Shown piece by piece: positions 1 through 64,000 of a stretch of 64,000 nucleotides of DNA. The DNA comes from Candidatus Binatia bacterium (GTDB lineage Bacteria > Desulfobacterota > Binatia > UBA9968), in the NCBI GenBank assembly GCA_036504975.1, contig DASXUF010000105.1, forward strand, positions 67,728-131,727, written 5' to 3'. Below the pieces are notes generated by a model that worked only from the letters and a program-made list of their open reading frames with translations, ran no database searches and was not told the origin of the DNA. Numbering within the stretch: position 1 is the first letter of the stretch; each line of letters begins with the position of its first letter. The position numbers and the translations under genes are program-made.

Positions 1-1004
1 TCCAGGCGACTTTCGTGAGCCATCAGGCGGAGCGGATTCTGGGCTTTCCGGCGGCTCAGTGGATTGAGGAACCGCATTTCTGGCTCCAGCGCCTGCATCC
101 GCAGGACCGGCGCTGGGTGACCGACTTCTGCAAAAAGGCCACCCGGGAGATGCAGCCCTTTGAATTGGAGTACCGCATGATCGCCGCCGACGAGCGCGCC
201 GTCTGGATCCGAAATATCGTGACCGTCGTGACCGAGAGCCAGCGGCCGGCGAAGCTCCGCGGCGTTTGCTTCGATATCACCGAGCGCCGGCGCATGGAGC
301 GGGAGATCTCGGAAATCAGCGAGCGCGAGCGGCAGAGGATCGGCCAGGACCTGCACGACGAGCTCGGCCAGTTCCTCACCGGAATCGCGTGCATCAGCAC
401 GAGCCTGGCGCAGGAGCTGGACGGCAAGTCGATGCGCGAAGCCGCGACCGCGACGCAGATCGCCGACCTCACCAACCAGGCGATCACCCAGACGCGCACG
501 CTCGCGCGCGGGCTCTACCCCGTGGAGCTGCAGGCCAACGGCTTGCTTTCCGCGCTCCAGGAGCTGGCGGTCAACGCCGAGACTCTGTTCGGCATATCGT
601 GCCAGCTCAAGTGCGATCCCAACGTGTCGGTGGCGAACGACGACGTTTCCATCCACCTGTACCGGATCGCCCAAGAAGCGATCGACAACGCCGTCCGCCA
701 CGGCAAAGCCAAGCACATCTGGCTGAGGCTCTGGGACCAAAACGGAATCGGCATCATGTCCGTAACCGACGACGGCTCCGGCCTTGCGGGAGTCGCGCGG
801 GACCATCAAGGCATGGGACTCCGCATCATGAAGTACCGAGCGGAGATGATCGGCGGAATCCTGCAAATACGCAAAGGGCACCAAAGGGGCACGATCGTGG
901 AATGCTCGTTCCAAAGAAGGGCCGGCGGGGAGGGCAAAGACGATGTCGAGAGCGATCCCATTGCAGTCAACCTCAAGCAAAAAATCCATTCTGTTGGTCG
1001 ATGA
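1..1004 (+). CDS. Sensor histidine kinase, 5'-truncated by window edge (PAS fragment + HisKA_3 H-box DLHDELGQ + HATPase_c)
   Basis: ORF 15..1004 opens with GTG and has no upstream stop to nt 1. NarX/DegS-type H-box and G1/G2 ATPase motifs (GMGLRIM) are readable. Confidence 0.8.
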   Translation, partial: QATFVSHQAERILGFPAAQWIEEPHFWLQRLHPQDRRWVTDFCKKATREMQPFELEYRMIAADERAVWIRNIVTVVTESQRPAKLRGVCFDITERRRMEREISEISERERQRIGQDLHDELGQFLTGIACISTSLAQELDGKSMREAATATQIADLTNQAITQTRTLARGLYPVELQANGLLSALQELAVNAETLFGISCQLKCDPNVSVANDDVSIHLYRIAQEAIDNAVRHGKAKHIWLRLWDQNGIGIMSVTDDGSGLAGVARDHQGMGLRIMKYRAEMIGGILQIRKGHQRGTIVECSFQRRAGGEGKDDVESDPIAVNLKQKIHSVGR

Positions 1005-1644
1005 CCATCCGATCGTGCTCGAGGGGCTGAAGCAGTTGATCGAGCAACAGTCCGACTTGATGGTCTGCGGCGAGCTGGCGGACGGCCGGGCGACTTTGCA
1101 AACCGTGGACAAGTTGCGGCCGGATCTTGCGATCATCGACATCTCTCTCAAGGGCGTCAACGGCCTCGACGTCATCAAGGCGCTGAGAGAGCAATGTCCG
1201 GATCTGCCGGTCCTGGCTTTGTCCATGCATGACGAGACGCTCTACGCCGAGCGCGCGCTCCGCGCCGGGGCCAACGGCTACGTCATGAAGCAAGAAGCGA
1301 CGAAAAACTTGTTGAACGCCGTGCGCCAGCTTCTCGGCGGCGGCATGTATCTCAGCGAGAACGTCACCGCCAAGCTCTTGTCGCGCATGGCCAAGACCAA
1401 GCCCGGAGCGAAGCGCTCCGCTCTCGAGGGGCTGAGCGACCGCGAATTGCAGGTTTTCCATTTGATCGGGCAAGGCGTCGGCACGCGCAAAATCGCGGAG
1501 ACGCTGCGCTTGAGCGTGAAGACGATCGAGTCGCACCGGGAAAATATCAAAAGAAAACTCAAACTCGAAGACGCCGCCGAGCTGGTGCAGTACGCCGTCT
1601 CGTGGCAACAGAACGAAACTCCGCCCCACGCTATAAAGCAATAA
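943..1644 (+). CDS. Response regulator, NarL/FixJ family (REC + LuxR-type HTH)
   Basis: LLVDDHP receiver start and C-terminal LSDRELQVFHLIGQGVGTRKIAETL HTH. ATG at 943 is preceded by GGGAGG and overlaps the kinase stop. Confidence 0.85.
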   Translation: MSRAIPLQSTSSKKSILLVDDHPIVLEGLKQLIEQQSDLMVCGELADGRATLQTVDKLRPDLAIIDISLKGVNGLDVIKALREQCPDLPVLALSMHDETLYAERALRAGANGYVMKQEATKNLLNAVRQLLGGGMYLSENVTAKLLSRMAKTKPGAKRSALEGLSDRELQVFHLIGQGVGTRKIAETLRLSVKTIESHRENIKRKLKLEDAAELVQYAVSWQQNETPPHAIKQ

Positions 1645-1712
1645 ATCATAGTTCCAAGCTTCACGAAAAAACCTTCCCAGGCCGGTCGATCGCTCTCACA
1701 CCAAGAAAAGAA

Positions 1713-1746
1713 GGGCAGGCACAGGGGCCTGCCCCTACCGCATTTT
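1713..1746 (+). terminator. Putative intrinsic terminator after the response-regulator gene
   Basis: GGGCAGGC-acaggg-GCCTGCCC hairpin followed by ctaccgcattttcg (weak T tract). Confidence 0.4.
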
Positions 1747-1786
1747 CGACCATTTGATTTTCTTGAGAGGATCCATCGGGCAAACT

Positions 1787-1805
1787 CCTAGGGGAATCCC
1801 CTAGG
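1787..1805. promoter_or_regulatory. Perfect 19-bp palindrome CCTAGGGGAaTCCCCTAGG, candidate operator upstream of the EBP gene
   Basis: 9-bp perfect arms seen directly; 50 bp upstream of ATG 1857; followed by an A7 tract. Confidence 0.35.
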
Positions 1806-1856
1806 AAAAAAACAGGTTGTCACCCTATCCCGTGCCGATGTTATAAAGCGCGCTAA

Positions 1857-3056
1857 ATGAAAACCGGGAAAGAGAGCTTCGAGCCCTCCGTGGTCGCCGG
1901 CGATCCGGTGATGTTGAAGCTCAGGGAGCTTATCCGGCGGGCGGCGCCGACCGACGCCACGGTCCTGATTACCGGAGAAACCGGCACCGGGAAAGAACTG
2001 GTCGCGCGCACTATTCACGAGCTCAGTCAAAGAGCCGAGAAACCTTTTGTCCCGATCAATTGCGCCGCCATTCCCCACGATCTGCTCGAGAGCGAGCTCT
2101 TCGGCCACGCGCGCGGCGCCTTTACGGGCGCGATCGCCCCGCGGCCGGGACTTTTCCAGTTGGCCAAGGGCGGCACCGTGCTCCTCGATGAAATCGCGGA
2201 GATGCCCCTCGCCTTGCAGGCCAAGCTCCTCCGCGTGCTGCAAGAAAAAGAGTTGCGGCCGCTCGGCGCCGATCATCCGGTGCCGGTGGACGTCAGGATC
2301 ATCGCCAGCACGAACAAAGACCTCGAGGTGGAAGTCGCCAAAGGCGCCTTTCGGCAAGATCTGTTCTACCGCCTCCAGGTCATTCCGATCGTCGTCCCGC
2401 CGCTCCGGGCGCGGCGCTCGGATATCCCGCTGCTCGCGCACCATTTCCTAAGAAAAATCAACGAGCGTTACGGCGTCTCGGTCGAGATTTCGACCGAGGC
2501 GATGGTGCACCTTTGGGAATACGACTGGCCGGGCAACGTGCGACAGTTGCAGAACATGCTGGAACAGATGGTGATCTTGAGCAACAAGGACCGCATCGAC
2601 ATCGAAGACCTGCCTGCGTGCATCGGCGCCGCCATAAAAACAAATCGCCATCCTTCGTGGCCGGTGGATGATCAGACTTTGGAGGACTTGCCCGCAAAAC
2701 TTGCCGACGCCGCGAAAAGGCAGCCCCATACTTCGTGGCCGGTGGACGAGGGAGGTTTGGACTTACAGCAGGCGCTCGACCACCTCGAGTTCCGGCTGAT
2801 CGACGAAGCGCTCAGGCTCGCGAAGGGAAAAAAGAGCGCGGCGGCTCAGCTCTTGAGGGTCAAACGCACCACGCTCGTAGCCAAGCTCAGAAAGCGGAGG
2901 CGGGGCCTTTTTGACGCGCCGCTCTCGCCCAGGCCTGCGCGCAGCATCGCCAAGGAGGCCGCCGTTTACGCGACCGGAAGTCATGAAGGCCCCGACGGCG
3001 TCGAGCTGACCGACCGCGCCGAGCCGGCGACGCGCCTCGGATACCGGCGCGGATAA
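1857..3056 (+). CDS. Sigma-54-dependent transcriptional activator (AAA+ EBP + C-terminal Fis-type HTH), no N-terminal regulatory domain
   Basis: Walker A GETGTGKE, GAFTGA loop motif (sigma-54 contact), C-terminal AAQLLRVKRTTLVAKL HTH. Protein begins directly at the AAA+ core. Confidence 0.85.
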   Translation: MKTGKESFEPSVVAGDPVMLKLRELIRRAAPTDATVLITGETGTGKELVARTIHELSQRAEKPFVPINCAAIPHDLLESELFGHARGAFTGAIAPRPGLFQLAKGGTVLLDEIAEMPLALQAKLLRVLQEKELRPLGADHPVPVDVRIIASTNKDLEVEVAKGAFRQDLFYRLQVIPIVVPPLRARRSDIPLLAHHFLRKINERYGVSVEISTEAMVHLWEYDWPGNVRQLQNMLEQMVILSNKDRIDIEDLPACIGAAIKTNRHPSWPVDDQTLEDLPAKLADAAKRQPHTSWPVDEGGLDLQQALDHLEFRLIDEALRLAKGKKSAAAQLLRVKRTTLVAKLRKRRRGLFDAPLSPRPARSIAKEAAVYATGSHEGPDGVELTDRAEPATRLGYRRG

Positions 3057-3068
3057 GGGAGTGTTCTA

Positions 3069-3542
3069 ATGGAAACTCAGAGCAAAAATATCTCTTCGCC
3101 CACGGTGCTCGTGGTGGACGACAATGAAACCGTATTGGACCTGCTCGACTTGCTCCTCTCCAACCATGGATCGACCGTCTTGCGGGCGCAAAGCGGCAGC
3201 CAATGCCTGGCCATCGTTCAGCGCGAACCCGTGGACCTGGTCATTCTCGACGTGATGATGCCCGGCATGGACGGAATCAAAGTCACCGCGGAGCTCAAGC
3301 GGACCATGCCGTCGCTGCCGATCATTCTCTTGACCGCCAAGGACGACCTGGCGACGCGCGCCGCCGCCATGGAGCTCGGAGTCAATGAATTCGTCACCAA
3401 GCCGATTCATAATCGGGAGCTGCTTTCCCGCGTCCGCACGCAGATTTCCACCCGCCGCTGGGAGATGGACATAGAACGAACGACCGCCAGCGTCGCGCGG
3501 CTGTCCGAGGCCTACGCCGGCAAAGTCGAAAGCAAAGCCTAG
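3069..3542 (+). CDS. Single-domain response regulator (CheY-like receiver)
   Basis: VLVVDDNE, LDVMMPGMDG and TAKDD...KP receiver motifs; 157 aa with no output domain. Confidence 0.8.
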   Translation: METQSKNISSPTVLVVDDNETVLDLLDLLLSNHGSTVLRAQSGSQCLAIVQREPVDLVILDVMMPGMDGIKVTAELKRTMPSLPIILLTAKDDLATRAAAMELGVNEFVTKPIHNRELLSRVRTQISTRRWEMDIERTTASVARLSEAYAGKVESKA

Positions 3543-3583
3543 CCGGGCTTTTTCATCCTTTCACCAGCCGAGGAGTCCGACAC

Positions 3584-4918
3584 ATGGACGTGTTGCAAGA
3601 GCTTTCGCAAAGCCTTTTAAACCTGAACTCCGGCCATTCTCTCCCCGTCGTGCTCCAGCGCATGGTGGCGCAAAAAATCCGCGAGCTCAGCGCGCTGACC
3701 GCGATCAACCGCAGCATCGCTTCTTCCCTCGACAGGGAAACTCTGCTTTCCCGGATCGCCGCCGAAGCAAAAAATCTTCTGGCGCTCGACGGCGTCGTGA
3801 TCCGTCTCGTCGACGGGAACCGGCTCATGCGCGCGGCCCACGCGGGCAGCGGCGAGCGGGCGCGAGCGAGGGTGGATATCGACAAGGACGAAAGCCTCAG
3901 CGCGACGGCGATCCGCGAGGATCGAACGATAGCCATTAAGAACGTTTCCGATGACGTCGCGCTAAGCGCCCAGTATCGAAAACGCTTGAGCGGGCGGGGT
4001 TGCCGGGCCGCCATTTGTCTGCCGTTGCGCGCGGCGGGGCGGCCGGTCGGCGCCATCGTCGGACTATCGGCAAAAGAGCGGGAGTTCCACCCGGACGAAG
4101 TCGATCTCATGACGGCCCTGGCGGACCAAGCGGCGATCGCGCTGGAGAAATCCATTCTCCTCGAAGAGACGAAGGCAAAATCGGACGAGCTCAAAAGAAT
4201 GGGCAAGGAGTTCGAACAGGCGCGCCGCGCCAAGGCGAAATTTATCTCCACGGTCTCGCACGAGCTCAGAACCCCGCTTCAAGTCATCATCGGCTACGCC
4301 GATCTGCTCAAGGACGGCATCGTCGGACAGTCGAAGGAAGAGCAAGGCCGGGTTTTGAGCACCATTCTTCAGAACGCCGAGATTCTCGACCGGTTGATCG
4401 GCAACGTTCTAGCGCTCACGAAGGCCGAAGTCAATAAAACCGTCCTCGATATCTCGACGGTCGAGGTCGCGGAGGTCATGGATCACATTCTTAGCTTCTC
4501 CCGCCGAATCGACCCGGACGGGCGGCTTAAAATTTTATTTGCGACGCCGAGCAATCTTCCGCCGATCTCGACCGACGTCGCCAAACTCGATGCGATTCTC
4601 CAAAACCTCGTCGGCAACGCCTGCAAGTTCACCCTTGAAGGCCGAATCGAAGTGCGGGTCGTCGATCTCCCTGGCCGGAACCGCTTGGAGTTTTCCGTCG
4701 CCGACACCGGCATCGGGATCGAGGAAAGCGAGCGGGAAAAAATATTCGATGAGTTTTACCAGGGCAAGCAGGCGCAAGCGACGAACCGCACCGGAGTCGG
4801 CCTTGGCTTGAGCATCGTGAAAAAATACCTGTCTCTTATGCAGGGAGAGATTCGGGTCGACGGCCGGCTCGGCAAAGGAACTACGTTTACCTTCACCCTG
4901 CCTTATTCTATTCCCTAA
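3584..4918 (+). CDS. GAF-domain sensor histidine kinase (GAF + HisKA + HATPase_c)
   Basis: H-box STVSHELRTPL, N/G boxes (LVGNACKF, DTGIGI, GVGLGLSIV), N-terminal GAF-like region. Confidence 0.8.
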   Translation: MDVLQELSQSLLNLNSGHSLPVVLQRMVAQKIRELSALTAINRSIASSLDRETLLSRIAAEAKNLLALDGVVIRLVDGNRLMRAAHAGSGERARARVDIDKDESLSATAIREDRTIAIKNVSDDVALSAQYRKRLSGRGCRAAICLPLRAAGRPVGAIVGLSAKEREFHPDEVDLMTALADQAAIALEKSILLEETKAKSDELKRMGKEFEQARRAKAKFISTVSHELRTPLQVIIGYADLLKDGIVGQSKEEQGRVLSTILQNAEILDRLIGNVLALTKAEVNKTVLDISTVEVAEVMDHILSFSRRIDPDGRLKILFATPSNLPPISTDVAKLDAILQNLVGNACKFTLEGRIEVRVVDLPGRNRLEFSVADTGIGIEESEREKIFDEFYQGKQAQATNRTGVGLGLSIVKKYLSLMQGEIRVDGRLGKGTTFTFTLPYSIP

Positions 4919-5759
4919 GGCCCTCTCGGTTGGGTCTTCTCGAACCGAGGGTATAGTCGTTTTCCTTCTCGGAGTCGGCTTTCTTTCGCTGCGGCGCGCG
5001 GAGCGGCGCCAGCCGATCGTACAAATCGAGCGCATCAATCACATCGCGCACATCGCGGGTGAGTTGTCTCTTGGAAAGAATCAGCTTAGTCGGGAGGTCG
5101 ATCGAAGAGCCGGATGGCCGCTTGCGGTCCATTCCGTTCTCGTTCTGCTCGCCGGCGAGACCGTCCGGCGTTTGTGTCTGGCGATAGGTCAGAGCGTCTG
5201 CGCCGGCGGGCGACGCTTGAGCGATCGGAGCGAGCGACAATGCCAGGCGCGTGCCGGCCGAGCCGCGCGCCAAAGATGTTGGTGTTGAAGCCGCAGCCAG
5301 CGCGTTGGTTTCCGACGCTTTGGGATCGCCGAATACCGCGGCATAGACGCGTTCTCCTATGTCCTTGCCCGTGAAGGCGCCGATCGCGGCGTTGACGACG
5401 GAAGTCGCCATGCTGATGAAGCCGCCGGCCCGCCCGTAAATCGCTCCGCCGATGATCCGCGCCACCCCACCGATGCCTTCGCCCGTCCACGCCCGATACA
5501 GCGTGGAGATCACCGGGAGATGCTGCAGCGGGTTCAACATGTCGAGGATATCTTTGAAGCTGAAATTCTCTTTGCTCCACCATTTGATAGCGCTCTTCTT
5601 TTCGGGCGGCGGAGCTGCTTTGGCCGTAGATGTTTTTTCACTTTCCTCTATTGGTTCCGCAGGCGGCGGCGCTTCGCGGAGCGCGCGCGTCGGCGCGGGA
5701 GGCGAAACCGGCCTGGTGACCGTTGCTCCTACAACCGGACAGATGCTCATATCCATCAT
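4908..5759 (-). CDS. Hypothetical protein (Pro/Ala-rich N-terminus, Gly-rich core), downstream of a predicted sigma-54 promoter
   Basis: 283-aa ORF starting ATGATG at 5759; no recognisable domain. Confidence 0.45.
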   Translation of the reverse strand: MMDMSICPVVGATVTRPVSPPAPTRALREAPPPAEPIEESEKTSTAKAAPPPEKKSAIKWWSKENFSFKDILDMLNPLQHLPVISTLYRAWTGEGIGGVARIIGGAIYGRAGGFISMATSVVNAAIGAFTGKDIGERVYAAVFGDPKASETNALAAASTPTSLARGSAGTRLALSLAPIAQASPAGADALTYRQTQTPDGLAGEQNENGMDRKRPSGSSIDLPTKLILSKRQLTRDVRDVIDALDLYDRLAPLRAPQRKKADSEKENDYTLGSRRPNREGLRE

Positions 5760-5804
5760 GATCGTCGCTCGCGAATGAAAAAATGGTAAGACCCTGCTCT
5801 ACTA

Positions 5805-5821
5805 AGCAGTTGCTGTGCCAG
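5805..5821 (-). promoter_or_regulatory. Predicted sigma-54 (-24/-12) promoter TGGCACagcaaCTGCT
   Basis: On the minus strand GG and GC are separated by exactly 10 nt; about 45 nt upstream of ATG 5759. Confidence 0.5.
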
Positions 5822-6044
5822 AGAGAAAAGCTCTACGGAATTCGAGTTTTTAGAAATAGTCGCGAGACAGGGATCGCCGTGAAGAGGCAATTCTTGCCTA
5901 TCTGGCAGAAATTACCTCCGGCGTTTTAGCTTGAAGAGACCGGCCTCCTTGACGCTGCCGTACTGCGCGATCAGACAGAGACTCTTCAACTGGCCGATTT
6001 CCATAAGTTAAAAAATACTTGAGCGTTTGTTTGATAGTTCAAGA

Positions 6045-6073
6045 TTGACACGATTTCAAGTTCGCTTTATGGT
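6045..6073 (+). promoter_or_regulatory. Putative sigma-70 promoter TTGACA-N17-TATGGT upstream of the ubiD-like gene
   Basis: Hexamers read directly; about 33 nt upstream of ATG 6106. Confidence 0.45.
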
Positions 6074-6105
6074 GCATGCGTCGTTCACGAATAGGTGACT
6101 TGCCC

Positions 6106-7485
6106 ATGATGGACCTGAGACAATTTCTAAAATTTTTGGCAGCCGAAGGCGAGTTGCAAAAAATAACCGCGCCCATCGATGCCAAGCACGAAATCGGCGC
6201 GGTCTGTAAGATTTTGAACGAGCGGGCGGGCAGCCCGGCGGTGCTCTTCGAGAACGTGAAGGGCTCGACGATCCCCGTCGTCGGGCAGCTCCTCTTCGGC
6301 GACAAGCGGGTCTCCATGGCGCTGGGGCTCTCGCAGGAAAACGTCTTCGACGAGACCGTCAAGCGGGCTACCAATCCAATTGCGCCGCGACTCGTCGGTA
6401 ATGGACCGTGCCAGGAAGTCGTCATGGAAGGAAGCGCCGTCGATCTGACCAAGCTGCCGATCTGCACCAACAATCCCAACGACGGCGGTCCTTATATCAC
6501 CGCGGGCCATGTCATCATCAAAGATCCCGAGTACGGCATGAACCTCGGCATCTACCGGATGATGCTGATGTCGAAGAACGAAGTCAGCCTCAGGCTGACT
6601 CCCGGCCACGACGGCTACGACTTCATGAAGAACGCGGAAAAGCGCGGGCAGAAAAAATTCGAAGTCGCCGTTTGCGTCGGCGTGCCGCCGGCGGTTTACG
6701 TCGCCTCGCAGTTCGAGCCGCGCCTCGGCGTCTATGAGCTGGAAATTGCCGGCGGGCTCGCCGGCGAGCCGGTGGAGGTCGTCAAGTGCCGGACAGTCGA
6801 TCTGGAAGTTCCGGCGCTGGCTGAGATCGTGCTCGAAGGCGAGCTCACGATTCCTCCGAAGACCGGCACCGAAGGACCGTTCGGAGAGTTTTGCGGCTAT
6901 ACGACGCAAGCCGTCCCCAACGAGCGCATCATGACCATCAAGGCGGTCACGCACAGGAAAAATCCCATCTGGCACAACATCTGGCTCGGCAAGCCGCCGC
7001 ACGAGCATCTCTACATCGACGCGCTCACCTACGCGGTCGCCGCTTATCTGGAGCTGAAACCGGCGTATCCCGCGCTCAAGATGGCCTACGCGCCGCCGTG
7101 GGGAGTTTCGATCGTCCTGGTGCTTCAGGTGGAAGGCCGTCTGAAACGGCCCGGCCTTATGAACAACATGCTGGCCGCCTCACTCTACACGCGGAGCGGC
7201 AAGTGGAAGCACGTGATCGTCGTCGATGAGGACGTCAACGTCTACGACCCCAACGAAATTCTCTGGGCGCTTACCACGCGCTTTCAACCGGCGACCGACA
7301 TGTACGTGATTCCGCGAGGCATCACGAGCAGTCTGGAGCCGTCGTCCACACCGGACGGAGTGACTTCGAAAATGATGGCCGACGCGACGATCAAGCCCGG
7401 CTTCCGCGGCCAGGTAGCGGAGCCGACGGATGAAATGAGAGGAGCGGTTCTCAAGCGCTGGAAAGAGTACGGCTTCAGGAGCTGA
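6106..7485 (+). CDS. UbiD-family (prenyl-FMN dependent) decarboxylase
   Basis: Full-length UbiD-like architecture (~460 aa, MMDLRQFL... N-terminus); paralog of 13423..14862. Confidence 0.8.
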   Translation: MMDLRQFLKFLAAEGELQKITAPIDAKHEIGAVCKILNERAGSPAVLFENVKGSTIPVVGQLLFGDKRVSMALGLSQENVFDETVKRATNPIAPRLVGNGPCQEVVMEGSAVDLTKLPICTNNPNDGGPYITAGHVIIKDPEYGMNLGIYRMMLMSKNEVSLRLTPGHDGYDFMKNAEKRGQKKFEVAVCVGVPPAVYVASQFEPRLGVYELEIAGGLAGEPVEVVKCRTVDLEVPALAEIVLEGELTIPPKTGTEGPFGEFCGYTTQAVPNERIMTIKAVTHRKNPIWHNIWLGKPPHEHLYIDALTYAVAAYLELKPAYPALKMAYAPPWGVSIVLVLQVEGRLKRPGLMNNMLAASLYTRSGKWKHVIVVDEDVNVYDPNEILWALTTRFQPATDMYVIPRGITSSLEPSSTPDGVTSKMMADATIKPGFRGQVAEPTDEMRGAVLKRWKEYGFRS

Positions 7486-7598
7486 GTGTAAGTTTGCTTG
7501 CTCTCCTCTTCGGGAACGGTTGAAACCGTCGCCTTGAGGCGAAGTACATTTACGAAGTCTTCGGAGGAGACGAGCCAGATTCCCCCTCGCCCGCTTGC

Positions 7599-7681
7599 GG
7601 GAGAGGGCAGGGGTGAGGGCTCGACGGTCAGCGCCCCCTCACCCTTCACCCTCTCCCCCACAAAAAACGTGGGGGAGAGGG
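7599..7681. repeat. GC-rich nested inverted-repeat element (GGGAGAGGGCAGGGGTGAGGG ... CCCTCACCCTTCACCCTCTCCCCC ... GGGGGAGAGGG)
   Basis: Complementary arms seen directly; related copy at 51838-51882. Confidence 0.6.
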
Positions 7682-7762
7682 AACAGTTTTGGACGGCTTC
7701 GAACCGATGGCTTCGAATCCCTCGCCTTACTAATGGAATTATAAGTTGATTCAGGTTCGCAC

Positions 7763-9001
7763 ATGAAAGTTACCAGCGCAAAGAAAAAAAATAAGCCGGT
7801 CACCCTCGGTGCTATTCCCCGCGTCGGCTCCGGCACGCCGGCCGGCGAATGGCTCAGAAAATACTGGCTGGTCGTCGGCGCGGCGGCGGAGCTTCACGAC
7901 ATTCCCAAAGCGGTCAAAGTTCTCGGCGAAGAGCTGGTGCTGTTTCGCGATCCCAAAGGTCGGATTGGACTGCTCGGTTTGCATTGCCCCCACCGCGGCA
8001 CGTCGCTGGAGTACGGCGACATCGAGGATCGCGGCATACGTTGCGCGTATCACGGATGGCTGTTCGACGTATCCGGACAGTGCCTGGAGCAGCCGGCGGA
8101 GCCGAAGGACAGCGTGTTTTGCCAAAAAGTAAAGCATCTGTCGTATCCAGTCCGAGAGCTTGGCGGTCTCGTCTTCGCCTATCTCGGTCCTCATCCTGAA
8201 AAGCCGCCTCCCCTGCCGCGCTACTCCTGTTTGGTCGACCGTGGCGGTGAGAGGCAGATCGAGCCGGTTCGCTACAACGACTACAACTGGTTCAACTTCT
8301 TCGAAAATTCCGCCGACCCGTGCCACATCTGTATTCTTCACCGCCACACAGGCTACGGCGAGCAATCCTGGGGCGACCAGTTCTTCAGCTACGAGGAAAT
8401 GCCGGACTTCGAATACGTCGAGACCGACTACGGCATGAAGGTGGTCATGACCAAACCGGGACCGAGCCCGGGGACCGAGTTCGTCGATACGATGACGCTC
8501 GCGCTTCCCAGCATCATCCAGGTCGGCGACACCGAGTTTGTCCACGCGCGCGTGGACGCGGTGAAGCTCATGACCGAGGGCTCGCAATGCGAGCACGTGC
8601 TCTTTCTCACGCCCAACGACGACCAGCGCTTCACGATTTTTACCGTGAATTATTACACGGGCTCGGACCCGAACTTTTTCGAAAAGCTCAAACGGATGCG
8701 CGCGACCGAAGTTCCCAAGCAGGAGGTCAAGGAATACGACCGGCGCAAATACATGCCGTTCAAGGGCAACGTCCGGCAGGAAGACATCATGAGCCAATCG
8801 ACCCAGGGTTTTCTCGGCGAGCGCGCGGAGCGCCTGGCGACTTCCGATCGCGGCGTCATCATGTTTCGCAAGATCGTCCGCGGCGCGATCGTCGCGGCTC
8901 TGAAGGGCGACCGGCCGAAGGGCGTCGTTCCCAAGGGACGGGAGAAAGAGATCGTCTACTTCGATTCGTTCACCGGCGTGCGCAAGAGCGCGGCGCGCTG
9001 A
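7763..9001 (+). CDS. Rieske [2Fe-2S] non-heme iron oxygenase, alpha-subunit-like
   Basis: Rieske motif CPHRG...CAYHGW and mononuclear-iron His region (DPCHICILHRH); paralog of 20213..21454. Confidence 0.8.
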   Translation: MKVTSAKKKNKPVTLGAIPRVGSGTPAGEWLRKYWLVVGAAAELHDIPKAVKVLGEELVLFRDPKGRIGLLGLHCPHRGTSLEYGDIEDRGIRCAYHGWLFDVSGQCLEQPAEPKDSVFCQKVKHLSYPVRELGGLVFAYLGPHPEKPPPLPRYSCLVDRGGERQIEPVRYNDYNWFNFFENSADPCHICILHRHTGYGEQSWGDQFFSYEEMPDFEYVETDYGMKVVMTKPGPSPGTEFVDTMTLALPSIIQVGDTEFVHARVDAVKLMTEGSQCEHVLFLTPNDDQRFTIFTVNYYTGSDPNFFEKLKRMRATEVPKQEVKEYDRRKYMPFKGNVRQEDIMSQSTQGFLGERAERLATSDRGVIMFRKIVRGAIVAALKGDRPKGVVPKGREKEIVYFDSFTGVRKSAAR

Positions 9002-9043
9002 GAAACCTCGGCTGACTACGCGAGAGATGGATAGGAGGGCTGC

Positions 9044-9940
9044 ATGATTAAAGGAGTCCTGGTTCCGCTCATCACTCCTTTCGATGAAAAAGAAAGAGTC
9101 GACGAGGGGATGATGCGGAAGCTCGTCGATTTCTACGTCAAAACCGCCGTGCAGGGCCTCTTCGTCCTGGGCTCGTCGGGGCAGGGCCCGGCCATGTCGA
9201 TCCCGGAGCGAAAAAAAGCCGCCGAGGTCGCGCTCGATCAGGCCGCATCAAAACTTCCCGTCATCATCCACGTCGGCACCGCCGACGCGGAGAGCACGGT
9301 CGAGCTGGCGGTTCATGCAGCGGACAAAGGCGCAGCCGCCGTCGGCGTCGTCCCGCCCTACTATTATTCGGACCACACCGAGTACGAGATCATCTCTCAT
9401 TACAAGTCGGTTGCAGCAGCCGTAAAGCTGCCGATTTACATTTACGAGAACCCGAAGTATTCGGGGATTTCCATTCCGCCGGATTTGGCCAAGCGGATGA
9501 AAGACGCGATTCCGACGATTCGCGGCATCAAGGTCGCCTATGGCCAGGGCGCTCTCCTGGAATACGTGCGCCTGTTTCCGCCGGATGTTTCCGTTTTCAC
9601 CGGGAACGCGGATCTCTTCGGCCTCGTCCCGTTCGGCCTCGCCGGCATGATCAATCCGCCGACGAGCTTTCTCCCGGAGCTGTGCGTCAGCTTGTGGCGC
9701 GCGCTCGACGAAAAACAATACGACAAAGCCGTCGAGATCCAGCAGCGCGTGAATACCGCGGCGCGTCTCGTCGGCGTCGCGCTGCGCCGCTACGGCCGGA
9801 GCGCGCTGGGCGAAATCTTCCGCATGCGCGGTTTCGCCGTCAAGCGCTTTCCCAAGTGGGACACAGAGCCGATGCCCAAAGAAGCGCGCGACGGACTGTT
9901 CAAAGAGCTGAAAGAATCCGGGCTGCTGCCGGAAGGGTGA
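9044..9940 (+). CDS. Dihydrodipicolinate synthase/N-acetylneuraminate lyase (DapA) family class I aldolase
   Basis: TPF...G, GSSGQG, YYYSDHT-type DapA-family motifs; 298 aa. Confidence 0.75.
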   Translation: MIKGVLVPLITPFDEKERVDEGMMRKLVDFYVKTAVQGLFVLGSSGQGPAMSIPERKKAAEVALDQAASKLPVIIHVGTADAESTVELAVHAADKGAAAVGVVPPYYYSDHTEYEIISHYKSVAAAVKLPIYIYENPKYSGISIPPDLAKRMKDAIPTIRGIKVAYGQGALLEYVRLFPPDVSVFTGNADLFGLVPFGLAGMINPPTSFLPELCVSLWRALDEKQYDKAVEIQQRVNTAARLVGVALRRYGRSALGEIFRMRGFAVKRFPKWDTEPMPKEARDGLFKELKESGLLPEG

Positions 9941-9967
9941 GAACAGCATGGCATGCCCGCACTTCGA

Positions 9968-10031
9968 CCCTTCGAGGGGGCTCAGGGCAGGCCCCCTCGA
10001 CAGCCTTTAGTCCCGAGCCTGTCGAGGGGTC
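9968..10031. repeat. GC-rich double-hairpin intergenic element (TCGAGGGGGC/GCCCCCTCGA and CCCCTCGACAGCC/AGCCTGTCGAGGGG)
   Basis: Perfect 10-bp stem with 9-nt loop plus a second 13-bp stem, between the dapA-like stop and the comD-like start. Confidence 0.5.
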
Positions 10032-10118
10032 AGTGCGAATGGGCAGGGAGCGCGCCGTTCGTGGTGAGCTTTGTCGAACCATGACGGCGCCTCTGCTCGG
10101 TTAAGGCTGGTTTTGTTT

Positions 10119-10625
10119 ATGGAGCAAAAACTCGCAAAACGGATCGTCAACGGCCTCAGCGAGGCCGGGATCGACTTCGTCACCTACTTGCCGGAAACCC
10201 GGCTGAGCCAGATTCTTCCCCTGATGCGGGAAGATTCCTCTTTTCAGCTCGCACCCGTCGCCAGCGAGGCCGAAGCCGTGACCATCGCGGCTGGCGCCGT
10301 CCTGGGCGGAAAGCAGGCGGCTTGTTACATCGAAAGCACCGGCGTCTATGTATCCTGCTACTCGCTCGTGACCGTCGGCAAGCAGTTGGGCGTGCCGCTG
10401 CTCTTGGTTGTCGGCTTTCTCGGCGGCTTTGCCGACCAGCGGAACAGTTTTCTCTATTCCACGATCGGCGCGCATGCCGTTCCAGTACTCGACGCGCTCG
10501 CGATCCCGCACGAAGTGATCGAAAGCGGCGAGGGCCTCGAAACCAAAATCAAGAACGCCGTGCGCAGCGCGAACGCCCTCAGGTCGCCGGCGGCGCTCGT
10601 CTTCGCGGGAGACTTCACGATATGA
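10119..10625 (+). CDS. Sulfopyruvate/phosphonopyruvate decarboxylase alpha-subunit-like (TPP enzyme N-terminal pyrimidine-binding domain, ComD-like)
   Basis: ~168 aa from ATG 10119; resembles TPP-enzyme Pyr domain; stop overlaps the next start (ATGA). Confidence 0.65.
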   Translation: MEQKLAKRIVNGLSEAGIDFVTYLPETRLSQILPLMREDSSFQLAPVASEAEAVTIAAGAVLGGKQAACYIESTGVYVSCYSLVTVGKQLGVPLLLVVGFLGGFADQRNSFLYSTIGAHAVPVLDALAIPHEVIESGEGLETKIKNAVRSANALRSPAALVFAGDFTI

Positions 10626-11224
10626 TCCGCTACGAATGTCTGGAGCTGATGGCGCCGCTGATGACCGACCATCTGGTCGTAACCTCGCAGAGCGGCCAGC
10701 GGATCGAATGGAGCCACCTCTCGAACCACGAGGGAAATCTTCTTCTCGGCATGATGGGCTGCGCGCTCGGCATCGGCACCGGCCTCGCCCTCGCCCTGCC
10801 ACATCGGAGAGTCGTCGTGCTGGAATCCGACGGCAGCATTCTGCTTTCGCTTTTCAATCTGCCGACGCTCGCGCGCTTGAATCCAGCGAATCTCAGCGTG
10901 TTCGTCTTCGATAACGGCGTCTACAGCGGCAGCCGCATCAGCGAGCCGACGGCGACCGCCGGACGAACCGACCTTGAAAAGGTCGCGAAAGGCGCGGGCA
11001 TCCGGCAGGCGATGACGATTCGCAACATCCGGGCATTTAAGAAGGCCGGCATTGCCGCGCTCAAGGGCAAAGGCCTGCGCTTCATCGTCTGCAAGGTCGA
11101 GGAGAGCCTCGTGCACAGGAAAATTCCGCGCCCGACGATCGACCTGGCGGAAAACAAATATCGCTTTGTCCGGTATCTCGAGCGAACCGAAGGCAAGGCC
11201 ATCCCGTTCGTGGGGCGAGGTTAA
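10622..11224 (+). CDS. Sulfopyruvate/phosphonopyruvate decarboxylase beta-subunit-like (TPP-binding domain, ComE-like)
   Basis: ~200 aa with GDG...N-type TPP-binding region (LESDGSILL...NGVYS); translationally coupled to 10119..10625. Confidence 0.65.
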   Translation: MIRYECLELMAPLMTDHLVVTSQSGQRIEWSHLSNHEGNLLLGMMGCALGIGTGLALALPHRRVVVLESDGSILLSLFNLPTLARLNPANLSVFVFDNGVYSGSRISEPTATAGRTDLEKVAKGAGIRQAMTIRNIRAFKKAGIAALKGKGLRFIVCKVEESLVHRKIPRPTIDLAENKYRFVRYLERTEGKAIPFVGRG

Positions 11225-11251
11225 CTATCGAGGTCGGGATATAAGCGACTG

Positions 11252-11340
11252 CCGTCCGCCCTTCGACAAGCTCGGGACGAACGGCTACATACCAGAAAAT
11301 TGAAAATTTCCGTTCATGCTGAGCCTGTCGAAGCATGAAG
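11252..11340. repeat. Paired-hairpin repeat element, copy 1 (CCGTCCGCCC-ttcgacaagctcg-GGACGAACGG, 22-nt spacer, TTCATGCT-gagcctgtcga-AGCATGAA)
   Basis: Same architecture and conserved loop TGAGCnTGTCGAA / its complement at 18968-19058 and 35153-35242. Confidence 0.6.
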
Positions 11341-11366
11341 TCGTAACCGGTTTGAAGGAGGCCGCG

Positions 11367-12413
11367 ATGTCGTTAAAAAGTTTAAAGGTCAAGGGTTACA
11401 GGGTCGCAGGGGCGTGTATTTTCATTGCACTATTTCACACGGCGTCCACGCTCGCGCAGGAATCCTTTTACAAGGACAAGACCATCCGCTTCGTCGTGGG
11501 TTATTCCGCGGGCGGCTCGTTCGATCTTTACAGCCGGCTGATCGCGCGCCACTTCGGCAAGCACGTGCCGGGGAATCCCACGGTGATCGTCGAGAACATG
11601 ACCGGCGCGGGCGGCATCATCGCGGCGAATTATATCTTCAACCAGGCGAAGTCCGACGGTCTCACCGTCGGCGCGTGGGCCGCGCCGCTGATCCTCCAGC
11701 ACATCATGGGCAACGAGGCAGCGAAGTTCGACGGCCGGAAGTTCGGCTATCTCGGCGTCCCCAGCCCCTACGACACGCTCTGCACTTTTAACGCCCAGAG
11801 CGGCATCAAGACGGCCGAGGATTGGTTTGCCGCCAAACGGCCGATGAAGATCTCTTCGATCGGGCCGGGCACGAGCACCTCCGATGTCCCGAAGCTTCTC
11901 CAGGTGGCCTTGGGATTGCCCATGCAGGTTGTCGAAGGTTACAAGGGCGGCGCCGACGCGCGCGTCGCCGTCGAGGCGGGCGAGGTGGACGGTTACTGCG
12001 GGTCGTGGCAGACGGTCAAGACAGTCTGGCGCGGCGCGTTCGAGTCGGGAAAAATACGGCCCGTCCTCCTCGCGACGCTGAAGCCCCATCCCGACTTGAA
12101 AGACGTTCCGCTGGCGATCAAATACGCCAAGACCGACGAGGCGCGCTTGCTGCTGAGGATCGCCGACAGCGCCCACGGCGCGCAGTTCCCCTACTCGGTT
12201 CCGCCCGGCGTGCCGAAAGATAGATTGCAAATTCTGCAGAAAGCGTTTCTCGACGCGCTCAAAGATCCCGAGCTGTTGGCCGAGGCGAAGAAGGCCGATC
12301 TGGATATCGACCCCATCGATGGACCGGCGACGGCGAAAACCTTTGCCGACCTCTACGAGATCGATCCCGCGACCGCGGCCAAGCTCAAAGCGATCCTCCT
12401 GCCGAAGAAATGA
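11367..12413 (+). CDS. Tripartite tricarboxylate transporter substrate-binding protein (TctC/Bug family), exported
   Basis: TIRFVVGYSAGGSFDLYSRLIARH...VIVENMTGAGG matches the Bug/TctC signature. ATG 11367 is preceded by GAAGGAG; signal-peptide-like N-terminus. Confidence 0.7.
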   Translation: MSLKSLKVKGYRVAGACIFIALFHTASTLAQESFYKDKTIRFVVGYSAGGSFDLYSRLIARHFGKHVPGNPTVIVENMTGAGGIIAANYIFNQAKSDGLTVGAWAAPLILQHIMGNEAAKFDGRKFGYLGVPSPYDTLCTFNAQSGIKTAEDWFAAKRPMKISSIGPGTSTSDVPKLLQVALGLPMQVVEGYKGGADARVAVEAGEVDGYCGSWQTVKTVWRGAFESGKIRPVLLATLKPHPDLKDVPLAIKYAKTDEARLLLRIADSAHGAQFPYSVPPGVPKDRLQILQKAFLDALKDPELLAEAKKADLDIDPIDGPATAKTFADLYEIDPATAAKLKAILLPKK

Positions 12414-12433
12414 TTACGAAGGCAGCAACACGC

Positions 12434-13414
12434 ATGAAAAGAATCTTTATCCTCGCACTACTGGTCGCGGCGGCCACGCTTTTCCGTCCCGGCAATCTCC
12501 TCGCCGCCGAAAGAGTGCGCATCGCTTACAGCTCGATCAGCGGCGCCATGGGACCGCTCTGGGCGGCGCACGACCTCGGTTTATTCAGCCGCCAGGGCTT
12601 GGACGTCCAGCTCCTTTACATAGGCGGCGGGTCGGTCGTCACGCAGGCGCTGATCGGCGGCGACGTGCAGTTCGTGCGCCTGGGCGCGAGCGCCGTGATA
12701 CAGGCCTCGCTCCGCGGCGCGAACTTGAAGATGATCGGCAACACAATCAACAGCCTGGTCTTCTCGCTCATGACGAAGCCGGAAATAAAAACACCCGGCG
12801 ACCTCAAAGGAAAAAAGATCGGCGTGACCCGTCTCGGCGGCTCCACCGATTTCGCTCTCGACCTGGCGCTGAAAAAATGGAATCTCCGCCGGGGACCGGA
12901 CGTCGCCGTGCTGCAGACCGGCGGCATGCCGCAACTTTTGGGCGCGATCACCGCCGGGAGCGTGGATGCCGGCGTGACCTCGCCGCCGACGAATCTCACG
13001 GCCGCGAAGATGGGACTCAAGGAGCTGGTGGACTTCGGCGATCTGCCGATTCAATACCCGAACTCGCCGCTGGCGACCACGCAGGCCTTCCTGGATAAAA
13101 ACCGCGAAGTCGCGCTACGCGTCGTGCGCGCTTATGCCGAGGGCATTCATCGGGTGAAGACGGATAGAGAGGCTGCGTTAAAGATCTTCGCCAAGTACAC
13201 CAAGGTGCAGGACGCGGAAATACTCGCGGAGCTTTATCGCATTTACGGCGTCAAGCACCTGGAAAAAATTCCTTACGTCAAACCCGAGGCGGTCGAGGAA
13301 GTGCTCAGGTCGGAAGTGAAGACGGGCGCGGCGGCGAAAGCGGCGGACTTCATCGACAATAGTCTCGTCGCCGATCTGGAGCGCGAAGGTTTGTTCCGCA
13401 AACTTTATAAATAG
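12434..13414 (+). CDS. NMT1/THI5-like (SsuA/TauA-type) periplasmic substrate-binding protein
   Basis: Signal peptide MKRIFILALLVAAATL; four paralogs in the window. Confidence 0.7.
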   Translation: MKRIFILALLVAAATLFRPGNLLAAERVRIAYSSISGAMGPLWAAHDLGLFSRQGLDVQLLYIGGGSVVTQALIGGDVQFVRLGASAVIQASLRGANLKMIGNTINSLVFSLMTKPEIKTPGDLKGKKIGVTRLGGSTDFALDLALKKWNLRRGPDVAVLQTGGMPQLLGAITAGSVDAGVTSPPTNLTAAKMGLKELVDFGDLPIQYPNSPLATTQAFLDKNREVALRVVRAYAEGIHRVKTDREAALKIFAKYTKVQDAEILAELYRIYGVKHLEKIPYVKPEAVEEVLRSEVKTGAAAKAADFIDNSLVADLEREGLFRKLYK

Positions 13415-13422
13415 GAGATAGC

Positions 13423-14862
13423 ATGAGTTATCGTGATCTCAGAGAATGGCTGAAACAGGTAGACGACTTCGGCGAGCTCCGGACCGTCGAAGGCGCGGAT
13501 TGGGACCTGGAGATCGGCGCGATCACCGAGATGGCGCGGAAAGAATCGAAGACCGCGCCGTGCATCGTGTTCGACTCCGTCAAGGGTTACCCCAAAGGCC
13601 ATCGCCTGGCCGTGGGTCTTTTGAACTCGATCAAGCGCGTCGCGCTGACGACGGACATGGCGCTCGATCTGCCGCCGATGGAATTCGTGCGCACGTGGCG
13701 CCAGCGCATCAAAGAGATGAAGCCGATCGCGCCGAACGTCGTCAAAGACGGCGACTTCATGGAAAACATCTGGGAGGAAAAAGACGTCGACTTGCTCAGC
13801 TTCCCGACGCCGCGCTACAACGTCGGCGACGGGGGTCGCTACATCGGCACGGGGCATCTCACGATCAGCCGCGACCCGGACGAAGGATGGGTCAACCTCG
13901 GGACTTATCGAATAATGATCCACGACGAGAAAAACCTCGGACTCTATATCTCGCCCGGCCGCCACGGGCGCATTCAAATGGAGAAGTACTTCGCCCAGAA
14001 CCGCCCGTTTCCCGTCGCCGTCGCGATCGGCTACGATCCGCTGATTTTCATGGCGTCGGCGTTCGAGGTGCCTTACGGCCTCTCGGAGTACGATTTCGCG
14101 GGCGGGCTGAGAGGAGAGCCGATCGACGTCGTCCGCCTCGAGCGCACCGGCCTCCCGGTGCCGGCGACGGCGGAGCTCGTCATCGAAGGCGAATGTCTGC
14201 CGTCGGACCAAAAGGCGGAAGGGCCGTTGGGAGAATGGACCGGCTATTACGCCAGCTCGGTGCGCGAAGAGCCGGTGCTGCGCGTGAAGCGGGTTTATTT
14301 CCGCGACCATCCGATCATGACCGGCGCGCCGCCGAGCCGGCCGCCGACCGAGGCGACGTTTTACAAAAGCTTCTGGCGCTCGGCGATGATCTGGGACGAG
14401 TTGGAAAAAGCCGGCGTTCCCGATATCGCCGGGGTGTGGTGCCCGCCGGAAGGCAACACGCGGCTTCTCACCGTGGTCGCGATCAAGCAGCGCTATCCCG
14501 GCCACGCGCGCCAGGCCGGCGTGCTCGCGTCGCAGGTGCACGCGGCGGCGTATCTCGGCCGCTTCACGGTCGTCGTCGACGAGGACATCGACCCCTGCGA
14601 CATGAAAGACGTGATCTGGGCGATGACGACGCGCTGCGATCCGATCGAGGACATCGAGATCCTCAGGCGCTGCTGGAGCAGTCCGCTCGACCCGATCCTC
14701 CCCAAAGACAAAAAGAGCAGGAACGCCAGCTCCAATTCGAGGGCGATCATCGACGCGTGCCGGCCGTACGAATGGATCAAGGATTTTCCCCAGTCGGTGA
14801 AAGTTCCCGACGAGCTGGCGAAGCAGGTGCGGGAGAAGTGGGGCAAAAAAATTCTGGATTGA
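13423..14862 (+). CDS. UbiD-family decarboxylase (second copy)
   Basis: 479 aa; RBS AGGAGA; homologous throughout to 6106..7485. Confidence 0.8.
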   Translation: MSYRDLREWLKQVDDFGELRTVEGADWDLEIGAITEMARKESKTAPCIVFDSVKGYPKGHRLAVGLLNSIKRVALTTDMALDLPPMEFVRTWRQRIKEMKPIAPNVVKDGDFMENIWEEKDVDLLSFPTPRYNVGDGGRYIGTGHLTISRDPDEGWVNLGTYRIMIHDEKNLGLYISPGRHGRIQMEKYFAQNRPFPVAVAIGYDPLIFMASAFEVPYGLSEYDFAGGLRGEPIDVVRLERTGLPVPATAELVIEGECLPSDQKAEGPLGEWTGYYASSVREEPVLRVKRVYFRDHPIMTGAPPSRPPTEATFYKSFWRSAMIWDELEKAGVPDIAGVWCPPEGNTRLLTVVAIKQRYPGHARQAGVLASQVHAAAYLGRFTVVVDEDIDPCDMKDVIWAMTTRCDPIEDIEILRRCWSSPLDPILPKDKKSRNASSNSRAIIDACRPYEWIKDFPQSVKVPDELAKQVREKWGKKILD

Positions 14863-14879
14863 CCGTGGGAGGATCGAAA

Positions 14880-15676
14880 ATGCGCCGCGCCATTGTTTCG
14901 CTCGCTTTCCTCGTCGCGCTCAGAGGGCTCGCCGATCCCGCGGCTCTCGCGCAGGAGCAGATCACGGTTTCCTATCCCGGACCCGCGATCTTTTTCCTTC
15001 CCACCGAGGTCGCCCGCCACCAGGGCCTCTTCAAGCGGCAAAACCTCGACGTCAAGCTCATCCTGACGAAGTCCGACGTGGACCGCGCGGCATTGGCCAG
15101 CGCCGAGATCGACTTTACCCTGCGGGGCGGCTCGACCGTTTTGTCCGCGGCGCGCGGCTTGCCGGTGCGGATGCTTTTCGTCGGCACGATCAAGCCCTTT
15201 TGGGCCTTGGTGGTCCGCCCCGAAGTCAACTCGGTCAAGGAGCTCAAAGGCAAGGTCATGGGAGTCGCGGGCTTGGCCGGAGCGCATCACATCACTACGA
15301 AAGCGATCCTCAAGCAAAACGGATTGGACCCGGATAAGGACGCGGTCTACAAGGTGCTCAACGTCGGCGCGCGCATTCCGGCGCTGCTCTCGGGCTCCAT
15401 GGACGCGGGATTGCTCGACTACAATGAAGCGTTCCTGGCCAAAAAGAACGGCTTCAAAATTTTGCTCAAGCGATCTACCAGCTCTCGGTCAACAACTTCA
15501 CCCTGGACGGCACGGTCGAAGAATCCGTATTGAAACCCGTCATCGATCAGCAACTGGCCGAATCGAAGATCAAGGAGGTGCCACTCTCTCAGCTCGCGGA
15601 TTTCTCACTGCTCCATCAGGTGCTCAAAGAGGGGCGCTGGGCGGGATTGCTCAGTCCACGCGCATCCTATCGATAA
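14880..15676 (+). pseudogene. NMT1/SsuA-like substrate-binding protein, degraded (frameshift near 15458-15465 plus internal deletion)
   Basis: N-terminal 193 aa in frame 0 (signal peptide + SBP core), SBP-like C-terminus continues in frame +2 to TAA 15674; ~60 aa shorter than paralogs. Confidence 0.5.
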
Positions 15677-15974
15677 TGTCATTGCCCCCGGTTCCTCAGG
15701 GACAAGCTTTCCAGCCAAGTCCTCGCTCCGCTCGGAATCTCAAATCTCAAATTACAGATCTCACATTGCAATTTAATGGAGGCAACAAGCCCGAGAGTGC
15801 GAGCTTGGAGGGCGAGATCACAGGGACATGCAGCGACACGGCAAGCCCGATGGATGGAGTTAGCATAATTGGGGCGGCCGGCGAGGGCGGCCCTCGAGGC
15901 AGAAAACTATTGATCTCGCCCGGAGGGCTCGCGCTCTCGGGCTGAGCGCAACAACGACGTAAACAGTCTCTTAA

Positions 15975-16949
15975 TTATTTTATGAACCCGCCGTCCTTCA
16001 GCTCGCGCAGGAAGCGCGTGTCGATCAAGTCCTCGGGCTTCAGCTCGCGAATTTTGGGATTTTTCTGGCCGAGATCGTCGAGCACGGTTTTGATCCCCGC
16101 CGTCGTCGGCATCGGATTGCTCAATAAAAAATTCTTGGTCAAGACATTGTGGTACTCTTCGATCTCGCTTTTATCTTTTAGCCCGCTATTTTTCTCGATC
16201 ACGGCGAAGGCCGCCGGCAGGTTGGTCTTGAACTGCCGGATGCCCTCCACGTAGGCCTTCATAAATTCCCGGATCAAATCGGGCCGTTTTTCGATGAGCG
16301 CGGCCGAAACGTAGAGCACTCCCTGCGGATATTCCGCGTCGATCTGCGAGAGATCGGCCAGAACCCTCAATCCCAATTTCTTCGCCCGCGGCGTCTGCGA
16401 CAGCGATAGAATTGAACCGTGAACTTTTCCCGAGGCGATCGCGGCCAGGCGCTCGGGCGAATTGCCCACTTGCAGAATCGTCACGTCTTTCACCGGCTCC
16501 AAGCCCCAGGATTTGAGCGCCAGGCGCGTGATGAAATCCGACCCCGAGCCGAACCGGCTGACCGCGACGGACTTGCCTTTTAGATCTTGCGGCTTGGCGA
16601 TCGACGGCGGCGTCACGAAGCTGTAGACGAATTTGTTGATCAGCGCGGAAATGATTTTAAGCGGGAAGCCCGCGAGATGGGCGCTTACGACCTCGTTCGA
16701 AGAGCCGCGGCCGAACTGAACGTCGCCGGCGACCATCGCCTGCACGACCGTCGAGCCGCCGGGGATGTAGACGATCTCCACGTCGAGACCGTATTTTTTG
16801 AAAAGTCCCAACTGCTTGGCCAGATGATGCACCTCCTCGCCCGAGCCGACGCCGCTGTAACCCAGCACGACCCGCTCGGCGGTGTACGCGGACGCCGCCG
16901 GAAGCAGAACCAGTGCGGCAGCCAAGAAGAAAATATTTCGCGCGCGCAT
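15975..16949 (-). CDS. NMT1/SsuA-like periplasmic substrate-binding protein
   Basis: Signal peptide MRARNIFFLAAALVLLPAASA; paralog of 12434..13414. Confidence 0.7.
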   Translation of the reverse strand: MRARNIFFLAAALVLLPAASAYTAERVVLGYSGVGSGEEVHHLAKQLGLFKKYGLDVEIVYIPGGSTVVQAMVAGDVQFGRGSSNEVVSAHLAGFPLKIISALINKFVYSFVTPPSIAKPQDLKGKSVAVSRFGSGSDFITRLALKSWGLEPVKDVTILQVGNSPERLAAIASGKVHGSILSLSQTPRAKKLGLRVLADLSQIDAEYPQGVLYVSAALIEKRPDLIREFMKAYVEGIRQFKTNLPAAFAVIEKNSGLKDKSEIEEYHNVLTKNFLLSNPMPTTAGIKTVLDDLGQKNPKIRELKPEDLIDTRFLRELKDGGFIK

Positions 16950-16959
16950 AGTGCCTCCT

Positions 16960-18042
16960 CTAGCGCCGGTACTTGGCCGGCGGCATGTTGAGTGGGATGC
17001 CGTCTTTTTTGAGCTCCTCTTCGAACATTCGCCGCACCTTCGGATCTTCGTCTTCGAGCTCGATCAGGTGACCGCCGCCGCCGGTGCTGACAAACAGCCG
17101 GTCGTAGTCCATGACCTGGAACTTTTGCCCGAATGGCTTGAAGGCGAGCATCTTGAGCGGCTCTTTGGCCGTGTTGAAATGCTGGTGAAACCACATGTGC
17201 GGCGGCGAGAACATGCTGAACGGTCCCCAATCGTAGCGTTCCATCTCCGACCCTTCGAGCCACATGAGCGAGTACCCCTTGCCTTCGAGCACCAAGATAT
17301 CCGCGCCGAGGCCGTGGCGGTGCGCCTTTTTATAGGCGCCGACCGGCGAGCGGGTGATGTGCGCCGAAATGATGTTGTCGCAGAACTCCAGCTCGACGTT
17401 GGTCGCGCCCGGGCCTTTCTTCGTCCAGTCGTGAAACTGGAGCTTCTCGATGTCGGCGATGAAGCTCGTGTCCCAGACGCGCCGCTGGGCGAGCGCCGTG
17501 CCCTTGCCGCTGAAGTAATCTTCCTCGCCGTGATAGCGGTCCAAAAACTGGTAGTTGTTGTTAAAAACGAAATCGTAGTTGTGGTATAAATTGAACACCG
17601 ACGGCGCGTTGGTATAGCCGATGTAGCGCACCGCTTCCTTTCCCTGGCCGTTGAAGTGCTGGTGCCAGGCGTTCAGCGGAATCGAGAACATCGAGCGCTC
17701 CTGCCATTCGAAGGTCTGCTTTTTCCCGTTGTCGAGCCACACGCTGGTCGCGCCGCGGCCCTTCAAGACGAAGATCATCTCCTCGAACATCTGCTTTTGC
17801 GGCTTCAAGCTTTCGCCCGGCGGAATCTCGCAGACGTAGGCCGCCGAATTGGGCGGCTCCTTGGGGTGGCCGAGGATGATATAGCAGCCCCGCCCGCCGC
17901 GGCGGCGCCAGGGCGCCAGCACGGTTTTTCTGATATCGTCGACGACGAAATTTCTGATGACGGGAAGCTCTTCCCATTCGAGAAACTGGTCGAAAGGAGT
18001 CGCGCCGTAAGTCTTAGGCGCAAATTCGCTTTGAGATTGCAT
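16960..18042 (-). CDS. Bicupin dioxygenase, gentisate/1-hydroxy-2-naphthoate 1,2-dioxygenase-like
   Basis: Two cupin metal motifs (WHQHFNG and AHRHGLGADILVLEGKG); 360 aa as in GDO-family bicupins. Confidence 0.65.
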   Translation of the reverse strand: MQSQSEFAPKTYGATPFDQFLEWEELPVIRNFVVDDIRKTVLAPWRRRGGRGCYIILGHPKEPPNSAAYVCEIPPGESLKPQKQMFEEMIFVLKGRGATSVWLDNGKKQTFEWQERSMFSIPLNAWHQHFNGQGKEAVRYIGYTNAPSVFNLYHNYDFVFNNNYQFLDRYHGEEDYFSGKGTALAQRRVWDTSFIADIEKLQFHDWTKKGPGATNVELEFCDNIISAHITRSPVGAYKKAHRHGLGADILVLEGKGYSLMWLEGSEMERYDWGPFSMFSPPHMWFHQHFNTAKEPLKMLAFKPFGQKFQVMDYDRLFVSTGGGGHLIELEDEDPKVRRMFEEELKKDGIPLNMPPAKYRR

Positions 18043-18057
18043 CGTTCCTCCCGTTGG

Positions 18058-18954
18058 TTATTGCAAAGTTCCGTTGTTAAACAGATGCCGCGCCCGGAAG
18101 CCGAGCATCGTCTCCGCCTTTTTCGTATCGTAGCCACACCAGTTGGCTTGTCCACGGGCCCTGATGGATTTCACCTTTGGCAGATAGCGCCGGATCAAAT
18201 CTTCCGTCGGCTCATCCATGATGGTCGTCGGCGCGCATACGTTGAATGCCTCGTGCCCCTGGAAGTCCGCCTGCAGCCCCAGGCGGCACGCCGTGGCCGC
18301 ATCACGGACATCGACGTAGCTCCACAGCGCGCCGGCGCCGCGAACGATCGGATTTTTCCGCCGCTCGGCGAGAACGCGCGCGCTCTCGCCGGCGTAAATG
18401 CCGGAAAAACGCAGGCTCGCTATCTGCACCTCCGCTTTGCGACCCAAAGAATCGCACATCGCCTCGCCGACGAGCTTCGACAGTCCGTACGGATCGTGCG
18501 GCCGGCACGGATGATCTTCATCCACGGGCAAGTAGTCCGGAACTGCCTCCATGGGGGGATAAAACAAACCGTACACCGCGAGGCTCGAGCCGGCGACGAT
18601 TTTTTTGGCGCCCGCGGCGATCGCCGCGGTAAGAACGTTGTAGGTCATGGCCGTGTTGTCGTTGAATCGCCGCGCGTCGCCGATGACGTCCGGAGTCTTC
18701 CACGTCCCGCTCGCGGGATCGAAGCCGTTCTCCGTGTAGGGGAATCGCCGCCGCGCCAGGTGAACGACGGCGTCGGCACCGGCAAAAATTTCTTGAAGGG
18801 ATTCAGCATTGCCGAGATCGGCGGCGACGAAGCGGCAGAGATTCTTCGCGGACTGTACAATGTCGGCGGTGAGAACGTCGAACCCGTACTGCAACAATTC
18901 TTGGATCGCGTATTGCCCAAGCCGGCCCGCGCCTCCCGTGACGACGACTTTCAT
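18058..18954 (-). CDS. NAD-dependent epimerase/dehydratase family (SDR extended) protein
   Basis: VVTGGAGRLG Rossmann start; paralog of 21573..22421. Confidence 0.75.
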   Translation of the reverse strand: MKVVVTGGAGRLGQYAIQELLQYGFDVLTADIVQSAKNLCRFVAADLGNAESLQEIFAGADAVVHLARRRFPYTENGFDPASGTWKTPDVIGDARRFNDNTAMTYNVLTAAIAAGAKKIVAGSSLAVYGLFYPPMEAVPDYLPVDEDHPCRPHDPYGLSKLVGEAMCDSLGRKAEVQIASLRFSGIYAGESARVLAERRKNPIVRGAGALWSYVDVRDAATACRLGLQADFQGHEAFNVCAPTTIMDEPTEDLIRRYLPKVKSIRARGQANWCGYDTKKAETMLGFRARHLFNNGTLQ

Positions 18955-18967
18955 TCCTCAAAATGCC

Positions 18968-19058
18968 CCGTTCACCCTTCGACTCGCTCAGGGCGAACGG
19001 GACAAGGGTTAAGATCGTTTATAATTTTCCGTTCATGCTGAGCTTGTCGAAGCATGAG
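18968..19058. repeat. Paired-hairpin repeat element, copy 2 (CCGTTCACCC-ttcgactcgctca-GGGCGAACGG, 28-nt spacer, CCGTTCATGC-tgagcttgtcga-AGCATGAG)
   Basis: Same family as 11252-11340 and 35153-35242. Confidence 0.6.
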
Positions 19059-19063
19059 AAGCT

Positions 19064-20197
19064 CTACGGGCGGAGTTTACCGAAGAAGCCGCTTTGTTCG
19101 ATCTCTTTCAGGAGACCGTTGTCGATGAAATCCGCCGCCTTCGCTTCGCGGGCATCCTTCGATTCGATGCTTTTGAGAATCCTGGCTACTCCTTCAGAGC
19201 GGACGTAAGGAATGGCATCGCCCGTGTGGCGCACGCCGTAAACCTGGTACAGCTCGCTCAGGATTTCCGCGTCCGTGACCCGGGTATATTTGGCCAGCAC
19301 TTTCATGCTGAATTCTTTGTCGGTTCTGAGGCGGTGCAGCCCGTGAATGAATCCCCGCAGGAACTTCACCACCGTTTCTCGGTTCGAGCGGATGTAAGAC
19401 TTGCGGGTCGAGAGCGGCGTGTTGGGAAAAACGATGCCGAGTTGGCCGACGTCGGCCAGCTCATATAAGCCCAACTTTTTCGCGCGGAAGTTGCTCGGCG
19501 AAGACAGGACCGCCGCGTCCAACGCGCCGGAGCTCACTCCCGCCTGGCTCTCCGGCATGCCGCCCGTCTGCAACACGGTCACGTCGCGCCCCCTCTGAAG
19601 TCCCCACCGCTCCAGAGCGAAATCGAGCGCCAGGTCGGTCGATCCGCCGAGCCGCGTCACGCCGACTTTTTTTCCCTTCAAGTCGGGCGGATTTTTAATC
19701 TCCGGCCGGGACATGATCGAGAAAACCATCGCGTTGCCGGTGTTGGCGATCAAAACCAGATCCGCCCCTCTGAGCGAAGCGTTGACGACGGGAACCGACG
19801 GCCCGAAGGCGAACTGAACGTCGCCGCCGAGCATCGATTGTATCAACAGCGAGCCGCCGCCGATGTAGAGGAGCTTTGTTTCGAGCCCTTCGCGGCGGAA
19901 ATAATCCGCGTCTTGCGCCACCCATAGAGGCGCCATCGCGCCGCTGATCGCGCTGTAGGCGACGTGAATCGAGGCGCCGAACGCGTCGCCAGTCGAAGAA
20001 ATGAGCGACAAAACAACGGCGAGAAAAAATCCTTTCCAAAGATACTTGAAATTTCCCCTTGAATTTGGCTTACAGAATCGGAATAAGAATGCCTCGCGCC
20101 AAGACGCAAGGCGCGCCAAGTCCGGAGAAAGATTTCTTTCTTTGCGCTCTTGGCGTCTTGGCGCGATAAATTTTCTTGAAGTCGTTCTGTTCGACAT
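19064..20197 (-). CDS. NMT1/SsuA-like substrate-binding protein (start uncertain; long structured 5' region)
   Basis: Mature part is homologous to 12434..13414; no canonical start codon lies next to the signal peptide; ATG 20197 gives a ~55-aa N-terminal extension. Confidence 0.6.
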   Translation of the reverse strand: MSNRTTSRKFIAPRRQERKERNLSPDLARLASWREAFLFRFCKPNSRGNFKYLWKGFFLAVVLSLISSTGDAFGASIHVAYSAISGAMAPLWVAQDADYFRREGLETKLLYIGGGSLLIQSMLGGDVQFAFGPSVPVVNASLRGADLVLIANTGNAMVFSIMSRPEIKNPPDLKGKKVGVTRLGGSTDLALDFALERWGLQRGRDVTVLQTGGMPESQAGVSSGALDAAVLSSPSNFRAKKLGLYELADVGQLGIVFPNTPLSTRKSYIRSNRETVVKFLRGFIHGLHRLRTDKEFSMKVLAKYTRVTDAEILSELYQVYGVRHTGDAIPYVRSEGVARILKSIESKDAREAKAADFIDNGLLKEIEQSGFFGKLRP

Positions 20198-20212
20198 TTC
20201 AAAAGTAAGTAT

Positions 20213-21454
20213 CTAACATCTTGTGACGGTGCTCGATTTCTTGGAGGCGCCCTTGGCCCGCACGCCGGTGAATGAATCGATCTTGACCACTTCTCCGGCG
20301 CGCTCTTGGGTTAAAACTCCTTTCGGGATGCGGCCGTCCTGGACGGCTCGGATGCCGTCGAGAATCAGTTTTCTCAGTAGAATGACGCCGCGATCCGAGG
20401 TCGCCAGTTGCTCCTTCCGCGCGTCGATAACCGTCTGGGTCGCCTGGCACGCGATGTCCTCGCGCCTGACGCTGCCGCGAAAGGCGGCGTATTTCCGTTC
20501 GTCGTATGCCTTTTTTTCTTCTTTGGGAGTTAATTCGCGCGAGGGCGAGAGCTTCTCGAAAAACTTCGGGTCCGGACCGGTATAATAGTTGACCGTGAAG
20601 AGCGTGAAACGCTCGTCGTCGTTCGGCGTCAAGAACATGAAGTGCACGTTGTGCGAGCCGGTGCCCAGTGATTCCTTTGGTTGTTTGAAATGGGTGAACT
20701 CGGTATCGCCGATCTGCAGAATGCTCGGCAGGGCGAAGCTCTTTTCATCCACGTACTCCGTCTCCGGCGTTGGTCCGGGCTTGCGCGAAATGACTTTCAT
20801 GCCGTAGCCAGTTTCCACGGCGTCGAACGGCGGTATGTCCTTAAAGCTGAAGAACCAGCTTCTCCAGGTGCCGTCATTGGGGTCGCTGCGATGTAAGATG
20901 GAAAAGTGCACAGGATCGGCGCCATTCTCGATAAAGTTGAGCCAGTTGTAGTCGTAGTGGCGCGTGCTTTCCAGCGATCTCCGCCCTTTTTCATCGACCA
21001 GAGGATAATAGCGCGGCAGCGGTGGCGGGTCGTCTTGGTCCGGCCCCAGGTACGCGAAGATAAATCCGCCCTGCTCGCGCACCGGACAAGAAAGATGTTT
21101 CACCTTCCGGTGAAACGTGGCCTCTTTCGGCTCGGCCGGTTGTTCCAAGCATTGACCGGAGACATCAAAAAGCCAGCCGTGATACGGACAGCGGATACCT
21201 GTCTCTTCGATGTCGCCGTATTCGAGCGAGGTTCCGCGATGCGGGCAATGCAAACCCAACAAACCTAACTGCCCCCTGCCATCTCGAAACAACACCAACT
21301 CTTCGCCCAGGATCTTTACCCCCAAGGGAATGTCGCGGAGATCCGCCGTCGTCGCGACCGTCAACCAGTATCGCCGGAACCATTCGCCCGCCGGCGTGCC
21401 GGGACCGACGTGAGCCAGGTCGGAGAGGGTAACTTTGCTTTTTTTCCTTTTCAT
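20213..21454 (-). CDS. Rieske non-heme iron oxygenase alpha-subunit-like (paralog of 7763..9001)
   Basis: CPHRG...CPYHGW Rieske motif; near-colinear similarity to the plus-strand copy. Confidence 0.8.
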   Translation of the reverse strand: MKRKKSKVTLSDLAHVGPGTPAGEWFRRYWLTVATTADLRDIPLGVKILGEELVLFRDGRGQLGLLGLHCPHRGTSLEYGDIEETGIRCPYHGWLFDVSGQCLEQPAEPKEATFHRKVKHLSCPVREQGGFIFAYLGPDQDDPPPLPRYYPLVDEKGRRSLESTRHYDYNWLNFIENGADPVHFSILHRSDPNDGTWRSWFFSFKDIPPFDAVETGYGMKVISRKPGPTPETEYVDEKSFALPSILQIGDTEFTHFKQPKESLGTGSHNVHFMFLTPNDDERFTLFTVNYYTGPDPKFFEKLSPSRELTPKEEKKAYDERKYAAFRGSVRREDIACQATQTVIDARKEQLATSDRGVILLRKLILDGIRAVQDGRIPKGVLTQERAGEVVKIDSFTGVRAKGASKKSSTVTRC

Positions 21455-21572
21455 GCGTCCAACGGGGACCCAGAATATTTGCCCGTGAAGATCATGTCAA
21501 TTTCAAACTATTTAGAGTTCGGTTTAAATTTTCTTGACCGAGAAGAGGGCCGCTCGACGCCGTGGAAACCGG

Positions 21573-22421
21573 TTACGGCAGGTGGTTTTCCCAAACGTGC
21601 TTGGCTTCGAAGCCGAGAAGTTTGCGGGCTCGGGTGGAATCCAGGCCGCTCCAGTTACCCGCGAGCTCCGGCCGGGCTTTTTTCACGCCGGGAAAATAGC
21701 GGCGCAACAGAACGTCCGTCGGCTCTCGCACCGTGCTCGTCGGCGCGGCGGCGATCAGCGCCACATGCCCGCGCAGATCCTTCTCCACCGCCAGCCGGCA
21801 GGCGACGGCACCGTCGCGCGCGTCGATGTAACTCCAGAATCGGCCCAGCTTGACGCTCGGATCCTGCCACTTCTCGGCGAAGGTCTGATAGCTCAAATCG
21901 AAATGGACCCCGGGAAGGCGCAAACTGCAAATGCTGATATCGTGAGCGGCGGCGAAAGAATCGGCAATTTTTTCTCCGACGACTTTCGATAGACCGTAGG
22001 GGTCCTGCGGCTTGCACGGATGCTTTTCGTCGAGCGGCAGATAGTCCGGCAAAAACGGCTTATGCGCGTATAAAAAACCGAACGCCGCCGTGCTCGAGGC
22101 GATCACGACGCGGCGAATCCCCTCTCTCGTCGCCCCGTGGAGCAGATTGTAGACTGCGGTAACGTTGTTGCCGAACGTCTCGCAGTCCGGCGCAATCGCC
22201 GGCGCCTGGTAGGCGCCGAGGTGAACGACGCCGTCCGCGCGTTCGAGAGCCCGGTAGACGTCTTCCGCGTGCGCGAGATCGACGATCCGCGAAGGGCAGA
22301 TTTCCGTCGGGGGAGCGACCCGGTCGAGGCTGAGGACATCGTAATCGTAATCCAGCAGTTCGTGGATCACATGCTGCCCCAACCGCCCGCTCCCGCCCGT
22401 GACGACGATTCTTTGAGCCAT
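21573..22421 (-). CDS. NAD-dependent epimerase/dehydratase family protein (paralog)
   Basis: IVVTGGSGRLGQ start; similar to 18058..18954. Confidence 0.75.
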   Translation of the reverse strand: MAQRIVVTGGSGRLGQHVIHELLDYDYDVLSLDRVAPPTEICPSRIVDLAHAEDVYRALERADGVVHLGAYQAPAIAPDCETFGNNVTAVYNLLHGATREGIRRVVIASSTAAFGFLYAHKPFLPDYLPLDEKHPCKPQDPYGLSKVVGEKIADSFAAAHDISICSLRLPGVHFDLSYQTFAEKWQDPSVKLGRFWSYIDARDGAVACRLAVEKDLRGHVALIAAAPTSTVREPTDVLLRRYFPGVKKARPELAGNWSGLDSTRARKLLGFEAKHVWENHLP

Positions 22422-22469
22422 GATTAAAACTTATGGGCGTCCATTAGGTGCATGAAGTGATCAGGAATT

Positions 22470-22754
22470 TTACTCCTTGAGCGGCAAGATCTGTTCGTCT
22501 GGCTCAAGTTTACGTAATCGCGGGCCCTTTTTCTCTTCTGACCCTAAATCAAACCGTGAGCCAATCGGTTCTTTAGAGGGCCGGAGAGGACGCCAGCCAG
22601 AATTGGTGAGCATGTCAGCCTCCGAACTGAGCCGGTTGATTCGCACGATTCGTTGACCCATCTTCTCATATCTGTAAGGTGTAAGAATTCCGAGCGCAAC
22701 GACTGCAAACAAGATCGCTATAAGCGCCCAGTGAAGCCAATCGAGCCTCTTCAT
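22470..22754 (-). CDS. Hypothetical small membrane protein (first gene of low-GC islet)
   Basis: ATG 22754 (MKRLDWLHWALIAILFAVVALGIL); one TM helix; no known domain. Confidence 0.4.
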   Translation of the reverse strand: MKRLDWLHWALIAILFAVVALGILTPYRYEKMGQRIVRINRLSSEADMLTNSGWRPLRPSKEPIGSRFDLGSEEKKGPRLRKLEPDEQILPLKE

Positions 22755-22983
22755 CTTCTCACCCCAGCGGTAGGAATGGAAATAGTATGGTTTGTTTTTT
22801 CGTCTCGCCCTTCCTGCCTCGAAAACGGATTTTCCCACGCTGGTCGTGCACTAGTCAACAAAGATTTTCCTTGCCTTTTGCCGGGCCACCCTTAAACTGA
22901 GAAAAGAAAAAGGGGTTTACTTGAGCTGATTAACGAACGGCCGGGAGATTCTCTCACGCTCGGCCTGGCGCCTTCCCTTTCAA

Positions 22984-23006
22984 AGAGAGAGAGAGAGAGA
23001 GAGAGA
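22984..23006. repeat. (AG)n dinucleotide microsatellite, ~11.5 units, immediately upstream of ATG 23019
   Basis: agagagagagagagagagagaga read directly; ends 12 nt before the start codon. Confidence 0.9.
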
Positions 23007-23018
23007 CGGTGAGAGAGC

Positions 23019-23864
23019 ATGTCGCAAATACCTAGTAAATCTCCACTTAACTTCCTTCACCCGTCCGCCGCTCTGGATCTAGAGGACATCCTAAAAAAGA
23101 CTGATAATGTGGAACGGATTGCAGAGGCTTTCCGGAAATATTTTCAAGGCAACCTTTTCCGAGCTACCTGCCCAGATGATTCCGGTGATCCAGCGCAAAG
23201 GATGACGGAAGTGCTTTGCCGGGCTGTAGTTGAAAAACTTAGGCGGTATTTCCCCAAAGAAACTTCACGCGATGGGTCAACCCTGATCCGTTGGCACCCA
23301 GAGCAGACTGCGGTGTTTTTAAATCAGGCTCTCGGCTATCTGATTGATGTCTGGATTAATGATTTCGGGAAAAGGCCCGCCGATGATCCTGTTGTAAGAT
23401 GCGAAAGGCTTTTGCCTAGAATAGCCAAATGGCCTCATCTAGACATGCGCGGCAGGCCTCAGCATGGAAATGTCTTTCAACTAATTTACCTAGCAACATA
23501 CGAAGATGTAATGAAATGCCTGACAGAGTATCCCAGAAAATCGAGAGGACGATTTCCTCACGATGATAGAGACCGGCGCCGAAAATTCCTAGCCACTATC
23601 TTTACTGAGCTTCCTCAAGTACCGGGCCGCAAAGGCCGATGCCTTTTCCATCCGCAATCCGGCGAGCTTTTCCTTGAGGCAACAGAACAGGATATAGAAA
23701 TTTGGATTGATCTCTCACGCCATGCCTTGGCCATGGAGATCACCTGCCGAGTAGTTAATAAAACACTAGCGGCAGACTGGCAGGAAGGTGGGCTTAGCCC
23801 CGAATCGCTTCATCGTCTTCTTCCACGTCTTAGAACCCTCTCGCACTTCATTGACGGCGCTTGA
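23019..23864 (+). CDS. Hypothetical protein (no recognisable domain), low-GC islet
   Basis: 281-aa ORF with ATG start; local GC ~48-50% vs ~65% flanks. Confidence 0.5.
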   Translation: MSQIPSKSPLNFLHPSAALDLEDILKKTDNVERIAEAFRKYFQGNLFRATCPDDSGDPAQRMTEVLCRAVVEKLRRYFPKETSRDGSTLIRWHPEQTAVFLNQALGYLIDVWINDFGKRPADDPVVRCERLLPRIAKWPHLDMRGRPQHGNVFQLIYLATYEDVMKCLTEYPRKSRGRFPHDDRDRRRKFLATIFTELPQVPGRKGRCLFHPQSGELFLEATEQDIEIWIDLSRHALAMEITCRVVNKTLAADWQEGGLSPESLHRLLPRLRTLSHFIDGA

Positions 23865-24167
23865 GTCGCTTACAGAAGTAGAACTCACTCGTTATCTCTT
23901 TCGATCTTTGACACGGCTGCATAAACTTGCAGCATGTTTCAGAAAATCAAAGATGCCACAAGTGATAACGTATTGATCGGGAGGGTCCGATGATTACAAG
24001 GTTCCAATTTAAAGGGCCAAGGCGAATCTTGAGCTTTGACTACATGGGGCCACCGTGGACTTTTGTCGTCTTAATTTCGCTGCTAGGAGTTGCTCTCGCT
24101 CTAGTCCTGTCGTTGTTGAAGTTTCTGAAATAACGCGAGGAAGAGCACCGTGATCAGTGGATGTGAC

Positions 24168-24689
24168 TTATTCCCAGGTTCGGAACCTTTGGTGGGCTTG
24201 CTGTGTTTCTCGCAGGACTTTTTCCCATTCTTTTTTGAGCGGCTTCACGCTGAGTTGGGTAATCACGAGTCTGAGGATCTCTTCCAATGAAATGCGCCGC
24301 GTCGGTAAATGCAGCTTGGCAAGAATGCCGCCATGAACGTGCAAGTGCGGGTAATCGTACTGCGGCGTAGATGTCGGATGCCAATGATAGGCGAACAACT
24401 CGCGCCCCTGCTTGTCCTGAACGGCGTAAAGATACGCCACGGTTGAAACCTTCCATGGCCCAAATTGTCCCGGCGCCTCCGTGACCTTGTAATGCATCAG
24501 TACGGTGAGGAGCAGAACGGGATTGGAGCGGAGACTTACAGGATTACCGTTGTTCAGTACCACTGCGTGACGTTGATTGGACGGATCGGAGCCGCTTGTG
24601 ACCAACACGGATTTCGTAATGCAGGAAACAGCCCGGTTTAGCGGCTCAAGGAAATTGCGAACTGCTTGATGGGGAGAATTACCCGCCAA
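24168..24689 (-). CDS. Hypothetical protein, low-GC islet; overlaps upstream small gene by 11 nt
   Basis: 173-aa ORF; no motif recognised. Confidence 0.4.
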   Translation of the reverse strand: MAGNSPHQAVRNFLEPLNRAVSCITKSVLVTSGSDPSNQRHAVVLNNGNPVSLRSNPVLLLTVLMHYKVTEAPGQFGPWKVSTVAYLYAVQDKQGRELFAYHWHPTSTPQYDYPHLHVHGGILAKLHLPTRRISLEEILRLVITQLSVKPLKKEWEKVLRETQQAHQRFRTWE

Positions 24690-24918
24690 AAGGAAGTAGG
24701 AAAGCGACCCTCATGACTTCGGGTCGATCGGGGTTTTTAATTTGCTTCGCCCTCCACTTGCGGGCAAATTCCGGCCCGCTCATGCGAAGATAGCGGCGCG
24801 CCTGCCGGTCGAGAAGTTTTTCACCCTCCTCGCGGCTAAGTACTCTGAACCCGTTTTTGCCGTTCTTCTTCATGGTTTCGAGGTTAGCAAAAGACAAGAC
24901 GGAAGGCAATGCGAGCAA
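24679..24918 (-). CDS. Hypothetical small basic protein (likely start ATG 24873, ~64 aa)
   Basis: MKKNGKNGFRVLSREEGEKLLDRQARRYLRMSGPEFARKW...; co-oriented and overlapping with 24168..24689. Confidence 0.35.
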   Translation of the reverse strand: MLALPSVLSFANLETMKKNGKNGFRVLSREEGEKLLDRQARRYLRMSGPEFARKWRAKQIKNPDRPEVMRVAFLLPFGG

Positions 24919-25012
24919 TGGAACAATAGAGCAGTAGACCGCATTTCCGTATTGTCCATTGTTCCAATGTCCAATACTCCAATGCTCTAAATTTTTTGTG
25001 AAACAAAAAATT

Positions 25013-25086
25013 TGGGCCCACCTGGATTCGAACCAGGGACCGACCGGTTATGAGCCGGTAGCTCTAACCAGCTGAGCTATGGGCCC
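25013..25086 (-). tRNA. tRNA with CAU anticodon (elongator Met or lysidine-type Ile2), 74 nt, CCA not encoded
   Basis: Folds as GGGCCCA/TGGGCCC acceptor, GCTC/GAGC D-stem, ACCGG-CTCATAA-CCGGT anticodon arm, CCTGG-TTCGAAT-CCAGG T-arm. Confidence 0.85.
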
Positions 25087-25226
25087 GCGAGAAAATAACG
25101 ATGAATGTTGAATTGTGAGTTTTGAATTCACCCGAAGAGGCTCTCGCGATTACTTTGAGTTCTTTGTGTTCTTTGCGGTTCTCTTCTTTAACCACAGAGA
25201 ACGCAAAGGTCGGAGAAACCCGCAGC

Positions 25227-27011
<1,785 letters not shown>

Positions 27012-27049
27012 TTTCTCGCGCTTGACCGGGTCTCGGTTCTGGGGCCGGC

Positions 27050-28825
27050 TCACTGGCGTATGAGCTGCCGCTCTCTTCGGTCGACCTCTTGCCATTCGAG
27101 CATCCTTTCTCTTTTAGTCTTCTCGTCCTTCTTCTCTTCCGCGATCCGGATCGCCTGCCTGAGATCCCGCTTCAGACCGGTCAAATGCCGCTTATACAGA
27201 TCGGCGATCAGATCCCCCATCATCTTTTCGGACTCGTCTTCGGCAATGGTTTCCGCCTCCAGGACCAGGCCCGCGATCTTGGATGCGCGTTCGGAGGAAA
27301 ACCTTTCGGCCAGGCCGGCCGCATCGACGCTGTTCCGTTTACGCCACTCGGTGAGCATCTCCTGAAGAATTTCGTTCCATGCGGGGCTCAGCAAGGATTG
27401 CAACTCGGATTCCTTCTCCACGCGCTCGATCATGGCGGGAAAACGAAGCATGAGCGCGATCAGCAGGCGCTCGGTTTTCTCCTTGCCCGCCTCTGGAAGG
27501 GCTCCGGCGGACGGCGGCGCAGCGGCCGGCCGCTTGCCCTCGCCCGCTTGGCGCAGCGCCTCGCGCAAGAGATTCTCCCGAATGCCCAGTCTATCGGCCG
27601 CCGTCGCGGCTAACAGATCGGCCTCGAGTGGATTGCGCACTTTCGCCAGCACCCGACTCATCTCCTGGGCGATTTGGCTCTTTCCCTCCAAACTTGACCC
27701 GTAACGTTCTCTTAACCAGGTAAAATAGAAATCTGCAAGGGGACTAGCCAGGTCAAGGATCTGTTTTTCCAGAGCCTCTTTTCCTTTCGAACGGACAAAG
27801 GTGTCAGGGTCTTCTCCTTTGGGCAAGAAGGCACCGAGCCCTAACAGGCCGCCTTCGATGAAAATCTCAAGGCTCCGGGCCGCGGCCTTTCTTCCCGCCT
27901 CGTCGCCGTCGAAAAGAACAATGATTTTTTTCGTGTAGCGTCCCAGCATGCGCACGTGGTCCGGCGTCAGCGCGGTGCCGAGCGTCGCCACCGCGTCGGC
28001 GACGCCGAACTGCGCCAGGGCGACGACGTCTAAGTATCCTTCCACGACCAGGACGCGGTCCGTCTCGCGAATCCGCTCCCTGGCCTGGTATAGACCGTAC
28101 ACGGTCGACCCCTTGCGAAACAGCGGCGTCTCGGCCGAGTTGAGATACTTGGGCATCCCCTGGCCGAGGACCCGGCCGCCGAAGCCGACGATTTTTCCCG
28201 CGGCGTCGGCGATCGGAAACATGACCCGGCCGAAGAATTTTTCTCCGTAGCGCTCCCCGCCCCGGTCGCTCAAGAGTCCCAGGCGGATCGCGTCCTTCAG
28301 CGAGAGCCCTTCTTTTTTAAGGAAGGCGGCAAGACCCTGACCGGTCTCGGGCGCATAGCCGAGATCGAAGCGGCGCGCCGTTGGCTCATCAACCCCGCGC
28401 GACTTGAGATACTGGAGCGCGCGTCTCCCCTCGCCCTGGCCGAAGAGGAGCCCATGAAAATAGGCCGCCGCTCTTTCGTTCAAACGATAAAGAGATTCTC
28501 TCTGCTCGGCGTCTCTTCTCGCGCCGGGCGCCTGGAGCCGCTCGACGACGATTCCATAGCGCTTGCCGACCCGCTCCACCGCCTCGGGGAAGCTCAGATG
28601 ATCGTACTGCATCAGGAAATGGAAAACGCTCCCTCCCGCGCCGCAGCCGAAGCAGTGAAAGATGCCTTTTTCCTCGTTGACGGTAAAGGAAGGAGTCTTT
28701 TCGGAGTGAAACGGGCAGAGCCCGAGATGATTGCGGCCGGTTTTCTTGAGGGTCAGATAGTCCGAGATCACCTCCACGATGGAAGCGCGATCGCGGATCT
28801 CGATGATCTTTTCTTCCGGGATCAT
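27050..28825 (-). CDS. dnaG: DNA primase DnaG
   Basis: Zinc-ribbon [13 protein letters not shown]...HCFGCG and TOPRIM EGYLDVV...DGDEAG motifs. Confidence 0.9.
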
Positions 28826-28834
28826 GAGGCGCGT

Positions 28835-29359
28835 CTACTCTAAAGCACTCACGCTCGCTCGCGACTCTTTCGGCCCCAGCAGCTTGGTCTTGCTCAATTC
28901 GACGAGTTCCGCGGCCAACTGATTGAACGCGGGAACGAGATACGAATGGCCGATCTTCTCCTTCGCCTTTCCCGAAATCAAGGGCGTCGACGTCAGAAAA
29001 AAAATCGCCAGCGCCATGATCGCGGCGCCCTTTCCCGCTCCCAGAACGACGCCCCCGATCCGGTTGATCCCTTGAAGGAAAAGGAGCGATGCGGAGCGAT
29101 GAAGCAGCCAACCGATCAGATTTAAGCTGAAATAAGTCAAAAAGAAAAGGGCCACAAACGTCAGGGCGCGCAAAAAAATGAAAGAGGATTTCCAGCTCTC
29201 CGCCCACAGCGCGGCGACAGGTTGCTCGTAGCGCACCGCGATCATCAAGCCGGCGAAAAGCCCCAGCAGAGAGAACGCCTCGCGGAACAACCCTTTGAAG
29301 TAACCTCTCAGTGCGAAGAGCGAGAGCAGGACGAGCAGGATCGGATCGACGATATTCAC
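28835..29359 (-). CDS. cvpA: CvpA family (colicin V production) membrane protein
   Basis: MNIVDPILLVLLSLFALRGYFKG... typical CvpA N-terminus; multi-TM; 174 aa. Confidence 0.7.
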   Translation of the reverse strand: MNIVDPILLVLLSLFALRGYFKGLFREAFSLLGLFAGLMIAVRYEQPVAALWAESWKSSFIFLRALTFVALFFLTYFSLNLIGWLLHRSASLLFLQGINRIGGVVLGAGKGAAIMALAIFFLTSTPLISGKAKEKIGHSYLVPAFNQLAAELVELSKTKLLGPKESRASVSALE

Positions 29360-29427
29360 CGGCGGGTTACTTCCAGCAATGGCAACGGTCGCGCGTCATC
29401 CGACTCAGAGCGTCCCGGCGTTGCCTA

Positions 29428-29877
29428 TTACGGCGCGCTCAAGATCTCTTTGGCCAGCTCGCTCACCCGCCTGCCGTCGGAGCGGCCGGTGACTTTAGGC
29501 ATGAGCTGCTTCATCACGCGTCCGAGGTCCTGGAGACCCTTGGCGCCCACCTCTTCGATGGAGCTTCGGATCAGCGCACGGACCTCTTCCTCGCTGAGCG
29601 ACTCGGGAAGAAAGCGGCGCAGGACCGCGAGCTCGGCTTCCTCCTGCCGAAGCAGATCGGTCCGGCCGCCCTTGCGAAAAAACTCGATCGATTCCTGGCG
29701 CTGCTTGCAAAGAGTGGCGACGGTCTTGAGAATCTCATCCGGGCTGAGCTCGCGGCGCTGTTTGATCTCTTCGTTATGAAGGGCCGATAACAAAAGCCTG
29801 AGCGTGGACAGGACGACGCGGTCGCCGCTCTTCATCGCGGCTTTCATCCCGTCTTGAATTTCAGACTTGAGTCCCAC
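29428..29877 (-). CDS. GatB/YqeY domain protein
   Basis: 149 aa; conserved YqeY family layout upstream of rpsU as in many bacteria. Confidence 0.7.
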   Translation of the reverse strand: MGLKSEIQDGMKAAMKSGDRVVLSTLRLLLSALHNEEIKQRRELSPDEILKTVATLCKQRQESIEFFRKGGRTDLLRQEEAELAVLRRFLPESLSEEEVRALIRSSIEEVGAKGLQDLGRVMKQLMPKVTGRSDGRRVSELAKEILSAP

Positions 29878-29905
29878 GCTTTGTGAACAGAGCGCGCGGC
29901 GGCGC

Positions 29906-30103
29906 TTAAAAGTAGTGACTCCGCGCCCGGCGCAAGGCCCTTTTTTTCGCCGCTATCGCTTTCTTCTTGCGCTTGACGCTGGGCTTTTCGTAGTGCTCTC
30001 GCTTGCGCAGCTCGGCCAGGATGCCGGCTTTCTCGCACAGTTTTTTAAAGCGCCGAATGGCGCTCTCGATGGACTCGTTATCTCGAACTCGTATTCCCGT
30101 CAT
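29906..30103 (-). CDS. rpsU: 30S ribosomal protein S21
   Basis: [42 protein letters not shown]...; ATG start is internal to the listed ORF, which opens with GTG. Confidence 0.85.
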
Positions 30104-30483
30104 AGTGTATGGATCACCCCCCACTCGAACCACCGCCGCTTCTCCTCAACTCAGCAATTTTATCCGAATCGCGTTCCAAGTCAAGCAAAAGAGCGTTGGC
30201 TGCGGAGCATTTTTTCCTTGTGGAACCGTCCGCGGCCCGTATGAAACCCCGACACGCTCCGATGAGAAACGAGCCCATACAGCCTTGCATGGAATGAAGG
30301 CTTTTCAACGCTATGACTCGAAGCAGCTATGGATCCGAACTCATGCGCGTAGGGAATGGCGCAGAGCGACCGCGCGGGGGTGCGACGTTGTGCCAAGAAT
30401 TGCCTAAACCAGACCGTATTTGCCAGGAAGATACCCGAAAGTAAGGAGCTTTGAATTGGCGCAGAGGAAAGGACGAAGTCGCC

Positions 30484-31224
30484 TCACCTTCTCTTTTGCC
30501 TGATCTTCCAAAATTTCTCGGGGAAATCCGAGATGATCCCGTCGACGCCGAGGGCGAGGAATTTTTCCATCTCGCGGAGGTCGTTGACCGTCCAGACGAG
30601 AGTCTTGAGGCCGATCCCGGCCGCGCGCTCGAGGACAGGCGGCGTCGCCAGCTCTTTTTGAATGTGCAGCGACTCGGCGCCGATCTCGCGCGCGAGCTGG
30701 AACGGGTTGTCTTTAATCTCATTCGCGTGCAGAACTCCGATCCGCGCGTCGGGCGCCAGCTCGCGCAGGCGCCGGAGCACGCGATTGTCGAGGCAAGAAA
30801 GAACCGAGCGCTCCAGGTAATCGTAGTGGCTCAAGATGAAGAGCAACTGAAGCTCGATTGCCGAAGCGCCCGGTTTCCCGGCTTTGATATCCAGGTTGAG
30901 ATCGACCTTGCCGTCAATAATATCGAGCGCCTCTTCCAGAGTAAGAATGCGCTCGCCTTTGAACGACTTCTTGAACCAACCGCCGACGTCGAGCTTCTTA
31001 AGCTCGGCGAGAGTCTTTCCCCGGACGGTGCCTTTCGCCCGCGCGGTGCGCCGGAGCTTCTCGTCGTGAAAGACGACGATGTGGCCGTCTTTCGAGAGCT
31101 GGCAATCCAGCTCGATCATGTCGGCTTCGGCTTCGAGCGCCTTCTCGATCGCGGCGCGCGTGTTCTCCGGGTAGGAGCCGGAGCTGCCGCGGTGCGCCAC
31201 TCTGATAAACGTCGCCATGCTCAA
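30484..31224 (-). CDS. Glycerophosphodiester phosphodiesterase (GDPD family)
   Basis: VAHRGSSGSYPENT and IELDCQLSKDGHIVVFHD catalytic motifs. Confidence 0.8.
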   Translation of the reverse strand: MSMATFIRVAHRGSSGSYPENTRAAIEKALEAEADMIELDCQLSKDGHIVVFHDEKLRRTARAKGTVRGKTLAELKKLDVGGWFKKSFKGERILTLEEALDIIDGKVDLNLDIKAGKPGASAIELQLLFILSHYDYLERSVLSCLDNRVLRRLRELAPDARIGVLHANEIKDNPFQLAREIGAESLHIQKELATPPVLERAAGIGLKTLVWTVNDLREMEKFLALGVDGIISDFPEKFWKIRQKRR

Positions 31225-31961
31225 TCGGTCTTTCTAAGGTAAATAAAAAATTCCTTGTTGCCCTTCGGCCCGACGAGCGGCGACTCGACGACGCCGATGA
31301 CTTGAAGTTGCAGCGAGACCGCCGCCGCCCGGATTTCTCCGATCACTCTCTCATGTTCCTCGCGCCGGCGCACGACGCCGCCCTTGCCGACTTTCCCTTT
31401 GCCGACCTCGAATTGCGGCTTGATCAAAGCAACGATTTCGCCCCTGGGAGCGAGCAGATTGCGAACGGAGGGGAGAACTAAGCGGAGCGAGACAAAGGAG
31501 GCGTCGATGGTTGCGAGCTCGGCCGGCTCGGCCAGCTCGCCGGGCTCGAGGTGGCGGATATTGGTTTTTTCTCGGACGACGACGCGCGGATCGTTTCTTA
31601 GTTTCCAATCGAGCTGGCCGTAGCCCACGTCCACCGCGTAAACGCGCCGCGCGCCGAAGGCGAGCAGGCAATCGGTAAAGCCGCCGGTCGAAGCGCCCAC
31701 GTCGAGCGCGATCTTATCCTTAACGTCGATCGAGAAATGTCCGAGCGCTCCTTCCAGCTTGACGCCGCCGCGGCTCACGTAGGGCATCGCCTTGCCCCTA
31801 AGCCGGATAAGAGAACCCGCGTCGATCAAGCTGCCGGCCTTGGCGAACGGCCGGTCATCGACCAGCACCTCGCCGGCAAGAATGCGCCTGCGGCCTTCTT
31901 CCCGGCTCGCGACCAGCCCGCGCTCGACCAGGAGTTTATCTAAGCGCTCCCTCTTTCCCAT
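31221..31961 (-). CDS. tlyA: TlyA-family rRNA 2'-O-methyltransferase (hemolysin A-like), S4 + FtsJ-like domains
   Basis: RLDKLLVERGL S4 motif, DVGASTGGFTDCLL SAM motif; ATG 31961 overlaps the dxs stop. Confidence 0.8.
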   Translation of the reverse strand: MGKRERLDKLLVERGLVASREEGRRRILAGEVLVDDRPFAKAGSLIDAGSLIRLRGKAMPYVSRGGVKLEGALGHFSIDVKDKIALDVGASTGGFTDCLLAFGARRVYAVDVGYGQLDWKLRNDPRVVVREKTNIRHLEPGELAEPAELATIDASFVSLRLVLPSVRNLLAPRGEIVALIKPQFEVGKGKVGKGGVVRRREEHERVIGEIRAAAVSLQLQVIGVVESPLVGPKGNKEFFIYLRKTD

Positions 31962-33859
31962 CCCTCCTTTTTTCTCTTCTTCTCTCCCCGAACCATGCGG
32001 AGAGCCGCGTGCGCGATGGCGTCCTTGTCGATGCCGCAGATCTTTCTTAGCTCGTCCTGAGTCCCATGCGGGATAAACTTGTCCGGAACGCCCAAACGCC
32101 GGACGCCGACGCCCGTCATTCCCTCGTCGGCTAAAAGCTCCACGATCGCACTGCCGAAGCCGCCCTGCACGACGTGATCTTCGACGGTGATCGCGCACCG
32201 AACCCGGGCCAGAAGATCGAGGAGCAGCTCGCGATCGAGCGGTTTTACGAAGCGCGCGTTGACTACCGCGGCGTCGATGCCGAGAGGAGCAACGTCCTGA
32301 GCGGCTCTCAGCGCCGGCAGTACAGTATTGCCGACGGCGAGAATGACGATGTCTTTCCCTGGTTTCAGCAGCTCTCCTTTGCCGATCTCCAGCGGGCGGA
32401 TCTCCTTGTCGATTTCCACTCCGGCGCCCTCGCCGCGCGGATAACGAAGCGCGATCGGTCCGTCATGATCGATCGCCGTCTTGAGCATGCTTCTCAGCTC
32501 GTTTTCGTCCTTCGGCGCCATCACCGCCATATTGGGTATCGATCGGAGATAGGCGAAGTCGAAAACGCCGTGATGCGTCGGGCCGTCGGCGCCGACCAGG
32601 CCGCCGCGGTCGAGCGCGAAGACGACGTGCAGGTTTTGCAGGCACACGTCGTGGAGAATTTCGTCGTAGCCGCGCTGGAGGAAAGTGGAATATATCGCCA
32701 CGACCGGAATCCAGCCCTCTGTCGCCAATCCCGCAGCAAAGGTCACCGCGTGCTGCTCCGCGATGCCGACGTCGTAGGAGCGGTCGGGGATTTCGCGCGA
32801 CAGTTTGTCGATGCCGGTGCCGCTCCCCATCGCCGCCGTGATGCCCACGACCTTGGGATTTTCTTTGGCGAGCCGGATGAGCGCGTCGGCGAAAACGTCG
32901 GTGTAGCTTGGAATAGGCCCCTTGGCTTTTTTAGGCTTGCCGGTGAGCACGTGAAAGGGCGTCACGCTGTGATACTTGATCGGGTCCTCTTCCGCCGGCC
33001 CGTATCCTTTCCCTTTTCTCGTGATCACGTGAATGAGGGTCGGGTGGTCGATTTTTTTGACGTTGTGAAATGTCTGAATCATCTCCGCCAGGTTGTAGCC
33101 GTCGATCGGACCGACGTACTGGAAGCCCAGGGCTTCGAAGAGAAAACCCGGCGTGACCAGACCGAGAAACGATTCCTTGAGCTTACGCGCGACCTGATAA
33201 AGATTTTCTCCGACCTTGGGGAGCGTGCGCATGAGGTGACCGAGGTTGTGCTGCAGCCGAACGGCTAGGTCGGTCGTCAGTTGCTTGCTGAGAAAGGAAG
33301 AGAAGGCACCGACGCGCGGGTCGATGAAGATCTCGTTGTCGTTCAGCACCACGATCAAGTCCTTGCCGAGATGCCCCGCCTGGTTCAGCCCTTCGAAGGT
33401 CAAGCCGGCGCTCAAGCCGCCGTCGCTGATGACCGAGACGACTTTATGGCTCGCGCCCGAGAGCGACTTCGCCGCCACCATTCCCAACGCGGCCGAGACC
33501 GACGTGCCCGCGTGTCCGGCGCCGAAGACGTCGTACTCGCTCTCGTCGCGGCTCAAAAATCCGCTGAGGCCGCCGAGCTGCCGGATGGTCGAGAGCTTCT
33601 CGCGCCGGCCGCAAATCAGCTTGTGGGCGTAACCCTGGTGTCCGGTGTCCCAGACGATGCGGTCGCGCGGCGTGTCGAACGCGTAGTGGAGCGCGAGCGT
33701 CAGCTCCACCGCGCCGAGAGTGGAGGCGAGATGGCCTCCGACCTCGGAGACAACCGAAAGAATCTCCTCGCGCACCTCTTCAGCTAGAGCGGGAAGTTCT
33801 TCGATCGCAAGCTTCCGGAGATCTTCGGGAGCATGAATCGTGTCGAGCAGCTTGGACAT
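31940..33859 (-). CDS. dxs: 1-deoxy-D-xylulose-5-phosphate synthase
   Basis: 639 aa; TPP motif GDG...N and transketolase-like domains; N-terminus MSKLLDTIHAPEDLRKL. Confidence 0.9.
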   Translation of the reverse strand: MSKLLDTIHAPEDLRKLAIEELPALAEEVREEILSVVSEVGGHLASTLGAVELTLALHYAFDTPRDRIVWDTGHQGYAHKLICGRREKLSTIRQLGGLSGFLSRDESEYDVFGAGHAGTSVSAALGMVAAKSLSGASHKVVSVISDGGLSAGLTFEGLNQAGHLGKDLIVVLNDNEIFIDPRVGAFSSFLSKQLTTDLAVRLQHNLGHLMRTLPKVGENLYQVARKLKESFLGLVTPGFLFEALGFQYVGPIDGYNLAEMIQTFHNVKKIDHPTLIHVITRKGKGYGPAEEDPIKYHSVTPFHVLTGKPKKAKGPIPSYTDVFADALIRLAKENPKVVGITAAMGSGTGIDKLSREIPDRSYDVGIAEQHAVTFAAGLATEGWIPVVAIYSTFLQRGYDEILHDVCLQNLHVVFALDRGGLVGADGPTHHGVFDFAYLRSIPNMAVMAPKDENELRSMLKTAIDHDGPIALRYPRGEGAGVEIDKEIRPLEIGKGELLKPGKDIVILAVGNTVLPALRAAQDVAPLGIDAAVVNARFVKPLDRELLLDLLARVRCAITVEDHVVQGGFGSAIVELLADEGMTGVGVRRLGVPDKFIPHGTQDELRKICGIDKDAIAHAALRMVRGEKKRKKEGWERGSA

Positions 33860-33870
33860 CTTTAATGAGA

Positions 33871-33959
33871 GTGCTGAGCGATGAGCGCTGAGGATTGAGT
33901 GGTCTTTTTCATTCCGCCCTCAGTCCTCATAGCTCAGTCCTCAGCACTGGTGTTTTTTT
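33871..33959 (-). promoter_or_regulatory. Long imperfect hairpin in the ispA-dxs intergenic region (5' leader of dxs), T9 tract on the opposite strand
   Basis: GTGCTGAGCGATGAGCGCTGAGGATTGAG ... CCCTCAGTCCTCATAGCTCAGTCCTCAGCAC arms seen directly. Confidence 0.35.
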
Positions 33960-34839
33960 ACAACGCTCGTTCCACAATGATGCGCGCGATTCCTCTGAGC
34001 GGGTCAGCATTTTTACCAAATACGTCGATTTCCTTCAAGCATCGGCGCAGCAGCTCGGCGAGCCGGCTCTTGGCCGCGCCGATTCCCGCCACCGCCGGGT
34101 AGGTCGCCTTTTTTTTTCCGTTGCCGTCGACGCCCGCGTGGTCGGCCACGTCCATGATGTCATCCGCGATCTGAAATGCCAAGCCCAAAAACTTCGCGTA
34201 GCGGGTGACCCGGAGGAGGTCTTTCGGCTTCGCCCCCGCGATGATCGCCCCGATCCGGACCGGGGTGAGGATCAACGCCCCGGTCTTCAGTGCGTGAATG
34301 CGCTCGACGGTGGCGAGATCTATCTCTTTGCCCTCGGCTTCGAGATCCACCGCCTGGCCTCCGACCATGCCGCCGACCCCGGCGGCGTGAGCGATCTCAT
34401 GGATCAGCTCCAGGATTAAACCCGGCTCGACCGAGCGAACGACTCGCGGCCTGGTCATCAAGTCAAATGCCTCGGTGAGCAGCGCGTCGCCGGCCAAGAG
34501 AGCGATTCCTTCGCCGAACTTTTTATGACTTGCCGGCGCGCCCCTTCTAAAATCGTCGTCGTCGAGAGCCGGAAGATCGTCGTGGATGATCGAATAGGTG
34601 TGGATCATCTCCAGCGCGCAGGCAAAAGGCAGCAGCGCCTTATGCTCACCGCCGAACATCTCTCCCGCGGCCAACGTCAGAATCGGGCGCAGCCGCTTCC
34701 CGCCGGAGAACAGCCCGTAGCGCATTGCCTGGTGAATCGTTTGGGGATGCTGTTTTGATTCTTTCAGATAGCGGTCCAGGCTGCGGTCGATCAGGGCGCT
34801 CCGCTTTTTTAAATAATCTTGGATGTCGAACGAGGACAC
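33958..34839 (-). CDS. ispA: Polyprenyl (geranyl/farnesyl) diphosphate synthase
   Basis: FARM LEMIHTYSIIHDDLPALDDDDFRRG and SARM FQIADDIMD. GTG 34839 start proposed (MSSFDIQDYL) to avoid a 44-nt overlap with xseB. Confidence 0.8.
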   Translation of the reverse strand: MSSFDIQDYLKKRSALIDRSLDRYLKESKQHPQTIHQAMRYGLFSGGKRLRPILTLAAGEMFGGEHKALLPFACALEMIHTYSIIHDDLPALDDDDFRRGAPASHKKFGEGIALLAGDALLTEAFDLMTRPRVVRSVEPGLILELIHEIAHAAGVGGMVGGQAVDLEAEGKEIDLATVERIHALKTGALILTPVRIGAIIAGAKPKDLLRVTRYAKFLGLAFQIADDIMDVADHAGVDGNGKKKATYPAVAGIGAAKSRLAELLRRCLKEIDVFGKNADPLRGIARIIVERAL

Positions 34840-34843
34840 CGGC

Positions 34844-35113
34844 TCAACGCTCCTCGTCCTCCGGATCTTCGTCCACCGCCTCGTCAAGAGCCTTCAATTG
34901 GAGCTTGCCGTCTTTATCTTTGACCAGGAGCTCGATTTTCTTTTCGACCTCGGTCAATTTCTGGTTGCAGAATTTAACCAGGCCGACGCCCTCTTCGAAG
35001 GCCGCCAGCGAGTCCTCCAGGGAAAGCTCGCCCGACTCCAGGCGCTCCACGACTTTCTCCAGCTCCTCGATCGCCTCTTCGAACTTCTTCTTCTCTTGTT
35101 CCTTCTTCGCCAT
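34844..35113 (-). CDS. xseB: Exodeoxyribonuclease VII small subunit
   Basis: MAKKEQEKKKFEEAIEELEKVVERLESGELSLEDSLAAFEEG... XseB signature; ATG 35113. Confidence 0.8.
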   Translation of the reverse strand: MAKKEQEKKKFEEAIEELEKVVERLESGELSLEDSLAAFEEGVGLVKFCNQKLTEVEKKIELLVKDKDGKLQLKALDEAVDEDPEDEER

Positions 35114-35131
35114 CCGTTTTTCCGATTCTAA

Positions 35132-35261
35132 CAGGTTGCTGAAAAAAGATTTTTCGTGCTTCGACAAGCTCAGCACGAACGGAATTCTTCAACGATTTCA
35201 ATATCTGCACCGTTCGCCCTGAGCGTGTCGAAGGGTGAACGGTGGGTTTTTCAGCAACCTG
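35132..35261. mobile_element. MITE-like paired-hairpin element bounded by 15-bp terminal inverted repeats (CAGGTTGCTGAAAAA / TTTTTCAGCAACCTG)
   Basis: Encloses two hairpin units of the family seen at 11252-11340 and 18968-19058. Confidence 0.5.
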
Positions 35262-35353
35262 CTAATTGTTCTCGTTTCGAATTTCATTCACCTCTGCGGT
35301 GAAATAATTGCCGAGGTGAATTCTCGTATACCGCGAGTCCTCATGCCTATTGC

Positions 35354-36226
35354 CTACTGCCTCTCGCCTTCTTCGAGCGTGAGCAGCTCCATCGGATCGA
35401 TGCGCGCGCCGTTCAGACGCGCGCCCCAGTGGAGATGCGGGCCGGTGACGCGGCCGGTCATGCCGACGAGCCCGATCACCTCGCCTTTGCGGACTTGGGC
35501 ATTTTTCTCGGCGCGAAATTCTGAAAGATGAAAGTACAGGGTGTAAAGTCCGCCGCCGTGATCCAGCACCAGGCTCTTGCCGCTGAAGAAAAAATCGTCT
35601 TCGAGCACGACGCGGCCGCTGTTCGCCGCCACGACTTCGGCGCCCAACGCGGCCCTCAAGTCCACGCCGGTGTGCGGCGCCCGGGCGATGCCGTTGATCA
35701 CCCGGCGGAAGCCGAAATGAGAACTGATTTCTCCCGGCACCGGCGCCGCGAAAGCGCCCTCCCATAGACGGCCGGCGCTATGAATTTTCCAAAGACGTTC
35801 CAATATCGCCTGTTCCTTTTCTATCCGCTTTAACGTCGCGCTATCGAAAGTATCCGAAGCCGGCGGAACGGAAAACGTTTCCCTGGGGAATTCTTTGGCT
35901 CTGACGTAAGCGGTCAACCGCTTCGCCCATTTCTCTTCGCTGCCGGTGCTTATTTCCACGGCGAAGTTCAAAACTTTAGGCCGGTGCTCCAGATCGACGC
36001 CCCAGAAAGCGGAAAAGACCCCTTCCCGCCCGCGAACGAACGGCAAATCGCGATCCGGTAGAATCGCTCTTGCCCCCGCGATATCCCTGCCCCAAGCCTT
36101 GATGTGGAGAATCCCGCCTTGAGAAACCTCCACCGGTTCCAGGCTAAGAACCAACCGGGGCTCGCCGGCAAGAGCGTCGCCGGCGAGGAGCCACAAAAAA
36201 ACGGCCAGGACGGTCGCCGATCTCAT
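35354..36226 (-). CDS. M23 family metallopeptidase (LytM-like), exported
   Basis: HxxxD...HLH motifs (LDHGGGLYTLYFHL, GPHLHWGARL); ATG 36226 overlaps the xseA stop (ATGA). Confidence 0.75.
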   Translation of the reverse strand: MRSATVLAVFLWLLAGDALAGEPRLVLSLEPVEVSQGGILHIKAWGRDIAGARAILPDRDLPFVRGREGVFSAFWGVDLEHRPKVLNFAVEISTGSEEKWAKRLTAYVRAKEFPRETFSVPPASDTFDSATLKRIEKEQAILERLWKIHSAGRLWEGAFAAPVPGEISSHFGFRRVINGIARAPHTGVDLRAALGAEVVAANSGRVVLEDDFFFSGKSLVLDHGGGLYTLYFHLSEFRAEKNAQVRKGEVIGLVGMTGRVTGPHLHWGARLNGARIDPMELLTLEEGERQ

Positions 36227-37476
36227 TCCTTCTCTTCGACCGCGCAGAGCGCTTTGCCGCGGGCGAAAGTTACCCGCAGTCGATCGCCGACGGCGACCGC
36301 GGCGCTGTCTTTCACGATCGAGCCTTCGGGCATTTTGTGCGCGATGCTGTAGCCGCGCTCCAGGACGGCGAGCGGACTCAGGCCGCCGAGCCGCTCCGAG
36401 CCGTGCGCCAGCCGCTGCCGCAAGCGGACGAGCCGGTCTTGAAAGCGGCGCCACAAGTTGAGCGAGAGTTCGTCGAGAAGCATCTGATTCTCACTCAGCC
36501 GGCGCCGCGGATCGCTCAATCGCCGCGCCAAACTTCTGAGCGCGTCGCGCTCGGTTTCGATTTTGCTTTGAATGCAGCGGAGGAAGCGGGCCCCGAGGAC
36601 GAGGACCTGCTCGATCAGATCATCCCTCCGCCCCACCACCATCTCCGCCGCCGCCGTCGGCGTCGGCGCGCGATGATCGGCGACGAAATCGGCGATCGTG
36701 AAGTCCACCTCGTGGCCGACCGCTGAGATGACCGGAACCGGCGCGGCATAAATCGCCCGCGCGACAATTTCTTCGTTGAAGGCCCAGAGATCCTCCAACG
36801 AGCCGCCGCCGCGGCTGACGATCATGACTTCGACGAGCCCGGAGCCGCCAAGCTCCGCGATGCCTTGCGCAATCTCCGCGGCGGCGCCATCGCCCTGTAC
36901 TTTGACCGGCCGGACGACCACCCGCCGCTCGGGAAAGCGGTCGTCGAGAATGCGCAGCATGTCGCTGAGCGCCGCGCCGTGGAGCGAGGTAACGATGCCG
37001 ATCGAGCAGGGTAAAAACGGCAGCGGTCTTTTTCTTTCCGCGGCGAAGAGTCCCTCCGTGCCCAGCCGCTTCTTCAGTTGCTCGAAGGCGAGGTAGAGGG
37101 CGCCCTTGCCCCTCGGCTCCATGATCTCGACGTAGAGCTGCAAGTCGCCGCGCGCGGCGTAGAGGCTCACGCGGCCGAAACAGAGCACCTCCATGCCGTC
37201 TTCGGGTTGAAACGCGAGCTTCACTCCCTGGCGGCGGAACATGACGACGCCGATCTGGCTCTTGTCGTCCTTGAGGGTAAAGTAGAGGTGGCCCGAAGGC
37301 GGGACGCGAAAATTGGAGATCTCGCCCACCACCCACACATCTTCCAGCCCGCGCTCGAGAGTGCCTTTGATGATTTGAGAGAGCTCGCTGACGGTGAGAC
37401 AGGCGCCGAGCTCGTCGGAGAAGAGCGGCAGGTCGCTTTCCCTTTTTCCTTCTCCCATGGAAACACTATAAAACAA
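36223..37476 (-). CDS. xseA: Exodeoxyribonuclease VII large subunit
   Basis: OB-fold N-terminus and catalytic core similarity; likely ATG 37458. Confidence 0.8.
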   Translation of the reverse strand: MFYSVSMGEGKRESDLPLFSDELGACLTVSELSQIIKGTLERGLEDVWVVGEISNFRVPPSGHLYFTLKDDKSQIGVVMFRRQGVKLAFQPEDGMEVLCFGRVSLYAARGDLQLYVEIMEPRGKGALYLAFEQLKKRLGTEGLFAAERKRPLPFLPCSIGIVTSLHGAALSDMLRILDDRFPERRVVVRPVKVQGDGAAAEIAQGIAELGGSGLVEVMIVSRGGGSLEDLWAFNEEIVARAIYAAPVPVISAVGHEVDFTIADFVADHRAPTPTAAAEMVVGRRDDLIEQVLVLGARFLRCIQSKIETERDALRSLARRLSDPRRRLSENQMLLDELSLNLWRRFQDRLVRLRQRLAHGSERLGGLSPLAVLERGYSIAHKMPEGSIVKDSAAVAVGDRLRVTFARGKALCAVEEKE

Positions 37477-37498
37477 TTAGCCCTCCGGGGGGAGGGCT
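37467..37498 (-). terminator. Putative intrinsic terminator downstream of ctpA (CCCTCCGG/GGGGAGGG hairpin + U-rich run on the minus strand)
   Basis: Hairpin 37481-37496, then cuaauuguuuuauag on the transcribed strand. Confidence 0.4.
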
Positions 37499-37555
37499 AA
37501 TGCATTGTGGCTTATCGTTTAGCGGTATGTCGGCGGCTGTTCGTAGCGACGGCCA

Positions 37556-38944
37556 TCAGCCCTTTTGCAGCACCAGTTGTTTGAAGACGTCCCAGCCTTT
37601 CAACAGTTCCAGGGCGCGCCGCAGTTGGACGTCGTTTTCCGCGGTCTCACTCGGCGACGGCGGCTGCACCACTTTCTCGCTTTCCTTGTCCTTCTCGTTC
37701 GTCTTCAGCTGCTCTTTTTGGTTTTGCTCCTTCTCCTTCTGCTCTTGCAGGCGCTGCTGGTTTTGCAGGTGGCCCGGGAGATTCTCTTCCCTCAGGCTGG
37801 GGCGGCTCTTTTCCTCGACCTTTGTCTCTATCGGCGCGCTCGGGTTGTCGATGATGATATCGGGCGCGATGCCCGTCGCCTGAATCGAGCGGCCTTTGGG
37901 CGTGAAGTAACGCGCCGTCGTCAGGCGGAGCGCCGAGTTGTCGTCGAGAGGAAGAATCGTCTGGACGGAACCTTTGCCGAAAGTCTTGGTCCCCAAAATA
38001 ATGGCCCGCTTGTGATCCTGCAGCGCGCCGGCCACGATCTCCGAGGCGCTGGCGCTGCCGCCGTTCACCAGAACGACGATCGGAAAATTACTCCAGGTGC
38101 CGTCCTTGTGGGCGAAATATTTCTGCCTCTGAGATTCCAGCCGCCCTTCGGTGTAAACGATCATTCCGGAATCCAAAAACATGTCGGAAACCCTGACGGC
38201 CTGAGTGAGGAGCCCGCCCGGGTTGTTGCGCATGTCGAGCACCAGCCCTTTGAGACCGCCTTTTTCCTGACTGAGCTTTTCGAGGGAACGTTGCAGGTCG
38301 CGGTCGGTGCGCTCCTGGAACTGGGCCAGCCGGACATAGCCGTAGCCCTCTTCGAGCACGCGGCTGCGGACGCTCTGCACCCGGATGGTGTCGCGCACGA
38401 GGTTGAAGTTCAGCAATTCGGCAACGCCCTCGCGCTTGACCGAAATGGTGATTTTAGAGCCTTTGGTGCCGCGCATTCGCTTGACCGCCTCGACCAGGGT
38501 CATATCTTTGGTGAACTCGTCTTCGATCTTGATGATCTGGTCGCCGGCCTTGACCCCCGCCTTGGATGCGGGTGTGTCTTCGATCGGCGAGACCACGGTG
38601 AGAACACCGTTCCGGACCGTAATCTCGATTCCCAGGCCGCCGAACCTTCCCGCCGTGTCCATCTGGAGATCCTTGTAAAGGTCGGGCGTCAGGTAAGCGC
38701 TGTGCGGATCGAGCGAGTTCAGCATTCCGTTGATCGCGCCGTTGACGAGGTCCTTGGAGTTGACGTCGTCGACGTAGTTCTTTTTGACGATGGACAGGAT
38801 GCTGGTGAATGTCTCGAGGCTCTCGTATTCCTCGCGCGGGATGGCCGAAACGTTCGTTACGACCTGCCCGCTGAAAACGAAAACCAGGCCGAGGCAAAAC
38901 AGGGCCAAAAGAAACGAAGACCGATGTTTTCTAACCAACTTCAT
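37556..38944 (-). CDS. ctpA: Carboxy-terminal processing protease (S41, PDZ-containing), low-complexity Q/E/K-rich C-terminal tail
   Basis: PDZ GGLGIEI...AGVKAGDQI and S41 catalytic region; strong RBS AGGAGAG before ATG 38944. Confidence 0.8.
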   Translation of the reverse strand: MKLVRKHRSSFLLALFCLGLVFVFSGQVVTNVSAIPREEYESLETFTSILSIVKKNYVDDVNSKDLVNGAINGMLNSLDPHSAYLTPDLYKDLQMDTAGRFGGLGIEITVRNGVLTVVSPIEDTPASKAGVKAGDQIIKIEDEFTKDMTLVEAVKRMRGTKGSKITISVKREGVAELLNFNLVRDTIRVQSVRSRVLEEGYGYVRLAQFQERTDRDLQRSLEKLSQEKGGLKGLVLDMRNNPGGLLTQAVRVSDMFLDSGMIVYTEGRLESQRQKYFAHKDGTWSNFPIVVLVNGGSASASEIVAGALQDHKRAIILGTKTFGKGSVQTILPLDDNSALRLTTARYFTPKGRSIQATGIAPDIIIDNPSAPIETKVEEKSRPSLREENLPGHLQNQQRLQEQKEKEQNQKEQLKTNEKDKESEKVVQPPSPSETAENDVQLRRALELLKGWDVFKQLVLQKG

Positions 38945-39126
38945 GGGGCTCTCCTGAGAAAAAGATTGCAACAGAGGCTTAATGTATATCAAAGAAGAAA
39001 AAATTGCCAATCATTTTCGGGTCCGTTTGCCGGCAAAGTAACGGGTGCCAGGTAGTAGGGGGGTAATGGAACAACGGAGTTATGGACTAAGAATCCAGTA
39101 CTCCAATACTCCAGTACTCCAAACCT

Positions 39127-40314
39127 TCACTTTTTAAACCACGGCGCCGGGTCCACGGGCCGTCCATCCTTGCGGATCTCGAAGTAAAGCCGCGCTCCGG
39201 CGAGCGAATCGCTGTCGCCGACCAGGGCTATGGGCTCGCCTTTGCGGACCGGGTCGCCGGATTTTTTGAACAGCTCCGCCAGGTGCGCGTAGATCGTGTA
39301 GTAGCGCTGGCCGTGATCGACGATCATCATCCTGCCATAGCCCGAAAAGCGGTCGGCGAAGACGACTTTACCCGCCTCGACGGCCCTGACCTCTTCGCCG
39401 ACCGGCGCATCGATGTCGATGCCTTTGCGAAACAGCTCGGCGGAAAACTCCGGGTGCTGGGTCTTGCCGAACGCTCCCGAGACCGCGCCGCGCACCGGGT
39501 ATTCCAGCTTGCCCCGCATCGCTTCAAAACCGGAGCCCGCGGGAGCTTCCTTTGGAAGGGAGGCGGACCGCCGGCTGATTTCGTCCATCATTTTCTGCAG
39601 CCTGTGAGCCGCCTGCTCCAGCTCCTTCAGCGCGCGCTGGCGCGTCTCCTTTTCGCGGCGCAGGCTCGCGAGCATCTCCTGCTTCTTTTGCCGGTCGAGC
39701 CGGATGCCCTCCTTGATGTCCGTCAGCGATTTTCTTTGCCGGGCGACCTCTTCTTTTTTTTGCTCCAGCTCTTTTCGCAGGATCTGCTGGCGCCCGGACT
39801 CGTCGCTCAACCGATCGACCAGCGCGCGATCGTAGTCGAGAGTTATCTTGAGATAGTGTCTCCGCTGCATCAGCTCGGCCAACGAGCCCGCGCCGTCCAG
39901 CAGGACAAACGGGCTTCCAGTCCGCTGCCACTTATAAAGCGCCCGCGACCGCTGCCGCAACAGATCTCGGCGCACGTCGATCGAAGAATTGAGCCGCCGC
40001 GCCTCCGCTTCCTTTTTCTTGATGTCCGCTTGAACCGACTCGAGAGCGGCGTTGACTCTTTTCAGCTCCTTATTTTTCTTGTCCAGCTCACCGTCGATCT
40101 TCGCCAGGATCTCCAGGACCGAGCCCTCTTTCTTCTTCACCTGGGTGATTCCCTGCCGCTCCTTCTCCATCTTCTTCTTGATTCCTTCCAGCTCCCGCTC
40201 GGCCTCCGCGGCGAGGGCAGGCGCGCCCGGAAGAAAAATTGGACTCATTGCAAAATGAAAACTGCAAAGTGTAAAAGTCAAAAAGAGCAGATGTTTCTTT
40301 CTTTCAATTTGCAT
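39127..40314 (-). CDS. envC: Murein hydrolase activator EnvC-like (coiled coil + LytM/M23 domain)
   Basis: Long coiled coil (KKEAEARRLNSS...), C-terminal M23 fold (DHGQRYYTIYAHL); adjacent to ftsEX. Confidence 0.7.
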   Translation of the reverse strand: MQIERKKHLLFLTFTLCSFHFAMSPIFLPGAPALAAEAERELEGIKKKMEKERQGITQVKKKEGSVLEILAKIDGELDKKNKELKRVNAALESVQADIKKKEAEARRLNSSIDVRRDLLRQRSRALYKWQRTGSPFVLLDGAGSLAELMQRRHYLKITLDYDRALVDRLSDESGRQQILRKELEQKKEEVARQRKSLTDIKEGIRLDRQKKQEMLASLRREKETRQRALKELEQAAHRLQKMMDEISRRSASLPKEAPAGSGFEAMRGKLEYPVRGAVSGAFGKTQHPEFSAELFRKGIDIDAPVGEEVRAVEAGKVVFADRFSGYGRMMIVDHGQRYYTIYAHLAELFKKSGDPVRKGEPIALVGDSDSLAGARLYFEIRKDGRPVDPAPWFKK

Positions 40315-40368
40315 TTTGAAATTTGAATTCTGCATTTTGCATTGGCGCGCCCCCGGGCGCGCAGCTCG

Positions 40369-41268
40369 TCATCTCGGCAGAAACCGGCTGATAGAAAAAA
40401 AACCGGCGAACGCGCCCATGACCCAACCCAGACAAAACAGCAGCGCCATGCTTTCCGGCGCGAGGAAGCGAAGCCCGTCGCGCGCCGTAAAGACGGCTAG
40501 AGTCTGAGGAAGCTCGGCCTGCAACAAAAGAAACGCCAGCCAGAGCGCGACGAGCGACAGCGCGGCGCCGAAGAGCCCCTGAAGCATCCCCTCGATCACA
40601 AACGGCATCTTGACGACTCCGGCCGGCGCGCCCACGAGCTGCATGATCTCGATCTCCTCCCGGCGCGCCACGATGGCGAGCTTGACGGTGTTGACGACGA
40701 TCAAGAGCGTCGCGAGAAAAAGAAATCCGCCGAGGATCCACTTCGCCCATTCGATTCCGATCATGAGCGCAGTGAAGTTTTCTGTCCATTCCTGCGGGTA
40801 TTCCACTTCGTCGATCGCCTTTTCCGCGCGCAGCCGCTCGACCGCGCCGGCTACAGAATCGTGATCGCGATGGCCCGGCTTGAGAGCGATCTCCAGCGAC
40901 GCCGGCAGCGTATCGGCGGACAATCCTTCGAGCACTCCGGATTGCGAGCCGAGCGATTTCTTGAAGCTCTCCCACGCCTCGCGCTGCGAGATAAAGCGGA
41001 CGCTTTCGATTTCCGGATAGGCGCGGACGCGCTGGACGAGAGACTCGGCTTCGGACGCGGCGAGGCGATTGCCCAGGTAAGCAAAGATATGAATCCGGCT
41101 CCCCCACCCCCGGAACAGGCCCTGAAGATTTTCCTGAGCGAGGAGAAAGCCGCCAAAAATGAAAAGCGTCATCGCCATGGTGCCGGAGGTGAGGAGATGG
41201 GTCGAGAGCACCTCCTGAAAGCTCCTAAACACCCGGCGAAACACGAACAAGACCTGAGATATTTTCAT
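40369..41268 (-). CDS. ftsX: Cell division permease-like protein FtsX
   Basis: Four-TM FtsX topology; coupled to ftsE by ATGA. Confidence 0.8.
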   Translation of the reverse strand: MKISQVLFVFRRVFRSFQEVLSTHLLTSGTMAMTLFIFGGFLLAQENLQGLFRGWGSRIHIFAYLGNRLAASEAESLVQRVRAYPEIESVRFISQREAWESFKKSLGSQSGVLEGLSADTLPASLEIALKPGHRDHDSVAGAVERLRAEKAIDEVEYPQEWTENFTALMIGIEWAKWILGGFLFLATLLIVVNTVKLAIVARREEIEIMQLVGAPAGVVKMPFVIEGMLQGLFGAALSLVALWLAFLLLQAELPQTLAVFTARDGLRFLAPESMALLFCLGWVMGAFAGFFSISRFLPR

Positions 41269-41948
41269 CGCCAGGCCTCCGCCGCGAGCTTCGGCTCGCC
41301 GAGCAAACGGCCATGTTGGAGCATGACCACCCGGTGACGGAATCGCTTGAAAATCTCCGCGTCGTGAGTCGCGATCACGACCGTGGCGCCTTGCTGGTGG
41401 ATTCGATTAAAAAGCCGCATCGTTTCCTCCGCGACTTCGGAGTCGAGATTCCCGGTGGGCTCGTCGGCCAGAACCAGAAGCGGATCGTTGACCAACGCCC
41501 GGGCAATGGCGACTCTCTGTTGCTCGCCGCCGGACAGCATCGCCGGCCTGGCGTCGTGTTTGTCCTTGAGTCCCAGCTCGCGCAGCAGGTTGAAGGCCTT
41601 CTTGCGGCTTTCACGCGCCGGGGTTCCGACCACCTCCGCGGCCAGAGCGACGTTGTCCAAGACCGTCATTGTGGACAACAGCCGGAATTCCTGAAAGACG
41701 AGACCGATCTCCTGGCGCAGCCGGGCGACGCCGCCCGCGTTCAGACGGCCAACGTTCCGGCCGTTGATGACGATTTGTCCGTCGGTGGCTTCTTCCCCGC
41801 GAAAGAGGAGCTTCAGCAGCGTCGTCTTGCCGGCGCCGCTGGGGCCGTTGATAAATACGAACTCACCTTTTGTAATCTCCAGGTCGATATCGACGAGCGC
41901 GGGATAATTGGGCGGGTAGATCTTCGAGACGCGAAACAGACGGATCAT
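41265..41948 (-). CDS. ftsE: Cell division ATP-binding protein FtsE
   Basis: Walker [12 protein letters not shown] signature LSGGEQQR, Walker B LVLADE. Confidence 0.85.
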
Positions 41949-41991
41949 TCAATCTGCCAGCGCGGCCCGGGGGAAATAGGGCAAAAATGCC

Positions 41992-42019
41992 TTGACACCC
42001 CCCTGAGCGACTGTTAGAT
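41992..42019 (+). promoter_or_regulatory. Possible sigma-70 promoter (TTGACA-N16-TTAGAT) for the radical SAM gene
   Basis: -35 perfect, -10 weak. Confidence 0.3.
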
Positions 42020-42059
42020 TCGTTGAAAACAATGGGATAAGTGTTGCTTATCTTAGGTT

Positions 42060-44336
42060 ATGTCCATCCAACTTACAAGCGTCCGGCAGAATCCTCAGCC
42101 AAAAATGAATCCCGCCCAAGATCGCGTCATCGATAAGCTCAGGATCGTTCTGATCAAGCCCTCCAAGTACGACGACGACGGCTACGTCATTCGCTTCTGG
42201 CGCGGGGTTCTCCCCAGCAATACCCTCAACGTTCTCCACGGGTTGACCGAAGACGTGAAGCAGCGCCGGGCTCTCGGTGACATCGACCTCGAAGTCGTGA
42301 CGTTCGACGAGACGGCGGAAAAATTGCCGGTCAAAAAAATCATTCGCTGGAGCCGCCGCACCGGCACCAAGCTGCTCGTCTGCCTCGTCGGCGTCCAGAC
42401 CAACCAGTTTCCGCGCGCCTTCGACCTGGCCAAGCGGTTCCGCGCGCACGGCATCGACGTCATGATGGGCGGCTTTCATACCAGCGGGACCGTCTCGATG
42501 CTGGGCGATCAGGAGCCCGATATTCAGGAGCTTTTCCGCGAGGGTATCACCGCAATTTCCGGCGAGGTGGAAGGAAAATGGGAGGGTATCCTCGCCGATT
42601 GCCTCGCCGGCCAACTGAAGCCCCTCTACCATTACGCCGGGGACCTGCAAAACCTCGTGGACATCGGCGACGCGCCGCTGCCGGTGACGAGTCCGAAGAC
42701 GATGAAGCACTTCGCCCAGCCGGCCTTCGGCACGGCGGACACCTCGAGAGGCTGTCCCTTCGCCTGCTCGTTCTGCACGATCATCAACGTCCAGGGGCGC
42801 AAGATGCGCGAGCGCAGCCCGGAGAGCATCGCCGCGATGGCGCGGAGAAATTATCACGAGCACGGTGTGACTTTTTACTTCTTTACCGACGACAACTTCG
42901 CGCGCAAGAAACTCTGGCGCGAAACCTTTGAGGCGATCATCAAGCTCCGGGAAGAAGGTATCAAGATCTCCTTCATGATGCAGGTGGACCTCGCCAAGAA
43001 GCCCAAGGACTTCGTTGCGCTCGCCGCCAAGGCGGGCTGCTCGCAGGTCTTTATCGGCATGGAGAGCGTCAATCCGGAGAATCTCAAGGCCGAAGGCAAG
43101 GCGCAAAACAAAGTCGAAGAGTACCAGGGCATCATCAAGGAATGGCACGACGCCGGCATCGTGGTTCATACCGGCTACATCATCGGCCTTCCCTGGGACA
43201 CGAAGGAAGGCGTGAAGCGCGACGCCGAGTATTTGATGAACGTGATCCAGCCGGATCAGGCTTCATTCTTCATGCTGACGCCGCTGCCGGGCTCGCAAGA
43301 CCACAAAGAGATGAAGCAGCGCGGCGAGTGGATGGACCCGGATTTCAACAAACGCGACTCCTTTCACGCCACCATTCATCATCCGCACATGAACGCGGAG
43401 GAATGGACGCGGGCCTACGAGGACGCCTGGAAAGCGTTCTACAGCAAGGAGAACATGATTCGCGTTCTCTCCCGCTGGAGCCACAAGCCCAGGGCCTACT
43501 GGAACCTCATGTCGGTCTTCTTCTGGTACAAGAACGCGGCGTTGATCGAAAAGGAGCACCCGATGATCGCGGGCTTTTTCCGGCTAAAAGACCGGACCGC
43601 GCGCCGTCCCGGATTTGCCGTCGATCCTCTGCCGGTCCACATGTGGAAGCGCTCCAAAGAAATCGCCCGTCTTTTCATCTCGTGGGCCAAGTTTTTCAAA
43701 GAGATGGAAGAAGTCTGGCTCCAGACGCGGAAAAAAAGCGACCGGGAAGAGCGCTGGCTGGAAGAGATTCAGAGGATTCAGGGCGAGATCTGGCAGTCGC
43801 TCAAGATCGCCGAATGGCAACAAACCTACAACAATGCCAAGGCGGCGCTGCCCGCCAAGGCCAAAGCCCTGCTCGACCCGTTTGAAGAATTGTCCTCGAA
43901 GGTCCTGGTCAGCCGTGACGACTTGAATTCATTCCTGCGGAAGTGGGCGAGGCTACCGAAGCGCCTGCAAAAATTGCGCAACCGTGTTGGGTACGACGGC
44001 GAAGCCGCGCGCCGGCTGGAAGAAATGTCGCGCATCCACAATACCGCGTGGGCGGGAAGAAAAATTCAGGAATGGCAGGAGGCTTACACGCGCCTGCGAA
44101 AAGTTCTCCCGTCCAAATTCAGCCTGCCGCAAATGAAGTTCGATGCCTTTACCAACCGCGCCTTTTATTCCCGCCAGGACCTGCAGAAGTTTTGGGCCGC
44201 GAACGTGGACCATCTGAAAGGCATGCGGCTCTGGAAGGTCCGCCCGTGGAAGCTGGTAAAATATCTCGCCAAAGATTTTTTCATTAGCACGTCCTTCGCC
44301 TCATCCTTCAAGTCCGCCACCCGGTCGCAATACTAA
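42060..44336 (+). CDS. B12-binding domain-containing radical SAM protein (class B), with ~250-aa C-terminal extension containing an internal repeat
   Basis: N-terminal cobalamin-binding region, CPFACSFC radical SAM cluster motif, repeated IAEWQQTY.../IQEWQEAY... segments. Confidence 0.7.
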   Translation: MSIQLTSVRQNPQPKMNPAQDRVIDKLRIVLIKPSKYDDDGYVIRFWRGVLPSNTLNVLHGLTEDVKQRRALGDIDLEVVTFDETAEKLPVKKIIRWSRRTGTKLLVCLVGVQTNQFPRAFDLAKRFRAHGIDVMMGGFHTSGTVSMLGDQEPDIQELFREGITAISGEVEGKWEGILADCLAGQLKPLYHYAGDLQNLVDIGDAPLPVTSPKTMKHFAQPAFGTADTSRGCPFACSFCTIINVQGRKMRERSPESIAAMARRNYHEHGVTFYFFTDDNFARKKLWRETFEAIIKLREEGIKISFMMQVDLAKKPKDFVALAAKAGCSQVFIGMESVNPENLKAEGKAQNKVEEYQGIIKEWHDAGIVVHTGYIIGLPWDTKEGVKRDAEYLMNVIQPDQASFFMLTPLPGSQDHKEMKQRGEWMDPDFNKRDSFHATIHHPHMNAEEWTRAYEDAWKAFYSKENMIRVLSRWSHKPRAYWNLMSVFFWYKNAALIEKEHPMIAGFFRLKDRTARRPGFAVDPLPVHMWKRSKEIARLFISWAKFFKEMEEVWLQTRKKSDREERWLEEIQRIQGEIWQSLKIAEWQQTYNNAKAALPAKAKALLDPFEELSSKVLVSRDDLNSFLRKWARLPKRLQKLRNRVGYDGEAARRLEEMSRIHNTAWAGRKIQEWQEAYTRLRKVLPSKFSLPQMKFDAFTNRAFYSRQDLQKFWAANVDHLKGMRLWKVRPWKLVKYLAKDFFISTSFASSFKSATRSQY

Positions 44337-44420
44337 TTTCCTCCGTTTTAATTTCCTTCTCTCTTAGAGATTTATTCAGCCGTGACTGTAGGGTTGGGCT
44401 GTGATAATATGTGCTAGGAG

Positions 44421-44681
44421 TTGATGGAAGGTTGTATGGCCCGACCAGATTTACTGAAAAAATTAAAGGAACTGACGCCGGCCGAACGGCTCAGCGTTGC
44501 GGAGGCTGCTTTGCGTCTCGTTCGGGAAGATCTTCGGAAAACAACTCGCCCGGCAAAAGAAAAGAACCTCGCTAAGGCGGCAAAGGCTCTACTACCGGAC
44601 TATAAGTCTAAGGGCGAGCTCACTGTCTTTACTGCGCTTGATGGCGAGGATTTTTGTGAAAAGGAAGTGAAATCTGGCTAA
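44421..44681 (+). CDS. Putative antitoxin / addiction-module component (helical, no known fold assignable)
   Basis: 86-aa ORF with RBS AGGAG; ends 6 nt before the MazF-like reading frame opens. Confidence 0.4.
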   Translation: MMEGCMARPDLLKKLKELTPAERLSVAEAALRLVREDLRKTTRPAKEKNLAKAAKALLPDYKSKGELTVFTALDGEDFCEKEVKSG

Positions 44682-44686
44682 TCAAT

Positions 44687-45001
44687 TTGGACCCGACGAT
44701 TGGCGCCGAGATCAAGAAAACCCGCCCGGCAGTCATCGTCAGCGATGACGCGATTGGAATCCTGCCGCTCAAAGTAATTGTCCCGATTACCGAATGGAAA
44801 GAACGCTATGCCGTGGCGCCTTGGATAGTCCGATTAGATCCCGACGGACAAAATGGGCTACAGAAGCCTTCTGCCGCCGACACATTTCAAGTCCGCTCGT
44901 TAGCCCAGGAAAGATTTGTGCGACGACTTGGAAAGCTCCCGGACCGTGTAATGGATTCAATCGCAAAAGCTCTCGCTGTAGTATTAAGCTTTGATATTTA
45001 A
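44687..45001 (+). CDS. MazF/PemK-family endoribonuclease toxin-like, apparently 5'-truncated
   Basis: ...INLDPTIGAEIKKTRPAVIVSDDAIG...VIVPIT matches MazF strands 1-3. Homology (KGSEIWLINLDPT) extends upstream of TTG 44687 to an in-frame stop at 44657 with no canonical start. Confidence 0.55.
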   Translation: MDPTIGAEIKKTRPAVIVSDDAIGILPLKVIVPITEWKERYAVAPWIVRLDPDGQNGLQKPSAADTFQVRSLAQERFVRRLGKLPDRVMDSIAKALAVVLSFDI

Positions 45002-45191
45002 ACGCATGCGCCTCGTGCAAAGTCCGACCGTGGAAGCTGTTAGATTCGAACACCGGCTTACCGAAGAAGTAGATAAAGTTAGCCATGAAATCACTAAGTT
45101 TAAAGCCGACCTCATTCGCTGGATGTTCATCTTCTGGGTCGGTCAGATCGGCGTAATCACCGGAATCCTGTTCGCGTTCTTCAAACGATAA
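44991..45191 (+). CDS. Small hypothetical protein with C-terminal TM helix
   Basis: 66 aa (or 61 aa from ATG 45006); ...WMFIFWVGQIGVITGILFAFFKR. Confidence 0.35.
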   Translation: MIFKRMRLVQSPTVEAVRFEHRLTEEVDKVSHEITKFKADLIRWMFIFWVGQIGVITGILFAFFKR

Positions 45192-45264
45192 GTCTTTCAG
45201 TCTTCTCCCTCAGCGCCTCCGCGGTGAGATACGAATTCCTTTTCACCACTGAGACACCGCGCGG
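45190..45264 (+). repeat. Structured repeat R1 (AAGTCTTTCAGTCTTCTCCCTCAGCGCCTCCGCGGTGAGATA...TTCACCACTGAGACACC)
   Basis: ~70-nt unit ~80% identical to R4 at 48131-48198; core CCCTCAGCGCCTC(C/T)G(C/T)GGTGA also at 45625-45652 and 45669-45695. Confidence 0.6.
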
Positions 45265-45610
45265 CTACGCCGCAACCAAAGTAGAAACAGACATTTCACC
45301 ACGAAGGTCTTAGCACACGAAATTTCTTCCCCTTGGCGTCCTTTGCGCCTTTGCGCGAGATAACGCATTTCGGTCCTTCTCTGTTATCGCGCCAAGATGC
45401 CAAGCTCGTAAAGTTTTACTTTCAGGCATAGTATTACGAAAGTCAAAAGTTATAAAGTTTACGAATCCTTCGTGGCCTTCGTGCGCTTCGTGGTGAGATC
45501 GTATTTTCTTGTCGATCCGGCAACTGAGGATTGGTGCGCAAGAAAATTTGCGCAAACCGCGAAAACTCTCAGGCATAGTATTACAAAGTCCGCAGGAGGG
45601 TTTGTTTTAT

Positions 45611-45700
45611 TCCTGATCTCCGCGCCCTCAGCGCCTCCGCGGTGAAAATTCCTTGATTTTACTCTGTGCCCTCAGCGCCTCTGTGGTGAGATATCTTAAG
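45611..45700 (+). repeat. Tandem core repeats R2/R3 (CCCTCAGCGCCTCCGCGGTGAAAATTCC / CCCTCAGCGCCTCTGTGGTGAGATATC) followed by palindrome GGGTTAACCC
   Basis: Read directly. Confidence 0.6.
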
Positions 45701-46448
45701 GGTTAACCCAAACTCCGTTGTAAATACGCTCGACCTCCGGAATCGTCCGCGCCGCCTGCTCCGCCCTGAATCTTTCATCCGCTGTTTTTACATGGCCGTT
45801 GAGATAGGCCGTGTCGCCGATAAAAGCCACGCTCACCCCCATAACGTTCCACCTGCCGAAGGCTTCATGGATGTCTGCCTCGACCTTTCTCCACCGGGCC
45901 TCGACTTCTTCATACGATTCGGCCGGTTTTTCCCGGGGAAGAAACATGGCGTCGTCCCTTTTCACGTACACCACCGACTTGAGTTTGTTTGAGCGAACGA
46001 TCAGCCAATCGCCCTCCGAGCCGACGACGTTGAGCCTGGCTCCCGACCCAACCTCGTCCACGACGGAAGCCGAATTATTCGGCCGTGACCGCACCGAAGT
46101 TCGCCGGATGGTCTGATAGATTCCCGGTTCCGCAGGCCGCCGTACAAACGGCCTCTCGGAAACCTTTGCCTGTCGCTGAGCGCGTGATGAAGTTTGAGGT
46201 TTGCTTGGAGAAATCTTCGCGCTAGGTTTTGCGGGCTTCTCTTGATCTTCGCTGATCTCAGGAAGGTCGGATGAAGATTCCGGCGGCGGCGTTGTTGGCT
46301 CCTGAGTCTGCGGGCGCGGCTCCTCCTGCCGCGAAGCCACATCGGGCGCCTCCGTCGATCCGGGATAGAAAACCCATTTCCCGACGAAGAAGACAAAAAG
46401 TGCTGCGACGATCACGGCGGCCGTCGCCATCAGCGCCTGACGAGTCAT
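45696..46448 (-). CDS. Membrane-anchored protein with Pro-rich linker, SH3b-like and C-terminal BON domain
   Basis: N-terminal TM AAVIVAALFVFFVG, ...GSGARLNVVGSEGDWLIV (SH3-like), BON-like VSVAFIGDTAYLNGHV... Confidence 0.55.
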   Translation of the reverse strand: MTRQALMATAAVIVAALFVFFVGKWVFYPGSTEAPDVASRQEEPRPQTQEPTTPPPESSSDLPEISEDQEKPAKPSAKISPSKPQTSSRAQRQAKVSERPFVRRPAEPGIYQTIRRTSVRSRPNNSASVVDEVGSGARLNVVGSEGDWLIVRSNKLKSVVYVKRDDAMFLPREKPAESYEEVEARWRKVEADIHEAFGRWNVMGVSVAFIGDTAYLNGHVKTADERFRAEQAARTIPEVERIYNGVWVNP

Positions 46449-46452
46449 AGTT

Positions 46453-47027
46453 CTAGCTACGCGACTCCAGTTTACCAGACTTTAACTGCTTCATCGCCGC
46501 TTCAAGCACCTCCTCACTAATCCACCGCTTCTTCCCAAGCTGGATGATGCGGCTCTCCGCTGACCCGAGATCGAGAAGCTCCCGCCGATGAGCTTCCAAC
46601 ACCAACTCGAGACTTCGGAGACAAGTGATGCCTTTTACCCGGGCGACTTCCCACGCCCGCTCGTCATCTATCAGCACCACGTCTGCATCAAGTTCTTCCG
46701 CAAGGGCTAATGCTTGAGACTCCCCTGCTCCGAGCCGCTCCGCCAGGTAAAGTTTCAATTTCGCGTCTTCCTTGACAGCGATTCACGTTGGCGGGGTTCT
46801 ACCCAGTGGGCCAAGGAGCGAAGTTTTTTAAGAACGGATTCTCTCTGGATCTTTGGAATCTGTAGTTTAGGCCGCCTAACCACCCGCTCGTATTCGTCAA
46901 ATATCTCAGGCGAAAGAAAGAGAGCGACTCGTTTATTAAACGCGAGTTCGAGAAGCAAGGCGGGGATGCCTCTATCTGAGATGAGGCCGGAAACCACCAC
47001 ATTGGTGTCATAGACCGCCTTGAGCAT
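46453..47027 (-). pseudogene. PIN-domain (PIN_3/VapC-like) toxin gene interrupted by a frameshift near 46757-46785
   Basis: N-half MLKAVYDTNVVVSGLIS...VEP (frame A) continues as ...KEDAKLKLYLAERLGAGESQALALAEELDADVVLIDDE (frame B); the fused sequence fits the PIN_3 pattern with 4 acidic positions. Confidence 0.55.
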
Positions 47028-47033
47028 GCAAGA

Positions 47034-47342
47034 TCAGGAGGCTAGCTTCTCTCTCCGTTCCTCCCGCGCCGCTCGTATCTCCGCGTTGATTTCGTCCAGA
47101 CTGAGCTTCGCGACACCGGTTCGACGCGCCTCTTTGCGAATTTTTCTGAGCGCGACCGGTTCTTTTATCTTGAGAACGCTGCGCACGAAATCCTCATACC
47201 CGAGGATGACAGCAGCGGCCTCTCCTTTGCGGGAGACCACAAACCGCTCTTTATTTCCTCTTACCCTTTTTAGAATCTCCCCGAATTCCTTCCGCGCGAC
47301 TAAAGCGGGTATTGTTTTCACTTTTAAGACACCTCGTGCCAT
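47034..47342 (-). CDS. Phd/YefM-type antitoxin
   Basis: KTIPALVARKEFGEILKRVRGNKERFVVSRKGEAAAVILGYEDF; RBS AAAGGAG 8 nt before ATG; immediately upstream of the PIN gene. Confidence 0.65.
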   Translation of the reverse strand: MARGVLKVKTIPALVARKEFGEILKRVRGNKERFVVSRKGEAAAVILGYEDFVRSVLKIKEPVALRKIRKEARRTGVAKLSLDEINAEIRAAREERREKLAS

Positions 47343-47378
47343 TATCGTCTCCTTTTCAGTTTACACTTCTCAATACGA

Positions 47379-47597
47379 AATATATCAAGCTTGCCGCACT
47401 CTTACAAAGCCGGCGCAAGAGAAACCAATGCCTTCACCGAGGCTCGGAGATGACGTCCAGCAGCGCGGGGAGCTTTGTCCCTTTCCCCTTAGGGTGGACA
47501 CCGAAGCCCTGCGCAACCTTGGGAAAATCTACCACCGGGTCCGCTCACGTGCATGCCGATGCCGGCGTTCTCGACCGGCCGCTTGCGGATGGCCAGC
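47379..47597 (+). pseudogene. Degenerate duplicate of the 3' end (~65 C-terminal codons + 30 nt downstream) of TPP-enzyme gene 49994..51772, with an internal ~55-nt deletion
   Basis: 31-nt identical block AATATATCAAGCTTGCCGCACTCTTACAAAG at 47379-47409 and 49940-49970, then ~75%-identical colinear sequence to ~47597 / ~50216. Confidence 0.7.
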
Positions 47598-47758
47598 CTT
47601 TTAACGGAGGCCGGGTGTTGCCGACGAATAAGTTGCATGATTTTTTAAAGTTCTGGAAGTGAAAAAGCGGTAACGAAACGCCTTCGGCCGATTTAATACG
47701 ACGGAGACGAGGATAAGCTGGTGCCCGGTGATGAAGGGGATACGGGTTGCTTCGGGCA

Positions 47759-48013
47759 TTATACGATAACCGTATAGCCTTCAGGAGCAACCGGTCCGGC
47801 AAAGAAAACGTAGGTCATCTTTTGAGGATTTCGCTCGCCAAAGCCACGGTTTACTTCCACCAGGTCCCGGCGGTTGTGGCTATGATCCAACACACGGCCA
47901 AAAAGAGGGCCTCTAACCTTGTCAACTTCTGTGACCTCAACGAGAACCCACTCGTTGGGATATCGCTGCTCGATTTCTGCGATGGAAAGCGCTTCCCCAA
48001 ATTTAGATTTCAT
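47759..48013 (-). CDS. Small hypothetical protein (84 aa)
   Basis: ATG start; no assignable domain. Confidence 0.4.
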   Translation of the reverse strand: MKSKFGEALSIAEIEQRYPNEWVLVEVTEVDKVRGPLFGRVLDHSHNRRDLVEVNRGFGERNPQKMTYVFFAGPVAPEGYTVIV

Positions 48014-48130
48014 GGCTTCAAAAATTATACCACGATATCTTCAAAGGCAAGGCGGCTCTGGGAAGACCTTTTTGCCTCTCAAGGCCCAGAGGCGTGATCA
48101 CCTGAATCCTCTTTGTATTCTCCAAGCGCT

Positions 48131-48198
48131 AAGTCTTTTAATCTTCCCTCTCAGCGCCTCGGCAGTGAGATATCCGATTTCACCGCAGAGACACGGAG
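48131..48198 (+). repeat. Structured repeat R4 (AAGTCTTTTAATCTTCCCTCTCAGCGCCTCGGCAGTGAGATA...TTCACCGCAGAGACACGG)
   Basis: Colinear with R1, with paired substitutions in the predicted stems. Confidence 0.6.
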
Positions 48199-48209
48199 TT
48201 TGCAGAGAG

Positions 48210-49043
48210 TTAGTGGAGACGCGCGGCGTTTTTTCTGAGGTTCTCGACCTGCCTGAGTATCTCGTCCGCGTCGGCTGCCTCGGGGGCGAGTCTGAGATAC
48301 GTCTCAAAGTCATCGATCGCTTGGGAAAAGTGTTCGAGCTTAAGATAGAGCAAGCCGCGGTCGCGGATCTCTTGGGGCGAAGTCGGATCGATGATCACCA
48401 GACGCTCGGCCGTGGAGAGGGCTTTGGGGAAATCTTCCCGGCGCAGATAGATCGCCTTCAAGTTGTTCAGCATCCGCTGGATAATGTCTCTAGTCGATAC
48501 CGGCGCGAGAAAATCAGGGTGGAAGGCGACCTTGCCGCCGTAGAGACGGTCGAGCATTCCTTGCAGCTCATCGGCCGTGCGAACTTCGCCGTTGTCGAAA
48601 GGGTCAATTACAATCTCGCCTTCGTCGCCGACGTACTTGACCAGAAAATGACCCGGGAAACCGATACCGTGCAGTTTTAGCTCGACCCTTCTGGCTACCT
48701 CCATATATAGGACGGAGAGCGTGATCGGTATGCCTTTCCGGCGCTCGATGACGTCGTTCAAAAAGCTATTTCTGGGATCGTAATAATCGTCCCGGTTGCC
48801 GCGATAGCCTTCTTGGGTAAAGAGGACCTGATTGAGGCAGGCGATCAGACGATAGGGGCTGTTTTCTCCAGCCGAGCGGTCGCGAGCCACAGCCGCAAGC
48901 TGATCCATCCGCGAGAGATACGTCTCGATCCGCAGGTCCGGATAGGTTTCCTGAGCGATGGCCAGAGCCGCGCGCCCGAGGTCGATCTTGTCGTCCGGAA
49001 GCGCAACGGCCGCGCGAAAATTCCTGTGGCGATCGTCCGCCAT
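48210..49043 (-). CDS. SirB1/YchA-like transglutaminase-like + TPR protein
   Basis: GIPITLSVLYMEVARRVELKLHGIGFPGHFLVKY resembles SirB1-family core; 277 aa. Confidence 0.6.
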   Translation of the reverse strand: MADDRHRNFRAAVALPDDKIDLGRAALAIAQETYPDLRIETYLSRMDQLAAVARDRSAGENSPYRLIACLNQVLFTQEGYRGNRDDYYDPRNSFLNDVIERRKGIPITLSVLYMEVARRVELKLHGIGFPGHFLVKYVGDEGEIVIDPFDNGEVRTADELQGMLDRLYGGKVAFHPDFLAPVSTRDIIQRMLNNLKAIYLRREDFPKALSTAERLVIIDPTSPQEIRDRGLLYLKLEHFSQAIDDFETYLRLAPEAADADEILRQVENLRKNAARLH

Positions 49044-49094
49044 TCAAATTTCCTCTCATTTAGCCGATCATTAACTAAAATTTTTCCGTTTACG

Positions 49095-49340
49095 TCATTT
49101 GGGATGAGATCGAATGTTGAGCAAGTAATAAATATCGCCCTCAATTCGAAAATAAAAACGCCAATCGCCGTTTACCCGAGCCTGCCAGATGTCTTGGGCC
49201 TCATCGTATTTCTTAGCACGAAGTGAGGGGTGGCGCATGTTTTGGAGCAAAAGAGCCGCTTGTTTTTGAAAGAGCTTTTGAATATGCGGTGGGGCTTTGG
49301 CATAACTCCGTAAGAACTGCGGAGCGTAGTCGAGACGCAT
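49095..49340 (-). CDS. ParE/RelE-family toxin (type II TA)
   Basis: 81 aa; ...WQARVNGDWRFYFRIEGDIYYLLNIRSHPK matches the RelE/ParE C-terminal fold motif; ATGA overlap with the upstream antitoxin. Confidence 0.7.
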   Translation of the reverse strand: MRLDYAPQFLRSYAKAPPHIQKLFQKQAALLLQNMRHPSLRAKKYDEAQDIWQARVNGDWRFYFRIEGDIYYLLNIRSHPK

Positions 49341-49609
49341 TAGGCGGATTTCTTTTTGAGTTTCCTGACCTCTCGATGTAACGATCGAACCAAGGACTTA
49401 GCGGAGTTAAAGGGGCCGTAGGTTTTCCCCTCCTTGACCTCCTTGACGGCCTGGGCCAGCTCTCGATCAAGCATAGCCTTTGGCGCAAGAGTAATTTTTT
49501 TTCCCTCTACTGTCGCCTCTAGCAGATCTCCCACAGCCACCTCCGCCTTCTTCCGTATTTCAGCGGGCAGGGTTACTTGGTATTTCTCTTTGACTTTTAC
49601 CAACGCCAC
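49340..49609 (-). CDS. AbrB/MazE/SpoVT-type (swapped-hairpin) antitoxin
   Basis: MALVKVKEKYQVTLPAEIRKKAEVAVGDLLEATVEGKKITLAP. Confidence 0.7.
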   Translation of the reverse strand: MALVKVKEKYQVTLPAEIRKKAEVAVGDLLEATVEGKKITLAPKAMLDRELAQAVKEVKEGKTYGPFNSAKSLVRSLHREVRKLKKKSA

Positions 49610-49702
49610 CGTGATTCCTCCATAATTACAAAGGAAGAAGTTTGCTTGACTTAGTATATGGTTAATCCAAGGCTTGTCAAATGGCTTACAACGGGCCCTC
49701 GG

Positions 49703-49876
49703 TCACTGATCTGCTGCAAGGCGCTGCAGAGTGGCAAGGCTGATCCGTTCCCCACGAGACAGCGTCTCAGAGATCTTTCTGCCCTCGCGTACGACAGCGT
49801 AAATGATGATGCCGTGAATAATGGCCGCGCCAACCAGAAAAAGGGTGTTAACCCAGACGAGTGTCAGCATTTCCAT
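49703..49876 (-). CDS. Small membrane protein (57 aa, one TM)
   Basis: RBS GGAAGGAG then ATG; MEMLTLVWVNTLFLVGAAIIHGIIIYAVV... Confidence 0.4.
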   Translation of the reverse strand: MEMLTLVWVNTLFLVGAAIIHGIIIYAVVREGRKISETLSRGERISLATLQRLAADQ

Positions 49877-49993
49877 ATTAGCTCCTTCCCCATTCACTCA
49901 CCCCTACTTCCAGCCGGCTAGGTGGCTTGGTCAGTGAAAAATATATCAAGCTTGCCGCACTCTTACAAAGTCAGCGCAAAACAAATCAATTTC

Positions 49994-51772
49994 TCAGCGC
50001 GGCTCGGCGATCACGTCAACCAGCGCCGGGAGTTTTTTCTCCTTGACAAATTTCAGGGCGCGCTCGATCGCCGGGCGAACGTCGGCCGGGTTCGCGATCG
50101 GCCCCTCGGCGTGGACGCCGAAGCCCTCGGCGATTTTTGCGAAATCCACCGCCGGATCGTCGACGTGCGTGCCGATGCCGGCGTTTTCGACCGGCCGCTT
50201 GCGGAACTTGGCGACCTCGATACCGTGCTCTTCCGAATTGTAGAAGGACTGGTTGTTGTGCATGACGATGAGCAGTGGAATTTTGTGCTTGGCCGCCGTC
50301 CAGAGCGAGCTCGAAGTCATCAACAGGTCGCCGTCCGCTTGGATGTCAATCGATAGTTTGCCGCTGTCTTTCAGTGCCAAGGCCGCGCCGATCGCAGCGC
50401 CCGAGCCGTAGCCCACGCCCGCCCCACCGCTGGCGCCGAGATATTGATTGGGCTTGGTGAAGTCCCACAGGCGCCGCGCCCAACCGTTGGACGTGCCGTT
50501 CACCAAAACCCAGTCCTCTTTCTTGATCGCTTCGCCGAGCTCGAGCGCCAGCCACGCCGTCGAAACCTGCTTCAACGAGCTTTTGGCTTCGGCGTCGGCG
50601 CGCCACTTGGCGCGGCGCGTTTTATGCTTTTCTCCCAGCTCTTTTTGCCTGGCTTCGATGCGCCCTTTGTTTTTGCCGTCGCTGCCGAGAAGCTCGCGGC
50701 AGAGGCGCGTCAATTCCGGCACGGCCACCGAGGTGTCGGCGCACATCGGGAGATCCAGCGCCTGCAGCGCGTGATAGTCGCCGGCCCAGGAGTGCACGAG
50801 CATGTCGTTCATCGAGATGCTTACGAGCTTGACGCCGGGCGAAGTGACGTACTCGCACGCCCGGGTTTGTTTGCTGACCGTCGTCAGCGAGCCGTAAAGA
50901 TCCGCCACGTCGAGCGCCAGGATCACATCGGCGTTTTTCAACAACTCCCGCGCGCCGTCGGTCGCGTCCAAGGGATGGGTCGTGGGGAAGTTAAAACGCG
51001 CGCCCTTGTCGACGACCGGAATCGCCAGAAGCTCCGCCAGAGCGACCAGGGCGGGAACCGTCTTCGGGTTGCGGCCGAGCGTGTCGGCGATGATGAGCGG
51101 CGCTTGCGCGTTCACCAGCAACTCGGCCGCTTTGCGTAGCGCTTCCGGATTCGCCTGCATCGGCGCCAGCGGCGCATAGCGCCTGACGTCGGGGATCTCG
51201 AGCTGAGACGTGAGCGCGTCTTCCTGGATGTCGGCATCGTAGTTGATATAGACCGGCGCCATCGGCTCCGTGGTGGCGAGGCGGTAGCCGCGGATGAAAG
51301 AATCCGGCACGTCGGCCAGGGAATACGGCTGGTCGTCCCATTTCACGTAGTCCCGCACCTGGTTGCCCTGCACGAGAGCGGTATGGATCCAATCGATCCG
51401 CGGCCGCCGCCGCTTGGTGTTCATCGGGCCAGTGCCGCCGAGAACCATCACGGGAACCCGGTCGATGTAGGCGTTGAAAATCGCCATGCTCGCGTGCTGC
51501 AGGCCGACCATGTCGTGCGCGATGGCGATCATCGGCTTGCCCTTGGCCTTGGCGTAGCCGTGAGCGACCGCCACCGAAATCTCCTCGTGATTGCAGAAGA
51601 TCACTTCGGGCATGTAGTTGCCGCCGTAGTTGACGATCGAATCGTGAATGCCGCGAAACGTCGCGCCCGGGTTGAAGGCCGCGTACTCGATATCGAAGGC
51701 CTTCATCAAATCGACGATCACGTCGGAGCCGTACTCCGCTCTCTTCTTTTCCACCGGTGCCGCTCTAGCCAC
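49994..51772 (-). CDS. Thiamine-diphosphate-dependent enzyme, acetolactate synthase large-subunit / sulfoacetaldehyde acetyltransferase-like
   Basis: 592 aa with Pyr, central and PP domains (GDG...N TPP motif region ...GSGAAIGAALA...); its 3' end is duplicated at 47379-47597. Confidence 0.75.
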   Translation of the reverse strand: MARAAPVEKKRAEYGSDVIVDLMKAFDIEYAAFNPGATFRGIHDSIVNYGGNYMPEVIFCNHEEISVAVAHGYAKAKGKPMIAIAHDMVGLQHASMAIFNAYIDRVPVMVLGGTGPMNTKRRRPRIDWIHTALVQGNQVRDYVKWDDQPYSLADVPDSFIRGYRLATTEPMAPVYINYDADIQEDALTSQLEIPDVRRYAPLAPMQANPEALRKAAELLVNAQAPLIIADTLGRNPKTVPALVALAELLAIPVVDKGARFNFPTTHPLDATDGARELLKNADVILALDVADLYGSLTTVSKQTRACEYVTSPGVKLVSISMNDMLVHSWAGDYHALQALDLPMCADTSVAVPELTRLCRELLGSDGKNKGRIEARQKELGEKHKTRRAKWRADAEAKSSLKQVSTAWLALELGEAIKKEDWVLVNGTSNGWARRLWDFTKPNQYLGASGGAGVGYGSGAAIGAALALKDSGKLSIDIQADGDLLMTSSSLWTAAKHKIPLLIVMHNNQSFYNSEEHGIEVAKFRKRPVENAGIGTHVDDPAVDFAKIAEGFGVHAEGPIANPADVRPAIERALKFVKEKKLPALVDVIAEPR

Positions 51773-51837
51773 TGTTGAAATCCCCTTTCTGAATCGCAGT
51801 TATTTCTGGAAAGTTCTTTCTCGTCCGACCGTCTTTT

Positions 51838-51882
51838 CCCTCACCCTTCCCTCTCCCGGAGGGAGGTTAGAGTGAGGGTAGG
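51838..51882. repeat. GC-rich hairpin element CCCTCACCCTTCCCTCTCCCGGAGGGAGGTTAGAGTGAGGGTAGG (same family as 7599-7681)
   Basis: Shares the CCCTCACCCTTC(A)CCCTCTCCC core. Confidence 0.55.
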
Positions 51883-51920
51883 ACGCGTGAGTAGAAGAGT
51901 TGAACCGTACTGACGCTTTT

Positions 51921-52817
51921 TTAATCTCGTTTCTGCAACAACCCCCGCTGGTAAAACAATTCCAGCGTCTCCAGCAGATCGCCTTCCCTGCCGCCGGTAT
52001 CCGAGGGCCGGCCGCAATCCAGCGCGGCGATCTGCTCGAGGATTTTTGCCGTCGCGGGGGCGATCACGGCTTCCAATCCGTGATATCGGAAAGTCTGGCG
52101 CAGCTCGCGCATCTCCTCGGCGCGCCGGCCCGCGTGAATCGGCAACGCGGCGATGCTCCCGCCGACCTTGCCGACCAGGCCGGGAAAACTCTCTTCGTAG
52201 CGGCGCATGATTTCCTGCAATAGATCAAACTTCCTGGCGCCGAGCAACAGCTCCGTGAGAAGTCCCTGCAGGCCTTTCGTCAGCCCGGCGTAGACGATCT
52301 TAAAGGCTGAGGCTTGGCCGATTTTTGCGCCGAGCACTTCTATTTTCAGGCCGCACTCCCCGAGTCCGCGCAGCTCTTCGGCCCCGGGGCCGGAGACGTA
52401 GACCGAGGCGCGCGCCAGCTTGGTCGCCGAGCCGATGATGCAGCCGTCGACAAAGGCCGTCTGCGCCGGCGCGAGCGCCTCTGCGACGGCGGCGGCCGTC
52501 ATCGGAGAGATCGCGTTGGCGTCGAGATAGAGACAATCCTTCCTTCCGACCTTTGCCAGCGCCTTGCCGACCTGCGCGGCGATCTTCCGCGCCGCGGAGG
52601 GAACGACGATGGAAACAATGAGATCGGCATCCGAGACCAGCCGCCGAAGCGGCACCGACTCGACGCCGGCGTTCTCCGCCCGTTTTTGCGTGATCTCGCT
52701 CCGGCCTCGAGACGAAGTCAGCACCTCGAGTCCATGTTCCTTCAAAAGCTTGGCCCAGTGATAGCCCATCTCGCCGATGCTCAGGATGCCGATTTTTTGA
52801 AACGCCGCCACCTTCAT
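51921..52817 (-). CDS. NAD(P)-binding oxidoreductase (HIBADH/6PGDH-like Rossmann + DUF1932-like C-terminus)
   Basis: GILSIGEMGYHWAKLL dinucleotide-binding start. Confidence 0.5.
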   Translation of the reverse strand: MKVAAFQKIGILSIGEMGYHWAKLLKEHGLEVLTSSRGRSEITQKRAENAGVESVPLRRLVSDADLIVSIVVPSAARKIAAQVGKALAKVGRKDCLYLDANAISPMTAAAVAEALAPAQTAFVDGCIIGSATKLARASVYVSGPGAEELRGLGECGLKIEVLGAKIGQASAFKIVYAGLTKGLQGLLTELLLGARKFDLLQEIMRRYEESFPGLVGKVGGSIAALPIHAGRRAEEMRELRQTFRYHGLEAVIAPATAKILEQIAALDCGRPSDTGGREGDLLETLELFYQRGLLQKRD

Positions 52818-53941
52818 TCTCCTTTTTTCGGGCCGTTGATAACGTCGATCATCTGCCTGAGGCGCCCGAAGTTGCGTCGGTTAAACGGCACCAGGAGACG
52901 ATTGAGCGCCAAAGTAGCCGGCGGCTCATCCGCTTCTTCGGGCAGTGGGCCGGCCGCGCGAATCTCGCCGCCGGTCAGGATGTCGCGGAAATCACGATTC
53001 AACTTCGCGAGAAGCGAGGGCGTGGGAGAATGAATCAAACGTATCACCGTATCTCGCTTCACGTAGCGGAGCGACTGGTAATTCGAGTAAAAATGCTGGA
53101 TCTCCTTCACCGCTGCCTCCACGTCTTCGACGATCTTGAAAAGAGACAGGTCCTCCTCGCAAATGTAGCCGGCGTCCAGCATGCGCCGGCCGACGAAGTC
53201 TTCCCATTCTCTCCAGTAACCCCGGCCCGGCAGATCGATCATGAGAATCGGCATAATCTGACTTTTCCCCGTCTGCGCCAAGGTCAGCACCTCCGCCGCC
53301 TCGTCGTGCGTGCCGAATCCTCCGGGAAAAAAAACGAAGGCATCCGCTTCTTTAACAAAGACGAGCTTGCGGGTAAAGAAAAAATGAAAGGCGATGAGCT
53401 TGGGATCGCCGCTGATAAACCGGTTGGTCTCCTGCTCGAACGGCAGGTGGATATTGACGCCGAAGCTCTGCTCCCTGCCCGCGCCTTCATTGCCGGCTTG
53501 CATGATGCCGCCGCCGCTCCCCGTAATCACCATGAAGCCTTCTTCGGCCAGCCGGCGCGCCAAGGCTGCCGCCATCTGATAATGCGGGTCTTCTTCCGTA
53601 ACGCGCGCCGAGCCGAAAATGCTCACCTTGCGCACCGAGCGGTGCGGCGCGAAAAGCTTGAAAGCCAGGCGCAGCTCCTTGAGGGTCCGGTTGAAAACCT
53701 TGAGATCGCCGCGGCTGGCGGGACTCTGATCGAGTCTCAGGATCGTTTGCAGCATCTCGGCTACGAGCTCCTCGTTCGGGGAGCCCTCGCTTTGTCGAAG
53801 CCACTCCAGGACCTTGGGCTCGAGCGCGGCTAAGTTCACCCGCTCCCGCCTTCTAGATCGCGGCTTAACTTTTTTTCCGGAATCGTTCTCGACCTTGCTG
53901 CTCATCGTGAAACCATACAGGATCGACGGACCTGAGATCAA
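52814..53941 (-). CDS. LOG-family protein with N- and C-terminal extensions (PpnN-like nucleotide 5'-monophosphate nucleosidase)
   Basis: LOG motifs VSIFGSAR..., PGGFGTHDE. Confidence 0.65.
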   Translation of the reverse strand: MISGPSILYGFTMSSKVENDSGKKVKPRSRRRERVNLAALEPKVLEWLRQSEGSPNEELVAEMLQTILRLDQSPASRGDLKVFNRTLKELRLAFKLFAPHRSVRKVSIFGSARVTEEDPHYQMAAALARRLAEEGFMVITGSGGGIMQAGNEGAGREQSFGVNIHLPFEQETNRFISGDPKLIAFHFFFTRKLVFVKEADAFVFFPGGFGTHDEAAEVLTLAQTGKSQIMPILMIDLPGRGYWREWEDFVGRRMLDAGYICEEDLSLFKIVEDVEAAVKEIQHFYSNYQSLRYVKRDTVIRLIHSPTPSLLAKLNRDFRDILTGGEIRAAGPLPEEADEPPATLALNRLLVPFNRRNFGRLRQMIDVINGPKKGE

Positions 53942-55054
53942 TCAGCCTTTCAGCGCCAGGACGACCGGCGACTGGGCGCCGATATCTAAAGCTTGAATAT
54001 CCGTAAAGCCGGCGCGCGACAACCATTGCCGATACTCGGAAAAGGTAAAGGTATCTCCCTCGTCGGTCCCGAGCAGAGCGTTCAAGGCCAGCAACAACGG
54101 CATCAGCTCGGTTTTTCTCTCTTCATCGGCAATGTAGTCCATGATCAGGAGCCTGCCGTTTTCCTTCAAAGCCCGGAAACATTTGTCGATAAGCCGCCGG
54201 CTCCATTCCGCTCCTTCGGAATGGCAAATGTGACCGAGCAGCGCCAGATCGTATGCTTCCGTTCCGAAGTCGGTTCTTCTGATGTCGCCGGGGATGAATG
54301 AATACCGGTTCTGGACGCCAAAGTCGCACGCGAACTTCTTCGCAACCTCCAAGACGGGCGGAAAATCTACGGCCGTAACTTCCACCTGTTCGGATTGAAG
54401 CGCGAACGGAAGCGACCACACGGCCGAGCCCGCAGCCACGTCCAGTAATTTGATTTTTTGCCCCTCCAAAGGAAACGTTTTCTCGCAAAGCGCGGCCAGC
54501 TTCCAGGCCGAGTCTTTATGAACGTGGAACAACGCCTCTACGATGTCGAGATTCAGCCGCTCCCGTTCTGGTTCCGGGAGAAGCGGCAGCGCCGGCGCAC
54601 CGGCCTCGACCGCGCCCGGCAATTTGAGCCACAGCTTCAACAGCTGATCCGAGCAAATGAACAGCGAGCCCAGATAATTCTTGCCGGAGGAGAGGAAGTA
54701 GACGCGGGAAAGATCCGTCAGGCCGTACCGGCCGTTTTGTTTTTCTACCAGGCCCATGCCAGCCATACAGTTGAGCAGCATCCTGACTCCTCTTGGCGAG
54801 CACCCGATGGCCGACGCCAAATCATCCGCGTTCCTAGCAGCGTCGCCAACCGCCTCGAAAACGCCCAGCTTCAACGCCGTGAATAGCACCGCCTGCGGCG
54901 CAAAATAAAAACCCAGCTCATCCAGAGTCCCTCTCGCCAACGTATCGGCAATCGCGATCATGGCTTTTCTCCTTTCAGGAGCGAGCACAGGGGGCGAGTT
55001 GCTGCGGCCGATCACGTTGAGATAAGTTGTCTCTGCCGCTGTATCACCGCCCAC
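53942..55054 (-). CDS. Class I SAM-dependent O-methyltransferase (dimerisation domain + OMT domain)
   Basis: LLDVAAGSAVWS (motif I), LLIMDYI region; ~370 aa plant/bacterial OMT architecture. Confidence 0.65.
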   Translation of the reverse strand: MGGDTAAETTYLNVIGRSNSPPVLAPERRKAMIAIADTLARGTLDELGFYFAPQAVLFTALKLGVFEAVGDAARNADDLASAIGCSPRGVRMLLNCMAGMGLVEKQNGRYGLTDLSRVYFLSSGKNYLGSLFICSDQLLKLWLKLPGAVEAGAPALPLLPEPERERLNLDIVEALFHVHKDSAWKLAALCEKTFPLEGQKIKLLDVAAGSAVWSLPFALQSEQVEVTAVDFPPVLEVAKKFACDFGVQNRYSFIPGDIRRTDFGTEAYDLALLGHICHSEGAEWSRRLIDKCFRALKENGRLLIMDYIADEERKTELMPLLLALNALLGTDEGDTFTFSEYRQWLSRAGFTDIQALDIGAQSPVVLALKG

Positions 55055-55079
55055 CCTAACGCGGAATGGAGGAAACCAG

Positions 55080-55709
55080 ATGAAATACTACGACATATCT
55101 CTCAACTTGTCAGCGGATACCGTCCGCTGGATCACCTCTATACCTTTCGAGCTGCATGAGCGCCGCCGCATTGCCCGGGGAGACTCCAGCAATTCGTCGG
55201 CGGTGACCATGAGCCTCCACTCCGGCACGCACATGGATGCGCCGTTTCATTTCGCCCCGGACGGAGCCACGATCGACAATTTGCCGTTGGATTTGTTCAT
55301 CGGTCCGGCCCTGGTGCATGAGGTTGAAACCGAGCGATACATCAAAGCCGAACACGTCAAAGCTATTGAGCTTGATGGAATTACCCGCGTCCTCTTCAAG
55401 ACATGCAATTCCGAACTTTTAAAGCGCGGCAGCTACGATCCCGATTTCGTCGCCTTTTCCGTTAAGGCGGCCGAAGCCTTGGTGGCAAAGGGAGCGAAGC
55501 TGGTGGGACTGGATTTCCTTTCAGTCGCGCACGCCGGAGACGAGCAAGTCATGGTGCACAGGGCATTTCTCGATCGCGGCGTGGCACTATTGGAAGGGAT
55601 CGACTTGTCCGCGGTTAGTCCCGGTCGCTACGAGCTGATTTGCTTTCCGATCAAAGTCCGCGGCGCCGACGGCGCGCCATGCCGGGCCGTACTACGGGAA
55701 GTCTCGTAA
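55080..55709 (+). CDS. Cyclase-family protein (kynurenine formamidase-like)
   Basis: HSGTHMDAPFHF metal-binding motif. Confidence 0.7.
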   Translation: MKYYDISLNLSADTVRWITSIPFELHERRRIARGDSSNSSAVTMSLHSGTHMDAPFHFAPDGATIDNLPLDLFIGPALVHEVETERYIKAEHVKAIELDGITRVLFKTCNSELLKRGSYDPDFVAFSVKAAEALVAKGAKLVGLDFLSVAHAGDEQVMVHRAFLDRGVALLEGIDLSAVSPGRYELICFPIKVRGADGAPCRAVLREVS

Positions 55710-55830
55710 TAAGAAGACCCGATATGACGATCGCCTACAGCGATTCCGGCTCACTTTTGTATCGGTTCCGACTCCACGGTATAATGCGACCATTGTCGCT
55801 AACAGGAGCATTCCTTAACGACCGATATTC

Positions 55831-57681
55831 ATGAACAAACCCGATACAGCTATGCCTTTCATTGCTCGAGTTCATGAGACAAGTCCTTTCCCCGCGCAAT
55901 TATCCATCCATGATGTACTTGAGGCCTGGGCCGAGCGAACCCCCGGTGTGATCGCTATCGCCGCTCCCGGCCGTGCTCCTCTCACTTATGGCCGTTTACG
56001 TGTTCACATCGACGATGTGGTTCAGACGCTTAAGACGATGGGTATACGCCGCGATGACCGGATTGCCATCGTGCTTCCCAACGGCCCTGAAATGGCCGTC
56101 GCCTTTCTCTCAGTCGCCGCATACGCAACTGCGGCGCCGCTAAATCCTGCCTTAAGAGAAAAGGAATTTGACTTTTATCTTTCCGATCTCGGGGCCAAGG
56201 CGTTGATGGTTCATTCGGAAATGGACACTCCGGCTCGATCCATAGCCGAGGCGCGCGGCATTCCCGTCTTTGAGCTCTCTCCGGTGCCGACCTCAGAGGC
56301 GGGAATCTTTACGCTCAGCGGCCAAGAGAACTCGACTCCAGAGGGCGCCGATTGGCCGGCGCCCGAACACGTAGCGTTGGTGCTGCACACTTCAGGGACG
56401 ACTTCCCGCCCCAAGATGGTCCCGTTGACGCAGAAAAACCTGTGCGCTTCGGCTTATCACATTGCGTCCACGCTGAATCTGAGATCCGAAGATCGTTGTC
56501 TTAACGTCATGCCGCTTTTTCATATTCATGGGATTGTGGGAGCCGTTTTTTCGTCTCTGATGGCCGGGTCGAGCGTGGTGTGCGCCCCAGGCTTCGACCT
56601 GGAGAAGTTTTTCGCATGGCTGGAAGAGTCTCGGCCAACCTGGTACACGGCCGTGCCCGCCATTCATCAAGCGATCCTATCGCGAGCCGAAGATCACCTG
56701 GCAACGGTTCGGCGGAGCAACTTACGGTTTATTCGCTCGTCGTCGGCTGCGCTTCCGGTAAAGTTGATGAAAGAATTGGAAGCGCGATTCGGAGTACCCG
56801 TCATCGAAGCCTACGGAATGACCGAAGCGGCTCATCAAATTGCGAGCAATCCGCTGCCGCCGGGCAAGTGCAAGCCCGGCTCCGTAGGCGTGGCGGCCGG
56901 TCCGGAAGTCGCAGTCATGCACGAAGCAGGAGGATTGCTCGCACCGGGAGAGCGCGGTGAAATCGTTTTGCGCGGCCCCAACGTCACTCACGGGTACGAC
57001 GATAGCGGCGGCGCCACCGCCGAGGCGTTCACCAACGGCTGGTTTCGAACCGGGGATCAGGGATACATGGACGAAGAGGGCTATCTTTTTATCACGGGCC
57101 GCCTCAAAGAAATGATCAACAAGGGGGGGAAAAAGATTTCCCCGAAAGAAGTCGACGATGTTTTGCTGAACCATCCCGGAATCGTCCGGGCGGCGGTGTT
57201 CGCCGTGCCGCATCCGACTCTGGGGGAAGATGTCGCCGCAGCGGTGGTCGTGCGAGATAAGACGCAGACCACGGAAGCCGCAATCCGGGAATATCTTTCC
57301 GGTCGTTTGGCCGAATTCAAAATCCCCAGCCGGGTTTTGATACTTGATGACATACCCGAAAGCGGGCCGGGTAAAATACGGCGAATCGGGTTGGCCGAGG
57401 CACTCATGCCGCAGCCTGCCGGCCAGTTCGTTGCGCCCAAGGACGATCTGGAGGCGGCGGTGGCGAAAATCTATGCGGTCGTGCTCGGCGCTGAAGCGGT
57501 CGGCGCCAGCGACAATTTTTTTGCGTTGGGCGGCGATTCCCTGAGGGCGACCCAGGTTCTGTCGCGCATTCGAGCGACTTTCGGCGTAAACTTGTCGATC
57601 GCGACGATTTTCCGGAAAGCGACGGTTGAGGATTTGGCGCACGAGATCCGTCGGGCGATGGATGCAACGGAGCAAAAATAA
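55831..57681 (+). CDS. Stand-alone adenylation-carrier didomain (acyl-activating enzyme + C-terminal PCP), A domain resembling oxalate-CoA ligase (AAE3/Pcs60-type)
   Basis: HTSGTTSRPKMVPLTQKNL, GYGMTEA, GWFRTGD, GRLKEMINKGGKKISPKEVD; carrier motif FFALGGDSLRATQ. Confidence 0.75.
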   Translation: MNKPDTAMPFIARVHETSPFPAQLSIHDVLEAWAERTPGVIAIAAPGRAPLTYGRLRVHIDDVVQTLKTMGIRRDDRIAIVLPNGPEMAVAFLSVAAYATAAPLNPALREKEFDFYLSDLGAKALMVHSEMDTPARSIAEARGIPVFELSPVPTSEAGIFTLSGQENSTPEGADWPAPEHVALVLHTSGTTSRPKMVPLTQKNLCASAYHIASTLNLRSEDRCLNVMPLFHIHGIVGAVFSSLMAGSSVVCAPGFDLEKFFAWLEESRPTWYTAVPAIHQAILSRAEDHLATVRRSNLRFIRSSSAALPVKLMKELEARFGVPVIEAYGMTEAAHQIASNPLPPGKCKPGSVGVAAGPEVAVMHEAGGLLAPGERGEIVLRGPNVTHGYDDSGGATAEAFTNGWFRTGDQGYMDEEGYLFITGRLKEMINKGGKKISPKEVDDVLLNHPGIVRAAVFAVPHPTLGEDVAAAVVVRDKTQTTEAAIREYLSGRLAEFKIPSRVLILDDIPESGPGKIRRIGLAEALMPQPAGQFVAPKDDLEAAVAKIYAVVLGAEAVGASDNFFALGGDSLRATQVLSRIRATFGVNLSIATIFRKATVEDLAHEIRRAMDATEQK

Positions 57682-57696
57682 CCGGAGCGTCGGACC

Positions 57697-59351
57697 GTGA
57701 TGAAGACAAAACCGAGCACTGACGCGCGTGACGGGCACGCACTGGTCGCTGAAACATTAAAAGCGCTGGGCGTCACTCATGTCTATTGTGTCTCAGGCAC
57801 CCCAATCCGCGAAACCTTCGCCAAGTGCGCGCAACTGGGCGTCCGTCCAATCGGCGTGCATCATCAGCAAGCGGGCGTCATGATGGCCACCGCCCAGAAT
57901 TACGCGACCGGCCGATTGACGGCCGTGGCGATAGTTTCGGCCGGCCCTGCCGTGACCAACGCAGCGACCGGCATTCTGGTTGCTAAGGACAATTGTTGGC
58001 CGGTGGTGGTGCTGGGCGGGCGGCGGCCGTTGAGCATGCAGGGTATGGGTTCCTTCCAGGAGTTGGACGGCGCGGCGTTATACCAATCCATAACGAAGTG
58101 GTCCGCGCTCGTGGAAACCACATCGAGCATCCCGGCCTATCTCGACCGCGCGTTCAAGTTGGCGATGTCCGGGCGGCCCGGACCCGTCTATCTCGATCTG
58201 CCGGAAGACATGTTGACGGGATTTGCCCGCGTCACCGATCCTTTTTTTCCCGACCCGCCTCAACCTCCACCGCCGAATACCGATTCGACCCAGCGAGCGG
58301 CCGACATCCTGCTGCAAGCGAACCGCCCGGCAATCATTATCGGTAAAGGTGTTCGCTGGTCCCGGCCCGGCGAGGAGGTGCGGCGGTTAGTCGACGAGTT
58401 TGGCATTCCATTTATCACTTCACCGATGGGCCGAGGCTACCTGCCCGACGACCACCCGCTTTGCTGTAACGACGCGCATCGTCTTATAGTCTCAAAGGCA
58501 GATGCCATCCTCCTGATCGGAGCAAGGCTCGACTGGACGTTTCGCTTCGGCAGCGAATTCGCTCGTGACGCCAAACTCATTCAGATCGATATTCACAAGT
58601 CGGAAATCGGCGTCAACCGTGCCCCGACAGTGGGGATCGAGGGCGATGCCCAAGCAGTTCTTCGGCAGCTATTGGCCGCTATGACGGCGAAGAGTCATGC
58701 GGGCGCCAACGGCGCCTTGGCTTCATGGCATGGAATGCTGGGCGAAGAGCGGACGAGGAAAAGGGGCAAGCTGGATTCACTGATGACAGCGATTCCGTCC
58801 CGATGTCGCCCTACCGGATGTTGAAAGAGATTCGCGACTTTCTTCCGCGCGATGCGATTTCGATACTCGACGGCAATGTGTTTATGGCGGCGGGGCAACA
58901 GGTGCTGCCGTCTTATTTGCCGGCTTCCCGTTTTACTGCGGGGAATAACGGGTGCCTGGGAGTGGGTATACCCTTCGGCGTCGGCGCGAAGCTCGCCTGT
59001 CCAAATCGTCTCGTTGTCTCAATTTGCGGCGACACGGCGTTCGCATTTAATGCCATGGAAATGGAAACTGCGGTGAGACACAGGATTCCATTGGTCGTCG
59101 TTGTGGTCAACAATGACGGTAATACCGGAGCACTTATGGAACAGTCCTATTCCCCCTGCAGTGAGGAGCGCGTAACGATGTACCAACCCGGCATCCATTA
59201 CGAAGCCGTCATGAGCGCTTTCGGCGGCCATGCCGAATTCGTGGCTCGTCCCGCCGAGCTCCGACCGGCGCTGGAGCGCGCGGTAGCATCCGGCAGAGCG
59301 GCTTGCATCAACGTGCAGGTCGATCCTCACGAGCGCTACCCGCAGGAATAG
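57697..59351 (+). pseudogene. Oxalyl-CoA decarboxylase / 2-hydroxyacyl-CoA lyase-like TPP enzyme, reading frame broken near 58760-58800 (possibly a sequencing error)
   Basis: ORF 57697..58824 carries Pyr + middle domains (SGRPGPVYLDLP). ORF 58725..59351 carries the PP domain (GDTAFAFNAMEMETA...NNDGN) in another frame. Confidence 0.6.
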
Positions 59352-59419
59352 GTTATCTTGGCTTGTGGAAACGGGAAAGGCTTGAATCGCGATCAAAAGA
59401 GCGTATTGGTCGATTGGAC

Positions 59420-62400
59420 ATGGAAAATCAGTTCATACCTCGCATAGTCAACCGCGACTCGGTTCCCTTGTCGTTTGCCCAGCAGCGGCTCTGGTTTTTG
59501 GACCAACTGGAACCTGACAACCCGCTTTATAACGTCCCAACGGCCCTGCGGTTAAGCGGCAAACTGAGTGTAGAACTCCTGCGAAGATCGCTTGACGCTA
59601 TCGTAGCGCGACATGAAGCGCTGCGGACAACCTTTGTTCCGCTGGACGGAATCCCCGTACAGGTGATCGGCGCATACCGGCCCGTGGAACTTACGGTGAT
59701 CGACCTTGCCCAGGGGTCGCCTTCCGAACGCGAGGCGAAGCTGCGGCTTGCGCTCAAGGAAGAATCGCGCCGGCCTTTTAAGTTGTCCGCGGATTTGATG
59801 TTGCGCGCGACCTTGGCCCGGTTGGACGACGATGATCACGTATTGCTCCTGGTGATGCACCATATTGCGTCCGACGGCTGGTCTCGCGAGATTCTCTTTC
59901 ATGAGCTCGCCGTCCTGTACAGGGCCTTCGCGGAAGGCAAACCGGAACCCCTGCCCGAGCGGCCCATCCAGTATGCGGACTTTGCAGTCTGGCAGCGCGA
60001 GCGGCTGCAGGGCAAAATTCTAGAGGACCAACTCTCTTACTGGAAGCAACGGCTCGCGGGCCTGACAGTCCTCGATCTTCCCATCGACCATCCGCGCCCG
60101 GCGGTTCAGAGCTTCCGCGGCGCGCGTCAATCGTTTGCGCTGCCCAAAGCCCTCTGTGACGAGCTTAAAGCGTTCAGTCGCCGCCAAGGATTGACGCTGT
60201 TCATGACGCTGCTGTCGGCCTTTCAAGTCCTGCTGCATCGCTACACGGGACAGGATGATATTGTCATCGGCTCGCCGATCGCGGGTCGCACCCGCGCTGA
60301 GATCGAAGAGCTGATCGGGCTGTTTATCAATACGCTGGTTTTGAGAGGCGACTTGTCGGGCGATCCCAAATTCACGGAGCTGCTGGCTCGCGTGCGCCAA
60401 GCGGCCCTAGAGGCTTACGAACACCAAGAGCTGCCGTTTGAGAAATTAGTAGAGGAGTTGCGTCCCGAGAGAGATCCGAGCCGCTCTCCGCTGTTTCAAG
60501 TGATGTTCGTCTTGCAGAATATGCCAAGGACAGCCCTGGAGCTGGCAGGCGTTACAGTGACTCCTCTAGAGGTAGACAGCGGGACCGCTAAATTTGATTT
60601 GACGCTGTCGATGGCGGAGCAAGCCGGCCTACTCAGAGCGACGTTGGAGTACAGCGCCGATCTATTTGAAGAGGCTACCATCGAGCGGATGGCCGGGCAC
60701 TTTCAAACCTTGCTCGAAGGGATCGTGAGGAATCCGGATCAGCGCCTCTCCGAGTTGCGGATACTGACCGAAGCGGAGCGGCATCGAATACTCATAGAGT
60801 GGAACGATACGAAGAGAGATTATCCGACGGACAAGTGCATTCACGAACTCTTCGAGGAGCAGGTGGAGCGGACTCCCGACGCGGTGGCGGTGGTCTTTCC
60901 TTCGACGGGCTCAGGACAGAGCGAGGACCGACAACTCACTTACGGGGAATTGAATCGCCGGGCCAATCAGTTGGCGCACTATCTTAAGAAGCGCGGCGTG
61001 GGTCCGGAAGCGCTGGTCGGTCTTTGCGTCGAGCGCTCTTTGGAGATGGTGGTGGGACTGCTGGGAATTCTCAAGGCCGGCGGGGCGTATCTGCCGCTGG
61101 ATACGAGCTCTCCCAACAAGCGTCTCGCGTTCATTTTGCAGGATGCTCACATAGCGGTGTTGTTGACTCAGCGGCGACTGGCCGAAGGGCTTTCCGACGA
61201 GGTGAGGCATACGATCTGCCTCGATACGGATTGGCAGGCCGTCGCCCGGGAGAGCGATGCGAACCCGGTCAGTTCCACAAAAGGAGAAAATCTCGCCTAC
61301 GTGATCTATACCTCAGGCTCCACGGGAACACCCAAGGGAGTCCTGGTTGAGCATCGACAGATTCTCAACTATGTCAAAGGCATCTCGGATCGCTTGCACC
61401 TGGAGCCCGGCGCCGGCTTCGCTATGGTTCAACCGCTTTCCGTGGACTCGAGCCAGACGGTTATTTTCCCCGCATTAATTTCAGGTGGCTGTCTCCATGT
61501 GATATCCGAAGACAGAGCTGCTGACCCGCGGGCACTCGGCGACTATTTTCGCCGCTTTCCCATCGATCTGCTTAAGATCGCTCCGTCCCATCTGGCTGCC
61601 CTGCACATCTCGTCCCCTCCCGAGCGACTCTTGCCGCGTCGTTGGCTGGTGCTCGGCGGGGAAGCTTCTCGGCGGGATTGGGTAGAGAATTTGCGACCGC
61701 TGACCCGCTGCTCCACGTTCAACCACTACGGCCCGACGGAAGCGACAGTAGGCGCGCTCACGTTCGCGATAGGAAGGGAGCAAAGTGACCACGCTTCTTC
61801 AACGGTTCCGATAGGACGCCCTCTCCCTAATATTCACGTCTATATATTGGACCCCCACGGGCAACCATTGCCGGTCGGGATTCCCGGCGAGTTGCACATC
61901 GGCGGTAGTGGTGTGACCCGAGGTTATCTCAACAGGCCTGAGCTGACGACGGAGAAATTTATCCCCAACCCTTTCAGCGACGAGCCGGGCGCGCGCCTCT
62001 ATAAGAGCGGAGACGTGGCGCGTTATCTCCCTGACGGGAACATCGAGTTCCTCGGTCGCGCCGACCACCAGGTTAAGATCCGTGGCTTCCGCGTCGAGCT
62101 GGGGGAGATCGAGGCGGTGCTCGGCCAGCATCCGGACGTGCGGGATGTGACGGTTTTGGCTCGGGAAGATATCCCCGGCCGGCAGCGCCTGGTAGCCTAT
62201 ATCGTCGCCAACAAGGAGCGCGCGCCCACAACCGGCGGCAGGCAGCGCTATAGGCTGCCGAATCATATGGCTGTGGCGCAGTTAAATAAGTACGAGACCG
62301 ACTATATCTACGAAGAAATATTCGAGCGCCAGGCGTACCTCAAGCATGGGATTGCGATTCGTGAAGGGGATTGCGTCTTCGATGTGGGGGCAAATATCGG

Positions 62401-64000
62401 CCTGTTTACCATCTTCGTGCGGCAAATGTGTAAAACCGCCAGGGTATACGCCTTTGAGCCGAATCCTTTTGCCTTTGAGATATTGAGCCTGAACGCTTCG
62501 CTCTATGCTCCCGGCGCGAAATTGTTCGATTGCGGCTTATCTAACGAAACCAAGACAGCTTCTTTTACTTTTTTCCCCGGCTTTTCCCTGTTCTCCGGCT
62601 TCTATGCCGACGCGCAGATTGAAAAGGAAGTCGTAAAGACATTCATGCTGAATCAGCAGAAAGCCGGCAAGGCTCATATGGCCGAGCTCTTAGAGCAGGC
62701 CGACGGCATACTCGACGAGCGGTTTTCGCCTACCACCCTGCCCGTTCGGTCGAGAACTCTTTCGGCCGTGATGGAGGAGGAGGGCGTTGAATGCATAGAT
62801 CTCTTGAAGATCAACGCGGAAAAGAGCGAACTCGATGTTCTCAACGGGATCAACGACGTTGACTGGAAAAAGATCAAACAGATCGTCCTGGAGGTCGATG
62901 TTCAGGAAAATCTGCGCGCTATTCTCTCGTTGCTGGAGCGGCAGGGCTATGACTTCATCGTGAAGCAGGATGCGCTGCTTGAGAATACTCAACTCCGCTA
63001 CGTTTATGCGATCCGCCCGTCAGAGGGTAGGCGGCTGGAAAGGAATGCGGAGCGGGCGGAGATTGAGCCGATCCCGATGCTGAGCGATTCTTCGCTTTCT
63101 CCCGACGAGGTGAGGCGCTTTTTAAGAGAGAGGCTGCCCGAACATATGGTGCCCTCCGCGTTGGTCTTTCTCCAGGCTCTCCCGCTGACTCCTCACGGCA
63201 AGGTGGACCGCCGCGCGCTGCCGGCGCCTGAGCAGACGAGACCCGAGCTGGAAAGCTCATACATCACGCCTCGCACGGAGGTCGAGAATGTTCTAGCCGC
63301 GGTTTGGATGAAAGTTCTCAAGCTCGGTCAGGTCGGCATCCATGACAACTTCTTTGATTTAGGGGGGCACTCCCTACTGGCCACCCAAGTCATCTCGCGC
63401 CTGCGTGAGGCTTTCCACGTGGAGACGCCGATGCGCGCGCTTTTTGAATCGCCTACGGTGGCCGGCCTGGCTAAGTACATTGAATCGGTTCGCCAGGAGG
63501 CAACCGGCGCAAGAGCCTTACGTATATTGCCCGAACGAGTTATTCGAGACTATCCGCTATCTTTTTCTCAGGAGCGGTTTTGGTTTCTCAGTCAACTGGA
63601 GCCCAACAACTTAGCTTACAAGGTCACGTTTGGCTTTCACCTCACCGGGCCGTTGAATACCAAGGCTCTAGAGCAATCACTCACGGAGATTGTGCGAAGG
63701 CACGAAACCCTGCGCACGACGTTTCACCTGAGAAACGGCGAACCAGTCCAAGTGATTTCTGAACGATGGTCCTTTCCGTTAACGATTATAGATTTGAGGC
63801 AGCAAACTCCGGTCGATTCAGAAGCAGAAGTCCAACGACTCTTTGAAAACGAGCGTCGACGTTTTTTTGATCTGTCCGTCGACTTGTTGTTGCGAGCTAC
63901 TTTACTGCAACTGGGTGCAGATGAGCATGTTCTGGTTTTAAGCAGTCATCACGTCGCCTGGGATCACTGGTGTATCGAATTATTTTTGTGTGAACTCTCC
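59420..64000 (+). CDS. Non-ribosomal peptide synthetase, 3'-partial: starter C domain - A domain with embedded FkbM-family methyltransferase - PCP - C domain (continues beyond window)
   Basis: Open frame from ATG 59420 to window end. C motifs (HHIASDGW; SHHVAWDHW), A2-A10 (LKAGGAYLPLD, YTSGSTGTPKG, NHYGPTE, GELHIGGSGVTRGYL, KIRGFRVELGEIE, LPLTPHGKVDR), T (DLGGHSLLA). FkbM signature DVGANIGLF...AFEPNP between A8 and A10. Confidence 0.85.
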   Translation, partial: MENQFIPRIVNRDSVPLSFAQQRLWFLDQLEPDNPLYNVPTALRLSGKLSVELLRRSLDAIVARHEALRTTFVPLDGIPVQVIGAYRPVELTVIDLAQGSPSEREAKLRLALKEESRRPFKLSADLMLRATLARLDDDDHVLLLVMHHIASDGWSREILFHELAVLYRAFAEGKPEPLPERPIQYADFAVWQRERLQGKILEDQLSYWKQRLAGLTVLDLPIDHPRPAVQSFRGARQSFALPKALCDELKAFSRRQGLTLFMTLLSAFQVLLHRYTGQDDIVIGSPIAGRTRAEIEELIGLFINTLVLRGDLSGDPKFTELLARVRQAALEAYEHQELPFEKLVEELRPERDPSRSPLFQVMFVLQNMPRTALELAGVTVTPLEVDSGTAKFDLTLSMAEQAGLLRATLEYSADLFEEATIERMAGHFQTLLEGIVRNPDQRLSELRILTEAERHRILIEWNDTKRDYPTDKCIHELFEEQVERTPDAVAVVFPSTGSGQSEDRQLTYGELNRRANQLAHYLKKRGVGPEALVGLCVERSLEMVVGLLGILKAGGAYLPLDTSSPNKRLAFILQDAHIAVLLTQRRLAEGLSDEVRHTICLDTDWQAVARESDANPVSSTKGENLAYVIYTSGSTGTPKGVLVEHRQILNYVKGISDRLHLEPGAGFAMVQPLSVDSSQTVIFPALISGGCLHVISEDRAADPRALGDYFRRFPIDLLKIAPSHLAALHISSPPERLLPRRWLVLGGEASRRDWVENLRPLTRCSTFNHYGPTEATVGALTFAIGREQSDHASSTVPIGRPLPNIHVYILDPHGQPLPVGIPGELHIGGSGVTRGYLNRPELTTEKFIPNPFSDEPGARLYKSGDVARYLPDGNIEFLGRADHQVKIRGFRVELGEIEAVLGQHPDVRDVTVLAREDIPGRQRLVAYIVANKERAPTTGGRQRYRLPNHMAVAQLNKYETDYIYEEIFERQAYLKHGIAIREGDCVFDVGANIGLFTIFVRQMCKTARVYAFEPNPFAFEILSLNASLYAPGAKLFDCGLSNETKTASFTFFPGFSLFSGFYADAQIEKEVVKTFMLNQQKAGKAHMAELLEQADGILDERFSPTTLPVRSRTLSAVMEEEGVECIDLLKINAEKSELDVLNGINDVDWKKIKQIVLEVDVQENLRAILSLLERQGYDFIVKQDALLENTQLRYVYAIRPSEGRRLERNAERAEIEPIPMLSDSSLSPDEVRRFLRERLPEHMVPSALVFLQALPLTPHGKVDRRALPAPEQTRPELESSYITPRTEVENVLAAVWMKVLKLGQVGIHDNFFDLGGHSLLATQVISRLREAFHVETPMRALFESPTVAGLAKYIESVRQEATGARALRILPERVIRDYPLSFSQERFWFLSQLEPNNLAYKVTFGFHLTGPLNTKALEQSLTEIVRRHETLRTTFHLRNGEPVQVISERWSFPLTIIDLRQQTPVDSEAEVQRLFENERRRFFDLSVDLLLRATLLQLGADEHVLVLSSHHVAWDHWCIELFLCELS

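Follow-up and report, generated by a model that had tools for sequence, protein, structure and literature searches.

An Asp-type adenylation domain interrupted by an FkbM-family methyltransferase with a putatively altered active site in a Binatia non-ribosomal peptide synthetase

Introduction

Adenylation (A) domains of non-ribosomal peptide synthetases (NRPSs) can be interrupted by methyltransferase (M) domains. Family 1 of the published catalogue, which carries N-methyltransferase (N-MT) inserts, holds 536 members versus 149 for family 2a, in which the inserts are FkbM-type, also called type II M domains (Lundy et al. 2020, PMC8341866). KtzH is the type representative of family 2a, and the diagnostic SAM motif of type II M domains is DVGx(N/H)xG (PMC8341866). 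In KtzH(A4-M-A4) of the kutzneride pathway and ColG of the columbamide pathway (family 2a/5a), the M domain is inserted between a8 and a9 behind a boundary strand of the form L(V/A/I)(A/G)(Y/F)xxx, an acidic E follows the SAM motif, and L-Ser is adenylated, loaded and then methylated at its hydroxyl on the carrier (PMC8341866). TioS(A4a-M4-A4b) is interrupted at the same a8-a9 site by a methyltransferase of another family that carries out type I backbone N-methylation.

FkbM-family domains are also known from other assembly lines, and the PF05050 matches recorded in MIBiG include KtzH, FrsG, the aurantimycin NRPS, AmbE and OciA (Paoli et al. 2022, Table S5). FrsG (FR900359, N,O-dimethyl-Thr) and OciA (cyanopeptolin, O-methyl-glycerate, with an N-terminal M domain) carry theirs within assembly-line enzymes and act on hydroxyls. 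In AmbE of Pseudomonas aeruginosa (methoxyvinylglycine, AMB) an A domain for an acidic residue, L-Glu, is followed by an FkbM-family methyltransferase and then a T domain; its partners are the TauD-family oxygenases AmbC and AmbD, and it O-methylates oxygenated Glu. LptK (A54145), which is free-standing, is assigned to the formation of 3-O-methyl-Asp and receives its 3-hydroxyl from a separate hydroxylase. The assigned natural-product FkbM enzymes all methylate hydroxyls, with the exception of the amide N-methyltransferase EreM of a ribosomal peptide pathway (PMC9259500).

Results and Discussion

Architecture of the interrupted module

The window, meaning the whole stretch of 64,000 nucleotides that was analysed, contains an NRPS gene whose frame runs from an ATG at 59420 through 1527 codons to base 64000 with zero stops (Table 1). 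There is hardly any doubt about its architecture, which is a C-A(M)-T-C elongation module with an FkbM methyltransferase spliced in frame into the A domain. The initial annotation had proposed such an enzyme in this A domain, and all of the motifs it quoted lie in the one open frame, including CVFDVGANIGLFTIF at 62372-62416, VYAFEPNPFAFEIL at 62444-62485 and FPGFSLFSG at 62573-62599. Its placement between A8 and A10 was confirmed and can be narrowed to A8-A9, with the insert directly after the strand RLVAYIV and directly before A9; the AMP-binding_C match is split in two (first half aa 896-933). The identical order A8-RLVAYVVP-M-LPxYMVP-A10-T was found in 25 aligned homologues.

Table 1. Features of the NRPS gene, its embedded M domain and the neighbouring A-T didomain
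Feature	Position	Strand	Basis or remark
Stand-alone A-T didomain	55831..57681	+	Pfam matches
NRPS gene, C-A(M)-T-C, 3' end beyond window	59420..64000	+	Pfam and NCBIfam matches, open frame
Condensation domain 1, aa 12-457	59453..60790	+	PF00668, E 2.1e-165 (whole-protein value, two matched stretches); HHIASDGWS at 59858-59884
Adenylation core, A1-A7, aa 478-837	60851..61930	+	PF00501 (AMP-binding) 282.8 bits, TIGR01733 450 bits
A8 core motif KIRGFRVELGEIE	62075..62113	+	
A/M boundary strand RLVAYIV	62186..62206	+	Matches L(V/A/I)(A/G)(Y/F)xxx (PMC8341866)
Inserted M domain with N- and C-terminal linkers, aa 930-1238, 309 aa	62207..63133	+	PF05050, TIGR01444
FkbM-family catalytic core, aa 988-1179	62381..62956	+	PF05050 envelope (Methyltransf_21/FkbM)
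SAM-binding motif I, DVGANIG	62381..62401	+	Fits type II DVGx(N/H)xG (PMC8341866)
YAFEPNP	62447..62467	+	E1013 is the conserved acidic residue, end of beta2
FTFFP	62564..62578	+	F1052 where most relatives outside the clade have Tyr (FT[FYH]YP)
beta4 strand and following loop, IDLLKINAEKSE	62795..62830	+	Strand call from model
beta5 strand QIVLEVDVQ	62879..62905	+	Conserved EVHD motif lacks its His in this clade (deletion)
A C-terminal subdomain, second half	63134..63211	+	A9 LPEHMVPSALVFL at 63134-63172, A10 LPLTPHGKVDR at 63179-63211
Thiolation (carrier) domain, aa 1291-1354	63290..63481	+	PF00550 (PP-binding) 63.9 bits; phosphopantetheine attachment at Ser1318 in FFDLGGHS, codon 63371-63373
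Condensation domain 2, start only, cut by window end	63527..64000	+	Second PF00668 stretch; HHVAWD at 63947-63964

Scanned alone, the insert reached 66.6 bits with PF05050 against a cut-off of 22.7 (E 3.9e-18) and 87.6 bits with TIGR01444 against a cut-off of 37.7 (E 1e-24), and none of the N-MT-type models Methyltransf_11/12/23/25/31 matched it in the profile scan. The AlphaFold (AF2) model shows a Rossmann fold with an overall pLDDT of 85.2, and block means within the catalytic core are mostly above 90 (lowest blocks 81). Its top PDB match was the TioS interrupted A domain 5WMM (E 9.6e-18), which has the same arrangement of A subdomain and Rossmann methyltransferase but differs in its motifs and is just 16% identical across the aligned region. 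The contrast that had been drawn between "class I" and "FkbM-type" inserts is false, as the FkbM family itself belongs to the class I Rossmann-fold methyltransferases, and the model agrees with this.

The insert agrees with the published type II description (PMC8341866) in its boundary pattern, its DVGxNxG motif and its acidic E, and the layout is the one shared by KtzH, itself a recorded FkbM match, and ColG. An FkbM insert between A8 and A9 is therefore an already described arrangement, not the novel architecture that had been considered, and it is also common rather than rare. Besides the 149 catalogued cases, our searches yielded 1,735 clusters (50% identity) at E<=1e-30, mostly within megasynthases, and no fewer than 482 genomic loci in species-representative genomes. 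The on-line methylation step suggested by the initial annotation is very probable. The Asp-type A domain and the altered active site, both of which had gone unnoticed, may be the unusual points of this copy.

Substrate code of the host A domain

The specificity code was extracted from a MAFFT alignment to GrsA-PheA, for which the control gave the expected DAWTIAAICK. The code of the host A domain is DSTKVGHVGK, with K1261 of the A10 region at code position 517, and is Asp-like rather than Ser/Thr-like, in contrast to the L-Ser loaded by KtzH and ColG. It equals the textbook Asp code DLTKVGHIGK at 8/10 positions, and these include K278 and H322, which we take to contact the side-chain carboxylate. 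Position 236 is Ser where the canonical code has Leu, and an analogue of Asp may therefore be what is really loaded. If the A domain loaded such an analogue, or another acidic or polar acid, the M domain would methylate a group specific to that substrate, and the thiamine-diphosphate enzymes, the dehydrogenase and the further O-methyltransferase encoded in the window cluster could build an unusual block; the related locus L080 additionally has an isocitrate-lyase-family enzyme. However, the match at 8/10 positions and the canonical DLTKIGH[IV]G of clade relatives argue against a non-Asp substrate, which we regard as improbable.

Signature residues and activity of the M domain

The M-domain tree is structured by the code of the host A domain, and in the window's clade every member carries an Asp-type code. 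This clade is marked by changes at several sites. N1015 is specific to it, other clades having I, V, L or A at that site. Tyr at the F1052 site is kept by LptK, OciA and Orf9, whereas SdnD has Phe. N1132 replaces the Asp of LLKIDVE, which is kept in LptK, OciA, SdnD and Orf9 and in all Ser/Thr-coded and all TauD-associated relatives. This Asn and the loss of the His from EVHD fall directly after beta4 and beta5, respectively, and adjoin the SAM loop. Judging by conservation and strand position, the Asp after beta4 and the His after beta5 are probably active-site residues.

Loss of this pair, which the rest of the family conserves, would fit a catalytically dead relic that is kept only since its removal would disrupt the A C-terminal subdomain, and inactive embedded domains are known from NRPSs. 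However, the insert retains SAM motif I (invariant among relatives), the acidic residue of beta2 and all other residues that are invariant in the family, and the same signature is conserved in Binatia, Gammaproteobacteria, Burkholderiales and Gemmatimonadales. The M domain is also under strong purifying selection. In the comparison of the window with L001, dN/dS was 0.12 for the insert and 0.26 for the A core, and the value for the catalytic core, 0.043, was the lowest among the domains compared. A dead domain is thus very improbable, and the insert is probably an active methyltransferase with an Asp-type residue as its substrate.

Candidate methyl acceptor

The module logic would be that of KtzH and ColG, in which the embedded M domain would methylate the carrier-tethered residue, and the following C domain would hand the methylated residue onward. 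Backbone alpha-amino N-methylation, giving N-methyl-Asp, would be in line with the commonest role of a8-a9 inserts; EreM proves the FkbM family able to N-methylate, and an amine nucleophile is compatible with the loss of a general base. However, M domains with the Asn / no-His / Phe signature have Asp-like host codes in about 20/27 independent metagenome proteins. This favours recognition of the side chain over the backbone, since a backbone methyltransferase should show neither this pairing nor clades that follow side-chain class, and with no N-MT Pfam model matching the insert we consider N-methylation quite unlikely.

The methyl acceptor would then be a side-chain oxygen. In this subclade we tentatively favour the beta-carboxylate over a beta-hydroxyl, so that carrier-bound Asp would become its beta-methyl ester. 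The carboxylate is favoured because of the change of Asp to Asn after beta4, the deletion of His after beta5, the Phe in place of the Tyr of hydroxyl-methylating relatives and the fact that a TauD gene is never present nearby. It should be noted that no carboxyl methyltransferase is known within the FkbM family, which counts against this proposal, and no report of NRPS-embedded Asp esterification was found in the literature.

The main rival to the carboxylate is a hydroxyl, with Asp being beta-hydroxylated by an oxygenase encoded elsewhere and then O-methylated to 3-methoxy-Asp, as in A54145. Hydroxyls are the target of all characterised FkbM-family O-methyltransferases, and the whole catalytic domain of LptK, which likewise modifies a residue derived from Asp in a non-ribosomal peptide, is homologous to that of the window (37% identity, E 1e-51). 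AmbE offers a precedent that unites a Glu-specific A domain, an FkbM-type methyltransferase and two TauD oxygenases. Further hosts with this type of M domain, coded for Asp, Asn or Glu, have a TauD gene immediately upstream of the NRPS gene. Among M domains that keep the Asp and His, a SyrP-like TauD gene was found within +-6 kb for 3/4 Asp-coded, 2/2 Asn-coded and 5/8 Glu-coded hosts.

In contrast, within the same distance no TauD hydroxylase gene was found in any of the eight members of the window clade (the window, L001-L004, L006, L010 and L080), nor in its Asn-bearing sister clade (0/6), and the 64 kb window contains no TauD homologue at all. A Fisher test on TauD presence (0/13 vs 10/17) gave p = 0.001, although this set (13 loci from 7 plus 6, with L080 excluded) consists of phylogenetically related loci and the p value overstates their independence. 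In L006 and L010 a compact PPTase / acyl-CoA-dehydrogenase / A(M)T / TE cassette stands between unrelated genes and includes no hydroxylase. One caveat is that the hydroxylase screen covered SyrP-like TauD proteins and one CmlA-like protein and would miss P450, AspH-like and ferritin-like oxygenases, and that the related loci comprise just 6-10 kb of flank, most of it filled by NRPS genes. Additionally, the cluster continues past the window end, so that a hydroxylase might be encoded further downstream.

The residues point the same way as the gene neighbourhoods. LptK keeps LLKIDVQ and EVHD, and the N-terminal M domain of OciA, which is 47% identical to that of the window (E 5e-88) but does not lie within an Asp-type A domain, keeps LKLDAE and EVHD. 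LptK, OciA, Orf9, all TauD-associated relatives and also the Ser/Thr-coded ones keep an Asp, a His and a Tyr that are missing from the window clade. On balance the hydroxyl is somewhat less likely than the carboxylate as the acceptor.

Neighbouring A-T didomain

A phosphonate reading of the cluster was rejected, as a true PEP mutase is absent. The stand-alone A-T didomain upstream of the NRPS gene is probably a loading unit of the same pathway, and its A domain lacks the Asp at code position 235. It shares 53.5% identity with the L080 A-T gene, and L001 carries its counterpart as a fusion with the C-A(M)-T protein.

An FkbM-type methyltransferase domain within an NRPS module

The initial annotation of this region correctly placed an FkbM-family methyltransferase (M) domain inside an NRPS adenylation (A) domain, and every string that it quoted was recovered in frame at about the position reported. 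The architecture is known and abundant; the instance in the window is one of an Asp-linked subfamily that is uncharacterised and has an altered active site. Translation of the + strand from 59303 gave one uninterrupted frame, and the NRPS gene, which starts with MENQFIPRIV..., comprises 1527 codons with 0 stops up to the window end. The module order is C-A(M)-T-C, and A8, the insert and A9 share one open frame. The A domain scored 282.8 bits against PF00501 and 450.3 bits against TIGR01733 (cut-off 317.4), its core motifs from A3 to A10 were found (LAYVIYTSGSTGTPKG, NHYGPTE, GELHIGG, YKSGD, A8, A9 and A10), and the invariant A10 Lys is kept as K1261. An assembly artefact or chimera was ruled out because the same in-frame layout was seen again in dozens of independent genomes.

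Features of the NRPS gene and its surroundings in the window
Feature	Position (nt)	Strand	Residues (aa)	Remark
Radical SAM protein	42060-44336	+	758 in total	
Low-GC stretch	44000-50000			
PemK/MazF toxin gene	44687-45001	+		in low-GC stretch
Phd/YefM antitoxin gene	47034-47342	-		in low-GC stretch
TPP enzyme	49994-51772	-		likely left arm of cluster
NAD-binding/DUF1932 dehydrogenase	51921-52817	-		likely left arm of cluster
LOG/lysine-decarboxylase-like protein	52814-53941	-		likely left arm of cluster
Class I O-methyltransferase with dimerisation domain	53942-55054	-		likely left arm of cluster
Putative cyclase PF04199	55080-55709	+		likely left arm of cluster
Stand-alone A-T didomain	55831-57681	+		upstream of NRPS gene
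Thiamine-diphosphate enzyme gene	57697-59351	+		just upstream of NRPS gene; two overlapping ORFs (TPP_N+TPP_M, then TPP_C)
NRPS gene	59420 to past 64000	+		ATG start
Condensation domain		+	12-457	Pfam
AMP-binding core		+	478-837	Pfam
AMP-binding_C, first half		+	896-933	Pfam
A8 motif	62075-62113	+		same open frame as insert
M insert	62207-63133	+	930-1238	between strand RLVAYIV and A9
Methyltransf_21 (FkbM)		+	988-1179	Pfam
A9 motif LPEHMVPSALVFL	63134-63172	+		directly after insert
PP-binding		+	1291-1354	Pfam
Second condensation domain, start only		+	after PP-binding	Pfam

When the insert was scanned alone (62207-63145) it scored well above the cut-offs of both PF05050 (66.6 bits, cut-off 22.7) and TIGR01444 (87.6 bits, cut-off 37.7). 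FkbM was the best-scoring methyltransferase family, with Trm5/CbiT-type models next, whose matches to the SAM-binding loop were marginal or below threshold, and the Pfam and NCBIfam scan gave no match to N-methyltransferase models of the Methyltransf_11/12/23 type at E<=0.1. A PDB sequence search for the structure of a close relative reached only E 0.01, with a Trm5/Taw2-like protein. An AlphaFold (AF2) model of the A-domain C-terminal subdomain with the insert (pLDDT 85.2, pTM 0.79) shows the alternating beta and alpha elements of a Rossmann-type methyltransferase, and its structural matches were the interrupted A domain of TioS (5WMM, the best PDB match), CbiT, RlmCD and PsiM. TioS differs in being a type I, N-methylating domain, with 16% identity to the insert in the structural alignment. 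The contrast initially drawn between class I and FkbM-type inserts is therefore a false one: the methyltransferase inserted at the a8-a9 position is both FkbM-type and class I.

A catalogued and abundant interrupted A-domain class

Bacterial interrupted A domains were sorted into seven families by Lundy, Mori and Garneau-Tsodikova in 2020 (PMC8341866). Family 2a, 'A8-Ms(O,Ser/Thr)-A9', carries a 'type II' M domain and is represented by KtzH, with the same M type in ColG; its SAM motif is DVGx(N/H)xG, with Asn or His in place of the middle Gly of GxGxG, and further diagnostics are a conserved acidic E after this motif and a boundary strand L(V/A/I)(A/G)(Y/F)xxx (PMC8341866). The insert fits this description in its SAM motif DVGANIG (aa 988-994), the subsequent E of YAFEPNP and the strand LVAYIVA (aa 924-930) at the A/M boundary. 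The word FkbM is absent from that paper (PMC8341866); Paoli et al. 2022 supply the link, as their Supplementary Table 5 gives the PF05050 matches in MIBiG (PMC9259500). These include KtzH and the aurantimycin NRPS (both O-methyl-Ser), FrsG (N,O-dimethyl-Thr), AmbE (L-Glu to methoxyvinylglycine), OciA (O-methyl-glycerate) and the stand-alone LptK, which is assigned to O-methylation of Asp in A54145 (PMC9259500). The M domain of the window shares 47% identity with that of OciA (E 5e-88), 37% with LptK (E 1e-51) and 41-50% with embedded relatives in Ser/Thr-coded hosts.

The published count for family 2a is 149, against 536 for the N-methylating family 1 (PMC8341866). A word-indexed protein search returned 923 proteins at E<=1e-5, with best matches of up to 64% identity that have PF05050 beside AMP-binding, AMP-binding_C or PP-binding, and when 1.84 billion cluster representatives were searched exhaustively with HMMER, 1,735 passed E<=1e-30; almost every one of the top 150 is a multi-kilobase megasynthase. 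A one-genome-per-species scan confirmed at least 482 loci in Cyanobacteria, Acidobacteriota, Gemmatimonadota, Proteobacteria, Binatia and others. The aligned homologues share the order A8, RLVAYVVP, M domain, LPxYMVP, A10, T domain. With these numbers the proposed rarity of such inserts does not stand, nor does the suggestion of a novel architecture, since the layout is that of the published family 2a with its type II M domain. An FkbM-type methyltransferase between A8 and A9 thus warrants no new-architecture flag in genome mining. Some of the megasynthases, such as P0121 (6402 aa), contain two or three M-domain copies, and such domains may methylate several residues of the same product.

Host specificity and the M-domain tree

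Specificity codes were read by alignment to GrsA-PheA, for which the control gave the textbook DAWTIAAICK. The code of the window A domain, DSTKVGHVGK, equals the canonical Asp code of Stachelhaus, DLTKVGHIGK, at 8/10 positions, K278 and H322 included, and thus reads as Asp-type. This differs from the definition of family 2a, in which the host is specific for L-Ser or L-Thr. Host codes were read likewise for 79 genomic loci with the same M type, and Asp-, Asn-, Glu- and Gln-type modules host M-family relatives just as often as Ser/Thr modules do.

Host A-domain codes of relatives and SyrP-like TauD genes within +-6 kb
Host code or clade	Reading	Loci	With TauD
DLTK[IV]GH[IV]G	Asp-like	about 10	3/4 (outside window's clade)
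DLTKIGEVG	Asn	2	2/2
D[AT]KDLG[VL]V[DN]	Glu-like	14	5/8 (DAKDLGVV[DN])
DAWQ[FY]GLID	Gln	3	
DFWN[IV]GMVH	Thr	13	0/13
DVWHxSL[IV]D	Ser	7	1/7, fused into NRPS
Codes without Asp235	non-amino-acid-like	SSRDLAMGI 5, plus others	5/5 (SSRDLAMGI)
Window's clade			0/8, including the full 64 kb of the window and the 21.6 kb locus L080
Sister clade			0/6

In a neighbour-joining tree of M domains the grouping follows the host code. The window clusters with L001-L004, L006 and L010, all of Asp type, its sister is the D-T-K-D-L-G clade, and Ser- and Thr-coded hosts fall in other clades. The M domain and the side chain of the substrate have thus diversified together, and the published 'Ser/Thr' label covers only part of the family.

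An altered active site

The window M domain was aligned to OciA, LptK, SdnD and Orf9. Column by column, positions that are well conserved elsewhere set the window's clade apart from LptK, OciA and Orf9 as well as from every relative that is Ser/Thr-coded or associated with TauD. The LLKIDVE motif becomes LLKINxE (LLKINAE in the window, with N1132 directly after beta4), a change common to the sister clade. The His of EVHD, after beta5, is deleted across the window's clade (LEV-D in the window), FTxYP becomes FTFFP (F1052) and FEPIP becomes FEPNP (N1015); the beta4 and beta5 positions were taken from the AF2 model. The Asn, no-His and Phe states co-occur among 262 independent metagenome proteins, and those with an A domain present have an Asp-like code in about 20 of 27 cases. 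No Asn-signature motif (LKINVE and similar) was found among the partial sequences of the MIBiG FkbM table.

Co-occurrence with hydroxylases

FkbM-family enzymes with an assigned role methylate hydroxyls, the exception being EreM, an amide N-methyltransferase (PMC9259500). Asp would therefore need to be beta-hydroxylated first. All loci and the window were screened for TauD-like and CmlA-like enzymes by tblastn and with an HMM from 15 loci. The subclade of the window combines its distinct signature with the lack of a TauD neighbour, and TauD genes were found at 0/13 loci with an Asn-type M domain and an acidic host (7 from the window's clade and 6 from the sister clade, L080 being left out) compared with 10/17 loci with an Asp-type M domain and an acidic or amide host (Fisher p = 0.001, for loci that are phylogenetically non-independent). 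At L046 and L054 the TauD-family gene lies directly upstream of the NRPS gene. No TauD or CmlA homologue was detected by tblastn or HMM within the 64-kb window, past the end of which the gene cluster continues, and a Pfam scan of every sizeable ORF from 42 to 59 kb gave no oxygenase. The M domains of Asp, Asn, Glu and Gln modules form two populations that are separable by sequence, one with the Asp/His pair and TauD and the other with the pair lost and no hydroxylase.

The five loci with the SSRDLAMGI code (L030, L035, L039, L043 and L051, all Acidobacteriota) have an FkbM-type insert, an A code without Asp235 and an adjacent TauD gene in every case. This is probably not an alpha-amino acid code, and these loci look like a second uncharacterised type of hydroxylate-then-methylate module. 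Upstream of the L001 NRPS gene is a 215-aa ORF (9-656, - strand) with sub-threshold DUF455, MiaE and haem-oxygenase-like similarity of the ferritin-like di-iron kind, and no homologue of it was found in the window.

Proposed chemistry

The M domain would methylate the tethered residue with SAM ahead of the next condensation, and we infer that the methyl acceptor is a side-chain oxygen. For the window's clade the beta-carboxylate of Asp is tentatively preferred, as a carboxylate requires no general base, the change from Asp to Asn takes away a negative charge beside an anionic substrate, and the clade has no accompanying hydroxylase. Methylation of a 3-hydroxyl, the acceptor type of the assigned family members, is the somewhat less likely alternative here, and the TauD co-occurrence data speak against it. 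Any part that the Asp/His pair plays in catalysis is putative. It is possible, though still short of probable, that this widespread embedded subfamily with Asn, no His and Phe, tied to Asp-activating A domains, methyl-esterifies the side-chain carboxylate of carrier-bound Asp. One caveat of the beta-carboxylate reading is that, to our knowledge, carboxyl methylation has no precedent in the FkbM family. A literature search for Asp or Glu methyl esters from embedded NRPS methyltransferases found nothing relevant.

If Asp is esterified, the FkbM family would have its first carboxyl O-methyltransferase, which would widen its known chemistry, and non-ribosomal peptide synthesis would have its first case of on-line Asp esterification. 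Such an ester could protect or activate the residue, for example by blocking decarboxylation or enabling an imide or ring to form later. The structures predicted for many orphan clusters of Binatia, Acidobacteriota, Gemmatimonadota and Proteobacteria would then have to include Asp(OMe) or one of its derivatives, and a new side-chain-modifying module would become available for engineering bifunctional A domains.

An alternative is that the M domain is a dead relic. Among the matches listed its closest relative is L001, a MAG labelled Deltaproteobacteria bacterium RIFCSPLOWO2_12_FULL_60_19 (94% protein identity in the M domain, about 85% DNA identity), followed by the Candidatus Binatia MAGs L002 and L003. 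The window probably comes from an uncultured relative of the L001 MAG. Compared with L001, dN/dS is 0.12 for the M insert and 0.043 for its PF05050 core, with 0.26 for the A core and 0.17 for the C domain. The M domain is thus under purifying selection, and it keeps every residue that is invariant in the family, among them those of the SAM loop and the acidic one of beta2. Both the low dN/dS and the intact residues argue against a relic, which is unlikely.

Gene neighbourhood and related clusters

The five genes from 49994 to 55709 are likely the left arm of the gene cluster. In the A-T didomain that follows, code position 235 is His instead of Asp. Asp235 of A domains binds the alpha-amino group, so the starter loaded by the didomain is probably not an amino acid. 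Its counterpart in L080 shares 53.5% identity, and in L001 the A-T unit is fused to C-A(M)-T-C-A-T. Alignment of the thiamine-diphosphate enzyme gene next to the NRPS gene with its L080 homologue placed a frameshift between 58764 and 58791, which reflects a sequencing error, a pseudogene or a gene that is truly split.

The gene order in L080 is A-T, isocitrate-lyase-family enzyme, TPP enzyme, NRPS. The second of these, a PEP_mutase-family gene (1491-2360), prompted the idea of a phosphonate pathway, with phosphonoalanine as an Asp mimic and phosphonate O-methylation. This idea was rejected because the protein carries EDQKRPRRCGH, of isocitrate-lyase type, and not the PEP-mutase motif EDKxxxxxNS, so it does not mark such a pathway; no homologue of it was found in the window.

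L006 (1530-7913, Burkholderiales MAG) and L010 (2571-8300, Gemmatimonadales MAG) each hold a compact four-gene cassette of a PPTase, an acyl-CoA dehydrogenase, an A(M)-T protein with an Asp code and the M signature of the window, and a TubC-docking thioesterase. No hydroxylase was found in either cassette, and the product would be a small modified-Asp compound. The flanks hold unrelated regulators, glycosyltransferases and an Ig-repeat protein, with L010 set among polysaccharide genes.

A radical SAM protein is encoded about 6 kb upstream of the cluster of the window, and no link to the NRPS was established. The stretch from 44000 to 50000 has a GC content of 0.51-0.55, compared with about 0.60 elsewhere. 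In addition to the toxin and antitoxin genes it holds a BON/SH3 protein and a transglutaminase-like TPR protein, and it may be an island that was inserted at the border of the cluster.
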